Shown: one piece after another, positions 1-64,000 of the stretch
Layout of the letters: every line of letters begins with the position of its first letter
Position numbering within the stretch: position 1 is the stretch's first letter
NCBI GenBank assembly: GCA_964187785.1
Contig: OZ076409.1
Location: 49,354,001 to 49,418,000, forward strand
Direction of reading: 5' to 3'
DNA length: 64,000 nt
From: Amphiscolops sp. MND2022
Taxonomy: Eukaryota
Made by a program: the position numbers and the translations under genes
The notes under the pieces: model-generated
The model's database searches: none
Told to the model about the DNA's origin: nothing
Seen by the model: only the letters and a program-made list of their open reading frames with translations

Positions 1-28
1 ACTTTTGCCGTAGTATTTAGATAGATAC

Positions 29-253
29 CTGCGATCTAATAATTTCGGCGGCCCGATGTTCAGAGAGAAGCTTGATTTCGTTTCTCAGTTCCGTAAGGAT
101 CGATTGAGCTTGTGACGTGTATTGGGGATGTTGTGCTTCCTTTCGCTGTGAATCAGGAGAGCCTTTTTGAAGAGATGTCAATTTGGAGTTGAGGTTGGCA
201 CCAAAATCACTAGTGTCTCCCCAGGGGTTGTAAAAACCACCAAAAACGTTGTC
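29..253 (-). CDS. Probable internal exon of an unidentified host gene (75 codons, DNVFGGFYNPWGD...AEIIRSQ)
   Basis: Minus strand: ttttaAG acceptor, 225-nt open frame, CAG|GTATCT donor; phase 0-0, compatible with the exons at 5819-6013 and 22432-22866. Confidence 0.55.
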
Positions 254-361
254 CTTAAAATGACAAAAGAAGTGAAACTAGCTATATTTATTGTCTTGAA
301 CACTTTAATCCTAGCATTGTCTACAGAAAAACAGTTGTCATTTTGCAAGTGGAGGAATCCT

Positions 362-3300
362 TGTTATTTTCTGCCCATATTTCATATGGCAAAAAGAAAA
401 ATATTTGAATCCAACGGGGTTTTTTTACAAAATTTGTCAAGCACAAAATTTATATCCAAGCTAAAGGGTTTCACCCATTGAATTCAAGTGACGTAAAATT
501 AGTATCATGCGGTATGTTTTTTAGAGACTTTTGGACTTTTTTGGTCGACCCAAAGGCCCCAGAATGACCCAAAAATGACCTTAAAAATAGTGAAACCTGC
601 AAAATATTCCTATTTTATCCGTTTTAAATCAATATTTGTCGAATTATCTATAGATTTCGTGGCTTAGAACGTTGAAAACGTTCAAAAGCGAAACAGTTCG
701 TTATCCAAGAGGCATTTTTGAAGAAACGAAGGTAGCTTTTGAATGAAAAAATGCCTCAAATTGCGACCGAAGCTGAAAAAAATTCCAAAAATTCAAATTT
801 TCACCGTTCTAATGCAATTTTTGTCAAATTTTCGATACACTTGCTAGCGTAGGAAGTTGAACGCGTTCAACAAGGAAGCAATTCGTTGTCCAAGAGGCTT
901 CTTCGGAGAGATAAGTGCAATTTGATTTGAAAAAAAATACTAAAATGAGGTTCGAAACAACCCCAAGGAACCGGAATGAAAAGTTGAAACTTTTAAACGA
1001 TTTTGTGCACAGTCTGTGAAATTTTCGAAACGTTTCGAGGGTTAGAATAACAGAATGGTTCAACAGCAAGTTGATATCCAGTTGCCTTTCGTGGGAGGTA
1101 TTTGCTAATTTGTGTTTGGAAGTGTCTCAAGTGACTCAAAATGAACCAAAAATTGTATAAAATATCGAAAGTTTCTTTTTTTTCGATTTTAGCAATTGTT
1201 GGTGAAAGTTTCGTTGAACTGAAGGGTTTTAAAGCTCTAGACGATTTACCAAGCTATGCACTACGCATTTTGAAGGAGAATTTTGTAGTTCTTCAGATAA
1301 CATTATCTCAGAATCACCCAAAATTGTCAAAAATCCAAAACCTTCCAAAAAACGATATTTGTTGGAATTTTTGTACATTAGAAGAACGAAAATATTCAAC
1401 AGCAAACAAACGCAGAAAAGAGTATACTTTTTGAAAACCAATGGCAGTTTCATGCTAGAAAAGAGCCCCACAAAGACCCCAGCATTACCAAAAATCAACA
1501 GTTTTGACGTTTTTGATCCACTTTTTTCGAAACTTTGGAAAATTTCGTAAATTAGAACTTTGAAAATTTGAATTGACTTTTGAATAAACTGTTGTTCAGT
1601 AAATGTTTTGAAAAAATAAATGCGACTTATCATATGAAATATGCCTCGATATGCCCCAAATTGTTTGTCGTTTTTTCTGCAGTATGTGTACAGTTTCTGA
1701 AAGTTTTTGTGGCTGAGAAAGTTCTAAACACTCAAAAAGGAACAAACTAGCCATGCAGTATGCTATTTTGATTAGAGCGTTTCAGTATTTTGCTTCCAAA
1801 ACACTTCAAAAGTGACCCTTACGAGTTGGAAATTCAAAAATCCAAATTCAACGGTTCTTATTCAATTCTTATTCAAAATTGTGATTTTTTTATGTTTCTA
1901 GAAGCCGAGCAAGAAACTGACAAGGCTTGCAACCCCTACTTGCAGACAAGACAATCAGTGACCATCGATAGTAAATATAGTCTTTCAATTTTTCACGAAA
2001 GTCATTGGAGGAGTCAATCCATGTTCACTAATTTGCTTATTTGAAAACGAAATAGCGTAATAATGAGGCCTGCTCTTTTTGGGCAAAGAAAACTAACAAG
2101 ACGCCCGCTGAACAGCGAGCTGTTTTCCGCCCCAAACTGTTCTACAACTAAATAAACTTGAGGCTCAAGAACAGCCAATTCACAATAAAATCGCAAAGAA
2201 GTTCGAAGCAAGGAAAGCTTTGATTCATTTGGTCAAAGATTGCCCCCTTGCTTTGATAGTTGATTTCGGCTTGATAAAAGTAGTTTAGTGAGCTGGAATC
2301 TCGTTTCGCCATCAAGGAACTTCACCTGAAAAAAATCAAAAACTGAATTTTTTGCGATTCCTGTTGGGCAAAAAGTGGTTTCTAATTCTCAGGCGTATGT
2401 CTTGAGATAATTTTTGGTACTGAGAACATAGTTAAAGCTTGAAACTAGGTGCTTTGCAAGTTCAAAAAGCGAATCCCGGTTTGATACATTCATACATATA
2501 ATTTCACCAGAAAGTTCAAAAATTGGAAATAGTTTTGACAAGCTTGGGGTCAATTTGAGGAATTTTTTAAACATGAATATACAGATGTCTCTTCAAAACA
2601 GGCCGACTGCACCACACCTAGTTTAGTTGTTGTTGATTTTTCTCGTAGCTCCAAACAATTCCCTTTGGTAGGTGTACTACATCTCTAGTGATTTTGCTAA
2701 TAGCTTATTGAAGATTAAATATTTGACAAACAATTTCGAAATTTACGTTTTCAAGTTAAGGTTTTCAAAGGTGTGCATTTAAACTTGTCTGATATCTTTT
2801 CGAAACCCTACCGGTAGCTACACGCTTCAATCGTGATCCTATGGTGTTTGTGATTGAAGTAAATTTTCGGAAAGGGTCCAAAATTGGGACTATGTTTTCG
2901 AAAATAAAGAAATTCGTAAACTTTGACACTTTTGTTGTAAACTAAATGAACTTCATCCCATTTTTTCCTCATTTGCGTTTTGAATACCCTATTGTTTTAA
3001 CGCTCATGTCATTGGAAAATCTTTTCTTCAAAAACGTTTGTGGTTTGAACAAAAACGGTGTTTTAGTTTGTCAAACAACATGCTTTTTTACTTTTTTGTT
3101 TCATAGATTTTGGGTGTTTTTGAGCCAATTCCAACAAAACCATGCAGTTATCTCTTCAAAATTGCCTATTGGAGATTCCCGGAGATTCCCAATTAGTCAT
3201 TGTTGAGTTTTTTACACCATTTTTTGCAAGGAAGTCGCTCAAAACTTGTACGAAAAATAGCCTAACTTTGTAAAAAAAATTGAAAGTTCTCAGTTTTTCC

Positions 3301-5313
3301 TATATTTCGGTCATTTTGAGGAAACTTTCTATCATAAATTTTTGAAAACGCTCATCGGACCTAGTTTTATCATTTAAAACTTTTTGAAGCGTTTAGTCAA
3401 CCGAAACTTTCCAATCTCAAACAAAAACTTTTTAAAAATGTCGGAAATCGACAATGATTTTGACGTTTTTGAATTTTTGCGGTCAATTTTGAGCCAATCT
3501 CCAACCGAAGTCTGCAAATATTCGATTTAAAGCCTACTGGTTTATGCGTTTAGTTTTTGTTGAGCGTTTGCCAACATTCTGACTCAAAAAGGATTCGAAA
3601 AGTATAAAAGTTGCACAATAACGACGATGTTGAAAATTTTAGACACCTTTGGAATCAGTCTGAAGTGTTTTTGAAGCAAAACGCTGCAACGGTCTCTTCA
3701 CAAAAAGTAATCCAAAGCTCGTTTTTTCAATGTTACGTTATTTGTGTTAGAACTTCCAACAAAATCTTTTGGGAAAAGAACAGAAATTGAATTAAAAACG
3801 ACAAAAACTTCAACTTTTCTGACAGGTCAGGGTCAATTTGAAGCATTTTTCTTTCACAAGTTCACTTATCTCGTGACGAAAGGTCACCGATACAAAATGT
3901 TTGCCCTTGTTTTAGGCGTTTGAACCTTCTAGTCCAGGAAGTCTATCGATATTTTGACATAAGTTGAACAAAAATAGTGAAAATCGGAAAGTTTTCGAAA
4001 TTTTGTCTTTTTTGATGTCAATTCTGGACAATTTCGTTTAAAAAACTGCATTTATCTCTTTTTAAGGAATACTGGACAACACGTGCGTTTCTTGTTGACC
4101 TTTTGCAATGCTCCAGTTGATGAAGTCTGTCGAAAATTTGGAAAAAATGCATAAAATCTTTGAAAATGAAAAATCTTTGGATTTTTTTGTCATTTTCTTT
4201 GTCAATTTGAGACATTTTCATTCAGAATATTGCCTTTATCTCTTCGTAAAAGCCTACTGGAGAACCAATTTGTTTCCTTGTTGACCATTTCAATCTACGA
4301 ATGTTGTCAAAATTTTAAGAAAAAATGCAAAAAAATCTATTTAAAATTGGAAATTTTTGTTTTCTTTTTGTCATTTTCGGTGTCAATTTAAGACATTTTC
4401 TGATGAAAAACTGCATTAAACTCTTCAAAAAAGCCCACTGGACAACCAACTTTTTCCTTGTTCACCCCTCAAAACATTCCAATCCACAAAGTCTGTTGAA
4501 ACTTTAACAAAAAATTGCTAAAAACTTAGAAAATTAAAAGTTTTGGGGTTTTTGTCATTTTCGGTGTTAATTTGAAACATTTTCATTTAAAACTGCAATT
4601 AACTGTTCGGAAAAGCAAACTGGAAAACACACTTTTGCTTTGTTGACCCTTTTAAACGTTCTATTCCACAAAGTCCGTCGAGAATTCGGGGAAAATGCAT
4701 AAACTCTTTGAAAATTGGAAAACTTCGGGATTTTTGTCTTTTTCGGTGTCAATTTGAGATAAACAGCCATTATATTTTCGGAAAAGCCTACTGGACAAGG
4801 AATTAGGACCATGTTGAGCATTTTCAATATTTTAATTTGCGAATTCTATCGCAAATTTGACAAAAATTGCATAAAATCGTTAAAAATTGCAAAATTTTTG
4901 TTTTTTTGCCATTTTTGGGTCTTTTTCTTTAAAAAAAAACCGCAATTATCTATTCATAAACGACTACTGGACACCAAATTCTTGCCTTGTTGGACCTTTT
5001 CAAATTTTAATTTTCATTCTATTTCACGGCATCTATCGAAAATTTGACAAACAGTACAATAAATGTATAAAATTGAAAATTTTTGCGGTTTTTACTATTT
5101 TTGGGGTCATTCTGGGGTCCTTGGGGTCAACTAAAAAAATCCAGAAATGTCCACAAATACAAATCGCACGAAGCTAAAATTATGTGAGTTGAATTCTATG
5201 GGTAACACCCTTAAAGTTGAATATAAATTTGGTGCTTGGCAAATTTTGTAAATAAAAAACCGTTTGATTTAAATATTTTTCTTTCCCATATGAAATATGG
5301 GCGGAAATTAATA
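362..5313. mobile_element. ~5-kb non-autonomous foldback-type DNA element with long, imperfect terminal inverted repeats
   Basis: ~365-600 (ttttctgcccatatttcatatgg...ggccccagaatgacccaaaaat) is the imperfect reverse complement of ~5075-5310 (ttttggggtcattctggggtcc...ccatatgaaatatgggcggaaa). No coding capacity seen inside. Ends approximate; no TSD resolved. Confidence 0.65.
3950..5090 (+). repeat. Degenerate tandem array (~120-bp period) inside the foldback element
   Basis: Recurrent motifs ttttgtcattttcggtgtcaattt / aaaagcctactggac / cttgttgacc at roughly 120-bp spacing. More degenerate opposite-strand copies occur at ~600-1500. Confidence 0.6.
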
Positions 5314-5818
5314 AATATTCGTCAGTGGGCCATCGAAGGATAACCAGTGGGGTTGAGATGTAACATTCAAGACCATAGTTTGGGTGTTCTGAGATCTCAA
5401 TCAAATTAAAGGTCTGGAAAAGGACATTCCACTGGATGCTATTTCAACTGGATTACTTTCATGGGTTTTTGGAATTTTTGACAATAGTTTATCTTCGGTA
5501 TAATTGACTATTTCTTCAACTTGTTTGAGCTCTTGTCTCTTGTTGTTAGTCAGTACTACTCTGAATTTTGTTCAAATTAAGAGGAAGGATGTAAATTGAT
5601 CTATAGATCCGGAAAATTACTTGGAACCATGAGCGAACTTCGATAATGCCATGGATTACCTATGGAAATCTTCCGTTGTTATATGCACGATTTAGGTAGT
5701 TAATCTTATTTGGAGCCTCGTAAAATCTCGACTGATTGATTTTAATGCTGCTATTTATCTACATTCAATTACAACAAGCTATAAAAGTGCTTTGACATTA
5801 ATTTGTTTACAGCCTTAC

Positions 5819-6013
5819 CATTTCAAACTCAATGAGCTGCTCGTCTTTGTTTTTGGACTTCTTGGCTCGTTTTTTGTCCGGCTGAAATTCGAGGAACTCT
5901 GGAAATGTAAGCATGGAGCTGCTTCCAAAGTCTAGTTTCCTGTTAGAACTAGAGAACCCAGATCCAGACAAAGACCCAGACGCATGTTTCTCAGTTTCTT
6001 CATCTGGCTTTCC
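5819..6013 (-). CDS. Probable internal exon of the host gene (65 codons, GKPDEETEKH...LIEFEM)
   Basis: ttatctttgcAG acceptor and ATG|GTAAGG donor flank a 195-nt open frame (within ORF 5807..6034); phase 0-0. Confidence 0.6.
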
Positions 6014-6845
6014 CTGCAAAGATAACCAACACAAATTAGATTCAAAAATAAAAAATACATTATTTATATTAAATTATGCTAAAGTTAATTAAAACTTTGG
6101 ATTTTGTTGAGAGGTTTGGGAGAAGGTTGAACTCGGATATCCAAAATAATGAAGGGCCGGGCTGGCTACGTTTCTCAATTTTATGGCTACTTGTAGAAAA
6201 GACAAATTTGTTGTTATGAGGCCGAGTCAACAATTAGCGCCTTTGAAGAAATTAATTGGGAAAAGAAAATATACAGACAAAAGCGACCTTTTGACAAGAA
6301 TAACATTGTTGGAAGAGAATAACATTCTTGTCAAGAACTGTTGGAATCAAAAGTTTTCTAGTTTCAGTGAAAACAAGTTTGGGTCGACGGGTTTGCTTGT
6401 ATAATATACAGCTGGCGACTGTTCAAGTTGGCGGCCGTTAGGAGTCAAAAATTCTAATCTAGAGTTACTTTCGACATAAACAAGACGCTGTCAGCTGCGG
6501 GAATCTCGTAAACAACAGCTTTTGTCTTGCTGCCCGGTATTGTCTAAATATCTTCCGCTACATTTCTTGCAGTGGACAAATACACTATCGCCCATACTCT
6601 ATTCAAAATAACCCCTAGGGAAATCACCCGCTTTCATCAATACTCAACAGTTTTCTGCGTTTTTATCAAATGAGCCCAAATTTCGCAGATTATATCGATG
6701 ACTTCCTGTAGAAATAGTTTCTGCTCGTTCAGACTGAAGAGTCCAAGACGAAAACTCCGACTTTATTCTCAAAAACTGCTGACACAGTTCCAAGCGCCTC
6801 ATAAATATTTGAATGGCCTCTTGGAATAAGCCATCAAAATCAGTA

Positions 6846-7302
6846 ACAAGACGGGAACGTCTCTAGTCGGCGCTATATCTAAGGCTCAAAAAGCGCAAAA
6901 CATTTTTTTTTGGAAAAAAACTTGAAATTTTCGAAAAAAAAATTTCTTTCGGAAAATGTCGCACAGTGCCGAAAAATGTAAAAGGGGGGACCCTTTTTGA
7001 TTTATAAACACGCATTCTGTAGCAAAATAACAAAAAACTCAAAGGGGGGACCCTTTGGGGACATTAAAAAAATTCGAAAAAAAGTCTCACAGTGCCGAAA
7101 AAAATCGAAAGGGGGGGGGAACTTTAGTCCCGTCCGGGCTTGTAGGTAACGTTTAAAAAGTAAATGAATGCGCTCCCCGTTTGCCTTTAGCGGTCCAGTA
7201 GTTTAGTACTGTATTTAGTAGTTGAACGTTAATTTTAACGTTCGTCGCTTCGAATCTGTCTTGAATAAAAAAAAAGAAAGAAAAAAAAGCGCCGACTAAA
7301 AA
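6846..7302 (-). mobile_element. Helentron-associated interspersed element (HINE/DINE-1-like)
   Basis: Subterminal inverted repeat agtcggcgct/agcgccgact. On the minus strand the 3' subTIR is followed by the hairpin agacg-ttcc-cgtct and ttgt. Near-identical to 52519-53005. Confidence 0.65.
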
Positions 7303-7659
7303 TAGTGTTACTCATCGCTAAAACAAATTAAGAAACCTTCATACGTACCAGCTTACGATGGAAAACTGCTGGTTAAAATGCGTAAAATATTTCCCGATTG
7401 AGTTATCCCAAAGTGAGAAAGAGTTTCAAAATCAAACCTGGCAAATTATTGAAAATGTGTGAATTGAAATTTGGTTTTGAAATAAGTGAATTTACTGTGA
7501 AGTGTTCTTGACTGAAGCGCTTTTGTCTGGAACAATTTCGCATGTATAGTAACCGACTTTCAATCGTACTCGCTGCAAAACAGCCCACCCACATGAAGGT
7601 GAGAATACAGGTGAGAAGTCAAGAATGTTCTAAGTTGGCAGCAGATTGAATAAGCGTTC

Positions 7660-8400
7660 TCATTAATATTCGTTTTCCATTCTTTTCGTAAAAACTGGTT
7701 TAGGCTTTCTTCATTGGAACTCCTGACATCCTGATTCCGGCGTAATAGTATGTTGAGATTCCAAATTTTTTCGCGAAAATCAGCTTTGTTCTTCTCGGAC
7801 ACATTTTCTCAAAGTAATGCTCAAGAATCTTCCAAACATTTTCAATCGGCGTGAGGTCTCGAGAATTTGCAGGCCATTGTGATATCTGCAAATTGTTATC
7901 ATCACTTAGTGACACGCGCCATCCTGCTTCATTATCCAGTCTTCGAGCAAAGTGTTGGCGTAAGGAATAAATTCGCTGATCATACAGCAATAACGTGAAC
8001 TATTAATTGTACCTTCCAATGTTCTAAGATGAAAACCTTCATGGGGGAAGGCGCCCCATGCCATAATTTTCCCGGTGAACTTCCTAATTTTTGTGTTCTT
8101 CGTACTGTTTGTGTTCTGGGCCATTTCTTTTTGCTTGCTCATTGTTAACAAACGCGGTCAATTCAAAGGAATGAGCAAGAGCAATTCCACTTAATGCCCT
8201 TCGATCATTACTGTCGTCACTCCGACGTTGTCCCTTTACAATCTCCATGCTGTCATCTAGGCTTTCACCGTTCTGTAGAGGCAGAAAGTTTTGGATGCGC
8301 TATCCAAATTCAAGGTGTCTCAATTGTTGTCGCGATCTTTTTATTTTGGGCCTGGAAGCGTAAACGGGGCCTTTCAGCGAAAAAATATTGAAATAGTGTT
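7660..8400 (-). pseudogene. Degraded Tc1/mariner transposase fragment
   Basis: Frameshifted ORFs carry Tc1-type motifs MAWGAF, INSSRY, QDGACH and WPANSRDLTPIENVW (cf. the SPDLNPIENxW motif). Confidence 0.8.
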
Positions 8401-11400
8401 CTAGTGTCCCCCAAATATCTCAATGGGGTGAATTTTGGGCTATGAAGTGCTTTTTCTAAACAAAAACAATTTGACCCTTCAGTGAAGTGTTTTTTGTGAA
8501 ACCGCAGAGTGTCTAAAACCCAATTTGGTATATTTCCTTTCTGTGAATGATGCTAAAGTTTGAAAAACTTAAAATCAGGATACTTTCTTCAGATCTCTCA
8601 AGATCTGGAGACAAAAAATGTACAAAAGTGGACCCTTCAAACACAAAGAAAGAAATCCGATAAAAAACAAACAAGTAGTTTCGTAAACTCTTAAAACACA
8701 AACAATTCTGAAGGGAACATTACAGGGTAAAGAAAAGACAAAAAAGTATCACGACAACGCGATTATGTGTTTTGTTTTGTTCAAGGAGGCCGCAGAGTGC
8801 CCGAATTATCCAAAGGTGTGACACTTTAGGCTTGAAGTACGCGTTTTTCAAACTGAGAACAGCTTTAAAACAGAAGTAGCGGACTTCTAGTGAAAAGTAA
8901 AGGTTGAGCAGACAGTCGCACATAGTCAAAAAAGGTCCTAATTTTGAGAAAGTCTCGTCAGTCACGCTGTGGTCGCTTCTAATAAAAAAAGTCGCATTTG
9001 ATACTCGGAATTTTTTTTCGTTACCAGAAAACCTCCAAAAATCAAGCGCCTTGTTTCTGTTGAAATCAAAGAACGCCCTTCGAAATCAACATTTTAGAAA
9101 AAATTGACTAGGGTCGAAAAAACTTCAAAGGGGTACTCTTCAGTCTTTTCGCATCTTTGCAAGCATAAATTTTTTTTCCTAGCGCGGGATTTGAGCCCAC
9201 ACAGAGGAGGGACTCACTCACCGCGAATAGAAAGCTCATTAGCGAAATTCAATTTTTCTATCAAATATTTTTGAGTTAAATAAAAAAGTTTTGAGTTTTT
9301 TTCAATTTTAACTCTTTTTTTTTCTTATTCTATGGTAGACACCCTTTTGGTCTTTCAAAAAAATCTGGTCTAAGACTTTTATCTCAGAACTCAACTTAGT
9401 TAAGTCGGAAATGATTTTAATTCCGACAAAACCATTCACCGAGTACCATTTTCGTTTAATTTGGAATTCGTTGATTATGGTTAAGGGTTTGTTTAAAAAG
9501 AACACAAAACAAGCTTTTTGTTTTTAATTTTCCATTTTCACTTAAAAAGTTTATCTTTTGGCATTTAATTTTTTTTGTCAAATGCATAGCCCAAGTAGAT
9601 AAAAATTCAAATTTTTCCTGTCCCATAGTGTATGATGTTGAAATATCGAATGCACTGGTTAAACATAGAACTGAAATGAGCGCTGGTAATCATTACTACG
9701 GTGGTGAAAAATAGGGCGGAGAAAATAAATTGAATGAAAGCTGAAATGTGTCAAAAGAATGAAGTTAACTTTTTTACATGACATGGCTCTTTGTTAAATG
9801 ACATTAGACGTGGTTATTTCAGATCTTCAACTAAGTTTTGGTAAAGCTTTCACTGCTCATGTCATGAGAAAAACGTTTCATACTGAAGAAGAGAATAATT
9901 TCCCTGAATTTCAATTTTGTTGTCACTTATCAGACGAATAATTGACCAAACGTGGGGTTAATACCAATATTGTGAAAATTTTTAACTATCTTGAAAGTAT
10001 TTCTTGAAGTTATTCTTTCAGAAAGTGAAGTTTTAAAGAGAACACGTGCGAATGCTAGCGCCCAATTATCAAGTAGACCGAAAAAACGCTTTTACTGATC
10101 ATTGCAAACGACACACTCATCAATACTAGAAGAATAATTTACACCCAGTTTTGTGATGCAGGAACTTGTGGACATTATATAGATAGTTTATGAAAAAAAT
10201 CGCGATACTATTATTTCAGAACATGAACACCCGAGTGATTTTTACTGCAAGAAAATTGATTTTTTTTCAGTGGTTTAAAGAAATAACTATTCTTCACTAT
10301 TGACGCTGTACTAAATCAAATTAGATCGAAACAATAACCAAAGATTATAGCCCAATGCAAGTTTCTGACATTATAATTGTTCCTGGTATTATAAGTATGG
10401 AATGGAATTATCAAACATTAAAATCCAACATTCAACTTCTATCAAAAGATGAACATTCTTCCGCATTCTTCAAAGAACTCAAAGCAGATTTATGGAGAAC
10501 GAAAAACTTGAAGTAATGCAACCTTTTGTTGAAAACCTGTTTTGTTCACATTTTCCTAATATGCAAGAAATACGACGCAGATTTCTGGCATAGTATTTAT
10601 GCAACAAATAATTTCAAACAGGACTCCAAATAGACACCACACATGAACAAAACCTACCTTTGCGACATTTCGATTGATTTTAGACCTTAACTTTTGAAAC
10701 GAACTTATGTTGGACAAAAATGAGCAGCTATGAATACTCAAGCCTAATGAAACATATTCTTAGAAACACAAATCGATCAATGTTATGAGATATTTCATGC
10801 ATGTTTTTGTCTCAATATTTTGAAAGAACTTGCATGTGCTCTGCATTCTCAGTTCTCGAGCGTGTAAATGACCAAAACGTTTTTCGCATGCTTAGATGGA
10901 TATGACAACTGATTTTGGGGCTGCGAAGCGCAAATGATCTGGGAAGAACAATATTGTTGCGACCTAAATTCTCGCTTGAAGTAACCTTTTGAAATAACCC
11001 AACTGAAATATCCTTTTGAACTCTTGCTAGTAAATATTTAGAAAATTGTTAATACTCTCAGCTGAGGAACAATCCGACTTTTTTATTGTGACTTCCTCGG
11101 AAAATATTCTCAAAATATGGTGAAAGTCGAGAATTATGGAATTGATTTTGTCAATCAATTGAACAATGAAATTTTCACAGAAAATGGTGATTATCAATGT
11201 TTTTGATTACAGGTGTAATTATAACACATATAGTTTGTTTCTAAATTTTGGATTTAAATTTTGATCCCTATTTGAAGACATTATGTTTATGCACCAAATA
11301 GTATTAGATTGCATTACTTTATGAAACTTTTAGATTACATGTAAAATCGTAGCTGGTTTTATGACGCAGCCTTTTCCCTCGTCAACGTTTCGTTCCTCTA

Positions 11401-14068
11401 TTCAGAGAAATGTGCGTGTTGGATTGTACATGATCTAAATAAACTCTATGTTAATGAAAATAGCAAATGCATTGCGAGATCTTGCAACGCAACCCGGATT
11501 GGAGTTTCCATGCACGTCCAAACATTCTATGATCAATAAAATGCCAAACGTTTCCATGCATAGAACCACTTTGTTTCATGCATGGAAACTCTGAAACCAC
11601 ATGATTTTTAATGGAGTTTTTTTTTTCGGAATAATCAATATTTACGTAGCATCGGGCATTGTCGTTTCGTTGTTGTGATTATTGGAAGAAGTTGTAGCAT
11701 ATTGCAATTAAACAAAATTGTATGAATTATGCCATGGTCCGATGCATAGAAATCATTGTATTGAACCATATGGTTCTATGCAAAGAATCAAAACTTGCCT
11801 CGGATACAGGAATACCACAACCTTACAAAACACTTGCAAAAATCTTGCAAGAAATGCCTCCAACTGCAAGAACACACCTAGCACAATGGAAAACATTCAT
11901 CAATTAGGTTGGCTTCTGAAAAGCGAAAATAGGCGTGTCGGAACGGCTGTTGGATTCTGTTGATACTACATGAAATCCGTTCCATTCTCTAATGTTACAG
12001 AGAATATTTTCAATAAGCGACAAAACAATATTCGTTAACTTGCCAATTTGCCTATTCATGTTTGAGAATCTCTGTTCTATCCGATTGCGGTCGTAATGTC
12101 AATCACGGTTCAATATATAGCCGTTATCAAATTCAATCATTTGGTCTCTAGGGAGTACCTGAGAAACGCTATGATCACTTTCACTGTCGCTCATGTACTC
12201 GGATTCAATGGAACTGTTTCTGTAGGATTGTGATCTGGTTACTACCATATGAACAAAACGATAAGGTATTGAGGGTTTATTGGTAATAGGTTTGGCTAAG
12301 AGGTAAGATTTTTATGTAAGATTTTCATAAGTTTACAGTGTATGATGGCAACTATCAGTCGTGGTACCAAAAGTTGTAATGTATCTTTGCTGGTATCGAC
12401 GCTTTAGTGATTACAGCGTCTTATCACTCACTAGTACCAGCCAATAAGATGGCGCGTACTAAAAGGTAATAAATAGCACCATTTACAATTCCGGGTGAAA
12501 AGGACGACTGCGTATTCTTGTTGTCTTGGCAAGTAATTACATCGATTATCTTGATGATGTACAAACTTTGACTGCACTCCTCAGTCATTAAAACACATCA
12601 TCATGAGATTACTAATCTGGGTTGAAAGGTACGACTGCATGTTTTGGTCGTCATGGCGACTTTGTACCAATATTGCTATCAAGGATATACATTATGACTG
12701 TGAGCATCGGTAATGAAATAAATGTTTGCAAGTTGAGATCAGATGGGTTAATAAGTGAAAAAATAAAAACTGAATGATTATCCCAGTCCTACATGTGTGA
12801 TGCCAAATTATTGAAGGAGTACATGAACTCTGGATATCAACTTGTTGGGTGGACAATGAAGATCATTGTTATGAATGTTCGCATGTATATTTAAATGACT
12901 TGGTATGGTAAGCATCAGAATAGTAGGTAATCGATGGTTGAAAAAATGCACTGACGACTATCTATTCCCGTCGTGTTTACATTTATGTTAATGTAGAATA
13001 GCGAAATGGTGAAAGGTGAATGGTAGTGATACTAAAATGTAACTACATGACATAAGCGATGATTTACATGTAATGGCTTGTATTCTCAATCATGTATTTA
13101 CAGTGGTATTTTATGTTATTTATGTTAATACAGTTTGAAGTTATTCCTTGTGCTCTCTATTATGCCATTCAGGCATGACAAGGCCCCTGAGGTCACAGTA
13201 ATAATTTGACTTTCAGGTTTTTATGTTCATTATTAGATGAATTGAATCAAAAGAATCTGGCATAAGAATACAATCCTGTTAAATCGTTATACAGCGCACC
13301 ATTAAACACTGTACGGTATTCAATTCTTCCTGGACCAGAGAAAATATAACTTCTAAGCAGAGATAAAGTTTCTTATTAGCATTTGAATGCAACCTAAGCT
13401 CTCGGCGAACGAATATTTAACACCCATTCGCTTCATCTGAATGACTCAGCGTACGAAAGCATAGTTACGAACACTTGCTCGTTTCATCCGAATGAATTCG
13501 GCGTACGAATGCATAATTAACACTCGCTTGTTTGATCGCACGAGAAATGAATTGTCGTCGGAACTACTGAACCAAGTTTTTCAGTAGTTACACGGAATCA
13601 CGAACAAAAGTTGTCTGGAAAAAAGTTTTTTTTTTCAGATATATCTATATTTTTCCTGCTATCGCATAAAAATAAAAGTATAATTTTCAGGCTCTGAAAA
13701 TTCCGATGTTTCAATTTTGTTCCCCTCATACATCTCAAAACTACACCAACGTGATTTCGGTGTTTTCAATTTCTTCATTTTTCCTCCCAAGAGACGGAAA
13801 AAAGTCCCTGTGGGGCTTCGTAAGTTTTCTGCTACAGGCTATAATCAACTTTTACTTCAATGTTTAATGAAAAAACATATACAAACATATATGAAATAAC
13901 TGCACCACCATATTAATTCACTGTACCACTTTACACCGCTGATGATTCTCCATAATATCTATTGTGATAGTTCACACTGCATTCGATTACAAAAAGATTG
14001 ACACTAGATTGAGCAGTCACTTTTCTCTTCCAATAGCAAAACATATTCTTTTGTTGGTTAAATCTTGT

Positions 14069-14307
14069 TGTTGTAATCTCGGTCTATTACGGTAAAAAGG
14101 TTCTTTATCTAAGATGATAAATTCGTATCTTCTTCAGTAACTAATCTATGGTATCAATCTCAAGTACAATGGTCAATGATCTATTGTACAACACAAAATA
14201 TAGTAAACTCAAATTGACAGTAATTAGAGTTTTATGTTTAACAACAATAGTATGCTCTCTGTCTAGGTTCGTAGTTTTGAAGGTCATGATATCTACATGA
14301 TATCACA
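14069..14307 (-). repeat. 3' LTR of element 1
   Basis: Direct repeat of 19789-20027 (3 mismatches counted by eye); adjacent PPT GAAGAGGGGGGAA at 14308-14320 on the minus strand. Confidence 0.95.
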
Positions 14308-14574
14308 TTCCCCCCTCTTCGGAGTTGTCCAATGGGGGTTTGTTGTAGTGCCCGTATGGTACGGATTTCTTCGTTGTTTTTCCGCATTGGACGGTCATTC
14401 TCCGTCTCATTTCTCTCCGCTGTTTCCGCTGTTGTTTCCTGTAATAAATTACCGTGGTTAGTTAATATTTTCTTATTGTTACTAATGTGGTACGGTATCC
14501 CGCCTAATTTTTCGGTTTGTTTTGCAAAAGGTAGTCTATTGGATCTTCTGACCGGTTCTATCGGTTTTTCTGTT

Positions 14575-17500
14575 CTATTTTTTTCTTTTAGAGCTACCTT
14601 GTTCCGGTGTCAGGTTAGTCTCCTTCGGGTGGAGTTGAAGTTCATCTTCGATGTTGACTTGTATCGGTTTTCCTTCCGCTTTCTTGTAACATTCGAAGTC
14701 GTCGTCGTCAGATATAATGCTCAGGTTTAAGTTTTCTGTATTTTTGTTTGGTGAGGTAAATTGTCCCTTGTTGTTTCTGGGTATTTCTTTTCTTTTCGAC
14801 CAGTCCTCGCTTCTTTCGTAGTTTGCGATGTTCTTCGGTGTCTCTTTCCTGCTGTAGATGCAGGGTGCTCCGCTGGTGGTTGCGTTGTCCAGTGTTTTGG
14901 AGCAGGTGGGTTGGTCTACGGTGTTTTGGCGGGTGTTGATCTTCTTTGCCGGTGTTGTTGTTTGCTGAAATGGTAGCCGGTTGGATATTAATTTCCTATG
15001 GATGACTTTGTTTTTATCCGTTGTCACGGTGTGTCTTGTTCCAGATACTGCGATTTGTACTTTATTTTTGAATTTACTTTCCATGGATCCTTTTTTGTGA
15101 TTTTTTTCGTAAAATTTGAAAGGATATTCAAATTTACTTACCGCACTGGTCGGTTTTTTTGTTTGGGAGAATGTCATCCCACGTTTGTATCTTGGTTCGG
15201 CTATCTTTTTCTTTGACATTACCAGATGGTCCGTGATTTGTCCGGTTGAATTTCTGGTGATGTACACCGAGAGATCTTTGGAATCCACTGAAATAGAATT
15301 TTTTAGGTTAGACAGTTTGGTTCTTGGTGTCCGTCCGAAGTGTAATTCAAACGGAGTTTTCTTTGTTTCTGAGTGTATTGATAATCTTAGGACATATAGT
15401 GCTCTATTTACGCTTTCACGAAGATTTTGGTTGTCTTCTAAATTTGCCAGTGTCAGGTTCTTCAACGATTGGATTGTGCGCTCGACCAATCCGGTACCAG
15501 TATGTTGGTTTGCCGTACCGTATATGCGGTTGATATTATGCGTCTTGCAGTATTCTATGTATTCTTTGGAGATAAAGGCGCCGCCTTTGTCCGACTTTAT
15601 TTGTTTCGGTACTCCGTATACATTTATATATTCATCCAGAAATGAAATTACGGTTTCATGGTTCGTATTTTTACATATTTTTGCTACGGGCCATCGGCTA
15701 TTTTTATCCACCGCAATTAGTATAAACGGATTGCTTTGCAGTTTTTTTTGTTGAGATTTCCCGTAAAATTGATTTGTATTTCTTCGCCGGGTGTTTTTGG
15801 CGGTTCGATTTTTGATTTTTCGGTTTGGGGTATTTGGAATTTTAGATTCTTACCAGCGTTAAGGCAGGCTGAGCAGGTTTTTGATTTCTTTTCAATGTCT
15901 TCCCGCATGTTCGGCCACCAGAATATTGCTGCGTCGTTGTACATTTTGTTTATCCCGGGGTGTCCAAAATGTAGTGCGTTGAGTGCTGCGTAGCATAGTG
16001 ATTTTGGAATTACGATGCGGTCATCAACCAATATAATACCCCAACGGTATGTCAGTTTCTTGGCTACAGTTTTGTAGTTCTGCGGAATTTGGTCCAATTT
16101 GTTGTCCTCAATGCAGCAGTTTAATTCGATGAGATCAGGATCAGCGGCCGTCTCCTTGATTATTGTCTCCAAGTCTAGCATGAAGTCCAGTTCTGCCGAT
16201 CTGACATTATCTTCTTGTTGTCTGTTGCGCTTCGGTTTTTCTTCAACTACGCGGTTAATTCTCACGTAGTGTACGGCAATTTCTTTGATTGGCCCGTCTC
16301 TGTATTCTTGGACTGGTTTTGCTGGGTAAGTTCCGGGTTCGCGGGTGGCTACTGCTTCCTCCGAGTTGTTTGAGATGGTGGATTCTGTGTCTCGGTTGGT
16401 TTCGTTTCCTGGGGCCGGTTCATTTCTCTCGGTTTGTTGTTGTTCGGTGTTTTGTCTCTGGGGGATGTCGTCCCCAAAGTTTTGAAAATATCCTCCGCCG
16501 ATATGTTGCTCTCTGGTCTTTTGTCTCAATCGAATGTCAATTCGTTTTATTTCTCTTCTTTCATCTTCCGGTCTTCTCGGTATGTAGATTTCTCGGCCCA
16601 AGTTCTTGTTGAAATGTGGTCTCATTACACCCGGTCTCGCCAATTGTACTCTTCTTCTCACACGTTCCGTAGTTTCGGGTGATTTGTCTCTTGCATTGAT
16701 AATGGCCATAATATCGTCATCTGCACCCCAATGGTGTCGTAATTGTCCGTCTGTGCGGAAGAAGCGTGTGTTATTTTCATTGTTATCCATTTTTAAACAA
16801 TCAGTATTGGATGAATGCTGTTGTATGCGGTAATTAGAATCAATATGGCTTTTGTTTGTTTGATAGCGTCGCGTGTCAATTAGCGAGCGCGTATCACGCA
16901 TGTTTGCTTCAGCTGCCGTAGTCGCGTCTTCTGATTGGTCGAAAATTCGTCCTATTCGGGCATTTTTCGTTGCTAGTTGCGCGATGGCGTTAATAACAAA
17001 TTCTGCTTCTTAATTTTCTTCCGGTTCTGGATTTTCGGTAGGATTTCGGCTGATAAAATCCGTGAACTTGATTTTTTTTACCGGCAGTGTGTTTTAAACA
17101 GATGTCGAAGTGGTTCAATCTGTCTAGCCATCGTGTTAGTCGCGCACTGTATTGTTTATTTGTCTTGTTTCTCTTCAGGAGGGGTTCTAGTGCTTGATGG
17201 TCCGAGAATAATTGGTCTTGTTTGCCATATAAATGGAATCTAAATCTTTCCAAGCCCCATACGACGGCTAGTAGTTCTAGTTCTCCGATAGAATACTTTT
17301 TTTCGGCGTCATTTAGGTAGCGGCTGGCAAATGCTATCGGTTTTAGTTCTCCGTTGCCTTGTTTTTGCCGGAGTGCTATTCCCAGACCGGTTTTGCATGC
17401 GTCGGTTGTGACGATGTTTTCTTTGTTGCCGTTGTAGTGTGCCAAACAAGGTAGTGATGTTAGCTCTTGTTTTATTTTGTTGAAATCCGAATTTCGATCG

Positions 17501-19729
17501 GTTGTCCATTCCCATTTCGTCCCTTTTTTGAGTAGTTGTCTCATGTTATCTGTTTTCTCGGATAAATTTGGTATGAATTTCGCAAAAAACTGTATAGCTC
17601 CGAGAAAAGATTTTAGTGCTTTGGCGTTTGTTGGTGGTTCTAGTTTGTTTATCGCATCTGTCTTTTCTTTGTTTGGTCTGATTCCGTCTTGTGATATCGT
17701 ATGTCCGAGCCATATTGTTTCTTTTTGATAGAATTTTGACTTCTTTTTGCTTGCTTTGTAGCCTTCGTTTTCCAGTTTTGTTAGTACCGAATATAAGTTT
17801 CGGGTATGTTCTTCTTTGGTACCGCGTGTGACAATTATAATGTCATCTAACCAAACTGGTGTTTGGTGACCCAGGGTTCTGTCTATTTTCTCTTGGAAAA
17901 TCGTTGGTATGTCGGCGGGACCGTAGAATCCTTTTGAAAATCGGTAATATCCATTTATTTTCTCTCCTGTCATTGCAAAGTTGCAATGTTTGCTTGTCTC
18001 GGGGGCCAGTTTCATTTGTCCGTATGCGTAGTCAAGATCTACTACGGATATCCAAATTGGGTCACGGTCGTTTTTGGATAGTTCAGCTGATATTTGGTTT
18101 AATAGTTCTTCCATATTTGGCATGTGTGGCCTTTTCTTTACGCAGCTGTTGTTGAGTTTTTGGGCGTCTAGCGCGATTTTTACCGTCTTGTCTTTCTTTA
18201 CCGTAATTACAACGGGTGATACGAAACAATCTTCTTCGATTGTTTCTAATTGTTCCAGATGTCCGGATTTTATTAATCGGTCCAGTTCGTTTTTTACATC
18301 TTTTTGTAAATGGTATGGTATTGGTCTGGCTTTCTGCTGGATGGGGTAACATCCAGGCTTTATTTGGATTTTCACTTCTATATTTTTAATTGTATGGTTT
18401 GGTTCGAATAGTTTGTTGAATTTCGCGTAGATGGTTTCTGATTGGTTGGTTCGTCCAATTGAATTTTGTTGATGGTGATTGGTAATTGTTTCAGCCAGTT
18501 CACGCCTAAACGCCTAATAATGGAGTGATGTCGTTTCTTTTTGTAATTAGGATTGGTAATTTTGTCGTCTTTCCGTTATATTCAATTTCGGCCCATATTT
18601 TCCCGAGGAATTGGATTTCACTTTTGTTTACGTCTTGGTATCTTTCTTTCAGGGGTTTTATATTTCTTTGGTTGTAGAGTTCTGCGTTGTTTGGCATTAT
18701 TGTAACTGGAGAGCCAGTGTCAATGGTGAAATTTTGGTATTTGCCGTTAATTTTTAGTTTGATCCCGTAGTTGTCGTTTTCATCCGGTAGTACTCTATTG
18801 ATTTGCGTGATTTGTTGTATTTCCTCTGGTTCACTGTCTTCTTCTTTGGTGTATGTTTCTTCCAGGTAGTTAATTTTTTGTTTTCTTGTGTTCTTATTGG
18901 TTTTGCTGCGGCAAACTCTTGCAAAGTGTCCCATTTTGTGGCAGTTGTTGCATTCTGCCGTTTTTGCCGGGCATTTGTGTGATGGTGACAAGTTTTGTTG
19001 TCCACAGAAACCGCAGTTGTTGTTTTTTGCTGTTATTTCGGTATTTTTCCGATAGTTTCGTGGTTGTATCTTCTGTATGGGTTCTTCTTTTATTTCTTTT
19101 TCTTTCGCCAGTGCTGGTGGTATTGTTGATTGCTTGTGTCTCTTTTCATAACTGTCTTGGGTTACCAGGTCCATGGTAGATTTCAGATTCAGGGTTTTTT
19201 CGCGGATGAGTTTTTCCCGTAATTTTTTATCGGTAATGCTGGTGATAAATTTTGATATTAGTAGGTCTTCTTGTTTGATATCTTTGAATTCGCAGTTCTT
19301 TTCGAGGGTTACTAATTTTCGCCAGTGTTCTTCCGGGGTTTCATTGTTTTCTTGTTTCGCCCAGAAGAAATCTCCTCGGCTGTGGTAGGTGTTTCGCTTT
19401 GGCATGTAGTAATCCTTGAATAGTTGGATGAGTCTTTCTGTATTGATGGTGTCAGGATCTGTGTTGAATTCTCCTTTGGTGATCGTCTCTATTGCCGATG
19501 GTCCTGCTCCCCAGATGAAATTTTGTCTTTTTTCCGGTTGTTTTGTTGTCCATTCGTTACTTGTTGGCATTGTTTCCCCGGATAAAGCCGGTTTTATGTC
19601 GATATCATGGATTCGTTTTATGTAATGCCGTAATCGTTCGGTCCATTCTTTGGGGGTGTATAATTTTTTTCCATCGAGTCCGGTATCTTCGAGGTATGGT
19701 AGCAATATATTACTCTTGGTCGTCGTCAT
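14575..19729 (-). pseudogene. gag-pol of element 1, broken into four ORFs by frameshifts
   Basis: 18506..19729: CNNCHKMGHFARVC knuckle and IDTGS protease. 16990..18375: RT (WLDD) and RNase H (TDAC). 15717..16901: integrase HHCC. 14575..15711: integrase core (SDKG...E). An 8-nt duplication (ttaggcgt) near 18505 causes one break. Confidence 0.9.
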
Positions 19730-19770
19730 TGGTATTTGGTCGGTTAAAATTGAATTTACGGATAAAAGTA

Positions 19771-19788
19771 AATCTTGCTACTGCGCCA
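19771..19788 (-). other. Primer-binding site of element 1 (TGGCGCAGTAGCAAGATT; tRNA-Ser-like)
   Basis: TGG immediately follows the 5' LTR terminal CA. The tRNA identity is inferred. Confidence 0.7.
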
Positions 19789-20027
19789 TGTTGTTATCTC
19801 GGTCTATTACGGTAAAAAGGTTCTTTATCTAAGATGATAAATTAGTATCTTCTTCAGTAACTAATCTATGGTATCAATCTCAAGTACAATGGTCAATGAT
19901 CTATTGTACAACACAAAATGTAGTAAACTCAAATTGACAGTAATTAGAGTTTTATGTTTAACAACAATAGTATGCTCTCTGTCTAGGTTCGTAGTTTTGA
20001 AGGTCATGATATCTACATGATATCACA
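19789..20027 (-). repeat. 5' LTR of element 1
   Basis: Direct repeat of 14069-14307; abuts the PBS. Confidence 0.95.
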
Positions 20028-21076
20028 CTTGTATTATATGCTTTGCTACTTGAACGAAAGAAAATACAACTACTAAACGTATGTGACGTTCCGCATTCAT
20101 ATTCGAATGCAGGCGGAGCTCTCAGCGCACGAGTAAAAAACACTCGTTCGCTTCATCTCAAGAAAAATGCTCCCTCGCTGCTACCAGTATACCAGTATTG
20201 GCCACAAAAAAAAATATGGAAGTGTGAAGAAAACAGGACAACTTTTGTACATTTTAGACACGCAGAAGTATTGAAAATGTATATTTTCTATTTGAACGCG
20301 GAAGATTTGAAAAATTGTTCAGGGCGATTTGTTGAAATTCTTGATCTGAACTTTGTTTAAATCAAAAGTTTGACACCTTGCAAATAATTTGAACGAAACC
20401 TACGGAATCTTGTCAGAAATGCGTAAAATCGTTCAAGATTGCCAGTTTAAACAAGAATTCTGCAAAGGTTTTCCTGTTTTCGTTGCAATTGTGCCAAGAT
20501 ATTCGAGGCTTCACGAGGATCGTGTCATCTGAGTTAACGAGACTTAGAGGGAACTCGTCCAGGATTTATGAGATTTTTCAATTACTGGAACCCCGTTTTT
20601 TTCATCGAAAACCCCCGGCCGTGGATTTTTTGAGAAGTTCATTGTCTCTAATGCTTGGGAGTCTTCTCACGAATTTCGGCAATACAGGTGTTTTCTAAAA
20701 CGAATTTTGAAGTGTTCACTTACTAGTCATACTTCTTGTTTGATGCATTGGTAACTGGGCTATATTAAAGTTTAGTAAGTCAAAATATAATAGTGGTAGC
20801 ACAAACGTCTGTGGCACATTCGGTACTCTGATCAAGACGCAATTGGTGACTATTCTTATTTATTTTGATTCTTTTATTTTTTTCAAAACCTCCAGCATGA
20901 TATTGCAAGTTTTGGACAACTTGTTGAAACTATGATATCAATATTTTCAAGACTTTCATCTTATTATTCAGTGCTGAGGTTATAAAATGTTCTTTCCATG
21001 AGCTGAGCATCGTTATCAGCCAATTAAAATTGCCGATTTGCACTCATTTTCGAATTCAAAGTGAGTAAGATTTCGT

Positions 21077-21816
21077 GGTTTAGTATCATTTCACCCCACG
21101 TTCATTTCACCCCATATCATTTCACCCCATGTCATTTCACCCCATGTCATTTCACCCCACATTCATTTCACCCCAGGTTCATTTCACCCCACGTTCATTT
21201 TACCCCAAATTCATTTCACCCCACGTTCATTTCACCCCACATTTAAAATATCAAATTCGTCTCAGATTAATTACTAAAGCCACCCAATTTCATTCTTAGC
21301 GCTATAAGAAAAGCGTCTTGAATCTAATTACCAATTAGTTAAGCAAACGATGCTTTCTATGTGAACCACAAATTCGAGACCGAATAGTTTCATTTATCGG
21401 AATTGTAATACTTCTGAAAAGGCGCTGAAAAAAATTTTTCTTCTGTCAATCAAAATTTACAATTATGGATGTTGCAAATCTTCAGCAAAAAAATTCTTAT
21501 TTGGTATTTCTACGGCAAAAAAATCCTACAGGTCAGAAACTGACAATCAAATCAAAGCTGACTCAAAGACAGTAGGCATCAAAGTTTAATTGCTAATTGG
21601 TTAATTAAGGCGAGACGCTTTTGTATAATTACAATATGGTGTGAAGTGAAAATGAGGTGAAATGAACATGGGGTGAAATGATTGTGGGGTGAAATGAATG
21701 TGGGGTGAAATGAATGTGGGGTGAAATGAACGTGGGGTGAAATGAATGTGGGGTGAAATGATATGGTGTGAAGTGATATGGGGTGAAATGATTTTGGGGT
21801 GAAATGAACGCACACC
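21077..21816. mobile_element. 740-bp non-autonomous DNA transposon whose inverted arms are CATTTCACCCCA minisatellites
   Basis: 14-15-bp units at 21086-21242, reverse-complemented at 21637-21810; termini GGT...ACC; 8-bp direct repeat GATTTCGT on both sides (21069-21076, 21817-21824). Confidence 0.8.
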
Positions 21817-22431
21817 GATTTCGTTGTGTTCAGCTGCAATATTTTTTGGGATTTTTGAATAATTGTATCCAATAAATTTGAATCTACAAACTATCCAGAT
21901 TGTTTCAGAGCCACTGGTATGTTTTTTGTGTCAGCCTTATTAGAAAATTTCAAAAAATTTTCTAAATGTCAGTCTAGGTTTACTACCCATGGCTTTCCAT
22001 CCATGATTTATCCATGATTCATGGGTTGGCCATGCCGAGAATCATTCTATGATCATGGAAAGATGAGAAACCATGAGGCCATGGATACTAATGGATGAAG
22101 AGTCATGATCCCATGGATGGTCACGGATGAAAAATTGCCTTCATTTTGGTAAAAGTGATGCTCTTAAAATTCACTAAAATCGAGAGTTGGTGAATTGAAT
22201 TTAATTGTTCCTTGTCTAAAAAATCGAAACTTTTAAAATCAAATGAAATAAACACGTTTAGCAATTAAAATTACACTTGATTACACTTAGCTGTGCCTAA
22301 ATCTTAGCGCGATGTTGTGTAGGGGCGTTCGACTAAAATAACTTTATATAAGTAATCATTACACAAAAACTTTGAAGACATACCTAAACTCCTCAGTTTT
22401 CAAATCAAAATAGTGATGTTGATTTTCTTAC

Positions 22432-22866
22432 TTGTGCAAAACCAGGTGATAGTGAGCCGCCTGGGGCTAGAATATACCCTTGGTCTTTGGGAACTTCCGG
22501 GGTTGTTTCATACGGGTAATAGACCTTCTTGACCTTTGAATTACTAAGGCCACTGCTATGTGGCCTCAGATTTGAAGTTTGAATTTGTGTGATTGGCTGA
22601 TTGTTGTTGGCATGTGGCTGAAAACTGGACCACGATGACTGTGTGCTGGAAATGACTGGATCTAAATCTGGGTCATGAAAGTTGTTGGAATATTTGTCGA
22701 CAACATTTTTGGAATTTTGTTTTGAGAAATTGTTCAAACTTGACTGTGCGGGTTGTCGTTGTAAATTTGGGTACGGAGAGGAAAGAGGGAAGTTTCGTAA
22801 TAATAGTAAAACTAAAGGAATAAAATAGTAGTGGGGAAGAGCAACAGTTGATAGAAGATTTGACAT
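22432..22866 (-). CDS. Probable first coding exon of the host gene (hydrophobic, signal-peptide-like N-terminus followed by an S/N/Q/P-rich region)
   Basis: ATG-initiated ORF 22405..22866 with FIPLVLLLL near the N-terminus; strong donor CAA|GTAAGA at 22432/22431, phase 0. Confidence 0.55.
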
Positions 22867-25800
22867 CTTTTAGCGAGCAATTCTCTTCATTTGAAAAGAA
22901 ATCTGCGAGGAATTATAGGGAATATGTTTCCCCAAGGAAAAATGTGGCGCGGATAAATAACAAATCGCGAAAAGGTGATTGAAGTATGAACTAATGCTAA
23001 ATTTGTGTGAGCAATATGAAGAAATTATGAACAAATTTGAGTTGTTCGAGTAGAAGTCCGAGAGATATTTTTGAAAAAAATTAGTCCCAAGCTGTGAGGA
23101 AATTACTCTTCACAAGAAAGGATTCTTCGCGCAAACACTAAATTGAAGAGTTGTGTAGTTGGGGACTAGCGCCCGGTAAACTTTTAAGTGAACTGAAAAT
23201 GAATAAAAATGTAGCGGAAAAGTGAATTGTTTCAAATAACAATTGAAACGTTTGTTAAACAGTCTTAAAGTTTATTTGAAGTGGCCAAGTCGTTTGTGGG
23301 TGGCCTTAGCAAGCGCCTAACGCCTAATTCCTCAAATGTGATTGATCCGGACCTAGTCCCGGAAGAGCCAGCAAACGGCGAGAGTGAATCTAAGAGCGAC
23401 AAATAGAATCCACAAATCGGTTACCTCAGTCGGCTAGCTGGTTGGAACTACAAAATAACCAGGCCAACCACCACCAGCAATACTGCCAGAGCTTGCCAAG
23501 CGCCAACAGAGCAAGTCGTAACTTGGGGGCCACGAGGTTCCAGAGTTGCTGGAGCAGCAACCAGAATTTGGAGTCGGTAGAATATTCACCCGGCCAATGG
23601 TTGTCTGGCTGTTTGTGATCCAGAGTTGGGAAGATGTTTGCCCACTTTCCAACTGGGTTTTTTGGTTAAAAGCACTCGTGCCGAGAGAAGTTGAGTCAAG
23701 TCGTGTGGAGCTGAGTGGCTAGGTGGGAAATGTTTCGATTAGTTGACGTTGTTCGTCAGTCGAGCGGAGCCGAGTGTGTCCAATGTATTGGTATTAATTA
23801 TACCAAAAATGGTAATAATAACAACTGGTATAATTGTCCGGTTGTTGTTAAATTAAAGGTATGTGTATGTTTATGAATGACTGACTTATTACATTCTGTT
23901 CATAAATGGAATTATGATCTAAGCGGAATAATCAGGAAATCAAAAACTGTGAATTGAGTCAATTATCACATCTGTCGCATGTCAAATGACGCCGAAGCTG
24001 CAGTTTTAAGGGGCAAGTTTTGGTGCTTTTCTGTGCGAGAGACAGAAATACTGCACCATAATAATTTAGTGTGAAATTTACAAGTAAAATTACTTGCAGC
24101 AGTACTTGTAACTTAAAAATGTCAAGATGTACACGCAATTACTAAAAGATCGCCAACTGTGCGCCCAGTATGTTACGGCCCCGTTTAAACTCGTTTTCTC
24201 CATCAGAAGTTGCCTCAATGTCTGATTTCTTTCAGATTTAAACAAGTCATCAGATTTTGATTATGTGACATTCAAATGGTACAAAAAGTGCAGTTCAGAT
24301 GCTATTTCTTATTTCTCGATATCTCGGAATGAGATTGAAAAGACCACAGTTCAGGAAATGAGAAACAATCGCGGATAAACAAAATAGATACCGTTTGTTT
24401 GTAAAGTACCTGCCCGATATGATGAATGACCTATTGAAGGCAATGTCAATCCCGTGTCACCTGATCACGCTTACAACTAAATCCTTCATGAGTTCGTAAC
24501 AGCTCCGAGGCAAGTTTGGAGAATTCAAAATTTCAACAGCCAATCGGAATTGAGGAATTATTGGTACCTCACGCGAAATGCAAAGAAATAGTGGCAAATT
24601 TTATTTTGAAAATTAACATTTCGTGTCGTCGGTAATTGTTTAACAGGAGTATATTAGGAGACCCCCACAAATACAAACGAAAGTTGGCGCCTTACGTTTG
24701 TTGTAATTTTAACTAAAAAGCTTTTAATTAATTTGAAGCAGGCGTCTTTTGTTGAGGTTTATCTAAGAGTTTAATCAAATGTGGTTTGTTATCTTACTAA
24801 ACACTTCTAACGCACATGCCGCGCCGGGCCGACCAAACGATTTTTCACTTAAGCGAAATACCATGGAAGCCATAAAAGAGGTCAATTTGAGATTTATCCT
24901 TTCTGAAAAGCAGCCAAAATTTTCACTCCGTCACCTTCCAAAGAGTAATGAACCAATTATAGCTCTGGTTTATCGCTGCACTTAACCAATTACTGATTTG
25001 GTGATATGTTATTGCAAATTCTGGTTTAAACTAATACATTAATGCATTTTATGCTCAGTTTCAGTCGATATTTCATAAAATCTCAAAAACTAGACTTCGA
25101 GTAATTTCTGACTCGTCTAACAAAACAAAACCTATTGTAACAATGGTTTATAAAAAAAAATTAGTTGCCTTTTATAGTTATCAGAATTTCTATAATATTG
25201 ACGCAATGACGCTACTTTGCACCAATTACATTGATTGAAGAGCGTAAGAAAACTTTCTTGACGCGTCATATCACTACCAAAATTTAAGTTAAAGTGCGAC
25301 AGCTTGGTTTAAAACTTTGAAAAAAAAACAAGAAAGTTTAGATCCGAATTTGACAAAAACAAAGAGTATCATCAGAGGAGCCGTAAGGTAATAAAATTGG
25401 AACTTTAAAGGTTTAAGTAATAATAATCTTGACATTAAATAAACGTGTCTGCTTGATTTGATAGAGCGTTATTAATCATTATAGGCTTATAACGAGTCTA
25501 AACTCGGGTATCGCGTGCTGGGCCACATGGGAGTGCTTCTTTTCGGACCTCGACCTCCTCCGTAGTAAAACGCAACTTACTTCGGATATAACCTCAAAAA
25601 TTCGGATACACCGTGCTGGGTCAAATGGGTGTCCCTTTTTCGAACTTCGGACTCCTCCTTAGTAAAAGACAATGTTGTTTAGATATACCTTGAACAATTC
25701 GGATATAGCGAAATATTTTCGAACCTTCACATCCTCTTCAGTGAAATGCAAAAGCACGAAAAAATTGCTGGCTGAATACTCGAAGCCGCGACCGCTGGGT

Positions 25801-25879
25801 TCGTACTAAACCGACTAACCTCCACACCAAAATGTGGTAGATACACATTGAGCTCTCTCGTCTGACGAAAAAATAAAGA

Positions 25880-26140
25880 AACAAGACGTGAACGGCCCAA
25901 GTCGGCGCCCCACTCAATGTTCAAAAGAGTAAACCTTATAAATATACAAAAAAACACTATTGTTAAATTTTCATCAATTTTGCAGTGCTAAAAATACCTC
26001 ATGAGACTCAAAAACCACCTTTTTGCCAACTGGAAACAACAAAAAACTTTTCCTTCGAAAAAATTCAGCTTTTTCTTTCGGAAAAAATCGCATAGTGTCG
26101 AAAACTACAAGGTGTCCTCTATGCTTGCAAAACAATTCGT
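25880..26140 (-). mobile_element. Partial HINE-like repeat (end fragment)
   Basis: acaagacgtgaacggcccaagtcggcgccc matches the hairpin+subTIR end seen at 6846, 32856, 52052 and 52519. Extent approximate. Confidence 0.45.
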
Positions 26141-26561
26141 TCAAAAATTCAAATATCGCGAAAATTTTGTGAACCTCGAACATCCCTTAAATGAAACGCA
26201 ATTTACTTCGGAACCATTTGAGTGTTTTGATGGATGTACAATGTTGAATCAAAAATGTGGAATGTAACAACCAATTTAAAAAAGTTGGATGTTTCACCGA
26301 TGTAAGTTGGTAATCTAGCATGTCAACTCGTATGTAACTATGAGTAACTTCTCAATGTGTTTCTTTGATCGAACTTGCGGCGCTTTTTGGGTAGTCATGC
26401 TAGGTGACAAGACGCAATTCTTGTCACTTTGTCCTAACGTGGCTATTGAGTAACGTGGTAAGGTGTTTCTACTGGGCGCTTTTGAAGAAAAGTGCCTGAC
26501 TCTTACAGTGGGTAGTCTTTTTAGATGCGTAAGTTCCACTTTTTTGTTCAAACACTTGAAT

Positions 26562-26751
26562 TGTTGAAGACTACTGAGAGGCAATGTACAAGAAGTAAAG
26601 AAGAGGAGATAACAATGTATTATGAACTGTATCTCGAAGTAAGGGCAACAGCAACTAAACATAGTGTTTTGCATTTCATTCTAGCATTTTCATGACAGGT
26701 GTTTGTAAATAATATCTTTAGCGTAACTGTTCTTTTTAGTACTCTGTCACA
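26562..26751 (-). repeat. 3' LTR of element 2
   Basis: Direct repeat of 31677-31866. Confidence 0.95.
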
Positions 26752-26910
26752 CTCCCCGTTTTAACATAACACTTGGGGTTTTTCGTTACATGTTAATAAA
26801 TGACATCAACGGTTAATGTTATTTTATTTCAGATTGCATGACTGTAAAGTAATGTAATATTGTGATAAAGTCAAGTGTGATGAATGTAATGTTTCTTCTG
26901 TTTCAGAGTT

Positions 26911-29900
26911 TCAGATGTCTCTGATTTCAGGTTCTTTAGCTCTTTTGTTTTCTTCGTCGATTTTCATTACTACGTCGATTCCGTAGCGTTCTGTTGGCCG
27001 TCTCCGTCGGCTTTCGCTTTGGGGAGGAGCCCATGACACAGAGGCCTTCACGGCCTTCTTTCCTTTTCCAGGGGGCCTGTTTTCAGCTGGGATCACCACT
27101 TCTTGATGTCTTGGCATTTCTTGGGGAATTGCCGTTTCTTGGGGAATTGTCATTTCCTCGCCGTCTGTCTCATTGGTCTCAGGCCTCGACTCTCTCTCTT
27201 CCTCCGACTCGGCGGTGTCCTCCATGTTCTCTGTTATTGTTGTATCTGTTGGAGTTGAGTTTGACTCTTCGTCTTTAGTTTCTTCCGAAACTACGTAGGT
27301 TTCGTCTTCTGACGACTCGTCTGTTGCGCTCCAATTGGTGGACGGTCCAGCTTGTTCATTTCTTGACTGTGCAGGTGTTTTCTTCTTTTGTGGTTTGGTT
27401 TTCGCCACATCCCGCTTTGAGTAGATGATCTCTCTTTTCCCATCTTTAGGTAGAAACGTAATGGTGTGGGCAGTCTCTTTCACGATTTTTCCTGCTCGCT
27501 TCCTAAATTGGCCTTCCAATTTGGACCCTCGCGTCCTCTCCCTCACCATTATCGCCGAATCTACTTCCTCTTCGAAGTCTGATGTGGAGAACTTCAGACC
27601 TGGGTCTACTTCTGAAACACCTTTAATTTTATCTACTATGTTACTTTTTACTGTATTCGGTTTTCGGCCGTACAGTTTTTCAAATGGCGATGTTCCGTCT
27701 GCTTTTTCGCCCATTCTTAGCGCGTATAAAATTTCCGATAACCCGGATTTGTCTTTTTTCAGTACTATGTTCTTATTCGTCCGTAGGCGTTCATTTATGG
27801 TTCTTATCAGTCGTTCGATTTTACCATTTCCTCGGTGATCGCGCACTGGACAGGTTACGTGGTTTATTTGAAAATTTCGGCAGAATGTTTTAAATTCTTC
27901 GCTAGTAAATACTGTGCCCGGGTCTGATCTAATTTGCTTCGGGATACCGTATTGGGATATATAGTTTTTTAAAAATTCGATAACCTTCTTAGTTGTCGGT
28001 TTGTGTAAAGATAGGGCGTCGGGCCACGCTGAAAAGTTATCTATGGCTACTAATAAGTATTTCTTTCCATGTTCGGCGTTTTGGAAGGGACCCGCAAAAT
28101 CTAATGCTATTTCATCATTCGCTTTTTCCGATTTTGGTATTTCTCCGAATTGTTTTTGTTTTAGCAAAGGTTTAATGTTTTTACCTGCGTTATTGCACTG
28201 ATCGCAACATTTTGCTGTCGTGACGACTTCTCGGTGGAATTTTGGCCACCATATGTCAGAAATATACCTCAGCATGGTGTCACGGCCGGGGTGTCCGTAG
28301 TGGATAGAACTCATTATCGAAGTACGTAAATTAGTTGGGATAACCAACCGTTCGTCCATATAAAGGTACTTTCTGCTGTCCACGCTGAATGAGTTAAATT
28401 TTTCACGCCAAGGCGCAGGAAGTCTAGAAATTTTGGCTCCTTCCTTGGTTTTTACCAATTGAATCACTTTTTGGAGCATTTTATCTGCCTCATAATTCGC
28501 GGGTAAATAAGAATCGTTTATTTTGCCAATAACGTTGGACATGTAATTAAGCGTCATTTTACTCTGTTCTTGTCTGCTTGCTTTGCTTAAATTTTGTACC
28601 GCACTGCGATTACGTTCGTTCCGCCGCGCGTAACTTTCTCGCGATTTGATTGGCTGGTTACCTTCTCGTTCTTTTACTTTCTCAGCGTGCTGTGCGTCGT
28701 GTTCACTCTCCACTCTCAACACCGAATCAGGCGCGCGCGGCAGTTTCATCGCTCTTGGCGTCTCCAGTGGGGTTGTCTCATTTTCTGAAATAGCATTCAT
28801 TTTTGAAATTGCGTTTACTGTAAACCAGTCGTTCCATAATTTTTCAGAGTTTACCGCGTACCCTTTTATTCCACTAGGATGTCTTGATAAGTAATCTGCG
28901 AAGCCTAGTACTCTACCCGGCGCATGAATGACTTCAAATTCAAATGGTAGTAGTCTATCCACCCATCTTGTTAGGCGGCTTGAGATTGTTTTGTTACTTC
29001 TATTTGGTTTTAGTACTGAGGCCAGCGCTTTATGATCCGAGATTACTTGGAATTTCACGCCGTACACGTAGTTTTTAAAATGCTCAATCGCCCAAACTAC
29101 CGCTAATAATTCCAACTCATTAATTGAGTATTTGGATTCAAAGTCTGTTAAAAATCTAGACGCAAGTGACACTGGTTTCCATTCTTGGTTACTTTGCTGT
29201 TGCTGAAGTACAGCTCCTAATCAATGTTTGCTTGCATCGCAAATAATTCGTAGTTTTTTGTCTTTTTTAAAATGTGTCAATTCCGTTATTTTCTTTACTT
29301 CTTGGTTAACTTTTAAAAATGCCTTCTCATGTTCTCGCGTCCATTTCCACTCAGCTTCTTTTTTCAGTATTGATCTAAATGGTGCACAGATGTTCGCCAG
29401 GTCTGGTACAAATTTATTTAGTTGGTTAACCGCTCCAAGTAATGACCTCAATTCTCTCAAGTTACCTGGTCGCAATCTTCCGGTGATTCCTTGCACTTTG
29501 CCATTTATCGGGGAAATGCCTTCCCCCGACAATTCGTATCCCAACCATTCTATCTTTGTACAGGCTATTTTACACTTGTCTACTCTCAATTGCAAATTTG
29601 CACTGTCTAACACCTTTAGAACTTCTCGGACTTTTTGCATATGTACACTTTTTTCACCTTTTGTAACTATTAAAATGTCGTCTATATACACGAATGTACA
29701 ATCTGTATTTACAAGGGTTATGTCCATTAATTTCTGAAATTCTGTCGGCATTATTGACAGTCCATAGTGACCGGTTACGAATCGATAGGTACCCGTTGAT
29801 TTTCCGCCGATAATTTGAAAATTACAGTGTTTCGCCGTACTTTCGTCTAACGGTACTTGACCATATGCGTATTTCATGTCGACTGAGGAGTACCATACTT

Positions 29901-31677
29901 CTCCTTCTTTTCCATCGATTTTTTCTGCAATCATGTCCATTAGATTTTCTAAATTCGGCATTTGGTACTTATCTTTTGCAATTGAGTTATTTAGCGCTCT
30001 TGCGTCTAATGCTATTTTTACTGAGCGATCTTTCTTTACTGTTATAACTACCGGCTGTAAGAAAACGTCGTCCTTTATCGTATTCACTTTCTCAATATGT
30101 CCTTGTTCTAACAATTGTTTAATTTCTTTGTCTACTTGGTCTTGCAATTGTAGTGGTATTCTACGACCTTTCTGCTGAGTGACGCTCGTGCCGTCTTTCA
30201 TATCAATTTTAATCTTGTAGTTATTTACTCTACCGCGTCTCTTGAACAAATTAGGAAACTCTTCAACTAATTGATTTGCCTCCGGACTTAGCTTAATCTC
30301 AGGATTTGCACTTTCGCAGGAAATGCTATTTACAATATTCTCACCTCTTGTCATAGGCTGATCGATTTTGTATTTCAGAGCTGTGAGCCAATCACGGCCA
30401 ACAATCGATTTTGCTCCTTTCTTCGCAACGAGCACTCTCGCCTTCGACATCCTTGTTTTTCCCACCTGAATGCTGACAAACATGTAACCTAGCAGGGGTA
30501 GAGGACGTCTGTTAAAATCTACATATCGTTCATCATCAATTATCTCTCTGACGACTACCCAATATTTTCCAATGATGCGTTCCAGTTCATCTATTGCGAA
30601 GATAGACACCGGTGAAGCGGTATCAATGATAGCCTGGAATTTCTTCCCGCACATCAGGCCTTCCATCATGAATGGTTTTGCTCCTTCGCCGATCACTTGC
30701 AGAACCATTTCGTCGTCATCCCATTCTTCTGAATCTTCGGATATGTAGTTTATTCTTGCCATTCCTCTCCGTCTGCTCTGAAGTCTCTGCTTCATCTGCT
30801 TTCTTCTTTCTGGGTATTTCTGGTTACAGCATTTTTCGAGGTGGCCGGTGATGTCACAAAATTCACATTTGTGATTGGTGGCCGGGTATTTCTTTATATG
30901 ATCTGTTGTGAAGTTCCCCACCCCACAACGAAAGCATTACCTTTTATTGACCTTTTCCACAGCGCATACCGGTTCGGTCTTGATTGCCGTCTTTGAACTT
31001 TCTGTCACTCCTATCCCCATGGTCTTTTGTCTCTTTACACCTTCTTCGTAGGAGATGGCATACTTCAGGGCATCTTGGGGGTCGTCGAAGGGTTCTACGC
31101 ATAATTTTTCTTGGACTTTCTTGTTGTTCATATTTAAAATGAACACGTCGTGGACCAGCGTTTGCGTTATTTCACCCAGTTCACATCTTGATGCTAGTCC
31201 ATTGAGCGCATGCCAGAATTGTTGCAGGGATTCGTTATTTTGCTGTTTTCTGGACAGAAATTTATGTCGATCCAGAGTTCTATTGGGTGCCACGTGGAAG
31301 CAATTTCTGCATCTCTCGATCATGTCCCGGACTCCCAATGTCCAGACCGACAAATTCGGATGTTTGTCCTTGAACATCTTTCTGGCGGGTTCTCCCACCG
31401 AAAGGAAAAGCCAAGTTACGACTTTTTTCTCCGCCGCTTCTTCTGCCATATCCCCGATAAGTGCTTTTATCCTGGGACTGTTCGCATCCGTGGTTCTGGT
31501 CAACTCCTCAATAGAGATTGAATATTTTGCCATGACTGCTACAGCAAACAAGTCGAACCATCGTTCCCATTCCATTAGCGGGGATCTTGTATTATCTGAC
31601 CAGAACAGTGGCAGACCGGGTAACAAAGAAGGGTTTTCTTTTTGTATTGACGCAGTAGAAGTTTCTCGCAGCGCCAT
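26911..31677 (-). pseudogene. Single-frame gag-pol of element 2 interrupted by two in-frame stops
   Basis: ORFs 30937..31677, 29221..30921 and 26911..29172 share one frame. Motifs: CFRC and CEFCDITGHLEKC knuckles, IDTAS protease, YIDD RT, CDAS RNase H, HHCC and DDE integrase. Stops at 30937-30939 and 29221-29223. Confidence 0.9.
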
Positions 31678-31866
31678 GTTGAAGACTACTGAGAGGCAAT
31701 GTACAAGAAGTAAAGAAGAGGAGATAACAATGTATTATGAACTGTATCTCGAAGTAAGGGCAACAGCAACTAAACATAGTGTTTTGCATTTCATTCTAGC
31801 ATTTTCATGACAGGTGTTTGTAAATAATATCTTTAGCGTAACTGTTCTTTTTAGTACTCTGTCACA
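31677..31866 (-). repeat. 5' LTR of element 2
   Basis: Direct repeat of 26562-26751; abuts the PBS. Confidence 0.95.
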
Positions 31867-31994
31867 TGAATGTTCAAAACATACTCGAACTCGAAACTTC
31901 AGAGCCACGTCCAAAGCAAAAAAAAACAAAACCAACGTCCAGAACTTCGACAACATACTAATGATCCCCCCTTTGGCTATCTTGGTGTTTTTAA

Positions 31995-32422
31995 CTTAGA
32001 TCTTTTTCGGGACTGAGACTTTTTTTCGAATATTTTTTGATTGCACCAAAGAGTCCCACTTCATTTTTATGATATTTTGCAACAGAATTGAATGTCAATA
32101 AATCCCAAAGGGTCCCCCCTTTCAAATTTTTGGCACTATGAGACTATTCAAAATGATCATTTTTTGATTTTTTTTCCGAAAATTTTTTAAATGTCTCATT
32201 GTTTTTTTTCAAGACAGGCGGTTTCTCCATGTAACTTTTTTCAAATTTGCTTGTATCAAGGCCCCCTCAACTGTGACACTGTTCAAAAATCTCATTCAAA
32301 TTTTTTTTTCGAAATTTTTTTTACAGTCTCCAAAGGTTCCCTTCAATTTTTTCGCAACCAACGTCCCACTTTTACAATTTTGAGCCTTAGATATAGCGCT
32401 GACTTTGACCGTTCCCGGCTTT
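31995..32422 (+). mobile_element. Degenerate HINE-like repeat, opposite orientation to 6846-7302
   Basis: tttgagccttagatatagcgctgactttgaccgttcccggctt is the reverse complement of the family end; the internal units (ttttggcactatgagac, aaagggtcccccc) also match. Confidence 0.55.
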
Positions 32423-32855
32423 TTTATTGGTCACGTGACTACACCTCAAGTTCCACCACAAGATGGCACAATACTAAGCACATGTACGTTAAGTGATTGT
32501 ATAATTGATGTTGAACAAAATATAACACTCTATAATTATGAGTCATTTTAATGAGATGAGTGCCCGTGATGAAATTTGTACAGATTGGGTAACAACAACT
32601 TAGTCGTAGAGGCATTGACCTTGCTGTTTGTTGCGTCTTGTATTTTCTACCCTGTTTTATCTGGGTTCGTGTTGTGAAATGTTTTCACTCTTTTGACTCG
32701 CTTTTGTTTGTTAGCATCGTTTGGTTCAAAACAACATATAACATACTTCAGTACTCAGGTGAATGGGAATTATATAAATGTCGTAGGTTGCTTACAATCA
32801 TAGATCTGATTATGCGGCTTCATATTGCTTTTATATAAGTATACATGAGATAAAA

Positions 32856-33609
32856 ACAAGCTGGGAACGGCCCAAGTCGGCGCCCCGCTCAAGGGGCAAA
32901 TGTGTACCTGGGGACGTGGTTTAGTATCACCTGTTGAAAAAACATCTTTTGAAAATCCATTAATGTCTTATAGTACTGAAAATCTGACCATAAAGCTTTA
33001 CATTGGACACAAATTATGTGAAATTTCGGGGAAAAACGGGGAAAAAAAGAAATAAAAACGTTATATCCGAACTTTGAAAACGTAACGTCCGAACATTGAA
33101 AACGTTTCATCCGAATTTAAGTACGTGTTAGATGGTATATGAGAAACATTTTACTTAGCTTTTTTTACAGCTTTGGAAAATTCTCCAAGAAACGTTGTAT
33201 CCGGTATACAATATATCCGGAATTCGTTATATCCGGTTTGCGTAAAATCGGGTATGGGTTGTGTCGTTTTATCCGATAAACGTAATATCGGGTATTCGTT
33301 CTATCCGGTTTGCGTTAAATCGGGTTTCCGCCCTTTGTAACATTGAAAATTCTCTTCAAAAAAACGTTACATCTGGTGTACGTAATATCCGGAATTCGTT
33401 ATATCCAGTTTGCGTTAAATCCGGTATGGAATGTGTTATTTATTGTTGAAAGGGACTCTTTAGCACTTATCAGAGCTTTGAAAAATTCTCAAGAAACGTT
33501 ATATCCGGTATACGTTACAGCTTATAAAGCTTGTAAAACTTGTCACTTTGTCGGTCTTTAAAAAGCCACTACTATAGTTGCCTCTTTCTACAAAAGCGCC
33601 GATTAAAAA
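32856..33609 (-). mobile_element. HINE-like element with a different interior (atccgg-rich short repeats)
   Basis: Ends acaagctgggaacggcccaagtcggcgccc and aaaagcgccgattaaaaa match the family termini; interior repeats at ~33190-33515. Confidence 0.5.
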
Positions 33610-34294
33610 TGCGGCTTCATGAATATTCATAAAGTTTATAAACTAGTTAGTTAGAATTTTGTTAGATCTATGCTTAGTTACTTCTATTTTTTCCATCATG
33701 CTGGCATGACAATGACTCCCTAGGGTTCCTACAGACGGGCAAGGTCTGGTTAAATATCAAATCAACATTTACAATCCCTGGAAAATCCCGGAGATGCGTT
33801 GAAAAGCATTTGAGCAGAATTTTAACAAAAAACAGTCTAGACGCAAATGGGTAGCAACATCAGGACATTCATAATCATATGAAGCTTGACGTCTATGAAA
33901 CTCAAAACTTTTTGTTACTAAACCAGAAACTCAATTTTTTTTTCAGAAAAAGCAGACTCTTAAAGTGGCAAGTTTTTCTTCTAGTCACCCTGTAAAATCC
34001 ACTTTTAGTAATTTTTGAATACGTCATAAATTTGATTTCAAATTGATATGGGGCCACGTTTTGGTCCAGGGGTTAACTCGGATTTCCAGACATGGTCACG
34101 GGGTGTGAGAACTAGTAGGACGTAGGTTGGAGTTTCGCGGTGAACCAATTTTTCATGCTTGCAAATGTAGTGACTGTAAAGGGTTGCTCCTCTGGATTTT
34201 TCGGTGCTAAGCGACACGTTTCGAAGTTTTTTTTTCCACCTTAGGACTTTTTAGCACAATGCGACTCACCAAAGACAATTGTTGAAAAAGTCTT

Positions 34295-36621
34295 TGTCAC
34301 AGCCCGCTCCCGGTCTGGCTTGTGGTTGCAGACGGCTGAAGATTGGGAGAGGACACGGAGGTAATCTGAGATTCCCCAAATCTTATTTTAACTGGTAACT
34401 CTAAAACTTTATCCTTGAAATAAACTGTGACTAGAAATGCGAAAGCACAACTAAACTGCGCAAATTTCAACTGGAAATGAAAACAGAGAACAAAATGAAC
34501 CAAAATGATTTCACGCATTTCCGGCAAGACGCGTTTGTCACGTCAAAATAGCAACATTCGCCACCTGGAAACTAAATTGAATTACATTCTAAAACAAAGA
34601 AAGCATGGTCTAATCTAAATGAAAACGTAGTCAAAATCATCTTCCAAAAGAACATTAATCAGATCTAAAATAGAAAATACACCGAGATGACACACCGATT
34701 TGGTTTAAGCCCTTTTCTTAGAAAGGCAGCTTAATTACTCTTTGAACAGCAATTAAAATGATTTAGGACGTCAATACTGCGCTGAGTAAACAAAGCGGCA
34801 AAAGAAATAAGAATACATGTATATTTGTCGTCAGTAGGACGCAGACAAGTTTGAAGGCATACCAATTGACGTCACTGCCTCGCATACGCGTACCAGCAAA
34901 TCATTCCAATTATCCGCCTATACTAATAACATTGCTAGGAATCATTCCAATTTACCGCCACTGTGACGTCACTGCGCCGGCAGCTAGCGAGAGATTCATT
35001 TCTGAAATACTCGTCAGCATTGCGTCAAACTAGTCAAAATCTCTACTCTGCCAAGAAAACTCGTCAACATGACGTTGACAAGTTTATGAAATTGAATAAA
35101 GTGAATGAATTTGCTGAATTTAGTCAAGTTTTCATCGCGCAAATGCCGTTATTTCCTAAGGAGAGAAAATTGCAGACTGTTGCAAAGTGTATAACGAAAG
35201 CATTGTTGATTTTCCATGGTTTAAGGTCCCAATTTAGAATGCGTTTTGGCACATATAGGATAATTTCAACCCCACGTTAAGTAACAATCATGTATTCTTA
35301 ACGATAAAGGAATTTCCGCGCATAAACCATCTTATTACAAGATCTCACAGTAGATTAATTAGGAAGTCACAGTTTATTCTCTCCAACTAAAAGCATATTG
35401 TGTACCAGAAATGTATTTCTCATATATTTTGCATTTTTGTACTCTACAACATTGAACGCTGTACTTCTGATTGTGATCATGTTTTTCCATTATAGTACCT
35501 CCGTTGCTGTCCAGGTATTTACCTTGTGTTAGTGCTGTTATTTAACAAACGTTGTTGTTAATTTTGTAAATCTTGTCGTGTTTGACACGACATGACAAAG
35601 TTGCTAACAAAGTATTATTTTCATATCATGATTTCATTCCCATCTCTAGCAAAAGATTGAGTCCAAATTCATAAAATATCGTCCTAGCATCGTTCAAATA
35701 TTCCTATTTTGGAATTAGTCATATCATTTTTATCAAAGCGAAATTCAAAATCAGGTATTTGTTGTTCACGTCAGCGTCATCTCAGCGTCATCTTCCCGCA
35801 AACCAAAGCAGTAAAACAGGGAAGCATTTCCGGTTTGACAGACTGAAGTAATATCTACTTCCTGCTTGGGAGGAAGCAAAAGGACGCCGGGATGAAATGA
35901 TATGATCATGTTTGATGACTAATACTAGTTTAAAATTGTCGTGTCTTAAAAATCGACGAAATGTCAGCGCAAATTTGGGAACTTTGTGATTTTTTCATCG
36001 ATAAAACAGGAAATGACTAATTGTTCGAAGGAAATTAGGGATTATGGTCGTGATCAAATGATGCTGGGAGGGTATAAATGTGATAGGATTTGATGATTAA
36101 GGGACTCAGTCTTTTGCAATTGTACAATTCAGTTGAATTTTCAATTTCACTCTCGCCTTTTTCTACTTTGTCAGAAAAATCTTTGAAAGAAATTCAATTC
36201 TTCAAGATCAAACTTTTCTACAAAATGTCAACAACAAGAAGCCAAAAAAGAAGGAACGATCAGCAAAGCACCAGTGAGAACGTAAGTGAAGGCTTGATTT
36301 CACCCATAGTAGTAGGAAATCCTTGTTCTTTGAATCAGGACGATGAAGTAGCGGGGCCTTCTAGACCAAAATCCCCCCGGATTGAGAATAGTCTCTTTGA
36401 AAGCTTGAGAACTTCCTTAAAGGAGGAAATAACGTCAGAGATTAAGAATCTTGTTATTGAATCCCAGAAGGAGATGTTGAAACTCCTTAAACCTGAAACA
36501 AGAGGGATTATTAGAGAAAATACCGAGGAAGAGGTAGAGGAGGAAACTAGAAGTTTCTATACTCCTACAAAATCAGTGAGAATAAGTTCTACTCAAAACG
36601 ATCCGATAGCATGTCGTAACA
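34295..36621 (+). repeat. 5' LTR of element 3 (2,327 bp)
   Basis: tgtcacagcccg...tgtcgtaaca; roughly 99% identical to 48034-50360 by eye. Confidence 0.95.
36073..36111 (+). promoter_or_regulatory. Putative LTR core promoter (TATAAA plus Inr-like TCAGTC)
   Basis: TATAAA at 36073 and TCAGTC at 36106, upstream of the gag ATG at 36225. The sister LTR retains a TATATA and gggactcagtcttt. Confidence 0.5.
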
Positions 36622-37664
36622 TGGTGACAGGAGTCCTAACCGATTCCACAAACCAGCCAAAAAGAACAAAGGCCAGGTCTCAGAGCCAACCGCCGTCAAA
36701 AGAACGTCCAGTAGTGGCAAGGACTTTATTTGCAACAGATAAAAATGATAGCACTACTCTGCCCATGCCAAAAGCACTCACGGCGTCACTCCCAACCTTC
36801 GATGGGAAGTCGGAAAATTTCGAGCTTTTCGAAGACCTTTTTCGCAATAATATCAAAATGTATCCACACCTTACGGAAATCCAAAAACTAAACTATTTCC
36901 ACTCCCTGCTCAGAGGAGATGCTTTACAAGCATTTTGTAATATCGAAGATACGAAAAAGGATTCCCTTGATGAGATCATGACGATTTTCAAACGACGTTT
37001 CGGAGATTATTTGTACATGGCCAAGGGAAGATGCGAATGGGATGAGCTCAAACTCGACCCCTCGAACCAGAAACTCCACGAATTTCTGGATGTACTTCAA
37101 AAAACCGCCAAAGAAGCCTTCGGCTCTGAAGCCCAACAATTTATTGATAAGGCGATCTATGCAAAAATGCCAGACCATGTAAAGAAAATAATAAATAGAG
37201 CGTACCTTGAAGACAAACCCTACAACGACATCGTACTGCATCTAGAAAGGGAAATGAGACTTAACGGCCTCGGGGCGCCAGATGAAGTAAACCTGGTACC
37301 ACTTAACAAAGTAGAACCGGCCCCACCAAACACTGAGTCCAAACAGGCCGACAACACGACGCAAAACACCAAGAAAGGGTATTGCTTCTACTGCAACAAA
37401 TTCGGACACTACAAAGCGGAGTGTAGGAAAATGAAAAGAGATAAATGGATGCAAACCAAGAGAAACAATGGCCAAACCAGCAGCAGTTCAGGCAAACCAC
37501 TTAAATGCGACACGTGCGGAAAACCCCACAAAACAGAAAATTGTTGGAATGGAGCCAATGCTGCCAACGATCCGCGTCCCAAGCGCCGCACTACACAGGA
37601 ACAAAAAAGGGACACCCCAGACCAGATGACAACAACCGACTTTGCCACCGAACCAAAAAACTAA
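36225..37664 (+). CDS. gag: Gag of element 3, starting inside the LTR
   Basis: aaaATG at 36225 (the same start is used in the sister ORF 53139..53558); LPTFDGK capsid-like region; knuckles CFYCNKFGHYKAEC and CDTCGKPHKTENC. An alternative in-frame ATG lies at 36621. Confidence 0.85.
   Translation: MSTTRSQKRRNDQQSTSENVSEGLISPIVVGNPCSLNQDDEVAGPSRPKSPRIENSLFESLRTSLKEEITSEIKNLVIESQKEMLKLLKPETRGIIRENTEEEVEEETRSFYTPTKSVRISSTQNDPIACRNMVTGVLTDSTNQPKRTKARSQSQPPSKERPVVARTLFATDKNDSTTLPMPKALTASLPTFDGKSENFELFEDLFRNNIKMYPHLTEIQKLNYFHSLLRGDALQAFCNIEDTKKDSLDEIMTIFKRRFGDYLYMAKGRCEWDELKLDPSNQKLHEFLDVLQKTAKEAFGSEAQQFIDKAIYAKMPDHVKKIINRAYLEDKPYNDIVLHLEREMRLNGLGAPDEVNLVPLNKVEPAPPNTESKQADNTTQNTKKGYCFYCNKFGHYKAECRKMKRDKWMQTKRNNGQTSSSSGKPLKCDTCGKPHKTENCWNGANAANDPRPKRRTTQEQKRDTPDQMTTTDFATEPKN
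36622..36636 (+). other. Primer-binding site of element 3 (TGGTGACAGGAGT; tRNA-Leu-like)
   Basis: TGG directly after the LTR terminal CA. The tRNA identity is inferred. Confidence 0.7.
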
Positions 37665-37712
37665 TTACGCCGAGCCTGCGTTTTGGGGAGAAAGTAGACG
37701 CGAGGGCGTATT
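37655..37712 (+). promoter_or_regulatory. -1 programmed ribosomal frameshift signal (A AAA AAC plus downstream stem-loop)
   Basis: Slippery heptamer at 37655-37661, in gag phase just before the gag stop; pol is in the -1 frame. TACGCC (37666) can pair with GGCGTA (37705), with an inner tgcgttt/agacgcg stem. Confidence 0.8.
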
Positions 37713-40700
37713 CAACCGAGGATCCCCCCACCACATACGTTAACAACACAACGATTGAATGCAATGACACACCAACTGAAGACTGGCTAAGACGACAAGC
37801 ACTCGCTTCTATAAAAAGGCCATATCCACAAACTGAACAAGCAGAAACCTACACTCACGATAAAGACTACAGGGACAATCCTAAACAACAAGCAAATCGT
37901 CCTACCAACTTACCCCTCATCAACAGAGAACTCTCCGCTACAAACCAGGTAGAACAAAATGAAAGCGCCTCCGACGACCGCCTATCGTCAAAACAAAATG
38001 AAGGAGATAATCACGACTCCACCAAGACTTTTCTGTCCCCAGACGATTTCCCCACATCACTCAACTCAATCAAGGAGTACGTAGCCGAAAAGGATGGAGA
38101 AACATATATACCTCTCCACTCCACTATATTCCTCAAGAGCAGAAGGAGAATGCTGTACTTGCCACTAGAATTCGGTGAAATAACAATGGATGGACTTGTC
38201 GACTCAGGTGCGTTCATCAATGCCATGTCCTGGTCAGACTACAACGCAATCAAAATGAATAGTGATAGTTGTGTCATAAAAGAATATCCTCAACCTCCCT
38301 TCAAAATCGAATGCGCAAACGCACAACTAGAGCAACCAATAGCAACAGCGGACATCCAGTTCAACATCGGAACATATACCTTCACGGATACCTTCGTCAT
38401 CCTATCGAAAACGTCATTTCCCATCATAGGATTGAACTTCATGAGAAATCACCAAGCAGTAATTGACACTGCCAACGGGACCAATAATTTCCCACACGTC
38501 GAAATGACGCTAGCCATGACGGACGAGACGAAAAAATGCAACCCGAAACCGCTCCAAATAATGGCAGAAGGAAATCAAACCCTACCGCCCCAACAAACAA
38601 CAACAGTGAACGCAATAGTAATAACCACAAACATGCATGACGTCACTGGTGCGGTACAACCATTACCACAATTTGATGAAGCAGCAACAATCATTGTTGC
38701 ACCAGCACTAGCGACAGCCCACAACAAAAGGCTCAACATCCGAATCGCCAACTTAACGGATTTCCCTCATACAATAAAGAATCACACAAAACTGGCAGAA
38801 CTACAAATCCTCAAACCCGAGGACACGAAACAAATACGACCAGTAGACGCCGCTGCACTCAAATTGCTAGAAGATCCTGATGACACCCACATGTACATCA
38901 ATGAACTCATGAAAGCCAAAAAAACTGAACAAGGTGAGGAAAATTTCTGGTTTCCCACACCTGAGAACCCGGGAAACGAAGAAGAACATACGCCAATCCA
39001 ACGACGGATCCTGAAGGAAATCCGTGAACTAATCCAGAGAGAAGAGTTAGACCCAACCAAAGACCAGGATTCAAGACAAAAGTTCCTTGACATGTTTCAG
39101 TGGGAAGGTTCTCAAATCGAAGGCAACGACAGAAAGCAACTCGAGCAAACAATAGTCGAATACAACGATATCTTTGCCCGCCATCGCCTTGATATTGGAA
39201 TCAACAATAGCTTCAAAGTCAAATTAACTCCGAAAGACGAGCGCCCAATTTACACGCAAAGCCTGCCGGTACCAATCAACCTGAAAGAAGATCTAACAGT
39301 TGAATAAGCACTAACGCATAGGTACGGCATAATAACGACCCTACCATTCTCAAAATATGCAAGCCCAATCTTCGCACAACGCAAACCGAATGGCAACTTG
39401 CGACTACTCGTCGATCTACGAAAAATAAACGCATTAATCTCAGACGACTACATCAACAATAACCACCCAGTCAGCACCCTGTCAGATGCAGCTCAACATC
39501 TAGCTGGGAAAAAATTGTTTTGCAAACTAGACTGCTCACAGGCATATCATTGCCTACAGATGGCAGACCAACGATCAATCGAAATGCTAGCCTTCAACTT
39601 TGCAAGCAGAACGTTCGCCTACAAACGCCTAGCACAAGGACTGAGCAGAGCCCTGTCGGCATTTTCAAGCTTCATGCGAGAATACTTGGATAAAGTAATC
39701 AAGGCCGACCAATGCGCGCAGTACGTGGACGACATCGGAATTGCGGCCAACTCTGTGACACAACTGATACGCAACATTCGAGCAGTTTTTGAATGCATCC
39801 GAAGAGCGGGACTCAAGCTAACCATCGAAAAATGCCATGCCATTTCGGGGTAACTGAAGTCGAATTCCTTGGAAGAACGATCACACCACAAGGAATCGCC
39901 CCGCAGGATCATAAAATTCAAAAATTCCTAGCAAATGTGAGATTTCCAAAATCCAAGAAACAAGTACAAAGATACATCGGTTTTGTCAATTATTATCGCA
40001 ACTACATCCCGAGACTGTCTGAGAAATTGCTCGGATTCTATGAACTACTGAAAGCAGACAAGCAAATCAAAATCACAGAAGAACTACTCGACCATTACAA
40101 AGCCATGAACGCAGCACTGGCGCAAGCTTGCGGTTTGGCACTCAAACAACCAATCACAGGACGACAGTACGTCCTGATGACGGACGCCAGCTTCCGAGCC
40201 TCTGGCTACGCACTAATGATTGAGGAAGACAACGACAAAAAACTCAATTCAAAAAAGAAGACATTTGCACCAGTCGCATTCGGATCAAAGGTGTTTTCCC
40301 CGGCTCAAATCAAAATGTCAATTTACTGCAAGGAATTTCTAGCAATCTATCACGCCTTCCTTGAATACAGCCATATTCTATGGGAAACAACCCTACCAAC
40401 TCTTGTGATGACCGACAACAGATCGGTAACGCGTTTCTTCCAAACAAAAGCAATCCCGCCTACTCTGTGGAATGCATGTGATTATGTACTACAATTCAAC
40501 TTCCACATAATGCACGTCGCGGGTACGCAAAACACGGCAGCCGATTTTCTGTCAAGAATTGATCTCAATCCCAAAGAAAGAGTTGAACTAAAAATCAGAG
40601 AGGATATTACAATCAGGCCCATCCAAGTGAATCTCCAATCAACGGACGTCGCGGATGAGGAACAACTTTTCTTCCTTCCGGATGAAACAATTGAAACGGA

Positions 40701-42597
40701 AGAAGAAATCCTATTGCAGAAAGAACAAACTAGACAAAATGCGCGCGACGAGGAGACGACCAAAATCAAAATAGCCATCAAAGAAACCACCCCAATCCCA
40801 ATAAATAAGGCATCTTATACCTTTGGGGCAATAAAGGAAGACGCACGTATTAGAGTCGAGCAAGACTCGAATTTGGTTTTCAAAGCAATCAAAAAGAAAT
40901 TGATATGTGAAGAATACGACAAACACCTTCTACAGACCGATCCGACAGCCAAGCGCCTCCTACTCCACGAGAACAGACTAATAGTGAAAGATGGAGTACT
41001 AATGCGCAAATATTACGAGGAATGTGGCCAAGTCACTCACCATCAAATTTTAATCCCCGAACATTTAATCACAGAACTCTTGAAAGCAATTCATGGACAA
41101 ATGGGAAAGCATCCAGGAATCACAAAAATGATCCAAGAATGCCGATCAAAGTACTACTACCCAGGATTAGCAAAGAAGATCAGACAGTGGGTAATGCAAT
41201 GCGAAGAATGCATCAGATACAAACGAATCAACAACAGCCAAATCCGACCAAAGATGATCAACAATACGGAACACGTCCTAGGTCCAGACGATATCCTAGA
41301 AATTGACATATTGCCGAACTTACCAAACTCCGCGGGATATCAAAACATCGTCACGATGATTGATGTCTTTTCACGTTACCTATTTGCATATCCAACGCAG
41401 AATAGCACAGCAAAAACAATAGGACGATGTATTGTCGACGTCATGACAAGACACGCATACTTGCCAACATTAACCTTATCAGACAAAGGCTCACAATTCC
41501 GATCAGAAATCGTCGCAGAGATAACCCAGATACTTGAAATTCAAATCAGCCACGCATCTACGAAGCATGCACAAACAATCGGAATTCTGGAAAGAACGCA
41601 CGCTTCAATCAAAACCGCCCTAAAAACGGGCGAACGACGCTCAATGTGGCACAAATATGTCCAAATCGCAGTGATGAATTACAATACAACATACCATGAA
41701 ACTCTGGGCTGCGAACCATCTACAGTATTTCACGGACGTATACCTTACAACGTTCTCGATTTAAAACTGGGCATCAAGCCAAAGTGGAAAACCACCCCCC
41801 ATTCGGATGTAGCAGAACAACTCCAAAAACAAATTGACGAAGTGCGAGCGACGGCAAAGGACAACATCATGCTGTCCTATCTCAAATACAAAAAATACTA
41901 CGACCGCAAAGCAACCGGGGCTCCATTAAAAATCAACGACTACTGCTATATACTTAACCCGAAAGCCGACAATCAGTCGACAAAGTTTGCGTTTCAAGAT
42001 TGCATCTGGACAGGACCGTATGTAGTAATCAAAGTGCTTTCAAACAACAACTACACAATACGAAAAATTGGCACAAGATATACACAAACACTACACAGAA
42101 TTCGCATACGACCTTACGTGCCAGAACAACGCTTGCCCGACGTCACAGTACGAGCCAACGACTACCTTCCTGACCCAGAAGTTACAGTCTCACACAATGA
42201 ATGGTATGCGGTATCATGGGAAATGGATTTTGGAAAGCAGATTGATGAACACGAAACATCGGAAAGCACAAGAAACAATCACCACGTAGAAATACGAGAA
42301 GTGACAAATGCAAACGACGGCAACACAACGCCACAAGCGTCAAATGATAACAGCGAAGATACAAATGACGAGGCACCGCCGTCCCCGGATTTTTCAAATC
42401 TTACTACGGACGTGGGAGATAACCCATACATACGCCGTCCCCCACCCCTTGAAAGCCCACCCATTCCCCCAAGAACACCGCCTACAGTTGTCGGATATAA
42501 CCCGAGACAAACAGCAAAGTACAATTTGAGACCTAATCCTAAGCCTAATGCTAATCCTGACTTCAGACGACTTGACGCTATGACTACGACTCACTAA
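37655..42597 (+). pseudogene. pol: Pol of element 3 (PR, dUTPase-like linker, RT, RNase H, IN) with two lesions
   Basis: LVDSGA protease, YVDD, TDAS, HHCC, DDE and GPY motifs. In-frame TAA at 39305-39307 and a 5-nt duplication (tgcca) at ~39833-39842 that shifts the frame. Confidence 0.92.
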
Positions 42598-42818
42598 AAG
42601 AAAAGATCATATCTGGAGTCCAGCCCGAACCGGACTGACAATTTTCCAATTTACAAGCATACTACAGCCTGAATAAACGTCTTTTTTTTCTTTTTTATAT
42701 ACAACTCCTACAGTCTACAATTTCATGTGGCACATCATAAAGCTACAAAGAAAATAAACAAAAGATATCAACACAACAACAACTAATGAAATCCGAGTTT
42801 ACTGCAACAAAACTGAAG

Positions 42819-45800
42819 TCATTTCTTCTTCGAGCCAGACGTAGCTCCTTTACCCGCAGATTGCTTTGACTTCTTCTTAGACTTCTTCACATCGACTACA
42901 TCAGGATCAACAGCACCTTTTTCACGTCCCAACAAAGAGGCAACACTCCCATACACCTTGGTCTTGCTGAATCGAAAGGAACTGGATCCACTAGACGAAG
43001 GGACAGGTGGGGCAGAAATAACAGACGCAGCTGGACTTTCAATCAAGGAGGAACCTTCGCAATCACCACCACTCTCGCCATAGGGTTGACCATCACTGAG
43101 ACTCCTTTTCCGACTCACTCGTTCATCAAACAGACGACGATATCGATTGACGAAAGCAGATTGATTCACCCCACATAAACCGTCCCATGGATCAAACCCA
43201 CCAGACGACATAAAAGTACTGGCAGTAGCAATTGCTTTCCGCACTTCATTCATCGTAAACTGGGTAAAGAAGGACTTCAACCTAAACTCAGATGACACAA
43301 CGCAACTTTGAACACCTTGCACACAGGATGCAACCACGTGAGACGGAACAGCACAATCGCTGAGATCAATCTCCACAGCAGGAAAATCAATGCGAGGCCT
43401 CAATACTGCCAGACAACATAGTTTGAACACGCTACACAATGACTTGCGCGCCAGAAAGCAATAGTCGGACAAAAGATAATGCCTTACGTCACTGATTGAC
43501 TCAGCACTGACTCCACTATTGGCATGCCGAGACCGGGCATCCACAACCAAGTTTGAATACTCCTCCACGGCTGCTTTCGACTCTCGCGAAGAGACAACTC
43601 CACTCCGCTCCAATACTCGAATCAATGTCTGGAACAATACTAGCATATGTTGATCGTCCCCTTCGAGTAACAATTCAGGACAGAAACAGTAAACGCCCTG
43701 AGGAAGCTCTCCAGTAACGGGCTGCTGACCCAAAATGGCGATAACTAGGCGATCAATAAATTTAGGACAAAGATCCTGGAAGACGCGAAACTCTCCTCCT
43801 TTGTGACTACGCAACACAGCACCAAAATCATGGTTATGAAGGAAATCACAGGAAGCAACATTTTCGAATCCGTCCAATTTCTGTAGGTCCATGTAACCCT
43901 CCCACGAATTCAGACTCGGCAACGACCCAAGTTTACGACTTCGTGACAGAAGACAGTACACAAATTGGCAAATTTCCATGTAACCATGGAAACCATAATC
44001 ACTTCGCCCTGAAGACTGCTTCTTGAACGAACAGGAATCTGAAACACAAGACACACCATCATACTCGGCACTAGCCATTTTTTCCTCACCCCCACACAGT
44101 ACTACGCAAGAACATCACACAAATACCACTATCTCGCGAACTGCAAATACGATACACCACAACAGCATACTCACGAAGTTCAAGCACATGCAGAAAAAGA
44201 CCCAGGTGCAACCCTCCAGTAGCCTCAGAGTACACATGCCAGTCAGTGCAACGCATCTACAACAACAAATCGCCAACAGTCAACAACACCTATACCTGTG
44301 CGAACAACAATATACGAAACGATCAGCTACGCAAACAAGACAAAATCATTACCCGGCCAGCAGCAGTTTTGAAATGTCGGGGTCCAGTGTGTCTCACAAA
44401 ATCCTGAACAGACGACCACACTGAGATCAAGTCAGCAACTACACCTCGTAGATCAGCGAATTTGACATGCCCAGCAATGATGCATCGTCGGAGACACAAC
44501 GTACTCTCGCACCAGGGCTCTTGAATTGCACCCCGCAAGCGCAGCATCAAAAAGTCCACCATGGCAGTTGTTTCCAGTCCACCAAAAACCTCCTGATGCG
44601 CGAGCTGATAGCAATGCAAGAAGACGTCCACAGTGAATTCCCGATACATCAGAAACTCTCGCCCGTCAACGCGATTGTCACTTAGAATCCTCAGCAAGGT
44701 AGGACTACAGCCCTGACATGACAAAGGCATCTGGCATGACGCAGTGCTATCAATGACACGTGACAAACCAGCCAAGTCAGCCTCGGGAATGCGTTGCCCA
44801 GAAGCCTCAACCCTCACACAAATGCTCATCAGGGTATGCTCATCAAAGGTCTGCACGAAACACTTGTGGTACCCATCGCTCTCCATGAAAGAAACACTGT
44901 ACTCTCGGAAAGCGCCAATTCGAGCGAACAAGGAGCGCAACACACGAGGGAACAAAGCCTGGCAGATCAGCGACTAAAACACAAAAAATTTTTTTCCAAC
45001 ACATGAGGCCCGATACAAAGATGAGCCTGCGCACTCTACATACAACCCCCCCCCTCACGAATAACAAATACTAAACTGCCGGACATTTTGACTTACTAAC
45101 CAACGACTCAGGACGACTCCAGTGCACATTGTATAGTGGGTTCTCGGGACCCAGTGTCGCCCGGAAACACCCCCACAATCTTCGCAACAGAAGGTAACTG
45201 CCACCAAACCGCAACAGCTCGATCAGACAGTTCACCATTGACATCAGGGGCACACTGGAATCGGCTTGCACACAGGCAGGGAGCAAGTCCTCAGGAAAAC
45301 TAAACCCCTCATTTTTCCCTTTGTTAGGTCGATTGCGATATTCCTCCAGCTGAGCGTCACTGAGCACCATTGGGTCCATCAGACGATTAAATACCGGCAG
45401 ACCATTTTGAACACGATAGGTCACATCCAGCAACCAGTGCCGTTTTCCGAAGAAGTGACGACTGAACTCTGCTACCCCACGTGACTCCATGGACACGTCC
45501 CGCTGGCAAATCATGCAGTGAAACATCTTAGCAGAACCAGTGCTGGAACCACTGACAAAGAGCTCATATATCGGATTGCCAGTGACCATATCGCGACGAA
45601 GACGATTCCGAGGGCTGTACACTCGCTTACGACCACGATCGGCACTCTCCAAGGTCGTCTCCATACGGCTGATTAGCTCCTCAAACCCTGTAACAACCAA
45701 ACTCTGGCATCATGAAACTCAATTAGAAGACGTACGCCACCCGGAAGAGGAAAAAAAAGAAAAAAAGGAAAAAGAGAAAAACAGGGAAAAGAAGGAAAAA

Positions 45801-46944
45801 GATGCCTAACATCTATCAACAGACGAAAAGAATATCAAAATAACTCCACCAATCCAACTGAACTTACGTGCAACGAACGGATCCAAGGCATGTCCTTCTA
45901 CGTCGGAAAGTCCTCCAGACGACACCCCGACTTGCTGTGCGGGTGTAAGAGGCAGCACACCACTAATGCCCTGCTCATCGTCACTGTCGTCCACACGGAA
46001 CCGAATTATGGGAGCGCCAAACTGGAAAACAGTCTCAGCAGGCTGTTCTGACGCTGATCGCATCTCTGACCCGCTCCCGTCGGGAATCATCAATTGCACT
46101 ACAACAAGTTAGTTACAGTTAAGACATAATACCTCCTCACATAACAAAGCGACAAGAGAAGGACATAACCTCAGAAACACGCCAATGGCAATTGACCTAC
46201 ATGAGAATACACAAATATCATATAAATATCAAAGCAACAATACGACAACTCACCACGTTTGACTTTGGTCCCTCCGTCGCCAGAACTTCCTTCTGTTCTC
46301 TTTCGACGAAGAAACGATGAGAATCGAGGAGAAACAGTTTTCTGCCCTTCAGCATTTCTCTGAGCAGGGGGGGATAACCCCTCACCTCCGCGAGAGTCCA
46401 TCTTGTCGACCGCGTTGGCCACCTTAGCAAGAGCCGCCAGAGGAACGTCTGAATCTTCAGAACAACACGTAGGAATGACCGAAGCAGCGGGAGGAGAAAC
46501 CTCAGTCACTATCTCACCACCCCCATGTGTTGACTCTGCGAGAGGCTCGAGACTAATTCCAGAGAGGTCACCAGGGAGAGAAGCCCTCAACTCAGCGACA
46601 GAACCACCAGCCAGAGGAGGTGAAGGAGTCGGATCTAGCAACAAACAAAACAATCCCGTGTTGACGCGTCAGAAAATCTAAGCTGTGAAAATACCATAAA
46701 CCAGAAGAGGCCTATCTGTCACAAGTGTTATTCACAAAAGCTTAATGGACCGGGGAAGAATAAGCTCACCTGTTGCTTGCCGACGAATGACATCCCCATC
46801 ACGCTGGTAGATGTCCCCCTCAGAGAAAACAAACTGAGTTTCATTACCACTCTGAGCTCCGGTATCACGCTGAAGGGAAGGAGGATTCTGATCCAAAAAA
46901 AAACAGCTGGGATCTGAAAAAACAGCCGAAATTGACGTCGGCAT
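42819..46944 (-). CDS. Spliced antisense accessory gene of element 3, ~1,098 aa: BED-like zinc finger plus hAT-transposase-like body and Lys-rich tail
   Basis: Predicted exons 46944-46770, 46634-46254, 46098-45868, 45687-45101, 44973-44353, 44256-44175 and 44038-42819. All six introns are GT-AG and join into one stop-free 3,297-nt frame. The same junctions and phases occur in the sister copy. The start codon is uncertain. Confidence 0.8.
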
Positions 46945-47190
46945 AACGTCGACAAAAAGGTTACCTGGGTTAAGAAATTAATCCGATACCCTAAAATGGC
47001 GTCATAAAAACGGTGACAAAATCAAAAGTTAGCTAAGCTAGCGAAATTGACGTCGGCATAACGTCGACAAAAAGGTTATCTGGGTTAAGAAATTAATCCG
47101 ATATCCTAAAATGACGTCATCAAAACGGTGACAAAATCAAAAGTTAGCTAAAGCTAACGAAAATGACGTCAGCATAACGTTGACAAACTT
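46927..47190. repeat. ~115-bp tandem repeat (x2.3) rich in GACGTC/CRE-like sites
   Basis: Units start at 46927, 47042 and 47158 (cgaaattgacgtcggcataacgtcgacaaa...). Confidence 0.85.
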
Positions 47191-47414
47191 GGCTAAACGG
47201 ATTAATTCAATTTGCAGCCAATAGAAAACGACGTTGGCACTGCGTCAACACCTAAAGATTAAAAAGGATTAAAACGATCGATTAACCAATCAGAATGGAG
47301 GGATTTTATCCCAATATTCTCCTTAATCCTAATTAATCCCAAATTCATTGTGGAACAATCAAAGGAGAAATTCAGCAACCCTACAACTCACGACTCGACA
47401 ACGGCAGAGCAAAA
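46945..47414. promoter_or_regulatory. Putative internal bidirectional promoter
   Basis: Lies between two divergent ORFs; contains the tandem repeats and CCAAT boxes (agccaatag ~47216, aaccaatcag ~47285); strongly conserved in the sister at ~56274-56745. Confidence 0.5.
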
Positions 47415-48137
47415 ATGAACTCTCTCAAAAACGTATACGAGCTAATCGACATTTCGTCCAGCGAAGATGAAAGTGAACCTGTGGAGAGATCGTCGACCCC
47501 TCTTCACAGAGAGACGCTGCCTAACTATAGAGTAATACTAAAAAATTCCCTCTCCTCTGCAGAAGCCGTGGCTGATGAAGAAGAATATTTCGACGTGTCA
47601 GCAGACTCGCTTGAAGCAAGCTACAAAAGGATAAGACTGAATTCAAGTCTGTCCTCCATTGACTCTAGCTCCTACCCTCAACGAGAAGGGAATGCAGTAA
47701 CACAAGCAGGTGAAGAAATCCCGGACAGTCCTGAAAGCCCGGACGAAAGCATGTCGTCGGATGTGTTCATCGTGGAGGAAGCCATTGGCAACGAGCCATC
47801 ATTCTCGGGCAGCAAAGTCATGGAATACCTCGAAAAGGTACACCAAGAAGATTCATCATCATACTTTGTCACGCCACCAGGAACTCTCAGAAAGATAAAT
47901 TTCACTCACGCGAGCCCATTAAACGATCTCGAAGCGGAACGCAGCTTTAACGGCTCGGAAGAAACTGAGATGAGACCACCACCACTTACGTTTTTGCCAA
48001 GACAACCAGGTGTTTTCCCCAGAGGAGCGGCCCTGTCACAGCCCGCTCCCGGTCTGGCTTGTGGTTGCAGACGGCTGAAGATTGGGAGAGGACACGGAGG
48101 TAATCTGAGATTCCCCAAATCTTATTTTAACTGGTAA
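47415..48137 (+). CDS. 240-aa acidic, Ser-rich accessory protein with SUMO-interacting-motif-like N-terminus, overlapping the PPT and 3' LTR
   Basis: Intact in both copies (sister 55563..56273, 236 aa). The first 20 codons differ by 8 synonymous and 0 non-synonymous codons. Confidence 0.85.
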   Translation: MNSLKNVYELIDISSSEDESEPVERSSTPLHRETLPNYRVILKNSLSSAEAVADEEEYFDVSADSLEASYKRIRLNSSLSSIDSSSYPQREGNAVTQAGEEIPDSPESPDESMSSDVFIVEEAIGNEPSFSGSKVMEYLEKVHQEDSSSYFVTPPGTLRKINFTHASPLNDLEAERSFNGSEETEMRPPPLTFLPRQPGVFPRGAALSQPAPGLACGCRRLKIGRGHGGNLRFPKSYFNW

Positions 48138-50360
48138 CTCTAAAACTTTATCCTTGAAATAAACTGTGACTAGAAATGCGAAAGCACAACTAAACTGCGC
48201 AAATGTCAACTGGAAATGAAAACAGAGAACAAAATGAACCAAAATGATTTCACGCATTTCCGGCAAGACGCGTTTGTCACGTCAAAATAGCAACATTCGC
48301 CACCTGGAAACTAAATTGAATTACATTCTAAAACAAAGAAAGCATGGTCTAATCTAAATGAAAACGTAGTCAAAATCATCTTCCAAAAGAACATTAATCA
48401 GATCTAAAATAGAAAATACACCGAGATGACACACCGATTTGGTTTAAGCCCTTTTCTTAGAAAGGCAGCTTATATACTCTTTGAACAGCAATTAAAATGA
48501 TTTAGGACGTCAATACTGCGCTGAGTAAACAAAGCGGCAAAAGAAATAAGAATACATGTATATTTGTCGTCAGTAGGACGCAGACAAGTTTGAAGGCATA
48601 CCAATTGACGTCACTGCCTAGCATACGCGTACCAGCAAATCATTCCAATTATCCGCCTATACTAATAACATTGCTAGGAATCATTCCAATTTACCGCCAC
48701 TGTGACGTCACTGCGCCGGCAGCTAGCGAGAGATTCATTTCTAAAATACTCGTCAGCATTGCGTCAAACTAGTCAAAATCTCTACTCTGCCAAGAAAACT
48801 CGTCAACATGACGTTGACAAGTTTATGAAATTGAATAAAGTGAATGAATTTGCTGAATTTAGTCAAGTTTTCATCGCGCAAATGCCGTTATTTCCTAAGG
48901 AGAGAAAATTGCAGACTGTTGCAAATTGTATAACGAAAGCATTGTTGATTTTCCATGGTTTAAGGTCCCAATTTAGAATGCGTTTTGGCACATATAGGAT
49001 AATTTCAACCCCACGTTAAGTAACAATCATGTATTCTTAACGATAAAGGAATTTCCGCGCATAAACCATCTTATTACAAGATCTCACAGTAGATTAATTA
49101 GGAAGTCACAGTTTATTCTCTCCAGCTAAAAGCATATTGTGTACCAGAAATGTATTTCTCATATATTTTGCACTTTTGTACTCTACAACATTGAACGGTG
49201 TACTTGTGATTGTGATCATGTTTTTCCATATTAGTACCTCCGTTGCTGTCCAGTTATTTACGTTGTGTTGGTACTGTTATTTAACAAACGTTGTTGTTAA
49301 TTTTGTAAATCTTGTCGTGTTTGACACGACATGACAAAGTTGCTAACAAAGTATTATTTTCATATCATGATTTCATTCCCATCTCTGGCAAAAGATTGAG
49401 TCCAAATTCATAAAATATCGTCCTAGCATCGTTCAAATATTCCTATTTTGGAATTAGTCATAGCATTTTTATCAAAGCGAAATTCAAAATCAGGTATTTG
49501 TTGTTCACGTCAGCGTCATCTCAGCGTCAATTTCCCGCGAACCAAAGCAGTAAAACAGGGAAGCATTTCCGGTTTGACAGACTGAAGTAATATCTACTTC
49601 CTGCTTGGGAGGAAGCAAAAGGACGCCGGGATGAAATGATATGATCATGTTTGATGACTAATACTAGTTTAAAATTGTCGTGTCTTAAAAATCGACGAAA
49701 TGTCAGCGCAAATTTGGGAACTTCGTGATTTTTTCATCGATAAAACAGGAAATGACTAATTGTTCGAAGGAAATTAGGGATTATGGTCGTGATCAAATGA
49801 TGCTGGGAGGGTATAAATATGATAGGATTTGATGATTAAGGGACTCAGTCTTTTGCAATTGTACAATTCAGTTGAATTTTCAATTTCACTCTCGCCTTGT
49901 TCTACTTTGTCAGAAAAATCTTTGAAAGAAATTCAATTCTTCAAGATCAAACTTTTCTACAAAATGTCAACAACAAGAAGCCAAAAAAGAAGGAACGATC
50001 AGCAAAGCACCAGTGAGAACGTAAGTGAAGGCTTGATTTCACCCATAGTAGTAGGAAAACCTTGTTCTTTGAATCAGGACGATGAAGTAGCGGGGCCTTC
50101 TAGACCAAAATCCCCCCGGATTGAGAATAGTCTCTTTGAAAGCTTGAGAACTTCCTTAAAGGAGGAAATAACGTCAGAGATTAAGAATCTTCTTATTGAA
50201 TCCCAGAAGGAGATGTTGAAACTCCTTAAACCTGAAACAAGAGGGATTATTAGAGAAAATACCGAGGAAGAGGTAGAGGAGGAAACTAGAAGTTTCTATA
50301 CTCCTACAAAATCAGTGAGAATAAGTTCTACTCAAAACGATCCGATAGCATGTCGTAACA
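48034..50360 (+). repeat. 3' LTR of element 3
   Basis: Direct repeat of 34295-36621; preceded by an atypical PPT, AGAGGAGCGGCCC (48021-48033). Confidence 0.95.
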
Positions 50361-50989
50361 GTCTTCGATATATTATCCCACAATTTTCGTTTTTTGAGAA
50401 GTTTCCGGTTCAAGAAAACCGTTTTCCGAGTTTCTAGGGTGATCTCTGAATTTTAATCACTTGGGGCTGATGAGAATTTAGCCATTAACAGTTCAAAAGT
50501 ACTGCAGTTGTTTTTTAGCACTGTGTAACTTTCGAAACAATTCACGGTAAAGCGATACGCGCTTCACTTTGAAAAAAGCTTTCATCTGATATTACCCGTT
50601 TTGCAAACTTGAAAGGTCTCCATTTGGGTTACTGGCTTTACAGGTTTTCGAAAGAAAAATTGAATGGTTTTTTTGAAATGTGTTCTTAGATAATTTGAGT
50701 TAGGTAAAAGCGGTTTTCGGGTCTCATGTATTTTAGGCACGGAAACTTCGTTGAAAGATTCGAAATATTTTTATTTTGCGTAGTTGAAACGCTTTATTCC
50801 GTTTGAGCTTCGAGCAGGTCGCCAAATTGTGCCATTGCCGGCTTCTCAAATTACCGACCAATAAGTCTCTTGAGTTCAATAGGGAAGATCTTCGTGAAAC
50901 GTTTGCACAAATATATGGTCAAATGTTGCACAAAAGAGAACATTATAACACATATTCAATATGGTTTCAGCAAGAAATGATCATGCATT

Positions 50990-51950
50990 GACGCTATAAA
51001 CTCTGTGGCAGAAATCATGACAAGAAATGGAGGGAAAGAACAAAGGACAAGGTAGCTTTTTTTTGAATTACAGAAAGCGTTTGATACACTTGACAAAAAA
51101 ATCCTAATGGTCCAATTGGAGAACTAGGCCTTCAGGGATCAATTTTAGAAATCATCGGAAATTTCTAGGTGACCGGTACCAATTTGTTTGTGAAAACGAA
51201 AAGTAATTCAATAAACCCTGTGTTAAAACTGGCGTTCCGCAGGGCGATATACTATGTCCCTTGCTTTCCCTCCTCTACATGAATGACCTACAAAAAGTTG
51301 TGAAGGACTGCCAAATAGTAATGTTTGCAGATGATACAACTATTGTGTTTTCTGGAAAAAGTACTGCCCGGAAAATTGATGAAGATCTCCATCGCATTAC
51401 TGATTGGTTCACAGCTACTACAATTACTGGTGATCTAGTGTTACCAGAGAATAAATTGCTAACAGTTTTTGAACTTTATCTGGAAGAGCTTGTCAAAGCG
51501 TTGTTCAAGCAGCTACGTATTGAGAAGCCACAAAAGTGTTTTCTTGAGAATATTGCACAAAAGAAGAAACCGACAACTCACTGGATCCAAAAAGGACTCT
51601 TTTGTTCAACCTATTGCAGAACATTAATTAAAAGGAAATCATTAGTAAAACACGTTGCTAAAAGCATTCAATTGGCTGAAGTGGATGGACTTACCCACGG
51701 GAAATATTGAGTCTTTCAGTAAGGTTCAATTGCGTGGATGTACACAAATCCCTCTGGTTTATATATTGTTGATAAAAAACACCTCTTCTCAACTTTTTTC
51801 TAAGCTGTCAGAGTAAAAACTATAATCAATGCGTCATAATTGGTTCTCGGGGCAAGGACTCGAGGAGCATGTATGTTCATTCCTTGTCTTTTTTGTTACT
51901 TGTATACATCATTATTTTGTATCTTTTTTATCGTTATATCTAAATAAGTT
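50990..51950 (+). pseudogene. Truncated, degraded non-LTR (LINE) reverse transcriptase remnant
   Basis: Motifs LQKAFDTL, GVPQGDILCPLL..LYMNDL and MFADDT, with stops and frameshifts. Confidence 0.8.
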
Positions 51951-52051
51951 AACACACTTACCTACTTTCTTCTTATGTTTTTGCATTGCCTTAACTGAGA
52001 AACAATTGACACCGAAAACAGTCGAGAAGACAACCTTCGAGCAAACACAGA

Positions 52052-53005
52052 ACAAGACGAGAACGTCTAAAGTCGGCGCCATATCTAAGGCTCAAAAAGC
52101 GCAAAACAATTTTTTGGGAAAAAACTTGAAATTTTTGAACAATTTTTTTTTCAAAAAAAGTCGCCTAGTGCCGAAAAATGTACAAGGGGGACCCTTCTGG
52201 TTTTATTAACATACATTCCGTTGCAAAATATCAAAAACCTCGAAGGGGGACCATTTGGGGACATTAAAGTTTTCGAAAAAAAGTCGCACAGTGCCGAAAA
52301 AAATCCAAAGGAGGGACCCTTTAGGCACGTCCGGATTTGTGGGTTTCCTCTAAAAAGTAAATAAAAAGTAAAAAACCAAAGGCGGGACCCTTTGGAATAA
52401 CTTAGATGCGTTTCCGGGGTACTCGTTTAGTTTCCTTTAGTTGAAGAGTACTGAACGTTAACGTTCGTCGCTTCGAGTCTGTCTTAAATAAAAAAAAACG
52501 AGCGACTGTAATATTTATACAAGACGGGAACGTCTCAAGTCGGCGCTATATCTAAGGCTCAAAAAGCGCAAAACATTTTTTTTGGAATAAAACTTGAAAT
52601 TTTCGAAAAAAAAATTTCTTTCGGAAAATGTCGCACAGTGCCGAAAATGTAAAAGGGGGACCCTTTTTGATTTATAAACACGCATTCTGTAGCAAAATAA
52701 CAAAAAACTCAAAGGGGGAGCCTTTGGGGACATTAAAAAAATTTCGAAAAAAAGTCTCACAGTGCCGAAAAAAAGTCGAAAGGGGGGACCCTTTAGTCCC
52801 GTCCGGGCTTGTAGGTAACGTTTAAAAAGTAAATGAATGCGCTCCCCGTTTGCCTTTACCGGTCCAGTATTTTAGTACTGTATTTAGTAGTTGAACGTTA
52901 ATTTTAACGTTCGTCGCTTCGAGTCTGTCTTAAATAAAAGAAAAGAAAAACAACGAGTGACTGTAATAGTCGGGCTCTTTTCTTAAGAAAAGCGCCGACT
53001 AAAAA
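52052..53005 (-). mobile_element. Two head-to-tail HINE/DINE-1-like copies (52052-52511 and 52519-53005)
   Basis: Both begin acaagacg.gaacgtct.aagtcggcgc. The second ends with the palindrome agtcgggctctttt-cttaag-aaaagcgccgact followed by an A run. Confidence 0.7.
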
Positions 53006-53179
53006 TAACCTCCTCACAAGACATGCTAAGTAGCCAGAAATTTCATGCTAATTACTTGCGGTAACCATCAAAGAAATTTGTTCCGACTTTACTTCACATT
53101 AGAATATATTGAATTATCCCCAGTACTTCCAGTGTTATTCAACATACATTGGGTTTTTCGTAGAAAGATTTGCAACTAG

Positions 53180-55666
53180 TGTTACGACTAATGTTCGGGT
53201 CGTTTTGAGTTGAACTTATTCTCACTGATTTTGTAGGAGTATAAAAACTTCTAGTTTCCTCTTCTACCTCTTCCTCGGTATTCTCCCTAATATTTCCTCT
53301 TGTTTCAGGTTTTAGGAGTTTCAACATCTTCTTCTGAGATTCGACAAGAAAATTCTTGATTTCTGACGTTATTTCCTCTTTCAAGGAAGCCCTCAAACTT
53401 TCTAAGAGGCTGTTTTCAATCCGGGGGGATTTTGGTTTAGAAGGCCCCGCTACCTCATCGTCCTGGTTTAGAGAACAAGGATTTCCTACTACTTCACTTA
53501 CGTTCTCACTGGTGCTTTGCTGATTGTTCCTTCTTTTCTGGCTTCTTGTTGTTGACATTTTGTTGTAGAAAAGTCTGACCTTGAAGAATTGAATTTTTTT
53601 CAGAGATATTTACTAATAAGGTTAAACAAGGCGAGAGTTTAGTGAAATTGAAAATTCAACTGAATTGTTCAATTGCAAAAGACTGAGTCCCTCAGCCAAC
53701 TAAAATCATCGTATATATACCCTCCTAGCATCATTTGATCACGAGTTAAAATCCTAATTTCCTTCGAACATTTAGTCATTTCCTGTATTTTCAGTGCAAA
53801 AATCATTTTGTTCCCAATTTTGCGTCGACATTCCGTCAAATTTTGAGACACGGCAAATCTAATCTAGCATTAGTCATCAACCATAATCATATCATTTCAG
53901 CTCGGCGTCCTTTTGTTCCCTCCCAAGCAGGAAGTAGATATTACTTCAGTCTGTCAAACCGGAAATATTTCCTTGTTTTGCTGCTTTGGTTCGTAAGAAA
54001 CTGACGCTGAGATGACGCCGGCATGAACAACTAATGCCTGATTCTGAGATTTCGCTCGAGGAAAAAATGCTATGACTAATGTTTTCAGCTCTGCACTTTC
54101 CAACGATGCTAAGAAGAAATGAGAACAAGATTAAAGAATTAGCAACAATCTCAACTTAGTTTCAAATTGAATGATTAATGATTAACGAAATAAAACAACG
54201 ACACATTGACGCTTGATGAATTGATGGACCAAATTGTCTAATTCAGACTTCTGTCCTAATTTATTAATATTTCAATCACAAATACTGTCTAATATTTTTT
54301 TAGCGTCAATTTAATGATTATACATAACACGCTGTCAACAGATTTTAACTTGCACATATGATAGTAATTTTGAACATAAACGTCTGACGACGCGGGGACG
54401 GCACTTTATGGATTTGCTGAACAGGCAAAAGTTCAAAACCTTCTATCACTTGATCCCAATCATTACAAAATGTACAATAGCGACACAAAACATTTGTTCT
54501 GAATTTATGCACATTGGGGTTAAAATAATGACCGTCCTGATTAGGAAACGACGACGACACAACAAAGTTTTACCACACGCTTTATGTAGTACAAAATACA
54601 AACATATGAAAATATATTTCCAATACGAAAATACCATCGATTTACTTTCGTCATGCCCATAAACTGTGACTTTCACTTACATGATACAGGAAATTCCATT
54701 TCAAATTAAGTTTTAGAGCAAAATTAAACCGGCAAGGGAAATGTTTGACGGAAACGTGGCGTTGGTCCTCAAATCCTTCACTAATCGTCTTGTTAAATTA
54801 TCATATACCTTAAGCGTATTCCTAGTACTGATTAATTTGAATGGTATTCATCATATCTTTTTGGATGGATTAAAACAGCCTGCTTTGGTGGAATTTGGAC
54901 GTAACGTGGACGTACGTATTAGTACTAGGCCTGGTCCAGTATAGTGGACGTAACGTGGACGCAAATTTGAAGTGAGAATTAGCTGTCTGACAGCACCGTG
55001 ACGTCACAATGGCGGAAAATTGGAATGATTTCAGAGTAGTGTCACTAATATAGGCAGTAAATTGGAATGGTTCTCTAGTGAGCGCGGACGGAACGGTGAC
55101 GTCACACTATATACTTTCAAGTCTGCTTCTTACCGACGTCTAATGTACATGTATTCTTATTTTGTTTACTTAGCGCAGTGCCAACGTCCTAATCCGCACT
55201 AATTGCTGTTCAAAGTGCAATTAAACTGCCTTTCTTAGAAAAGGTGTAATTATTTCAGTGTGTCATCTCAATGTACTTTCTATTCTAGATTCAAATAATG
55301 TCCTTTTTCCAATGGCGATTTTGGGTATGTTTTCGTTTAGATCGGTCTATGGCCCTTATTTCACGACGTGTTTTAATTTAGTTTTCAGGTGGCGAATGTT
55401 CTTATTTTGGCGCACTAAAGACGTCCCACCGGAAATGTGTGAAATCATTTTAGTTCATTTTAGTTTCTGTTCTCATTTTCGTTTAAACTTTACGTAAGTT
55501 AGGCGTGCGTTTTCGTATTTCTAGTCACAGTTTATTTAAGATTAGGGTTTAAAGTTTTCAAGTTAGTAATTGAAATACCATTTGGGGAATCGCAGGCTGC
55601 AACCATGGCCTCTTCCGATCCCCACTTGTCTGCAATGACAATCCAGTCCGGGATCGGGCTGTGACA
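53180..55666 (-). repeat. 3' LTR of element 4 (2,487 bp)
   Basis: Minus-strand tgtcacagcccg...gtcgtaaca; PPT AGAGGAGTGGCCC at 55667-55679; contains the Gag N-terminal ORF 53139..53558. Confidence 0.9.
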
Positions 55667-56273
55667 GGGCCACTCCTCTGGAGAAAACACCTGGTTGTCT
55701 TGGCAAAAACATAAGTGGAGGAGGCCTCATCTCAGTATCTTCCGGGTCGTCAAAACTGCGTCTCACTTCGAGATCGTTTAGTGGGCCCCTCATCTTCCTG
55801 GGGGTTCCTAGTGGCGTGACGAAGTATGATGAGGAATCTTCTTGGTGCACCTTTTCAAGGTATTCCGCGACATTGCTGCTTGAGATTGATGCTTCGTTAC
55901 TGATGGCTTCTTCTGCGACGAACACATCCGACGACATGCTTTCGTCCGGGCTTTCAGGACTGTCTGGAATTTCTTCACTTGTTTGTGCTACGTCGTTCCC
56001 TTCGTGCTGTGGGTAAGAGTTAGAATCGATGGAAGACAGACTCGAATTCAGCTTTACCCTCTTGTAGCTTGCTTCAAGCGAGTCTGCTGACACATCAAAA
56101 TATTCTTCCTCATCAGCTACAGCTTCTGCAGAGGAGAGGGAATTTTTTAGTATTACTCTATAATTGAGTATCGCCTCTCTAGGAAGAGGGGTTGAAGATC
56201 TTTCCACAAAGTCACTTTCGTCTTCACTTGACGAAATGTCAATTAACTCATAGACATTTTTGAGAGAGTTCAT
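55563..56273 (-). CDS. 236-aa acidic SIM-like accessory protein of element 4
   Basis: Collinear homolog of 47415..48137; intact; crosses the PPT into the LTR. Confidence 0.85.
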   Translation of the reverse strand: MNSLKNVYELIDISSSEDESDFVERSSTPLPREAILNYRVILKNSLSSAEAVADEEEYFDVSADSLEASYKRVKLNSSLSSIDSNSYPQHEGNDVAQTSEEIPDSPESPDESMSSDVFVAEEAISNEASISSSNVAEYLEKVHQEDSSSYFVTPLGTPRKMRGPLNDLEVRRSFDDPEDTEMRPPPLMFLPRQPGVFSRGVALSQPDPGLDCHCRQVGIGRGHGCSLRFPKWYFNY

Positions 56274-56748
56274 TTTGCGTCGTCGTTGTTGAGTCGTATG
56301 TTATAGGGCTGCTGAATTTCTCCTTCAATTGTTCCACAATGAATTTGAGATTAATTAGGATTAAGGAGAATTTTGGGATAAATCCCTCCATTTTGATTGG
56401 TTAATCAATCGTTTTAATCCTTTTTAAACTTCAGGTGTTGACGCTGTGCTAACGCCGTTTTTTATTGGCTGCAAATTGAATTAATCCGCTTAGCCAAGTT
56501 TGTCAACGTTATGCTGCCGTCAATTTCGTTAGCTTAGCTAACTTTTGTTTTGTCACCGTTATGATGACGCCATAATAGGTTATAGGATTAATTTCTCAAC
56601 CCTCATAACCTTTTTGTCGACGTTATGCCGACGTCATTTTCGTCGATATTTCAATCAACTTTTAGTGCCGACGTTATGCCGGCGTCAATTTCATTGGGGT
56701 TTAACCAACTTTTAGGTTTTGTCACCGTTATGATGACTTCATTTTTGG

Positions 56749-59700
56749 TTGTTGTCTTCATTTCAGGCTCCGTTTCAGATTTCTTGCTTTGAAAAGGCTT
56801 CGTCTGGACGTGTTGACTCTGGGATGCAGAGCGGCAATGACACTCAGTATTTGTTTTCGGAGGGAGACATCCATGAAAGTGACGCCGATGTTTTGACCGT
56901 CCCTTCTGTTGCTGGCAAGTTCACAATTCCCTGATCCATTAGGCTTTTGTGAATTATAATTTGCAAGTTGGCCTTTTTGCATTTTGTATTTTCACAGCTT
57001 AGATTTTCTTGTCGCGACGATAATGGGAATGTGTTTTAGTGACTGGCCCAAGACCTTCCATTGTGATTAGTGAACTTCCTGATCCTCCCCCTGTTGTTTC
57101 CGAGACCGTTGTGGTTTCTTCTGAACTTCTTGACCTTGGTGCCGCTGCGGCTACATCTGCAGTTGATGCTCCTTTTCTTCCTTCGTCTCAGGACGATTTG
57201 GATGCGCCTCTTTCAACACTCTTGAGCAAGTCAAAAGAGTGTACAGTTGGTCTTACTCACGGAGGTGAGGACGTCCGCCCCCCGCAGGAAAAACAGGTGC
57301 TAGCCGAAAATGTGGGTGATTTGGGAGTGGCTTAATTTCTGTCTCCTCTTTTCACTCGGTTCCTGCCCGCTTTTGCTGATACGTTCAGTAAGCTGGAGTC
57401 TTCACGGGTAGCTGTTCAGTGTAAGTGTTTTGTATTGTATTTTATAGCGTATCCATTTCACCTGGTTTTTCATTTTGTTGGTTGGTTTTTTGCATAGACT
57501 GTTGTTTCATACGTGATGGAAGTTATCCGGTTTGTTGGCATGAACTGGGAATTTTGCGTTTGTGTTTATAGATCCATCACCGAAGACTGCTGGTCCTAGT
57601 GGTAAGCGACGTCGTACCGTCACTCTGTCGACAGTTGCTCAATCTCAGACCTTCCATGAGGAGAGTAGTGGCGGATAAGAGACATCTGGCAGAATTGGAG
57701 CGTGCACTTCGCAGCAAGCAGCGTTGTTTGGCGAAGCGGTGGCGTCTGAGTTGGAAACCCGTACAGTGGAGCCCTTCGTTGCCAGTTAGATTGATTTCGT
57801 TGTTTCCTATGGTGTTTAATTGTCGTAGAGGATCCTTTGAGGGTGTTATAGTATTGGATTATTTAGGGGTGGGATTAGGTTGTGAGTCGGGTCTTTCATG
57901 TCGTTGATTAGCTGTTTTGTTGTTTGTTGCAGAGTTCGAGGAGTTGGTGACACGTGTGGAGGCGAGTCTTGAACAGGCTAGTCCTTCTCGACGACGATCT
58001 CAGCCTATTAGTCCGCGGAAACGACTCCGCTGCAGTATGGTCAAGGACCACCCCGTGTTCGAGCTATTCGTCAGTGGGTCGAGCTCTGGGATTGACAGCG
58101 CGTTCTTTTGCACACTCTGTCAACGGGACGTCTCTATTGCGGCCAAGGGTGTGCGAGAACTTACCCGACATTTTGCGAGTGACAAACACTGGCTTCTTGA
58201 CGTCACTTATCGTGTCCACCAAGGTTTGCAGGTGTACAATAAACTTCTAGATCCGATGGAGCTGAGCGAGTCCCAAACTCAAGAGTACCTTTCTCGTCCG
58301 TGTAAGGAGAAACCGGAGGGCTTCAGTTTTCCTGAAGATTTGTTGCCGTCCTGTACGCGCGTGGACTCGAGTGTGCTAGTGATGACAATGGTGAACTGCC
58401 TGATAGAGATGCTTCGGAGTGGTGGCGACTACCTCTTTTTGCGAAAACTGTGGGGCCATTTCCGAGCAACATTGGCTTCAGAAAACCCCCTCTACAATTT
58501 GACATGGAGTCGCGGAGAGTCTTTGGTAAGGCACTTTTGTGTTTTTTCATTCCTTCTTTTTTTTGCTGGTGGCATTTATTAATAGTTGTCTGGTTGCTAG
58601 TGGGGCATGTCATGTCGTATTCTCGGGTGTTGAGTATTGCCTTGTTTCAGTCGTTACTGTGCCAGGGTTTGTTCCCACGAGTTCTGTGTTTGCTGGTAGC
58701 CCGCATTGGTGAGTTCAGATGTTACAGCATTAGTTTCATGGATCGAGTTGATGGAAAGCACTGTTTGGTGCGGACCTGAGAGGCAAACAGGTCTCTGGAA
58801 GTGTGTGTTGACGTTCAACCTCTTGGCCAAAACGTCCCCCAAGCGGAGCTGAGGTCACTGTCTTGCGTCCTTAGTAGCGTTCCTGGTGGTCGGTTGCCTT
58901 TGTCGATAGAAGGGGCTAGTCCTTCTTTGCTGCGTGTGATTAGCGACAACCGGGATGATGGTCACCGCTTCATTCTTAGTCGTCATTTCTCCGAAGAAGT
59001 ATTCATTAACTGTTATCGGCAAGCTCATCAAGAGGTGTTGCGCATGATGGAAGTCACCTCTATGCTAGATTACCTGATGTTACGCTTGAGAGGGGCTCTG
59101 CAGGAGCCTTGGTTGGAAGATACTTTGGTGTTTCGTCGCTGCATCGTCGCTGGCCGGGTGTCTTTCTGTGATCTTCGGGAAATTGCTGCTGAACTGGTTC
59201 CAGTGTGGAAGTCCGTGAGGGAATTTGTCCGTTACACTGGGCCCGACAGATTAAACTGAGACCGATATGGTTGGTATCATAGATAATGCGTTTACTCCTT
59301 CCTTTCTAGCCTGTTTTATTTTCGTTTGGGTGGGGAGTGTTGTTTGAACGGGAAGTAAAGGAGCGGGAAAAAAGAAAAAGTCAGCTTTTATTGTCTGTGT
59401 ATTGTGTATTTTAGATGCGAGGTACGGACAGTCAAGTGTATTGTGACAATACGAACCAGTTGCGGCTGGGGCTCTTGATCCATGTGTTAGATCTCTGTAA
59501 GTGGTCGTCGTCTTGTCGTCGTAAGTGAGTCATTTTGGATTGGTATGATTTGCATTTGTTGTTTAGATCGCTGTACTTTCAAAAAGCAGTTATCCGGGCG
59601 AGTGGATTACGGTTTCCATTGTTATATGGAGATTTGCCAATTTGTTTACTGTCTCTTGTCGCGGACTCGTGAGTTGACCGATTTGCCTGAGCTAAACGAT

Positions 59701-60768
59701 TGGGCAGCATACATGGATTCAGAGAAGATCAAGGCATTTAGGAAGATCGACACTGCCAGCTTCTTGTTAAATTATGAGTTTGGAGAAGAGTTGCAACGTG
59801 GGTCAACTGGTGAACTTAAAGAATTCCGTAATCGATGTCGTGAATTTATGGACCGCTTGGTGGACGTCCTCCTGGAGAATAATCTTGTCTCTTCAGATTT
59901 TTACCGGGTGCATACTGTTTCTGCCCTGAGCTTCTTCTTGAAGGAGACGACCGATATATCTTCCAGATGTTCAGCAAGTTGGATCAAGTTCTGGAGAGGA
60001 GCGGAGCTTTGAGTTGCGAGGAGGCGAAATCTGGCACAGAGGAATTTATGTCCTTTGTGGTGGACGCGCGCTTGCGCCATGCTGGATCGGAGAGTAGTGC
60101 CAAGAATATCTCTGTTGTGGTAACATATCTGCTCTCGGATTACAGCTTTTTATCACAAAAGAATTTGTGCCGGATCTTCAAACTGTGTTATTTCGTTATT
60201 CGACGTCCCGCTTGCGATTTCCCTGCAGTGATCATTTCGTTAAATGACTGCGCCGTGCCGGAGTCTGTGGTGTCATCCTGCTTGCGTGGAGTGCAAAGTT
60301 ATGTTTGCGCTTCCAGCTTCAAGGTGCAGTCATTGTTCACGCAGCACACTATGGAATGCGTTGGGGATTCTTTTTCCGGAGCCCGCGATTTTATGGCATC
60401 CGGTTCCAATTTCGACCCGTGGGCTCGTATATGCACGAGTGATCGCTCTGCTTTTGTGCAGCGTCATTCGGAGTTATTCAGTGCTCATTTGGACCGGAAG
60501 AAGGAAGCCTCTTATCAACGTTTCCGCACTGCTAATCAGCGTGTTAGGAGTGGTGTGTCCGGTGTTGGTCAGGCTGGCGTGAGTCTCGAGTCGTCCAGAG
60601 GACGCTCTGCCCGCAGTAGTTCTGTCGCTTCAAAAGGTGGTAAATCGTCGACCAAGCAGCTATTACTTCAGGGTCCTGGGTCTTCTAGTGACACTGCTCC
60701 CACGGCAAAGGTTGGAAAAAAAATCCAAGAAGCAGTCTGGTAGTGCATCCGGGTCAAAGAAGAATTGA
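56749..60768 (+). pseudogene. Spliced antisense accessory gene of element 4 (disabled copy)
   Basis: Exons ~56749-56914, 57040-57420, 57572-57784, 57933-58525, 58651-59269, 59415-59496 and 59567-60768, with the same phases as element 3 (the first donor reads GCAAGT). Stops at 57333, 57676 and 58777; frameshifts near 59253, 59905 and 60722. Confidence 0.8.
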
Positions 60769-60947
60769 AAGCACAATTGAAAACGTAAACTTTATTATAG
60801 TATGTTTTATTGTTTCGTCTGTGATTTGTTGTCAGTTTGTTTCGTTGAAAACAGAGAGTTAGATGAAGTAGAAGGGTCATAGTATGCCTGTAATTAGAAA
60901 TTGTCAGATCGGTTCGGTCTGGACTCTGAGTATTGTCTTTCCTCTTT

Positions 60948-63900
60948 TTAGTGAGTTGTAGTCATGGCGTCAAGTCGCCTGAAGTCAGGATTAGCGTTAG
61001 GTTTAGGATTAGGTCGTAAATTGTACTTTGCTTTTTTCCTTGGGTTGTATCCGACAGCTGTAGGCGGTGATTTTGGGGGGAATAGGTGGACTTTCAATGG
61101 GTGGGGGGCGTCGTACGTATGGGTTATCCCCTACGACTGTTGTAAGGTTTGAAAAATCTGGAGACGGCGGCGCTACGTCGTTTGTATCTTCGATGTAATT
61201 TTTTGACGTTTCTGGCGTTGTGTCTTCGTCGTTTGTATTTGTCACTTCTTGTATTTCTACGTGATGGTTGTTTCTTGTGCTTTCTGATGTTTCGTGTTCA
61301 TTAATCTGCTTTCCAATATCCATTTCCCATGATACCGCATACCACTCGTTGTGTGAGACTTTAACGTCTGGGTCAGGAAGGTAGTCGTTGGCTCGGACTG
61401 TGACGTCGGGCAAGCGTTGCTCTGGTACGTAAGGTCGTATGCGAATTCTGTGTAGTGTTTGTGTATATCTTGTGCCAATTTTTCGTATTGTGTAGTTGTT
61501 GTTTGAGAGCACTTTGGTTACTACATACGGTCCTGTCCAGATGCAATCTTGAAACGCAAACTTTGTCGATTGATTGTCGGCATTCGGGTTAAGTATATAG
61601 TAGTCGTTAATTTTCAGAGGAGCCGCGGTCGCTTTGCGGTCGTAGTATTTTTTGTGTTTGAGATAGGACAGCATGATGTTGTCCTCTGCCGTCGCTCGCA
61701 CTTCGTCGATTTGTTTTTGGAGTTGTTCTGCTATATCCGAATGGGGGGTGGTTTTCCACTTTGGCTTGATGCCCAGTTTTAAATCGAGAACGTTGTAAGG
61801 TATACGTCCGTGAAATACTGTAGATGGTTCGCAGCCCAATGTTTCATGGTATGTTGTATTGTAATTTATTACTGCGATTTGGACATACTTGTGCCACATT
61901 GAGCGTCGTTCGCCCGTTGATATTTTTAGAGCAGTTTTGATTGAAGCGTGCGTTCTCTCCAAAATTCCGATTGTTTGTGCATGCTTCGTAGATGCGTGGC
62001 TGATTTGAATTTCGAGTATCTGAGTTATCTCTGCGACGATTTCTGATCGGAATTGCGAGCCTTTATCTGATAGAATCAATGTTGGTAGGTATGCATGTTC
62101 TGTCATGACATCGACAATACATCGTCCTATTGTTTTTGCTGTGCTATTCGGCGTTGGATATGCAAATAGATAACGCGAAAAGACATCAATCAACGTGACA
62201 ATGTTTTGGTATCCCGCGGAGTTTGGTAAGTTCGGCATTATGTCTATTTCTAGGATATCTTCTGGACCTAAGACGTGTTCCGTATTGTTGATCATCTTTG
62301 GTCGGGTTTGGCTGTTGTTGATTCGTTTGTATTTGATGCAGTCTTTGCATTGCATTACCCACTGTCCGATCCTCTTTGCTAATCCGGGGTAGAAATACTT
62401 TGATCGGCATTCTTGGATCATTTTTGTGATTCCTCGATGCTTTCCCATTTGTCCATGAATTGCTTTCAAGAGTTCTGTGATTAAATGTTCGGGGATTAAA
62501 ATTTGATGATGAGTGACTTGGCCACATTCCCCGTAGTATTTGCGCATTAGTACTCCATTTTTCACTATTAGTCTGTTCTCGTGGAGTAGGAGACGCTTGG
62601 CTGTCGGATCGGTCTGAAGAAGATGTTTGTCGTATTCTTCACATATCAGTTTCTTTTTGATTGCTTTGAAAACCAAATTCGAGTCTTGCTCGACCCTAAT
62701 GCGTGCGTCTTCTTTTATTGCCCCAAAAGTATAAGATGCCTTATTCATTGGAATTGGGGTGGTTTCTTTGATGGCTAGTTTAATTTTGGTCGTCTCCTCG
62801 TCGCGCGCATTTTGTTTAGCTTGTTCTTTCTGCGAGAGGATTTCTTCTTCGATTTCAATTGTTTCGTCTGGGAGGAAGAAAAGTTGTTCCTCATCTGCGA
62901 CGTCTGTAGATTGCAAGTTGACCTGTATTGGGCGGATTATGATGTCATCTCGTATCTTTAATTCGACTCTCTCTTTAGAGTTGAGGTCGATTCGTGATAG
63001 GAAGTCTGCTGCTGTATTTTGCGTACCCGCGACGTGCATTATGTGGAAGTTGAATTGTAGTACATAATCACATGCATTCCACAGAGTGGGCGGGATCGCT
63101 TTTGTTTGAAAGAAACGCGTTACCGATCTGTTGTCGGTCATCACAAGAGTTGGTAGGGTTGTTTCCCATAGAATATGGCTGTATTCAAGGAAGGCGTGAT
63201 AGATTGCTAAAAATTCCTTGCAGTAAATTGACATTTTGATTTGGGCCGGGGAAAACACTTTTGATCCAAATGCGACTGGTGCAAATGTCTTCTTTTTTGA
63301 ATTGAGTTTTTTGTCGTTGTCTTCCTCAATCATTAGCGCATAGCCGGAGGCTCGGAAGCTGGCATCCGTCATCAGGACGTACTGTCGTCCTGTGATTGGT
63401 TGTTTGAGAGCCAAACCGCAAGCTTGCGCCAGTGTTGCGTTGATAGCTTTGTAGTGGTCAAGTAGCTCTTTTGTGACTTTGATGTGCTTGTCTGCTTTCA
63501 GCAGTTCATAGAATCCGAGCAATTTCTCAGGCAATCTCGGGATGTAGTTGCGATAATAATTGACAAAACCGATGTATCTTTGTACTTGTTTCTTGGATTT
63601 TGGAAATCTCACATTTGCCAGGAATTTTTGAATTTTATGATCCTGCGGGGCGATTCCTTGTGGTGTGATCGTTCTTCCAAGGAATTCGACTTCGGTTACT
63701 CCAAAGTGGCATTTTTCGATGGTTAATTTGAGTCCCGCTCTTCGGATGCATTAAAAAACGGCTCGCATGTTGCGTATCAGTTGCGTCACAGAATTGGCCG
63801 TGATTCCAATGTCGTCCACGTACTGCGCGCATTGGTCGGCTTTGATTACTTTATCCAAGTATTCTCGCATGAAGCTTGAAAATGCCGACAGGGCTCTGCT

Positions 63901-64000
63901 CAGTCCTTGTGCTAGGCGTTTGTAGGCGAACGTCCTGCTTGCAAAGTTGAAGGCTAGCGTTTCGATTGATCGCTGGTCTGCCATCTGTAGGCAATGATAT
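60948..64000 (-). pseudogene. pol: Pol (RT-RH-IN) of element 4, partial
   Basis: ORFs 63751..63984 and 61009..63612 align with element 3 Pol; in-frame TAA at 63751-63753 and a frameshift in the G run near 61075. Confidence 0.92.

Follow-up and report, generated by a model that had tools for sequence, protein, structure and literature searches.

A spliced antisense gene with a predicted hAT transposase fold in a Gypsy retrotransposon lineage of Amphiscolops

A Gypsy lineage in the genome of Amphiscolops sp. MND2022 carries two accessory genes between pol and the 3' LTR: a spliced antisense gene, predicted to encode a hAT-like protein that probably does not cut DNA, and a sense gene (ORF2) bearing a SIM-like motif. 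The reading we prefer, at a probability of roughly 0.55, is that both act as nuclear regulators sustaining transcription of the element. The copy described here lies in a window of 64,000 nucleotides (contig OZ076409.1, positions 49,354,001 to 49,418,000), to which all coordinates refer.

Results

The two LTRs differ by 26 substitutions and no indels (98.9% identity), and the TSD on either side is GTCTT. With its TG...CA termini, a TSD in the 4-6 bp range, a PBS and a PPT, the element has the features expected of Ty3/Gypsy LTRs, and a 5-bp TSD agrees with a Gypsy integrase. The primer may be tRNA-Leu, which is a guess only. The original prediction, made from the letters of the DNA, had described the order LTR, gag/-1 frameshift/pol, spliced antisense gene, repeat/CCAAT spacer, ORF and LTR, with a clean TSD, near-identical LTRs that are protein-coding at their ends, and no env; each of these parts was located (Table 1). 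The diverged, inverted sister that it placed 2.8 kb away begins at a distance of 2,820 bp, and has the same layout and LTRs that are 96.7% identical over 1,996 bp. No env-like ORF was found on the + strand, ORF2 has no membrane helix, and a sense ORF3 with a signal peptide and a transmembrane helix, a trait of errantiviruses and other env-bearing Gypsy elements, was looked for and is absent. The window copy is broken, not intact.

The pol domains follow the order PR-RT-RH-IN, with a Gypsy-type RH and an H2C2 integrase. The pol relatives listed, at least 120, are all without a name. The gag product matches DUF1759 above the cut-off and has a weak zinc knuckle; dN/dS is 0.09 where gag lies in the LTR and 0.02 across its capsid part. 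Although gag matches DUF1759, Peptidase_A17, a BEL/Pao marker, found no match in the window element. Both gag and pol are open in 11 of 31 copies. The expected -1 frameshift is seen as a -1 overlap in the window; a slippery-type heptamer occurs just upstream of the gag stop in all 11 open copies, 10 of which have the -1 relation.

Table 1. Features of the window element and its sister
Feature	Position	Strand	Remarks
5' TSD (5 bp)	34290..34294	+	identical to 50361-50365
5' LTR, 2327 bp, TG...CA	34295..36621	+	CRE-like and CCAAT motifs in first part
gag, 479 codons	36225..37664	+	first 132 codons within LTR; reads through PBS; DUF1759 E 1.6e-9
PBS	36622..36634	+	start 13-mer identical in clades 1 and 2
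pol, PR-RT-RH-IN	37505..42597	+	broken here: stop 39305-39307, frameshift near 39840
-1 frameshift heptamer, A_AAA_AAC-type	37655..37661	+	directly before gag stop
Antisense exon 7	42819..44038	-	predicted helical insertion/C-terminal part of hAT-like fold; basic low-complexity tail; dN/dS 0.10
Antisense exon 6, 82 nt	44175..44256	-	joined to exon 7 without intron in one natural subfamily
Antisense exon 5	44353..44973	-	predicted RNase H-like core; no conserved Asp ending strand 4; dN/dS 0.20
Antisense exon 4	45101..45687	-	C-x2-C-x16-H-x5-H zinc finger (BED-like, predicted) and helical domain; dN/dS 0.18
Antisense exon 3	45868..46098	-	acidic/Ser-Pro, variable; open, in phase; donor 26/26, acceptor 17/26
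Antisense exon 2	46254..46634	-	low complexity, variable; open, in phase; donor 26/26, acceptor 10/26
Antisense exon 1 (first coding exon)	46770..46913	-	start codon missing in window copy; conserved acceptor upstream
Spacer	46914..47414	.	2.3 units of a 115-bp repeat; CCAAT and CRE-like (TGACGT) motifs
Sense ORF2, 240 aa	47415..48137	+	acidic/Ser-Pro; SIM-like motif at N terminus; final 34 codons in 3' LTR
PPT	48021..48033	+	short and imperfect; within ORF2
3' LTR, 2327 bp, TG...CA	48034..50360	+	
3' TSD (5 bp)	50361..50365	+	
Inverted sister element	53180..64000	-	more decayed; same module; runs beyond window end

The antisense gene is divided among seven coding exons that total about 1,080 codons. 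Its spliced nature, already proposed, is borne out by three-base periodicity in the exons, gaps in the introns and conserved GT-AG sites. The order of exons 4 to 7 is confirmed, since natural intron-poor relatives have them in that order; exons 4, 5 and 7 align in order to natural homologues that have a single ORF (E 1e-18 to 1e-32). An in-frame start codon is present in 24 of 26 copies. The gene is under purifying selection (dN/dS 0.10-0.20). The conserved acceptor ahead of exon 1 suggests that a non-coding exon is likely to lie upstream. No conserved donor for it occurs in the spacer; a candidate donor in the LTR, at 48632, is present in 12 of 20 copies.

Sequence searches were uninformative for this protein. 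Pfam returned nothing of use for the antisense exons, ORF2 or their homologues, neither Pfam nor PDB sequence profiles gave a hAT match for the antisense protein (0 PDB profile matches for alignments A2 and A6), and an Atlas search with exon 5 yielded no usable match. The predicted fold comes from P0273, an intron-poor relative that is 26-36% identical to the window exons and is not the window protein itself. Its structure model (pLDDT 79.9) retrieved Hermes at ranks 1-10 in Foldseek (probability 1.00, best E 2.2e-4). VIA aligned 403 residues with Hermes (Z 12.9, rmsd 5.2; next match Z 7.0), and the top match in a viral-library fold search was a hAT-family protein (E 7.8e-5). Language-model neighbours were hAT/ZBED clusters, all below 0.9, and serve as a lead only. 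The model fits the hAT layout of an RNase H-like core, a large helical insertion and a C-terminal region. The antisense protein is thus predicted to fold as a hAT (Hermes) transposase. A model from the window clade itself, built on a natural read-through frame of 735 aa that includes filler derived from introns, was poor (pLDDT 53): it gave no match at E<=0.001, weak integrase matches only, and in VIA only helical hairpins. A viral capsid identity for alignment A1, raised by weak capsid and zinc-finger matches among the PDB sequence profiles (a viral capsid being the best, E 2.8e-4), was rejected as it contradicts the fold result. The identity of the antisense gene was absent from the original prediction; the predicted hAT fold arose in the follow-up.

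The predicted C2H2 finger in exon 4 is near-invariant, its C, C, H and H ligands being kept in 26, 25, 24 and 26 of 26 copies. It has no zf-BED Pfam match and fits the BED signature CX2CXnHX3-5(H/C) given in the accessible text of PMC7471704. Secondary structure and the known anatomy of Hermes, not a residue-level alignment, guided the placing of the catalytic positions. In alignments A6 and A2 no conserved Asp stands where strand 4 ends, which is the second catalytic position as inferred. The window clade invariably has an acid near the end of strand 1 (13 E and 5 D of 18), and most clade 2 rows are non-acidic there; position 668 is D/E in 41 of 45 rows. The protein is likely to be without the residues needed for cutting and so unable to cut; the conserved acidic positions count against this.

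ORF2 is conserved (dN/dS 0.07). The "SIM ORF" expected upstream of the 3' LTR was recovered: a hydrophobic core followed by a Ser/acidic run is found in 35 of 49 ORF2s, against 0.3 expected from shuffles, and in none of the 6 from clade 2. This N-terminal motif is likely to bind SUMO. ORF2 contains no hydrophobic segment (maximum 19-residue Kyte-Doolittle values of 0.3-1.4 across the 49 ORF2s). CRE-like sites are enriched in the LTR and spacer alike; clades 2, 4 and 5 show little or no CRE/CCAAT enrichment. The spacer may be a bidirectional promoter, and it is likely a recombination site.

The two-gene module is lineage-wide, as anticipated. Whether it might be missing from most full-length relatives was examined, and it is present in all 30 copies picked by RT. 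It also occurs in 15/15 pol-picked copies of three other clades and, in an intron-poor version, in 7/7 copies of a fifth. The clades were chosen from a quick IN tree with one long outgroup, which served only this purpose. RH-IN identity among module-bearing copies falls to about 50%. A further 13 of 13 antisense-picked loci (the window's own included) adjoin pol, and none of the 20 antisense-picked loci has the gene outside a Gypsy element. The original prediction had asked whether the module co-segregates with one RT clade; it instead occurs in five or more pol clades, and its alleles are reassorted relative to RT. Of 23 pairs whose IN is at least 95% identical, nine fall below 85% in exon 5. 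The accessory alleles are of old date and reassorted relative to gag-pol; their saturated synonymous sites point to age and not to positive selection. Recent activity is supported by a median LTR-pair identity of 99.6% (97.7-100) and by the 11 copies in which both frames are open. The lineage is high-copy, with at least thousands of search candidates, and young. A family this large and young likely shapes the 1.07-Gb genome. Telomere arrays were absent from the 20 contig ends inspected.

Discussion

Under the preferred reading, an ancestor would have captured a hAT element, reversed, in the stretch separating pol from the 3' LTR. Its introns would outlast reverse transcription because they run counter to the genomic RNA; the lineage illustrates how introns may persist in a retroelement when reversed, and be lost in some branches. 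The protein would have ceased cutting and been retained as a DNA-binding scaffold, paralleling host ZBED/DREF. Divergent transcription of both accessory genes may start in the CRE/CCAAT spacer, unless the antisense gene is driven by the 3' LTR. The dead transposase would bind DNA of the element itself and, together with ORF2 engaging SUMO-dependent chromatin factors, oppose host silencing. Template switching would reshuffle old alleles, reflecting a contest with host defence. A stronger version, which we put somewhat below even odds, is that a class I element domesticated a class II enzyme: the dead, intron-bearing hAT transposase and its SUMO-binding partner would form an exchangeable cassette against silencing, and an arms race with small-RNA/SUMO silencing by the host would lie behind the reassortment of its ancient alleles relative to gag-pol.

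The module could instead assist integration, the dead hAT protein binding cDNA ends, integrase or target chromatin to steer nuclear import or insertion sites, and ORF2 providing a link to SUMOylated chromatin. hAT proteins are established to bind transposon ends and to multimerise, as in the Hermes structures, and the antisense protein keeps its finger and basic tail. A nuclear-import role has been proposed for plant antisense ORFs (accessible text of PMC7264820). However, antisense alleles swap freely against near-identical pol (9/23 pairs), unlike a tight integrase partner, and we consider this role unlikely.

We rate lower still a function in self-restraint, by which the antisense transcript and dead transposase would repress the element, through promoter occupancy or double-stranded RNA, and spare the host. 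The convergent transcripts would overlap with the genomic RNA. HTLV-1 HBZ, a repressor from a spliced antisense gene, works through CRE-like sites; sites of this type are enriched here in LTR and spacer. Dual protein/dsRNA roles are also discussed for plant elements in the accessible text of PMC7264820. Against this, the lineage is extremely abundant and young, and its deep, reshuffled allelic diversity is better matched by evasion.

A still-active hAT, either a DNA transposon nested in the retroelement as a passenger or a nuclease that the element uses, is very improbable and largely refuted. The full predicted fold is kept and some acidic positions are conserved; however, strand 4, as placed, lacks the Asp, the TSD is 5 bp, and position and orientation are constant across five clades, with 0/20 antisense-picked loci outside Gypsy. 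Nor do terminal inverted repeats surround the module, where only four short inverted pairs occur (two of them poly-T/A), none flanking the gene. Least plausible of all is an env substitute for cell-to-cell spread, as ORF2 occupies the env position but is acidic/Ser-Pro rich without a hydrophobic segment, and the antisense protein has a predicted transposase fold.

The closest precedent is found in plant Retand/Tat elements (Retand, Grande, RIRE2). They share with the window lineage the Gypsy affiliation, a long region between pol and the 3' LTR, and the antisense ORFs and tandem repeats within it. According to the accessible text of two reviews (PMC11963269; PMC7264820), antisense ORFs occur in nearly all active Retand/Tat copies and a regulatory role is proposed; Grande gene23 has its own internal promoter and a nuclear product; for the TRP28/Transposase_28 ORF, no resemblance to other known TEs has been reported. 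There the origin of the antisense ORFs is called unknown, with no support for capture from another TE. Unlike these, the gene of the window lineage is multi-exon, has a predicted full hAT fold and is accompanied by a second, sense gene entering the LTR; PF04195 (TRP28/Transposase_28) matched neither the window exons nor their homologues in the Pfam search. The lineage would offer an antisense accessory gene with a recognisable source, a DNA transposase kept under selection across clades by a retroelement and not by the host. In the literature searched, which did not extend to subscription journals, Repbase, Dfam or GyDB, no LTR element was reported with an antisense coding gene that is spliced or derived from hAT.

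With hAT transposases (Hermes), ZBED and DREF the antisense protein shares the predicted fold over 403 aligned residues and, putatively, the N-terminal C2H2 finger, and the re-use of ZBED/DREF as regulators is a likely parallel. It differs in having a retrotransposon as its carrier, where the others sit in a TIR element or at a single host locus; it also lacks a Pfam match, and the catalytic Asp, as placed, is not conserved. In the accessible text of the respective sources, ZBED1, of hAT origin, is reported to act as a SUMO ligase, removing Mi2-alpha and keeping genes active (PMC7471704), and Drosophila piRNA silencing requires SUMOylation (bioRxiv 2021.07.27.453956). The lineage allows one to ask directly whether SUMO-directed counter-silencing factors are encoded by TEs.

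The original comparison with a complex retrovirus stands for the layout, as an analogy only. As in HTLV-1, a convergent antisense gene lies 3' of pol, CRE-like sites are present and coding sequence runs into the LTR; unlike HTLV-1, the lineage has no env, a Gypsy RT/IN and unrelated accessory proteins. An antisense promoter of complex retroviruses is mentioned in the accessible text of PMC7264820. Among animal LTR elements, bdelloid Juno/Vesta carry non-env extra ORFs common to several clades, encoding a GDSL esterase or a DEDDy exonuclease, and the words "transposase" and "intron" are absent from the accessible text (PMC5408684); planarian Burro are giant retroelements of >30 kb (accessible text of PMC11410931). 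Unlike the bdelloid extras, the antisense protein has a predicted hAT fold. The coding U5 end is not new: in yeast Ty1, a Copia superfamily element with a short LTR and no such module, gag begins within the LTR and the PBS is part of the coding sequence.

Structure of the window element

The layout originally noted for the 16-kb element (LTR, gag/pol, antisense gene, sense ORF) proved to be real. Self-comparison reveals a direct repeat of 2327 bp with 98.9% identity (26 substitutions, no indels, TG...CA ends) and both flanks carry the same 5 bases as a target site duplication. The internal domains follow the Gypsy order (gag, protease, RT, RNase H, integrase) and gag matches DUF1759 (E 1.6e-9); the element is a Gypsy by all features open to testing. 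The predicted coding at both LTR ends was also found: gag starts 132 codons within the LTR, its frame continuing across the PBS, while in clade 1 (that of the window) ORF2 stops 30-39 codons within the LTR in 28 of 29 copies, with a conserved tail there (C-x-C...GRGHG). The diverged inverted sister is likewise present, its LTRs being 96.7% identical over 1,996 bp when the neighbouring stretch is included. Pol of the window copy is damaged.

Of the 26 LTR differences, 10 are transitions and 16 transversions, with two adjacent AT/TA swaps among them. This unusual spectrum, possibly an assembly error or a mutational bias, makes dating by LTR divergence unsafe. In 14 of 20 clade-1 copies (counted with no shuffle control), an AATAAA lies on the plus strand after the pol stop. 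It hints at an early poly(A) site where the gag-pol mRNA might terminate ahead of the module.

Coordinates of features in and near the window
Feature	Position	Strand
5' LTR, window element	34295-36621	
3' LTR, window element	48034-50360	
gag start	36225	
Premature stop in pol	39305-39307	
pol frameshift	near 39840	
AATAAA region (also in relatives)	42598-42930	+
Second donor-like site, antisense exon 2	46385	-
Sister element (inverted)	from 53180	
Clade-2 antisense gene, ~14 kb beyond window	G000:C1:49431846-49434392	
Short Gypsy, LTRs 239 bp, 98.7% identical	14069-20027	-
Short Gypsy, LTRs 190 bp, 100% identical	26562-31866	-
Opposed 16-bp-unit arrays	21086-21808	
Tandem satellite, 181 bp	3923-5107	
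Dispersed ~440-bp repeat	6835-7279; 52042-52968; 31996-32185	

Distribution of the module

Searches of the 1.07-Gb assembly scored the best 100 of 7,443 candidates for an antisense exon, the best 150 of 20,517 for RT and the best 150 of 1,300 for ORF2, which are lower bounds and not copy numbers. From the top 150 RT matches, each fifth one was retained (30 copies, 19 kb fetched around each); all are 97-99% in RT protein and thus represent close relatives. Absence of the module from most full-length relatives was looked for, and matches to both the antisense gene and ORF2 occur in all 30 (the antisense gene with deletions in two). A long repeat pair is present in every copy (median identity 99.6%, range 97.7-100), one of which resembles a tandem array. 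Copies with intact gag and pol exist: when the broken window copy is added to the 30, both are open over their full length in 11 of 31 copies. An A_AAA_AAC heptamer precedes the gag stop in all 11, and gag and pol stand in the -1 relation in 10.

A link of the module to one RT clade was checked for, and the module spans at least five pol clades. Starting from P0193, a natural homologue of 890 aa, a second family was identified in this genome; its antisense gene sits between pol and a ~210-aa sense ORF in 7/7 fetched copies (full LTR pairs of ~2 kb in five, a split pair in one, none within the fetched stretch in one). Its RT is 81-84% identical to that of the window and its RH-IN ~50%. Of four further pol types chosen from a quick integrase tree, this genome contains three; all 15 pol-picked loci matched the family profiles on the antisense strand, with a sense ORF behind in 14, the last being rearranged. 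The 13 additional antisense-picked loci, one of them the window's own, all adjoin pol. No module-less close relative was found among the sampled copies, the sampling stopping short of the lineage's outer edge. The module is real and lineage-wide. Since the best matches here reach only 60-61% for the fourth pol type and 47-53% for P0193, relatives probably exist in other hosts.

In the P0328 pol clade, at least 72 copies are 98-100% identical in protein and many have an open frame of 1,741 codons, an even younger burst than that of the window family. Near the sister, a clade-2 antisense gene just past it and clade-2-like gag/PR matches beside its 5' LTR indicate that related elements are locally clustered or nested.

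The antisense gene

The module alignment contains 26 copies, the window's and 25 of the 30 RT-picked (three omitted for large indels, two for resembling copies already included). Antisense exons exhibit third-position variability and no gaps, whereas introns are gappy. All seven exons are open with phases that agree; together they hold 1,077 complete codons and four split ones. Six donors and five acceptors are kept in 25-26 of the 26 copies, two acceptors of the variable 5' part in 10 and 17. The frame is open in 22 copies for exon 4, 24 for exon 5 and 26 for exon 6, and 19 copies have more than 300 codons in exon 7. Downstream of the first acceptor, 24 copies have an in-frame ATG; the window's is one of the two that lack it. 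The joins are confirmed by nature: exons 6 and 7 share one frame in one subfamily, and exons 4, 5 and 7 match in order residues 35-212 (E 1e-27), 215-411 (E 8e-26) and 451-857 (E 1e-31) of P0273, a natural intron-poor single-ORF relative. Median pairwise dN/dS is 0.18, 0.20 and 0.10 for exons 4, 5 and 7 (only 20, 102 and 27 unsaturated pairs of 325-378), 0.07 for ORF2 (29 pairs), 0.09 for the LTR part of gag and 0.01 for RT.

The exon 6-7 intron is missing in one subfamily (L041 / P0006), clade 2 (L075-L088) carries exons 4-7 in a single ORF and N-terminal exons are longer in clades 4-5 (L099-L103). Intron number therefore varies among clades, introns having been lost or gained within the retroelement. 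The second donor-like site of exon 2, kept in 23/26 copies, might allow alternative splicing.

The antisense protein

Neither Pfam nor PDB sequence profiles offer a clue to this protein. An AlphaFold2 model of P0273 was built from 49 alignment rows (mean pLDDT 79.9, pTM 0.69). With Foldseek against the PDB, Hermes transposase chains occupy ranks 1-10 (prob 1.00, best E 2.2e-4, TM to target 0.40-0.58), rank 13 already falling to prob 0.07. VIA-align against 48,161 chains returns Hermes at Z 12.9 (rmsd 5.2, 403 aligned), followed by the ISCth4 transposase (Z 7.0), and the sole match with E<0.001 in a viral structure library is a hAT-family protein. One model underlies all three results, which are not independent. 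In the Atlas, the neighbours belong to hAT/ZBED clusters (0.79-0.84; a lead only). One near-invariant feature is a C-x2-C-x16-H-x5-H finger.

In hAT enzymes, the second catalytic Asp stands at the end of strand 4, ahead of a glycine. In the column presumed to match it, clade 2 has R/Q/L/E/H and the window clade Q/E/R/H. Strand 1 ends in mostly non-acidic residues in clade 2; in the window clade an E or D is retained one position further. Where the third acid would be expected, the model shows a loop (D/E at 668 in 41/45 rows). Read in this way, these residues suggest that catalysis has likely been lost. No terminal inverted repeats were found around the gene.

ORF2 and the spacer

In all five clades the ORF2 product is acidic and Ser/Pro rich. 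In clades 1-5, 25/29, 0/6, 5/5, 2/4 and 3/5 ORF2s match a strict SIM-like pattern (0.3 in shuffles); the clade-4 antisense N-terminal exon (L096 3405-4820, -) also contains a SIM-like stretch. The 550 bp upstream of ORF2 carry 6.8 TGACGT-type sites (0.19 shuffled) and 3.1 CCAAT (1.1 shuffled) in clade 1, 2.6 and 2.8 in clade 3, and little or none in clades 2, 4 and 5. The first part of the LTR also has 4.1 TGACGT-type sites. Median conservation of the spacer is 85% versus ~60% for the flanking genes.

Shuffling of accessory alleles

Exon 5 is below 85% identity in 30 of the 49 pairs with RT at least 95% identical, and in 29 of the 44 pairs with ORF2 at least 95% identical. Of 10 supported RT splits, six are contradicted by supported splits for exon 5 (FastTree, 26 copies). 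Synonymous sites are saturated in the accessory genes (pS 0.72-0.79) but not in gag-pol (0.45-0.62). Together these observations suggest that old accessory alleles pass among young backbones, probably exchanged by template switching in conserved segments.

Proposed origin and role

We favour, with a probability of about 0.55, the domestication of a hAT insertion. It would have been taken over by the retroelement in reverse orientation, its introns being retained owing to their orientation opposite to the genomic RNA; its protein and ORF2 would work in the nucleus as a DNA-binding activator or anti-silencer linked to SUMO. Single parts have precedents in the portions of the literature consulted: hAT-derived ZBED1 SUMOylates Mi2-alpha and holds its targets active (PMC7471704), and in flies SUMOylation connects piRNA targeting with heterochromatin (bioRxiv 2021.07.27.453956). 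A module helping integration seems unlikely, and one repressing its own element ranks just behind. A passenger or an active nuclease is very doubtful. The prediction that env is absent holds, the ORF2s of the five clades showing no membrane segments, and an env substitute is the least credible of all.

In the consulted sections of PMC11963269 and PMC7264820, plant Retand/Grande elements have a similar layout and antisense ORFs whose origin is called unknown; unlike the window lineage, they carry a TRP28 domain. The extra ORFs of bdelloid elements, as far as the part of PMC5408684 consulted goes, are other enzymes, unlike this hAT-like gene. No report of such an arrangement was found in the open-access literature searched (Repbase, Dfam and GyDB were outside its scope).

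Other repeats of the window

The two short Gypsy elements are ordinary and young; at 5.3 and 6.0 kb, they cannot fit the module. The 16-bp-unit arrays (~10 and ~11 copies), opposed as a long inverted repeat, are foldback- or MITE-like. A tandem satellite and several copies of a dispersed repeat are also present.

Follow-up and report, generated by a model that had tools for sequence, protein, structure and literature searches.

An antisense accessory gene of a Ty3/Gypsy retrotransposon lineage with a predicted hAT transposase origin and lost catalytic residues

Antisense accessory genes are known in LTR retrotransposons, and the accessible text of PMC7264820 treats their origin and role as open questions. 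In plant Gypsy elements (Retand TRP28/PF04195, Grande gene 23, and RIRE2) and in fungal Boty, such ORFs lie between pol and the 3' LTR. For the Retand/Grande type, an own promoter and a nuclear regulatory role have been proposed in the accessible parts of PMC7264820 and PMC11963269. The former describes the origin of plant antisense accessory ORFs as unknown and similarity to other transposable elements as lacking. Accessory genes have likewise been captured by bdelloid LTR retrotransposons, whose ORF3s (GDSL, DEDDy) have intact catalytic residues and are common to several retroelements, unlike the very probably dead antisense transposase described below (PMC5408684, accessible text). The word "transposase" is absent from the main text of PMC5408684, and the accessible text of PMC13524379 mentions neither antisense ORFs nor transposases. 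Listings of the accessible literature, which did not extend to subscription journals or Repbase, showed no LTR element reported to carry a gene derived from a hAT.

In this study, we analysed a window of 64,000 nucleotides (the whole stretch of DNA under study; Table 1) and searched genome G000 (1.07 Gb, 1929 contigs) for relatives of the antisense gene that it holds. The stretch 42819-45687 is the core of this multi-exon gene, which lies between the integrase and the 3' LTR of a Ty3/Gypsy element. The gene has the position, orientation, and family-wide conservation of the plant and fungal ORFs, and its placement and conservation are those of the aORF-3R (Retand/Grande) type. It differs from Retand/Grande-type ORFs in its origin, predicted to be a recognisable class II transposase, in its protein length (about 800-1050 aa in the family), and in being spliced in three of four clades. 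Here the origin appears traceable to a DNA-transposon enzyme that lost its activity and has been retained by a retrotransposon lineage across four deep clades, which would be molecular domestication between mobile elements and not by the host. The gene is also like VANC of VANDAL transposons in being an element-encoded accessory gene, in adjoining a repeat-rich non-coding region, and in the hint of protein/target co-evolution (PMC5735166, accessible text). VANC is encoded by a DNA transposon, and its action is on DNA methylation; the likeness is a functional analogy only, and homology is not expected (PMC5735166 and PMC12859917, accessible text).

Table 1. Features of the window discussed in the text
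Feature	Coordinates	Strand	Description
Ty3/Gypsy element	34295-50360	+	LTRs, TG...CA ends, TSD, gag-pol order
5' LTR	34295-36621	+	2327 bp, TG...CA; 98.9% identity with 48034-50360
gag and pro-RT-RNase H-integrase	36087-42597	+	ORFs, Pfam matches
Last exon	42819-44038	-	Helical insertion domain, C-terminal part, Ser-rich linker, Lys-rich tail
82-nt exon	44175-44256	-	27 codons + 1 base; AG...GT flanks; peptide conserved between copies; phases fit neighbours
RNase H-like core exon	44353-44973	-	Met, Gln, and Lys-Phe at catalytic columns
Finger exon	45101-45687	-	C-x2-C-x16-H-x5-H C2H2 finger and helices preceding the catalytic domain
Predicted upstream exon	45868-46098	-	231 nt, acidic, low complexity; GT-AG, phase 1 to 1, open frame
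Predicted upstream exon	46254-46634	-	381 nt, Ser/Pro/acidic; GT-AG, phase 1 to 1, open frame
115-bp repeats	46927-47310		TGACGT motifs and CCAAT boxes; between antisense gene and sense ORF
Second accessory (sense) ORF	47415-48137	+	240 aa, acidic; C-terminal end within 3' LTR
3' LTR	48034-50360	+	98.9% identity with 34295-36621
Second element of family	53180 to past window edge	-	Carries second antisense-gene copy
Second antisense-gene copy	57933-60770	+	Broken, other finger type; stops and frame changes in three exons

The window element has the TG..CA LTRs, short TSD, gag, and PR-RT-RH-IN order of Ty3/Gypsy elements. The 5-bp TSD is GTCTT (34290-34294 and 50361-50365), and the Pfam matches of gag and pol are DUF1759, Asp_protease, RVT_1, RT_RNaseH, Integrase_H2C2, and rve. 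In this copy, pol is interrupted by an in-frame stop near 39307 and changes frame near 39800-39850. The LTR (36228-36621 and 49967-50360) contains the first ~131 codons of the gag reading frame, and an in-frame ATG is formed by the last A of the LTR and the TG of the primer-binding site. The LTR-PBS junction of the family has 3306 exact occurrences in the genome (control, 0). The sense ORF is present in 20 of 20 clade-I loci at 43-90% aa identity and had no match in a Pfam search. Its Cys/His end falls inside the 3' LTR, and it contains ELIDISSSEDE and VFIVEE, which we take to be SIM-like stretches. ORFs that begin with a motif of this kind occur in clade II, and the sense ORF is exchanged independently of the antisense gene.

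The coordinates 42819 and 45687 coincide exactly with the stop codon and the acceptor of the finger exon. The core comprises four exons, one of them the 82-nt exon that the original prediction did not mention, and at least two further exons are predicted upstream. The phases of the four core exons are mutually compatible. Copies with up to 50% protein divergence keep the signals of the first three junctions, well beyond chance: acceptor AG of the finger exon in 30/30, donor GT in 26/28, and the next acceptor AG in 31/31. The donor of the RNase H-core exon at 44353 was set by conservation among copies. A natural intronless clade encodes single ORFs of 820-920 aa (including P0034 and P0167-P0193) that read straight across the predicted junctions, and these copies confirm the exon order without RNA. 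Similarity to the two upstream exons is seen in some copies, and the start codon would lie upstream of the predicted exon 46254-46634. Clade III (L063-L074) is without the three core introns. Since clades IV and I have in common at least the intron that precedes the RNase H exon, intron loss in clade III, and not primitive absence, would be the simpler reading. Reverse transcription of the element's own genomic RNA, however, cannot remove antisense introns.

The motifs on which the hAT origin had first been proposed are all present in minus-strand frames at their place: YSVSFMES (Met codon 44884-44886), LISVWSSVQDFV, YCFCPELL, and LCSVFKLCCL. The finger, with its codons at 45517, 45508, 45457, and 45439, is conserved as claimed (Cys, Cys, His, and His kept in 65/68, 66/68, 68/76, and 70/78 alignment rows). 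Of the quoted sequences, FRNRCREFMDRLV is that of the second copy (59491-60012); the copy at 42819-45687 (hereafter the window copy) has FQDLCPKFIDRLV at that place. The Lys-rich tail contains 10 K/R among the last 32 residues. Pfam searches of 15 window proteins and of 21 full-length relatives gave nothing meaningful for the antisense frames or their relatives, no zf-BED match for the finger, and no match to TRP28 (PF04195). Because no Pfam family matches, the antisense gene would escape repeat annotation.

The fold was predicted by AF2 for a natural intronless relative (L064:3527-5872; 148-row alignment), which stands for the window protein at 25-38% identity to the window exons (E down to 1e-32). 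The model had a pLDDT of 85.6 and a pTM of 0.73. In Foldseek, the 11 best rows listed were all Hermes (best E 4.2e-4). VIA aligned 399 residues with Hermes (Z 14.1, rmsd 5.2; model 184-679 with Hermes 136-609). Against 48,161 chains, Hermes scored Z 13.1 and the next chain 6.5, the runners-up including ISCth4, Tn5, and RAG1; overall, Hermes reached Z 13-14 and the next scores were 6.5-6.7. The AlphaFold and Foldseek check suggested with the original prediction returned Hermes as the best match when run on this relative. The model has an RNase H-like core with a large helical insertion domain, as in Hermes, over ~400 aligned residues; the finger falls outside the aligned range. Neighbours in the ESM Atlas were hAT-type clusters (best 0.94), with 165 shared features, fewer than the 170 typical of same-family matches. 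Their families include ZBED, FAM200/GTF2IRD2, and DAYSLEEPER, host genes domesticated from hAT transposases. In those genes a transposase has likewise been reused apart from transposition; here the domesticating party would be another mobile element with thousands of copies, not the host.

True hATs of the genome were located by a hAT motif (12 matches; control, 2). The loci L084, L089, L090, L091, and L094-L124 hold decayed true hAT families of a Pfam-poor MDGPNVN type, with many internally deleted derivatives. The closest relatives of the antisense protein found were these MDGPNVN-type hATs. The group with FDE, MDGPNVN, CGLH, RWLEN, and VESGFS motifs (L084, L089, L090, L094-L124) shows profile similarity in the C-terminal half. 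Among about 440 ORFs, the family profile matched C-terminal ORFs of a true hAT (29.9 bits), and HHalign against a true hAT of the same genome gave 89% (E 2.2e-6, 164 columns). For the N-terminal half, HHalign gave probabilities of 2-12% against the decayed hATs and placed the second Asp region unlike the strand order of the model. The finger matched the finger of the genome's hAT weakly (E 0.0025-0.005), and the Ac-type hAT ORFs (L031-L042, L055-L062) reached E 0.13 at best against the family profile. Identity to the genome's hATs is about 20%.

Other searches returned less. A word-based search with the RNase H exon, restricted to longer proteins, yielded 0 of 970 candidates; the last exon alone had no usable match in the ESM Atlas; and PDB sequence searches with four profiles found no transposase. 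A tobamovirus-type capsid reached E 5e-5 in the PDB sequence search through a chain in which two stretches matched, whereas single chains scored E 0.11 or worse; it was dismissed as chance because the fold search gave it no support. A model of the RNase H exon alone (pLDDT 51.8) gave weak Foldseek rows, mostly RNase H-like, and only helical noise in the wide search. A DUF4371 search of the genome matched nothing, controls included, and none of 177 pattern matches in a metagenome scan was a relative of the antisense protein. The Hermes-like predicted fold, the ESM Atlas neighbours, and the profile match to a true hAT support the proposed hAT origin, and we regard hAT fold and hAT origin as a strong prediction. 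The protein is like hAT transposases (Hermes, PDB 4D1Q/8EDG) in domain order, in predicted fold over ~400 residues, and in its N-terminal C2H2 finger. It differs from them in being without both Asp, the Arg-Trp pair, and the CxxH motif, in having no TIRs, and in being mobile only within an LTR retrotransposon. Predicted fold and descent make the protein a hAT transposase; its catalytic residues and the structure of the element do not.

Hermes requires D180, D248, R318, W319, and E572 (PMC6027215, accessible text). We inspected the corresponding columns of the antisense protein in an alignment of related, non-independent rows. HHalign pairs YSVSFMES with FTLSFDEA of a true hAT at low probability. 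The Met that had been read as replacing the first Asp is indeed present in both copies; it is incidental, however, in that the column varies (E, Q, R, V, K...), with Met in 2 and Asp in 0 of 87 rows. The second Asp column has Asp in 1 of 99 rows, and the window copy has Gln (44713-44715) at the end of strand 4. No conserved Asp occurs in the columns neighbouring either position, and the four clade IV exons that were read likewise lack Asp where strand 1 ends. Of 93 rows at the Arg-Trp place, 1 has Arg, 0 have Trp, and 70 have Phe, and the window copy has Lys-Phe (44458-44463). The second-Asp and Arg-Trp placements were made from secondary structure and motif spacing and not by residue-level superposition; the Arg-Trp columns, 14-15 residues before a conserved downstream Trp as in Hermes, were placed by eye. 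The alternative offered by HHalign, an upstream conserved Trp, is likewise without a preceding Arg.

The third catalytic position is still acidic in most rows. LAVLRPRIDFPAVE of the window copy aligns gap-free with LIVLKLGHGNAQVE of a true hAT, and the column contains E in 14, D in 25, and another residue or a gap in 12 of 51 rows. The original prediction was right that no ERxFS is visible (ESGFS is absent too), but the aligned column is D or E in 39/51 rows and Glu in the window copy (PAVE, codon 43371-43373). The L064 model has no helix at 638-658, which is presumably the place where Hermes has the helix carrying E572. The loss of the two Asp and the Arg-Trp pair is family-wide, in line with the proposed inactivation. 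The enzyme is very likely dead and very likely was so before the clades split, and hAT origin together with loss of catalysis is, in our judgement, highly probable.

The finger exon gave 6691 first-look candidates in the genome. In 40 of 40 ten-kb loci fetched by the gene (two sets of 20), the gene was antisense and 3' of the integrase, and no copy outside an LTR element was found among them. Because these loci had been fetched by the gene itself, a gene-independent sample was taken from every fifth of the first 100 listed LTR-PBS junctions (20 loci). Four of these had no integrase in the stretch and one had the integrase on the other strand, which left 15 usable loci. The antisense gene or a piece of it was present in 13 of the 15 (11 by profile, plus L148 and a fragment in L145 by tblastn); L141 (rearranged) and L147 had none by profile or tblastn. 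Four clades carry the gene, with integrase identities to the window of ~80-96%, 71-75%, 46-56%, and 42-45%. The deep order ((I,II),III),IV is the same in the integrase and RNase H-exon trees, clade III being unresolved in the exon tree. Relatives that reach no more than 35-59% identity with anything scored in this genome (P0121 and P0130) suggest that the gene has other hosts.

Values of dN/dS for the antisense exons were mostly 0.03-0.16 in unsaturated pairs (integrase, mostly 0.03-0.05) and 0.03-0.10 for the finger exon (unsaturated pairs, dS above 0.05); many other pairs were saturated. Very close pairs (dS about 0.01) gave 0.4-1.1, where post-insertion mutations are expected. In this large Ty3/Gypsy lineage, the antisense gene is a fixed accessory gene under purifying selection; with this stable residence, the claim that a retrotransposon had kept the protein stands. 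The ancestor of the four clades may have captured a hAT transposase gene once, with inactivation following before they split.

The gene might instead be an ordinary hAT transposon, nested or still active, or a passenger in decay, which would agree with the Glu at the third catalytic position of the window copy and with the stops found in many copies. We find this reading hardly credible, given the same place and orientation in four clades, the family-wide loss of both Asp, a dN/dS far below 1, and the 40 ten-kb loci without a copy outside the element. Moreover, no convincing TIR pair surrounds the gene in 42300-48100, where the inverted repeats are short, imperfect, or simple T/A tracts; no 8-bp TSD was seen at the gene, the sole TSD being the 5-bp one of the LTR element. 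Two outcomes named beforehand as contrary to a domesticated hAT, the lack of a fold match and an intact DDE with flanking TIRs, were sought, and neither was seen.

Three fetched elements of clades II and III have LTR pairs 99.2-100% identical and 5-bp TSDs; therefore, the lineage has moved recently. This recent activity and the abundance of the lineage (3306 junctions) speak against the antisense protein being a self-limiting repressor or exclusion factor that controls copy number or suppresses competing elements, including hATs. Such a factor would have the same DNA-binding anatomy, antisense transcripts can silence through dsRNA (PMC7264820, accessible text), and the related true hATs of the genome are fragmentary. 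The identity to these hATs (~20%) is too low for likely hetero-oligomers, and we give this explanation little credence. As a separate observation, near-identical elements form a tandem array with a 13,639-bp period (G000:C10:2574315, 2587954, and 2601593), and similar spacings occur on C149 and other contigs.

The finger exon is the most conserved part of the antisense protein: of the 21 columns conserved at 90% or more, 13 fall within the first 194 residues, which comprise the finger and the helices that follow. In Hermes, the N-terminal zinc finger binds short subterminal repeats and has no part in catalysis (PMC10368747, accessible text). In 20 clade-I loci, the repeat region 46927-47310 is 82-95% identical at the nucleotide level, exceeding the adjacent coding DNA, and is a candidate bidirectional promoter and a candidate binding site.

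The three large exons co-vary with each other (Spearman 0.60-0.79) and only loosely with the integrase, promoter, sense ORF, and LTR (0.03-0.45), as measured in 18 loci after 4 of 22 with incomplete or rearranged segments were left out. This tight co-variation among exons and the loose tie to the rest of the element indicate that the gene is exchanged as a cassette. The cassette swapping, together with protein evolution several times faster than that of the integrase (branch lengths, dN), is what would be expected in a conflict with the host. It could mean that the protein acts against host silencing by contacting proteins or RNA (e.g. piRNA, chromatin repressors) and does not read the element's DNA sequence; the adjoining acidic ORF, with its presumed SIM-like motifs, likewise points to a host-directed accessory module. 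However, the part that is most conserved is a zinc finger, diverged pairs have a dN/dS far below 1, and the matching of finger and LTR types described below is left unexplained. We judge silencing countered in this manner to be rather improbable.

Two finger types were compared in 58 clade-I loci (30 of type MExRG and 28 of type xAxKG; 4 of 62 left out). Of 699 same-type pairs whose finger exons are divergent, 123 and 199 had LTR segments less than 10% apart, against 0 of 840 cross-type pairs. Promoters less than 10% apart were found in 58/699 same-type and 0/840 cross-type pairs. The sense ORF, which lies between promoter and LTR, crosses finger types in 46 and 36 of 840. If linkage alone were at work, the LTR would be at least as mixed as the sense ORF; the contrast of 0/840 with the crossing of the sense ORF favours a finger matched to LTR and promoter. 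The sample is non-random, the loci are related, and the ORF swaps across types may represent few events. Label shuffling gave P 0.0002 for the type/LTR matching, in a shuffle that ignores relatedness, and the sense ORF was also more type-sorted than shuffled labels (P 0.02). The overall correlation between finger-exon and LTR distances was 0.40, LTRs being swapped freely within a finger type, and no clean type-specific LTR motif emerged from the 58 loci. Taken as sequence patterns, these results hint at lock-and-key binding, in which the finger would be matched to LTR and promoter sequences. The two natural finger types, each with its matching LTR type, form an internal control of specificity for binding and reporter assays.

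The type/LTR matching suits the binding of element ends as well as promoter binding. The dead transposase could act in integration, by binding cDNA ends or by tethering the integration complex to chosen chromatin, and the entire DNA-end-binding scaffold is kept under purifying selection. Against this, the protein does not co-vary with the integrase, as integrases 3-6% apart in DNA accompany antisense proteins of both finger types, and the promoter, being internal and hence no end of the element, is type-matched as well. A role in integration is thus possible but unlikely.

Our preferred reading, to which we give slightly better than an even chance, is that the antisense protein is a sequence-specific DNA-binding regulator, probably positive, of the element's own promoter and LTR. 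The matching of finger type with promoter and LTR type lends one piece of indirect support to the proposed role as a nuclear DNA-binding transactivator or VANC-like anti-silencing factor; it would suit activation and repression alike. The gene would be transcribed from the repeat-rich promoter as a spliced antisense mRNA; because the gene is antisense to the element, its introns would be kept in the genomic RNA. The protein would be imported into the nucleus via its basic tail, the finger would recognise short motifs with the dead core as a scaffold, and the effect on element expression would be positive, through activation or anti-silencing. Purifying selection also acts on the whole 500-residue dead core, a constraint that a simple finger-plus-activation-tail model would not require. 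More tentatively, and with somewhat less than even confidence, we suggest that a hAT was turned by a Gypsy lineage of >3,000 copies into a sequence-specific anti-silencing/transactivating factor, whose finger and LTR form matched lock-and-key pairs that constrain the surviving recombinants.

Elsewhere in the window, two smaller LTR elements (14069-20027 and 26562-31866) have 239- and 190-bp LTRs, respectively, with LTR pairs 99-100% identical and long minus-strand ORFs. An inverted pair of 16-bp tandem repeat arrays of the CATTTCACCCC type, MITE- or foldback-like, is present at 21070-21810.

Follow-up and report, generated by a model that had tools for sequence, protein, structure and literature searches.

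The window analysed here, a single stretch of 64,000 nt to which all coordinates below refer, raised the question of whether an LTR retrotransposon can carry its own intron-bearing gene in antisense to gag and pol, and whether such a gene would serve the element or only travel with it. The original prediction placed seven spliced minus-strand segments between pol and the 3' LTR and regarded them as a gene maintained by the element. Our comparisons of copies, lineages and homologues suggested that the element very probably does carry its own protein-coding antisense gene, one that would be expressed via an internal promoter, spliced, kept under selection and inherited separately as an old cassette.

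The carrier was a complete 16-kb LTR retrotransposon of Ty3/Gypsy type at 34295-50360, bounded by a 5-bp target duplication and by two LTRs of 2,327 bp each that were 98.9% identical and had TG..CA ends (Table 1). A PBS-like TGGTGACAGG directly followed the 5' LTR, and a purine-rich AGAGGAGCGG directly preceded the 3' LTR. The Pfam domains ran in the order DUF1759, Asp_protease (a weak match), RVT_1, RT_RNaseH, and Integrase_H2C2 with rve; the element is classed as Ty3/Gypsy on this domain content and order, and the Pfam search returned no match to BEL/Pao-specific families within it. Two lesions broke the pol of the window copy: an in-frame TAA (39305-39307) and, near 39836, a frame change that corresponds to a 5-nt difference from the sister copy. 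Paired LTRs were confirmed at one copy of the element with the antisense gene, namely this one. The remainder of the window consisted of other Gypsy elements only and held no host gene. On the plus strand, an open reading frame of 266 aa (47337-48137) spanned the LTR boundary and gave no Pfam match.

Table 1. Coordinates of the retrotransposon, its antisense gene and neighbouring features in the window
Feature	Position	Strand	Remarks
Target-site duplication GTCTT	left 34290..34294, right 50361-50365	.	flanks of the window element
5' LTR	34295..36621	+	2,327 bp, TG...CA ends; PBS-like TGGTGACAGG directly after
gag open frame	36087..37664	+	stop to stop; begins within the LTR; matches DUF1759
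pol (protease, RT, RNase H, integrase)	37505..42597	+	Pfam domains
Exon 7	42819..44038	-	1,220 nt including the stop; helical domain, then Ser/Lys-rich tail
Intron 6	44039..44174	-	136 nt, phase 1; precisely missing in one lineage
Exon 6	44175..44256	-	82 nt
Intron 5	44257..44352	-	96 nt, phase 0
Exon 5	44353..44973	-	621 nt
Intron 4	44974..45100	-	127 nt, phase 0
Exon 4	45101..45687	-	587 nt; conserved C-x2-C-x16-H-x5-H motif
Intron 3	45688..45867	-	180 nt, phase 1
Exon 3	45868..46098	-	231 nt
Intron 2	46099..46253	-	155 nt, phase 1; CTAAC close to the 3' end
Exon 2	46254..46634	-	381 nt; coding, low-complexity
Intron 1	46635..46769	-	135 nt, phase 1; unusually conserved
Exon 1 as first drawn	46770..46944	-	175 nt; family start codon position 46896-46894
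115-bp tandem repeat, two copies	46927..47151	.	carries CRE-like GACGTCA motifs
Conserved non-coding island	47130..47340	-	upstream of the antisense gene; candidate internal promoter
3' LTR	48034..50360	+	paired with the 5' LTR
Sister element, truncated by the window end	53180..64000	-	decayed antisense gene on the + strand, ~56782-60765

In the window copy, the predicted structure was recovered as drawn. Seven minus-strand exons separated by GT-AG introns joined into one frame of 3,297 nt (1,098 aa) running from 46944 down to 42819, and the six introns had the lengths and phases foreseen for them (Table 1). The CTAAC noted in intron 2 lay 9-13 nt ahead of the AG, and exon 6 (44256-44175) was translated as MRCTDWHVY...HVLEL, as had been claimed. 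All six donors were canonical-looking (GTGAGC, GTGAGT, GTAAGT, GTTAGT, GTAATG and GTGAGT), and so were the six acceptors, each with a pyrimidine tract and AG. Intron 3 could also be placed to give exons of 274 and 544 nt, which likewise kept the frame open in the window copy; comparison favours the placement giving 231 and 587 nt. Neither AATAAA nor ATTAAA occurred as a polyadenylation signal in the 430 nt downstream of the antisense stop in this copy.

An open frame across seven segments could be the product of over-fitting, in which frames open by chance in decaying internal sequence are linked through fortuitous GT/AG pairs, and the second placement of intron 3, the lack of a Pfam domain and an upstream start codon that proved to be an accident of one homopolymer length would all suit that explanation. 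Comparison with other copies in the genome left it next to no chance. In a second subfamily (seven copies, ca. 20-28% diverged from the window copy in the exons), exons were 72-83% identical to the window copy and most introns 51-69%. Exons 4-7 reached 77-83% identity, with 0 or 3 gap columns in six of the seven copies, whereas introns 2-6 showed 51-69% identity and 10-75 gap columns; intron 1 was 83-84% identical. The lengths of exons 3-7 in this subfamily were 231, 587, 621, 82 and 1223 nt, and every splice dinucleotide was kept (84/84). In 12 copies of the main subfamily, 142 of 144 splice dinucleotides were kept, and indels fell mostly in introns.

A dN/dS near 1 had been named as an outcome that would speak against a maintained gene. 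For exons 3-7 of the window copy and one second-subfamily copy, omega was 0.083 (dN 0.112, dS 1.35); it was 0.04-0.09 for exon 6 alone and 0.147 for a comparison within the main subfamily. Purifying selection of this strength indicates a protein of importance to the propagation of its carrier elements.

The same arrangement extended beyond the two subfamilies. In four further lineages, all nine loci showed exons 1 to 7 in order followed by a convergent pol, and at every locus examined the antisense gene occupied the stretch between pol and the 3' LTR, in convergent orientation to pol. In the span from the acceptor of intron 3 to that of intron 6, these lineages had canonical sites at homologous positions in 60 of 61 applicable cases, and a donor came directly after the 82 nt of exon 6 in seven of eight intron-bearing loci. 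The same junctions were found in six further lineages of this genome, so that their conservation, which had been proposed as a check, was upheld. In one lineage, intron 6 had been lost precisely: in 7/7 copies, exons 6 and 7 were joined in frame exactly where the junction had been predicted. This loss stands in for cDNA evidence, and marks of this kind, left by RNA-mediated recombination within a retroelement, are rare. The exon-intron contrast, the low omega, the shared junctions and the precise intron loss together refute a reading by chance frames, as do the hundreds of homologous open frames, described below, that stop at the predicted exon borders. The view that the element maintains the gene as its own, as opposed to having captured junk, was borne out by the low dN/dS, the conserved junctions and the constant place beside pol.

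Two parts of the original prediction had to be revised. The first was the start codon. The ATG at 46944 was in frame in the window copy only, as this copy has a run of T9 where 12 of 12 others have T8. In 10 of those 12 copies, the frame began at ATG GAT CA(G/A), which corresponds to window position 46896-46894, where the window copy itself reads TTG. What lies upstream of this family start in exon 1 probably belongs to the 5' UTR or to a promoter repeat. Read from the family ATG, the gene stayed open as far as the stop in three of the 12 other main-subfamily copies and in one of the seven second-subfamily copies; many of the frame breaks coincided with homopolymer runs and may stem from errors of assembly.

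The second was the sister copy in the window, which had been described as sharing all six junctions and phases, along with exon 2 and exon 6 of equal length. Exon 6 was indeed 82 nt (59415-59496), and canonical sites were found at the intron 3 acceptor, at intron 4, at the intron 5 acceptor and at intron 6. The intron 1 donor was GC (56915) rather than GT, and no GT was found at the donor position implied by an exon 2 of 381 nt. Nor was the copy intact, as the prediction implied: it contained stops at 57333, 58777 and 59256 and two frameshifts in exon 7. The antisense gene of the sister copy is a pseudogene.

Homologous open reading frames were found in other assemblies, which may include this same species. 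At E<=1e-3, the cluster representatives numbered 388 for exon 7, 153 for exon 4 and 43 for exon 5. The residues at the edges of these frames were strongly biased: Val (GTN) came next after the end of exon 4 in 84 of 87 frames and Val after the end of exon 5 in 28 of 29, Gly or Glu preceded exon 4 in all 42, and Asp or Val preceded exon 7 in 29 of 30. These counts are as expected if the homologues have GT and AG at matching positions. One homologue, P0099, was intron-less, a single 890-aa frame colinear over 889 columns and spanning three of the junctions. A search for longer homologues with exon 4 gave no match, and no relative was found when JGI metagenome contigs were scanned with the exon 4 alignment.

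The age of the gene appeared to differ from that of the element around it. For the same pairs of elements, the synonymous difference was 0.21-0.63 in pol and 0.70-0.82, that is, saturated, in the antisense exons, and the ranking of lineages reversed between the two. Identity fell abruptly at the antisense stop codon, from 80-98% to 45-65%. In these sequence comparisons, the gene behaves as an ancient cassette, far older than pol, that was recombined onto closely related pol backbones.

The persistence of six introns in a retrotransposon would be expected from the orientation of the gene. Antisense GT-AG introns would show as CT..AC in the genomic RNA of the element, would not be spliced out and would be copied along into every new insertion; that introns survive retrotransposition because the gene is antisense is established reasoning, and retention was seen in all lineages. 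The case illustrates how a retroelement can retain spliceosomal introns across reverse transcription by virtue of the orientation of a gene. Antisense transcription would start from an internal promoter, probably the CCAAT/CRE island together with the 115-bp repeats, which bear CREs, immediately ahead of exon 1; the spliced transcript would be the mRNA for a protein that, from the family start onwards, has ca. 1,082 aa.

The island held two CCAAT boxes and a CRE and lay within the element at a distance of ca. 700-900 nt from the 3' LTR. Its motifs were two ATTGG boxes (47290-47286 and 47222-47218) and TGACGTCA (47171-47164). Across five compared lineages it was 82-91% identical over 200 nt, where the gene body is saturated. 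Three stretches were invariant in eight aligned island sequences, namely ATTCTGATTGG, TTTATTGG and the 17-nt block TTGTCAACGTTATGCTG abutting the TGACGTCA motif; the motif itself was intact in seven of the eight, the sister copy reading TGCCGTCA. The motif GACGTCA occurred 29 times in the window against 6.1 expected, and CRE-like motifs were enriched in the LTR of the element and upstream of the antisense gene.

Over 4 kb, such a transcript would be the complement of the genomic RNA, and it would converge with pol; antisense non-coding transcripts are known for other retroelements, according to the available text of PMC7264820. The unit could then act mainly as a regulatory antisense RNA, for example by forming dsRNA with the genomic RNA and feeding small-RNA silencing, with coding secondary. 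We give this explanation very little credence, as it would leave unexplained the omega of 0.08, the saturated synonymous sites, the gaps in multiples of three, the conserved exon lengths and the introns that diverge faster than exons.

The encoded protein would consist, from its sequence, of a fast-evolving, low-complexity N-terminus, a zinc-finger-like motif, two cores under strong constraint in exons 4 and 5 and a basic Ser/Lys tail. The motif in exon 4, C-x2-C-x16-H-x5-H, was C2H2-like, and its residues C57, C60, H77 and H83 were at least 90% conserved among 47 sequences. With every exon and four homologues as queries, Pfam at E<=10 returned nothing except one zinc-finger match, to zf-C2H2_ZN292, which at 14.8 bits was below its cut-off of 27; no BED zinc finger was found by profile. 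PDB profile searches returned 0 matches at E<=10 for the alignments of exons 4 and 5. Exon 7 was confidently predicted as an all-helical domain without a recognised fold (mean pLDDT 77.6, with most 10-residue blocks in residues 11-210 averaging at least 90). This model found no match in Foldseek against the PDB (best E 1.9), in the wide VIA search (best Z 4.9) or in BFVD (best E 0.011 at TM 0.10), and the language-model search of the protein atlas with exon 7 gave no usable match. The exon 5 model was of low confidence (pLDDT 57.8), opened strand-strand-strand-helix and matched only generic helical folds, the best at Z 8.1 to a designed protein. A composite alignment for folding P0099 was discarded, as exon 4 and exon 5 fragments were stacked onto the exon 7 region.

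A real gene could nevertheless be a passenger, such as a host or other mobile-element gene captured once in antisense, possibly self-serving and hitch-hiking since; a distant, inactive relative of hAT/ZBED-type transposases would be one example. The spacing of the exon 4 motif may resemble that of a BED or C2H2 finger, and the low-confidence start of the exon 5 model would agree. In the language-model search, P0099 listed FAM200/ZBED5, DUF4371 and DUF659 clusters at 0.79-0.82, where the trust level is 0.9, and transposase-related domains occur in plant antisense frames in the available text of PMC4408406. However, zf-BED, DUF4371, DUF659 and Dimer_Tnp_hAT, the last being the C-terminal hAT dimerisation domain, were all without a Pfam match at E<=10, there was no PDB sequence match, and the confident exon 7 domain resembled no solved structure. 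A genome search for DUF4371 gave no match, but the control genomes also gave none. Long-term purifying selection would also be hard to sustain for a multicopy gene useless to its carrier. We consider a passenger unlikely; that explanation concerns the origin of the gene and is compatible with a present role for the element.

For a gene that serves its element, a nuclear, nucleic-acid-binding accessory factor is a possible function, which we suggest tentatively and by analogy with retroviral accessory proteins; it would regulate expression of the element or counter host silencing. More doubtful still is a wider reading, in which an abundant superfamily of animal Gypsy elements would possess the gene as an exchangeable cassette for host interaction or regulation, with a novel protein fold and its own CCAAT/CRE promoter. 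Such a cassette would outlast pol backbones and be shuffled among them by recombination, similar to retroviral env and accessory genes, while its introns, shielded by the antisense orientation, would let it be expressed in the manner of a cellular gene. If that were true, animal LTR retrotransposons could be "complex" in the sense used for retroviruses.

Several known systems share parts of this arrangement. The Athena/Terminon elements of bdelloid rotifers hold many accessory genes on either strand, some with introns; they are giant Penelope-like elements tied to telomeres rather than LTR elements, and to our knowledge have no protein in common with the element described here. HBZ is a small bZIP protein made from a 3' LTR transcript with one intron, and has a spliced form. 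The antisense protein here differs in its length of ca. 1,080 aa, its six introns and an apparent promoter inside the element, and it had no Pfam match to the bZIP family. HBZ of HTLV-1 and APH-2 of HTLV-2 are likewise minus-strand coding genes, of deltaretroviruses, with a nuclear product linked to CREB, as the available text of PMC11963269 describes them. The enrichment of CRE-like motifs in the present element is a further point of resemblance.

The closest likeness is to plant Ty3/Gypsy elements of the Tat/Retand group (maize Grande with gene23, rice RIRE2, Silene Retand and PvRetro13). As reported in the available text of PMC11963269, PMC7264820 and PMC4408406, these place an antisense frame between pol and the 3' LTR, keep it in most copies and lineages and have tandem repeats in the same region, all as found here; the antisense gene of maize Grande has its own internal promoter and a nuclear product. 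The plant products described there carry Transposase_28 or plant-mobile-domain signatures, whereas neither was matched here (Pfam, E<=10), where the host is an animal, its genome containing Wnt genes, and the protein unrelated. The plant frames are also described as single, the word "intron" occurring 0 times in the available text of PMC11963269 and PMC7264820, in contrast to the six introns here. Ogre, of the plant Tat lineage, is an LTR retrotransposon with a spliceosomal intron; in the available text of PMC4408406, that intron separates gag-protease from pol on the sense strand and is removed from the transcript of Ogre itself, whereas the introns here belong to a separate antisense gene. 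CERV of the C. elegans element Cer1 is an extra element-encoded protein that is nuclear and acts on the RNA of the element, in the available text of PMC10309623, and is a possible functional analogue of the antisense protein.

A literature search found the plant antisense frames and no animal multi-intron case, which is weak evidence of absence; intron-bearing passenger genes of this sort are hardly known in animal retrotransposons. Extra genes of LTR elements are known mainly as env-like sense frames and, in plants, as single antisense frames of unknown role. An antisense gene that has six introns, is held under strong purifying selection and occurs in many lineages of an animal genome, in up to thousands of copies, would widen that picture. 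It would also offer a natural system for the role of accessory proteins in regulation, nuclear steps and counter-defence, as the lineages differ sharply in the cassette and little in pol. Such loci resemble ordinary multi-exon genes, and gene predictors will pick them up; where their place in a transposon is overlooked, gene counts are inflated and a large "orphan" family arises. In this genome, exon 4 had 6,580 first-look candidates and 150 scored matches, all at E<2e-98, and 139 of the scored matches were without a stop.

The seven-exon, minus-strand gene of the original prediction was recovered by a script in which the predicted intron lengths and the lengths of exons 2 and 6 were fixed, and GT and AG were required at the intron ends. 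Counted from the minus-strand ATG at 46944, exons of 175, 381, 231, 587, 621, 82 and 1,220 nt joined into one frame of 3,297 nt (1,098 aa) ending at 42819, with intron phases 1,1,1,0,0,1; an alternative position of intron 3 likewise left the frame open in the same script. The donors of introns 1 to 6 read GTGAGC, GTGAGT, GTAAGT, GTTAGT, GTAATG and GTGAGT, a pyrimidine tract preceded the AG at all six acceptors, and CTAAC was present near the end of intron 2. The original interpretation holds, with the start codon and the sister copy corrected as described below; the finding is real, and the function of the protein is something that we infer.

The host element is a complete Ty3/Gypsy-type LTR retrotransposon of 16,066 bp. 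Self-comparison of the window revealed a 2,327-bp direct repeat, 98.9% identical between its two copies, with TG...CA ends, a 5-bp GTCTT duplication on both sides of the LTR pair, and TGGTGACAGG directly after the left LTR. Between the LTRs, the plus strand carried a gag-like frame matching DUF1759 and a pol ordered as protease, RVT_1, RNase H, Integrase_H2C2 and rve. This pol was broken twice: by a TAA in frame, located between its protease and RT parts, and by a change of frame near 39836, inside RT, where it differed by 5 nt from the sister copy. Pol of the sister element had its own stop near that of the window copy. Judged from these breaks in pol, both elements look non-autonomous, despite 98.9% LTR identity. 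The genome (1.07 Gb, 1,929 contigs) encoded Wnt proteins (best E 3e-45), and as Wnt is metazoan-specific, the host is an animal. The two compact Gypsy-type elements in the window measured approximately 5-6 kb each, with LTRs of 239 bp and 190 bp that were 99-100% identical. No host gene was found in the rest of the 64-kb window beyond Gypsy elements, and an unrelated dispersed repeat of ca. 440 bp was common to two regions at 82-96% identity.

Features of the window and their positions
Feature	Position	Strand	Remark
Dispersed repeat	6835-7284		
Compact Gypsy-type element	14069-20027	minus	no extra gene
Compact Gypsy-type element	26562-31866	minus	no extra gene
Left LTR of host element	34295-36621		
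CRE-like palindromes, left LTR	34767-34971		
In-frame stop in pol	39305-39307	plus	TAA
Intron 1 of antisense gene	46635-46769	minus	
Family start codon	46896-46894	minus	TTG in window copy
Open frame	47337-48137	plus	266 aa
Right LTR of host element	48034-50360		
CRE-like palindromes, right LTR	48506-48710		
Dispersed repeat	52042-52968		
CRE-like palindromes, sister element	54999-55104		
Exon 6 of sister copy	59415-59496	plus	82 nt

A DNA search of the genome with exons 4-5 returned 579 first-look candidates and at least 42 matches, which separated by identity into a main group (96-100%), a second group (78-79%) and one intermediate copy. Comparison with these copies displaced the predicted start, as the ATG at 46944 belongs to the 115-bp repeat upstream and owes its frame solely to an extra T in exon 1 of the window copy (T9, vs. 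T8 in 12 of 12 main-group copies). The frame started with ATG GAT CA(G/A) in 10 of the 12, and an in-frame stop preceded this family ATG in the second subfamily. Three of the 12 main-group copies were open from the family ATG to the stop; one further copy and the window copy had an open frame without that ATG. One second-subfamily copy was open over 1,080 codons, and the six others differed in a C-run in exon 2, at which differences of 0, 1 or 2 C decided whether the frame was open. Both the C-run and T8/T9 differences could be homopolymer assembly errors.

The junctions proved to be kept in the family. Splice dinucleotides were retained at 142 of 144 positions in the 12 main-group copies, the exceptions being one copy truncated at the site and one AG changed to AA, and indels in these copies were concentrated in introns. 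All 84 were retained in the seven second-subfamily copies; the lengths of exons 4-6 were identical to those of the window copy in 7/7 and that of exon 3 in 6/7, and exon 7 was longer by 3 nt (4 nt in one copy). Identity of these copies to the window copy was 82-83%, 78-79%, 79-81% and 72-77% for exons 4 to 7, with 0, 0, 0 and 3 gap columns (36 in exon 7 of one copy), and 60-63%, 51-55%, 51-53%, 64-69% and 53-57% for introns 2 to 6, with 10-75 gap columns. Intron 1 was the exception, being 83-84% identical between subfamilies, above its flanking exons (72-81%), and may contain a regulatory element. By the Nei-Gojobori method, omega was 0.083 (dN 0.112, dS 1.35) for exons 3-7 between the window copy and the open second-subfamily copy, 0.04-0.09 for exon 6, and 0.147 between two main-group branches. 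The low omega of exons 3-7 and the unbroken splice dinucleotides of the second subfamily bear out the proposal of a maintained, element-borne gene. In an intermediate-lineage copy (L028, G000:C2:39321592-39327791; 82-92% identical), exons 4-5 were rearranged with a segment duplicated, and the bases at two of the aligned acceptors were not AG.

Searching the genome for exon 4 at the protein level produced 6,580 first-look candidates; each of the 150 scored had E <2e-98 and 76-100% amino-acid identity, and 139 of them contained no stop. At 9/9 loci from four further lineages, exons 1 to 7 followed one another in sequence, the frame changing from exon to exon, and the pol end came next on the opposite strand. 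Of the 61 sites applicable in these nine loci, counted from the acceptor of intron 3 through that of intron 6, 60 were canonical at window-homologous positions, the sole departure being one CT donor, and the donor lay exactly 82 nt after the exon 6 start in seven of the eight loci having intron 6. In one lineage, exon 6 was joined in frame to exon 7 exactly at the predicted junction, both in the first locus and in 6/6 further copies. Recombination with spliced cDNA would give precisely such an intron loss, and this loss comes closer to transcript evidence than any other result of the analysis.

Homologous proteins, which were all unnamed ORFs from ENA assemblies and may derive in part from Amphiscolops sp. 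itself, numbered 388 at E<=1e-3 and 51 at E<=1e-30 for exon 7 (phmmer, 1.84 billion representatives), and 153 and 43 for exons 4 and 5 in a word-indexed search. They were exon-sized and ended at exon ends. Val (GTN) came next in 84 of 87 ORFs running past the exon 4 end, and Val in 28 of 29 running past that of exon 5. Gly or Glu preceded exon 4 in 42/42 ORFs, and Asp or Val preceded exon 7 in 29/30, which fits a G as the final base of the intron. In P0099, an intron-less homologue, one ORF of 890 aa was present on a contig of 4,009 nt; its alignment with the spliced window product was colinear, with 230 identities in 889 columns, and the exon 4/5, 5/6 and 6/7 junctions showed no more than small gaps. 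Pfam held no family for any exon or for the homologues, and sequence profile searches of the PDB gave no match. Exon 4 contained a C-x2-C-x16-H-x5-H motif, each of whose four ligand positions was conserved at 90% or more. Exon 7 was confidently modeled as an all-helical domain, for which structure searches returned no structural match; the exon 5 model was unreliable, and hAT/ZBED-like families came up in a language-model search, but with scores under the trustworthy level.

The sister copy had been predicted to share all six junctions. Its exon 6 was indeed 82 nt, and canonical sites occurred at the same protein positions for intron 4 and for the acceptors of introns 3 and 5, but its intron 1 donor was GC, and three stops (57333, 58777 and 59256) interrupted its frame, as did two exon 7 frameshifts. 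Exons 1 and 4-7 were clear in protein-guided mapping, exons 2-3 weak; intron 6 was 70 nt. The sister and window elements were 92% identical in pol and 80-85% in the LTR, and their antisense regions were barely alignable as DNA. The sister copy is a decayed copy of another lineage of the cassette, the antisense gene being taken here as a unit separable from the pol backbone.

In comparisons of eight elements with the window copy, synonymous sites differed at a proportion of 0.21-0.63 in the integrase portion of pol vs. 0.70-0.82, at saturation, in antisense exons 4, 5 and 7; for non-synonymous sites the values were 0.03-0.07 and 0.07-0.36, respectively. The ranking was reversed between the two, as the lineage closest in pol (pN 0.032) stood at 0.123 in exon 4, and a lineage less close in pol (0.050) at 0.070. 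In a sliding comparison, identity was 80-98% through pol, fell sharply to 45-65% at the antisense stop (ca. 42800), and remained low across the gene until a conserved island (82-91%) at 47200-47400. A locally raised mutation rate could be invoked for the divergence of the antisense region, but its scale speaks against this, and such a cause seems unlikely. We infer from these comparisons that old, divergent cassettes were placed on similar pol backbones by recombination.

In reports on plant Tat/Retand, Grande and RIRE2 elements, antisense ORFs occupy the same position with tandem repeats nearby, the Grande ORF is served by a promoter of its own and its product is nuclear, and the ORFs, described as single, encode Transposase_28 or plant-mobile domains (PMC11963269, PMC7264820, PMC4408406). 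Deltaretroviral HBZ is a further analogue. No multi-intron antisense gene in an animal LTR element was found in the open-access literature.

The island upstream of the antisense gene was alignable in the eight sequences compared. The inverted CCAAT boxes ATTCTGATTGG and TTTATTGG and a 17-nt block, TTGTCAACGTTATGCTG, were invariant across all eight. The block abuts TGACGTCA, the CRE consensus, intact in 7/8 sequences and reading TGCCGTCA in the sister copy. Two 115-bp repeats with further CRE-like sites followed the island. On sequence grounds, this region is a plausible candidate for an internal promoter of the antisense gene. GACGTCA occurred 29 times in the window vs. 6.1 expected, with clusters in the LTRs and ahead of the antisense gene. 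Each LTR held three CRE-like GACGTCA palindromes approximately 100 bp apart, and the recurrence of this motif ahead of the antisense gene suggests that the LTR promoter and the putative antisense promoter respond to a common factor. The plus-strand open frame spanning the start of the 3' LTR had no match in a Pfam search, and the region 47400-48200 was highly variable, with 50-66% identity among otherwise similar copies.

Follow-up and report, generated by a model that had tools for sequence, protein, structure and literature searches.

How LTR retrotransposons reach very high copy number in animals with a Piwi-type defence is an open question, and acoel genomes are reported to be 53-70% repeats, mostly LTR elements (PMC9911081). 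The stretch of DNA analysed here (hereafter the window) comprises 64,000 nucleotides from Amphiscolops sp. MND2022 and contains a Gypsy element with an additional ORF, orfX, that reads into the 3′ LTR. A first-pass annotation had taken this ORF for a disordered SUMO-binding effector in the position of nef that could counter silencing. We therefore asked whether orfX is a real gene, what it encodes and what it might do for the element.

The element carrying orfX (copy 1) spans 16 kb (34295-50360) and is of the Ty3/Gypsy type, having paired LTRs, a target site duplication (TSD), a tRNA primer site and gag followed by pol. Its two LTRs are each 2327 bp, are 98.9% identical and have TG...CA ends, and the whole is flanked by a 5-bp TSD. 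The stretch from pol to the 3′ LTR is 5.4 kb long. The features are as follows:

34295..36621, plus strand: 5′ LTR of copy 1, 2327 bp, whose last 397 nt are the first 132 gag codons
36225..37664, plus strand: gag (DUF1759, zinc knuckle), starting inside the LTR
36622..36633, plus strand: primer binding site, complementary to the 3′ end of host tRNA-Leu(CAG), an assignment for which 1 of 4 fetched genome matches was called as tRNA-Leu
37505..42597, plus strand: pol (protease, RT, RNase H, integrase; Gypsy order)
42819..46896, minus strand: antisense gene, seven exons, 1082 codons without a stop
46896-46770, 46634-46254, 46098-45868 and 45687-45101, minus strand: antisense exons 1-4
44973-44353, 44256-44175 and 44038-42819, minus strand: antisense exons 5-7
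47095..47350, no strand assigned: conserved non-coding block between the antisense gene and orfX, a predicted internal two-way promoter
47415..48137, plus strand: orfX, ATG at 47415, stop at 48135-48137, 240 aa, last 34 codons in the 3′ LTR
48034..50360, plus strand: 3′ LTR of copy 1, with its own CRE (48606, 48703) and CCAAT sites
48158..48163, plus strand: candidate poly(A) signal AATAAA, 21 nt past the orfX stop
55563..56273, minus strand: orfX of copy 2, 236 aa, intact

The pol of copy 1 is broken by a stop (39305-39307) and a frameshift near 39840; orfX of the same copy is open. Copy 2 is a related element, with a 3′ LTR ending at 53180 and a 5′ part that extends beyond the window. The first-pass annotation had described an ORF intact in both copies, which holds, and one that crosses the polypurine tract (PPT) to end 104 nt into U3. 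The 104 nt within the LTR stand, whereas only a weak PPT is seen (a brief stretch of purines with GGCCC at its end, barely purine-rich in one subfamily) and the U3 label follows from position only. The AATAAA after the orfX stop is found in 45/57 copies and is mostly missing from a divergent subfamily. Abutting it, a 7-base inverted copy of the LTR 5′ end lies approximately 130-137 nt into the LTR in 74/94 segments (region 48021-48171, plus strand), and could form an RNA loop around the orfX tail or a repeated protein site. Folding at the LTR start gave no stable RNA structure above shuffles (z -1.18).

Several other observations concern the element and its surroundings. Gag codons 1-132 lie within the LTR (36225-36621 and 49964-50360, plus strand), and thus every 3′ LTR and solo LTR contains the gag N-terminal frame; this LTR-embedded start is also present in the most distant subfamily. 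The best-conserved LTR stretch (49459-49760, plus strand; 83-97% over 12 copies) is found ~200-500 nt before the gag ATG and is a candidate promoter, packaging or translation element. Elsewhere in the genome, several hundred tRNA-Leu-type 3′ halves stand in tandem at ~296-bp spacing from G000:C8:35589243 onward (767 matches genome-wide), a candidate tRNA gene array or tRNA-derived satellite. The window also holds two compact Gypsy-type elements without extra genes (14069-20027 and 26562-31866, both minus strand; LTRs of 239 and 190 bp, 99-100% identical), an inverted pair of 16-bp tandem arrays resembling the ends of non-autonomous DNA transposons (21070-21810) and further dispersed repeats (6835-7284, 25879-26117, 31996-32906 and 52042-52953).

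Is orfX a gene? The first 20 codons of the two window copies differ by 8 synonymous and no amino-acid changes, as first reported, and over the whole of orfX dS is 0.51 and dN 0.11, a ratio of 0.21. A protein search of the host genome returned 3379 first-look candidates, the best 150 of which were scored and all matched at 58-100%; queries from two other subfamilies had a similar outcome. Eighty loci were fetched and, together with copy 2, yielded 57 sequences past an intactness filter and 17 representatives below 93% DNA identity. This set was chosen by the ORF and is hence biased towards intact copies. When 30 copies were instead chosen by their upstream (promoter) DNA, 16 passed the strict filter and 14 failed, with one beyond the 16 keeping the full 240-codon frame; of the five closest copies four were intact, and the ORF is thus not disrupted in most young copies. 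The frame ends 104 nt inside the LTR in 15/17 representatives, the others being one that stops earlier and one mis-located by the search pattern.

Omega across the 17 representatives is 0.18 overall. By codon range it is 0.026 (codons 1-20, to be read as 'very low' only, synonymous sites being near saturation), 0.10 (21-80), 0.20 (81-102), 0.13 (103-175), 0.60 (176-206) and 0.14 (217-240, the LTR part). For the three hydrophobic-acidic patches described below, pooled pN/pS is 0.19, 0.18 and 0.18, compared with 0.59-0.76 in the linkers. In the ORF frame pN/pS is 0.41, against 1.1-1.4 in alternative frames and 0.49 in the antisense shadow frame, with which wobble positions are common. Third codon positions vary in 19/20 columns for codons 1-20 and 23/24 for codons 217-240, and low synonymous change is limited to codons 197-216, which hold the plus-strand priming site and the LTR end. 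Therefore, the LTR-encoded tail is selected as protein and constraint at the DNA level is found only at codons 197-216. Taken together, these data support orfX being a real protein under purifying selection.

This protein evolves far faster than RT. Relative to the most distant subfamily, identity is 93-94% for RT, 72% for integrase and 32% for orfX, with dN of 0.04 for RT and 0.69 for orfX. Moreover, synonymous distances are unequal between genes of one element pair, and the window orfX joins the N-terminal part of one subfamily type to the LTR tail of another, LTR and orfX tail swapping together, which points to module swapping by recombination among subfamilies. Some loci have lost modules altogether. 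A young non-autonomous copy, L122 (G000:C6:4098464-4106978; LTRs 99.6% identical), consists only of LTR-gag-orfX-LTR, lacking pol and the antisense gene yet retaining gag and an open orfX, and L134 has lost pol and keeps parts of the antisense gene and orfX. Closely spaced tandem units of orfX and LTR parts at L049 (G000:C6:29604809-29614704) and G000:C1777 are apparently rearranged or tandemly amplified copies.

The unit first annotated was sound for orfX and too small, overlooking an antisense gene that accompanies orfX and has the predicted promoter block in common with it. As modelled, this gene has six GT-AG introns of 96-180 nt, whose donor and acceptor sites recur in 17 other copies while the intron interiors diverge; exons 4, 5 and 7 are under purifying selection. 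Exon 4 (45687-45101) encodes a CxxC...H-x5-H zinc finger with finger residues invariant in 12/12, and in copy 1 an ATG is missing where the gene model begins. The order pol, antisense gene, orfX, LTR was found, at least in part, at 19 of 20 divergent loci (one of the 19 without pol; the twentieth, a tandem locus, with neither) and in 5/7 elements of another set, the other two being deletion forms that retain orfX. The cassette of orfX and antisense gene is kept in all subfamilies examined. No Pfam match was found for the antisense exons, including none to TRP28 (PF04195), and longer homologues of exon 4 amounted to 2 unnamed proteins among 8000 scored. An origin from a hAT transposase, suggested by the finger and the order of secondary structure, found no support in profile tests. 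A low-confidence model of exon 5 (pLDDT 47) gave weak Foldseek rows to Hermes (E 0.19-0.27) and a structural alignment of Z 4.4 (rmsd 2.8, 60 aligned), no fold search with it reached E <0.001 or Z >=5, and profile comparisons with host hAT proteins were at background.

Between the two genes, the DNA at 47100-47300 is 84-87% identical across 17 other copies as opposed to ~50-69% for the antisense exons, making it the best-conserved part of this region, above the neighbouring coding exons. It contains CRE sites (47112-47119 and 47164-47171) and CCAAT boxes (47218 and 47286) and no TATA box. The CCAAT is present in 17/17 copies, the CRE in 15/17 and an A at -3 of the orfX ATG in 17/17. In the distant subfamily, a proximal CCAAT near -110 is found at 7/10 loci and the exact CREs are mostly lost. 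Paired CRE and CCAAT sites occur alike in the internal block and the LTR, and the window contains 10 CRE matches, 8 of them in the internal or LTR blocks (1.06 expected). Splicing from the 5′ LTR into orfX was rejected because the 200 nt that precede the ATG contain no pyrimidine-rich acceptor. We predict from these motifs that orfX has its own promoter just upstream and that the block fires both ways. On the antisense side, a 115-bp tandem duplication of CRE-like promoter sequence (46927-47187) differs in unit number among copies.

What does orfX encode? The following motifs were located:

47433..47474, plus strand: SIM-type core LIDI with a Ser/acidic tail and CK2-type sites, residues 7-20
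47574..47600, plus strand: acidic-aromatic patch (EEEYFDVS), residues 54-62
47625..47639, plus strand: basic NLS-like motif, residues 71-75, in 30/31 aligned members
47754..47777, plus strand: reverse-orientation SIM-type patch, residues 114-121, V120 and E121 invariant in 31/31
47868..47903, plus strand: TPPG phosphodegron-like and RVxF-like motifs, residues 152-163
48034..48137, plus strand: LTR-encoded basic C-terminus with CxC...GRGHG(C), selected as protein

The composition is acidic and Ser-rich (Ser 14.9%, Glu 11.2%) and the three hydrophobic-acidic motifs lie at residues 7-20, 55-62 and 114-122, in agreement with the original description. Residues 1-175 include 35 acidic residues and residues 207-240 none, and many SP/TP sites are conserved. 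Disorder is predicted: AlphaFold gave pLDDT 52 and pTM 0.13 with one helix, and 8/8 members lie slightly to the disordered side of the charge-hydropathy boundary. The absence of Env features also held, the best 19-residue Kyte-Doolittle mean being 0.63 (<=0.98 in 8/8 members) with no signal-like or TM stretch. Identity with Env or an errantivirus ORF3 was accordingly rejected for want of a signal peptide, TM anchor or Pfam match. A SUMO-targeted ubiquitin ligase was likewise rejected, the protein having no RING and its C-terminus 2-3 Cys and 1 His with no fold and no Pfam match.

The consensus SUMO-interacting motif (SIM) of proteins such as PIAS1 and PML is a hydrophobic core with a Ser/acidic tail. 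Using consensus patterns, we counted motifs over 31 aligned orfX members. The SIM-type pattern LIDISSS occurs in 26/31, the strict reverse SIM-type pattern in 12/31, an LC3-interacting-type pattern in 24/31, RVxF in 19/31, TPPxT in 11/31 and STP in 30/31 (the last matched in 43% of shuffles). A single SIM-type match is expected in ~6% of shuffles of orfX composition, and thus the case for a SIM rests on conservation and not on the match itself. That N-terminal motif is under the strongest constraint in orfX. In the divergent subfamily (32% identical) the N-terminus reads E(V/I)IE(L/V)IDLVSP, LIDI becoming LIDL or VIDL. The four-residue hydrophobic core persists in 14/14 rows that reach the N-terminus (14/20 loci) with Asp third in 10/14; one open member has Lys at the third core position, and the acidic tail after the core is weaker. 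The aromatic residue before the core is absent there, for which reason an LC3-interacting reading of the first motif was rejected. TP-GPL and SLNDL blocks are still present at this distance. Among 151 database proteins covering the N-region after filtering, 99 have the core, and 94 of these 99 have a CK2-type site within 10 residues, the CK2 evidence being a pattern only. The acidic-aromatic patch would fit a second SIM, an LC3-interacting motif or a TFIIH-binding type equally well.

Judged by its sequence, orfX has the makings of a phospho-SIM, namely a hydrophobic core with acidic flank, adjoining CK2-type serines and a disordered setting, and it probably binds SUMO. A complex prediction of host-type SUMO with residues 1-36, with a score of 0.17 and no control runs, was counted neither for nor against binding; a host PIAS SIM sought for comparison was not recovered, and the window orfX has no SUMO acceptor site by consensus pattern.

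Pfam returned no match for orfX (four single weak hits from the 31 members), PDB sequence searches with profiles of orfX and of antisense exons 5 and 7 found none below E 0.9, and no similarity to solved structures was seen, with no DNA-binding domain, RNA-binding fold or long Arg-rich tract. A profile search of 1.84 billion representative proteins gave 125 hits; nine of the ten looked up were unnamed ENA proteins and the tenth, a bacterial repeat protein, was treated as a false hit. Pfam, PDB and these representatives thus yielded no homologue beyond the family. Since mobile-element genes are usually masked in annotated genomes, the lack of hits does not show absence from other acoels.

The host has a SUMO gene, whose nearest named relatives are from two acoel species (83% and 80%) and mark the host as an acoel-type worm, as well as two SP-RING matches and Piwi-domain genes, for which the match does not separate Piwi from other Argonautes. 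SUMO is reported to recruit SIM-bearing SetDB1/Wde in piRNA silencing (10.1101/533091), a link known from flies and worms and not from acoels. Against this background our leading reading, held tentatively and at somewhat less than an even chance, is that orfX is a selected Gypsy accessory gene whose disordered product is likely nuclear, likely SUMO-binding and would thereby blunt SUMO-dependent silencing. The frame with its selection and position is shown, as are the antisense gene and the conservation of the promoter-like block; from these we infer the following steps. The CRE/CCAAT block would fire in both directions to give a short orfX mRNA in sense and a spliced mRNA in antisense; the introns of the latter would persist because they run in reverse in the genomic RNA and so escape splicing. 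The basic motif would bring the orfX protein into the nucleus, where CK2-type phosphorylation of the Ser tail may switch on SUMO binding, the second and third patches adding avidity. On SUMOylated chromatin factors orfX could then compete with SIM-bearing silencing enzymes, so that the element stays transcribed. The antisense zinc-finger protein may give sequence specificity, and the SP/TP sites with the TPPG degron-like motif might restrict orfX lifetime. The fuller version of this, a two-part anti-silencing system in which the zinc finger finds element DNA and an orfX phospho-SIM decoy strips or blocks SUMO silencing, both expressed from one two-way promoter, is unlikely as a whole.

Sequence data alone do not tie orfX to silencing over transcription, RNA export or integration, and countering silencing is the leading use while being possible rather than probable. 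The strongest competitor, though rather unlikely, is that orfX is an acidic activation module in a Tas/Tax-like feed-forward loop, expressed from the internal promoter and acting with the antisense zinc finger or CREB-type factors at the CREs to turn the LTR on, the SIM only tuning it. The CRE and CCAAT pairs common to the internal block and LTR fit this, as do the abundant acidic residues before position 175 and an acidic-aromatic patch resembling TFIIH-binding motifs. Foamy viruses are described as using an internal promoter and Tas in this way (PMC3798896). However, orfX has no DNA-binding domain, the exact CREs are gone in the divergent subfamily, some young copies have orfX without the antisense gene, and the best-kept motif is the SIM-type one.

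Distinctly unlikely is a life-cycle cofactor, either in phospho-regulated RNA export (CERV/Rev-like) or as an integration tether to SUMO-rich chromatin, with the basic LTR-encoded tail binding RNA or integrase. CERV of Cer1 is reported to be a phosphorylated nuclear accessory protein required for export (PMC10309623). The many conserved SP/TP sites of orfX, its basic C-terminus with GRGHG, selected as protein, and the joint exchange of LTR and orfX tail among subfamilies also speak for this role; the want of an RNA-binding fold, a long Arg-rich tract or any likeness to solved structures argues against it. We consider it quite improbable that orfX is an E1A-like motif hub that, as a degron decoy or through PP1 docking or a Polo-box site, would shift stem or germ cells to a cell-cycle or stress state favouring retrotransposition, with SUMO binding as one handle among several. 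The TPPxT, RVxF and STP counts and the TP-GPL and SLNDL blocks retained at 32% identity speak for such a hub, but all are short, their conservation is less uniform than that of the SIM-type core, and STP is frequent in shuffles. Lastly, a by-product of cis-acting DNA or RNA constraint, or a decayed env remnant, is very improbable and largely refuted, as the low synonymous change in codons 197-216 and a short inverted LTR-end repeat located 130 nt inside the LTR are outweighed by freely varying third positions, unconstrained other frames, the lack of a TM or signal segment and folding no better than shuffles.

Lentiviral nef and MMTV sag overlap the start of the 3′ LTR, and orfX resembles them in being the last ORF and in this overlap. 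The proposed likeness to nef goes no further than position: orfX lacks an N-terminal myristoylation motif (position 2 of the aligned start is not Gly), a folded core and a TM, its promoter is predicted to be its own with no spliced leader, and its motifs are nuclear and not of the membrane; identity with Nef was rejected. Foamy virus tas/bel2 (PMC3798896) offer a parallel to the predicted internal promoter before 3′ accessory genes, the predicted short subgenomic RNA and the two candidates, one for regulation and one for counter-defence, whereas here there is no env and no sequence similarity, the promoter appears two-way, and orfX is predicted to be disordered without a DNA-binding domain. 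Elements with additional ORFs in the interval from pol to the 3′ LTR are known in plants (PMC7264820, PMC11963269), rotifers (PMC5408684) and planarians (PMC6431247), and by sequence comparison orfX is homologous to none of these ORFs. The plant Retand/Grande Gypsy elements have a pol-to-3′LTR region of 2.9-6.6 kb with a conserved antisense gene, which in Grande is reported to have its own promoter and a nuclear product (PMC11963269; PMC7264820). The long region and antisense gene are common to both; here the host is an animal, the antisense gene has six introns and no TRP28 domain, and a second, sense gene runs into the LTR from the same promoter block.

CERV, described as nuclear and phospho-regulated (PMC10309623), and the bdelloid ORF3s (PMC5408684) are, like orfX, non-Env accessory proteins of animal LTR retrotransposons, but they come from spliced sense RNAs or are captured enzymes, and orfX has neither a domain match nor an acceptor site. 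Planarian Burro elements are Gypsy elements of a stem-cell-rich worm with ubiquitin/SUMO-related extras, including a SUMO-like domain (PMC6431247); those extras are folded domains in a polyprotein, whereas orfX is a separate, motif-only protein. The phospho-SIMs of PIAS1 and PML, in which a hydrophobic core is followed by Ser and acidic residues (PMC11409511), have in common with orfX the core and Ser/acidic tail in a disordered chain. Unlike them, orfX is a stand-alone mobile-element protein without ligase or RING, its SIM being known from sequence. We found no account that combines an additional ORF of an LTR retrotransposon with a SUMO-interacting motif, nor a description of this Gypsy family or of its predicted two-way promoter, six-intron antisense gene and LTR-completed sense protein, in a literature search that covered few subscription papers.

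Whatever its function, orfX belongs to an unusual architecture, with an antisense gene of six introns, a predicted promoter that beats the adjacent exons in conservation, an ORF C-terminus supplied by the LTR and a gag start within the LTR. Found throughout the family, under selection and made up of motifs only, orfX with its predicted SUMO handle offers a small candidate that can be tested directly. Should the two-part system prove real, an animal retrotransposon would thereby directly counter the SUMO arm of piRNA silencing, which might help to account for the LTR-dominated genomes of acoels.
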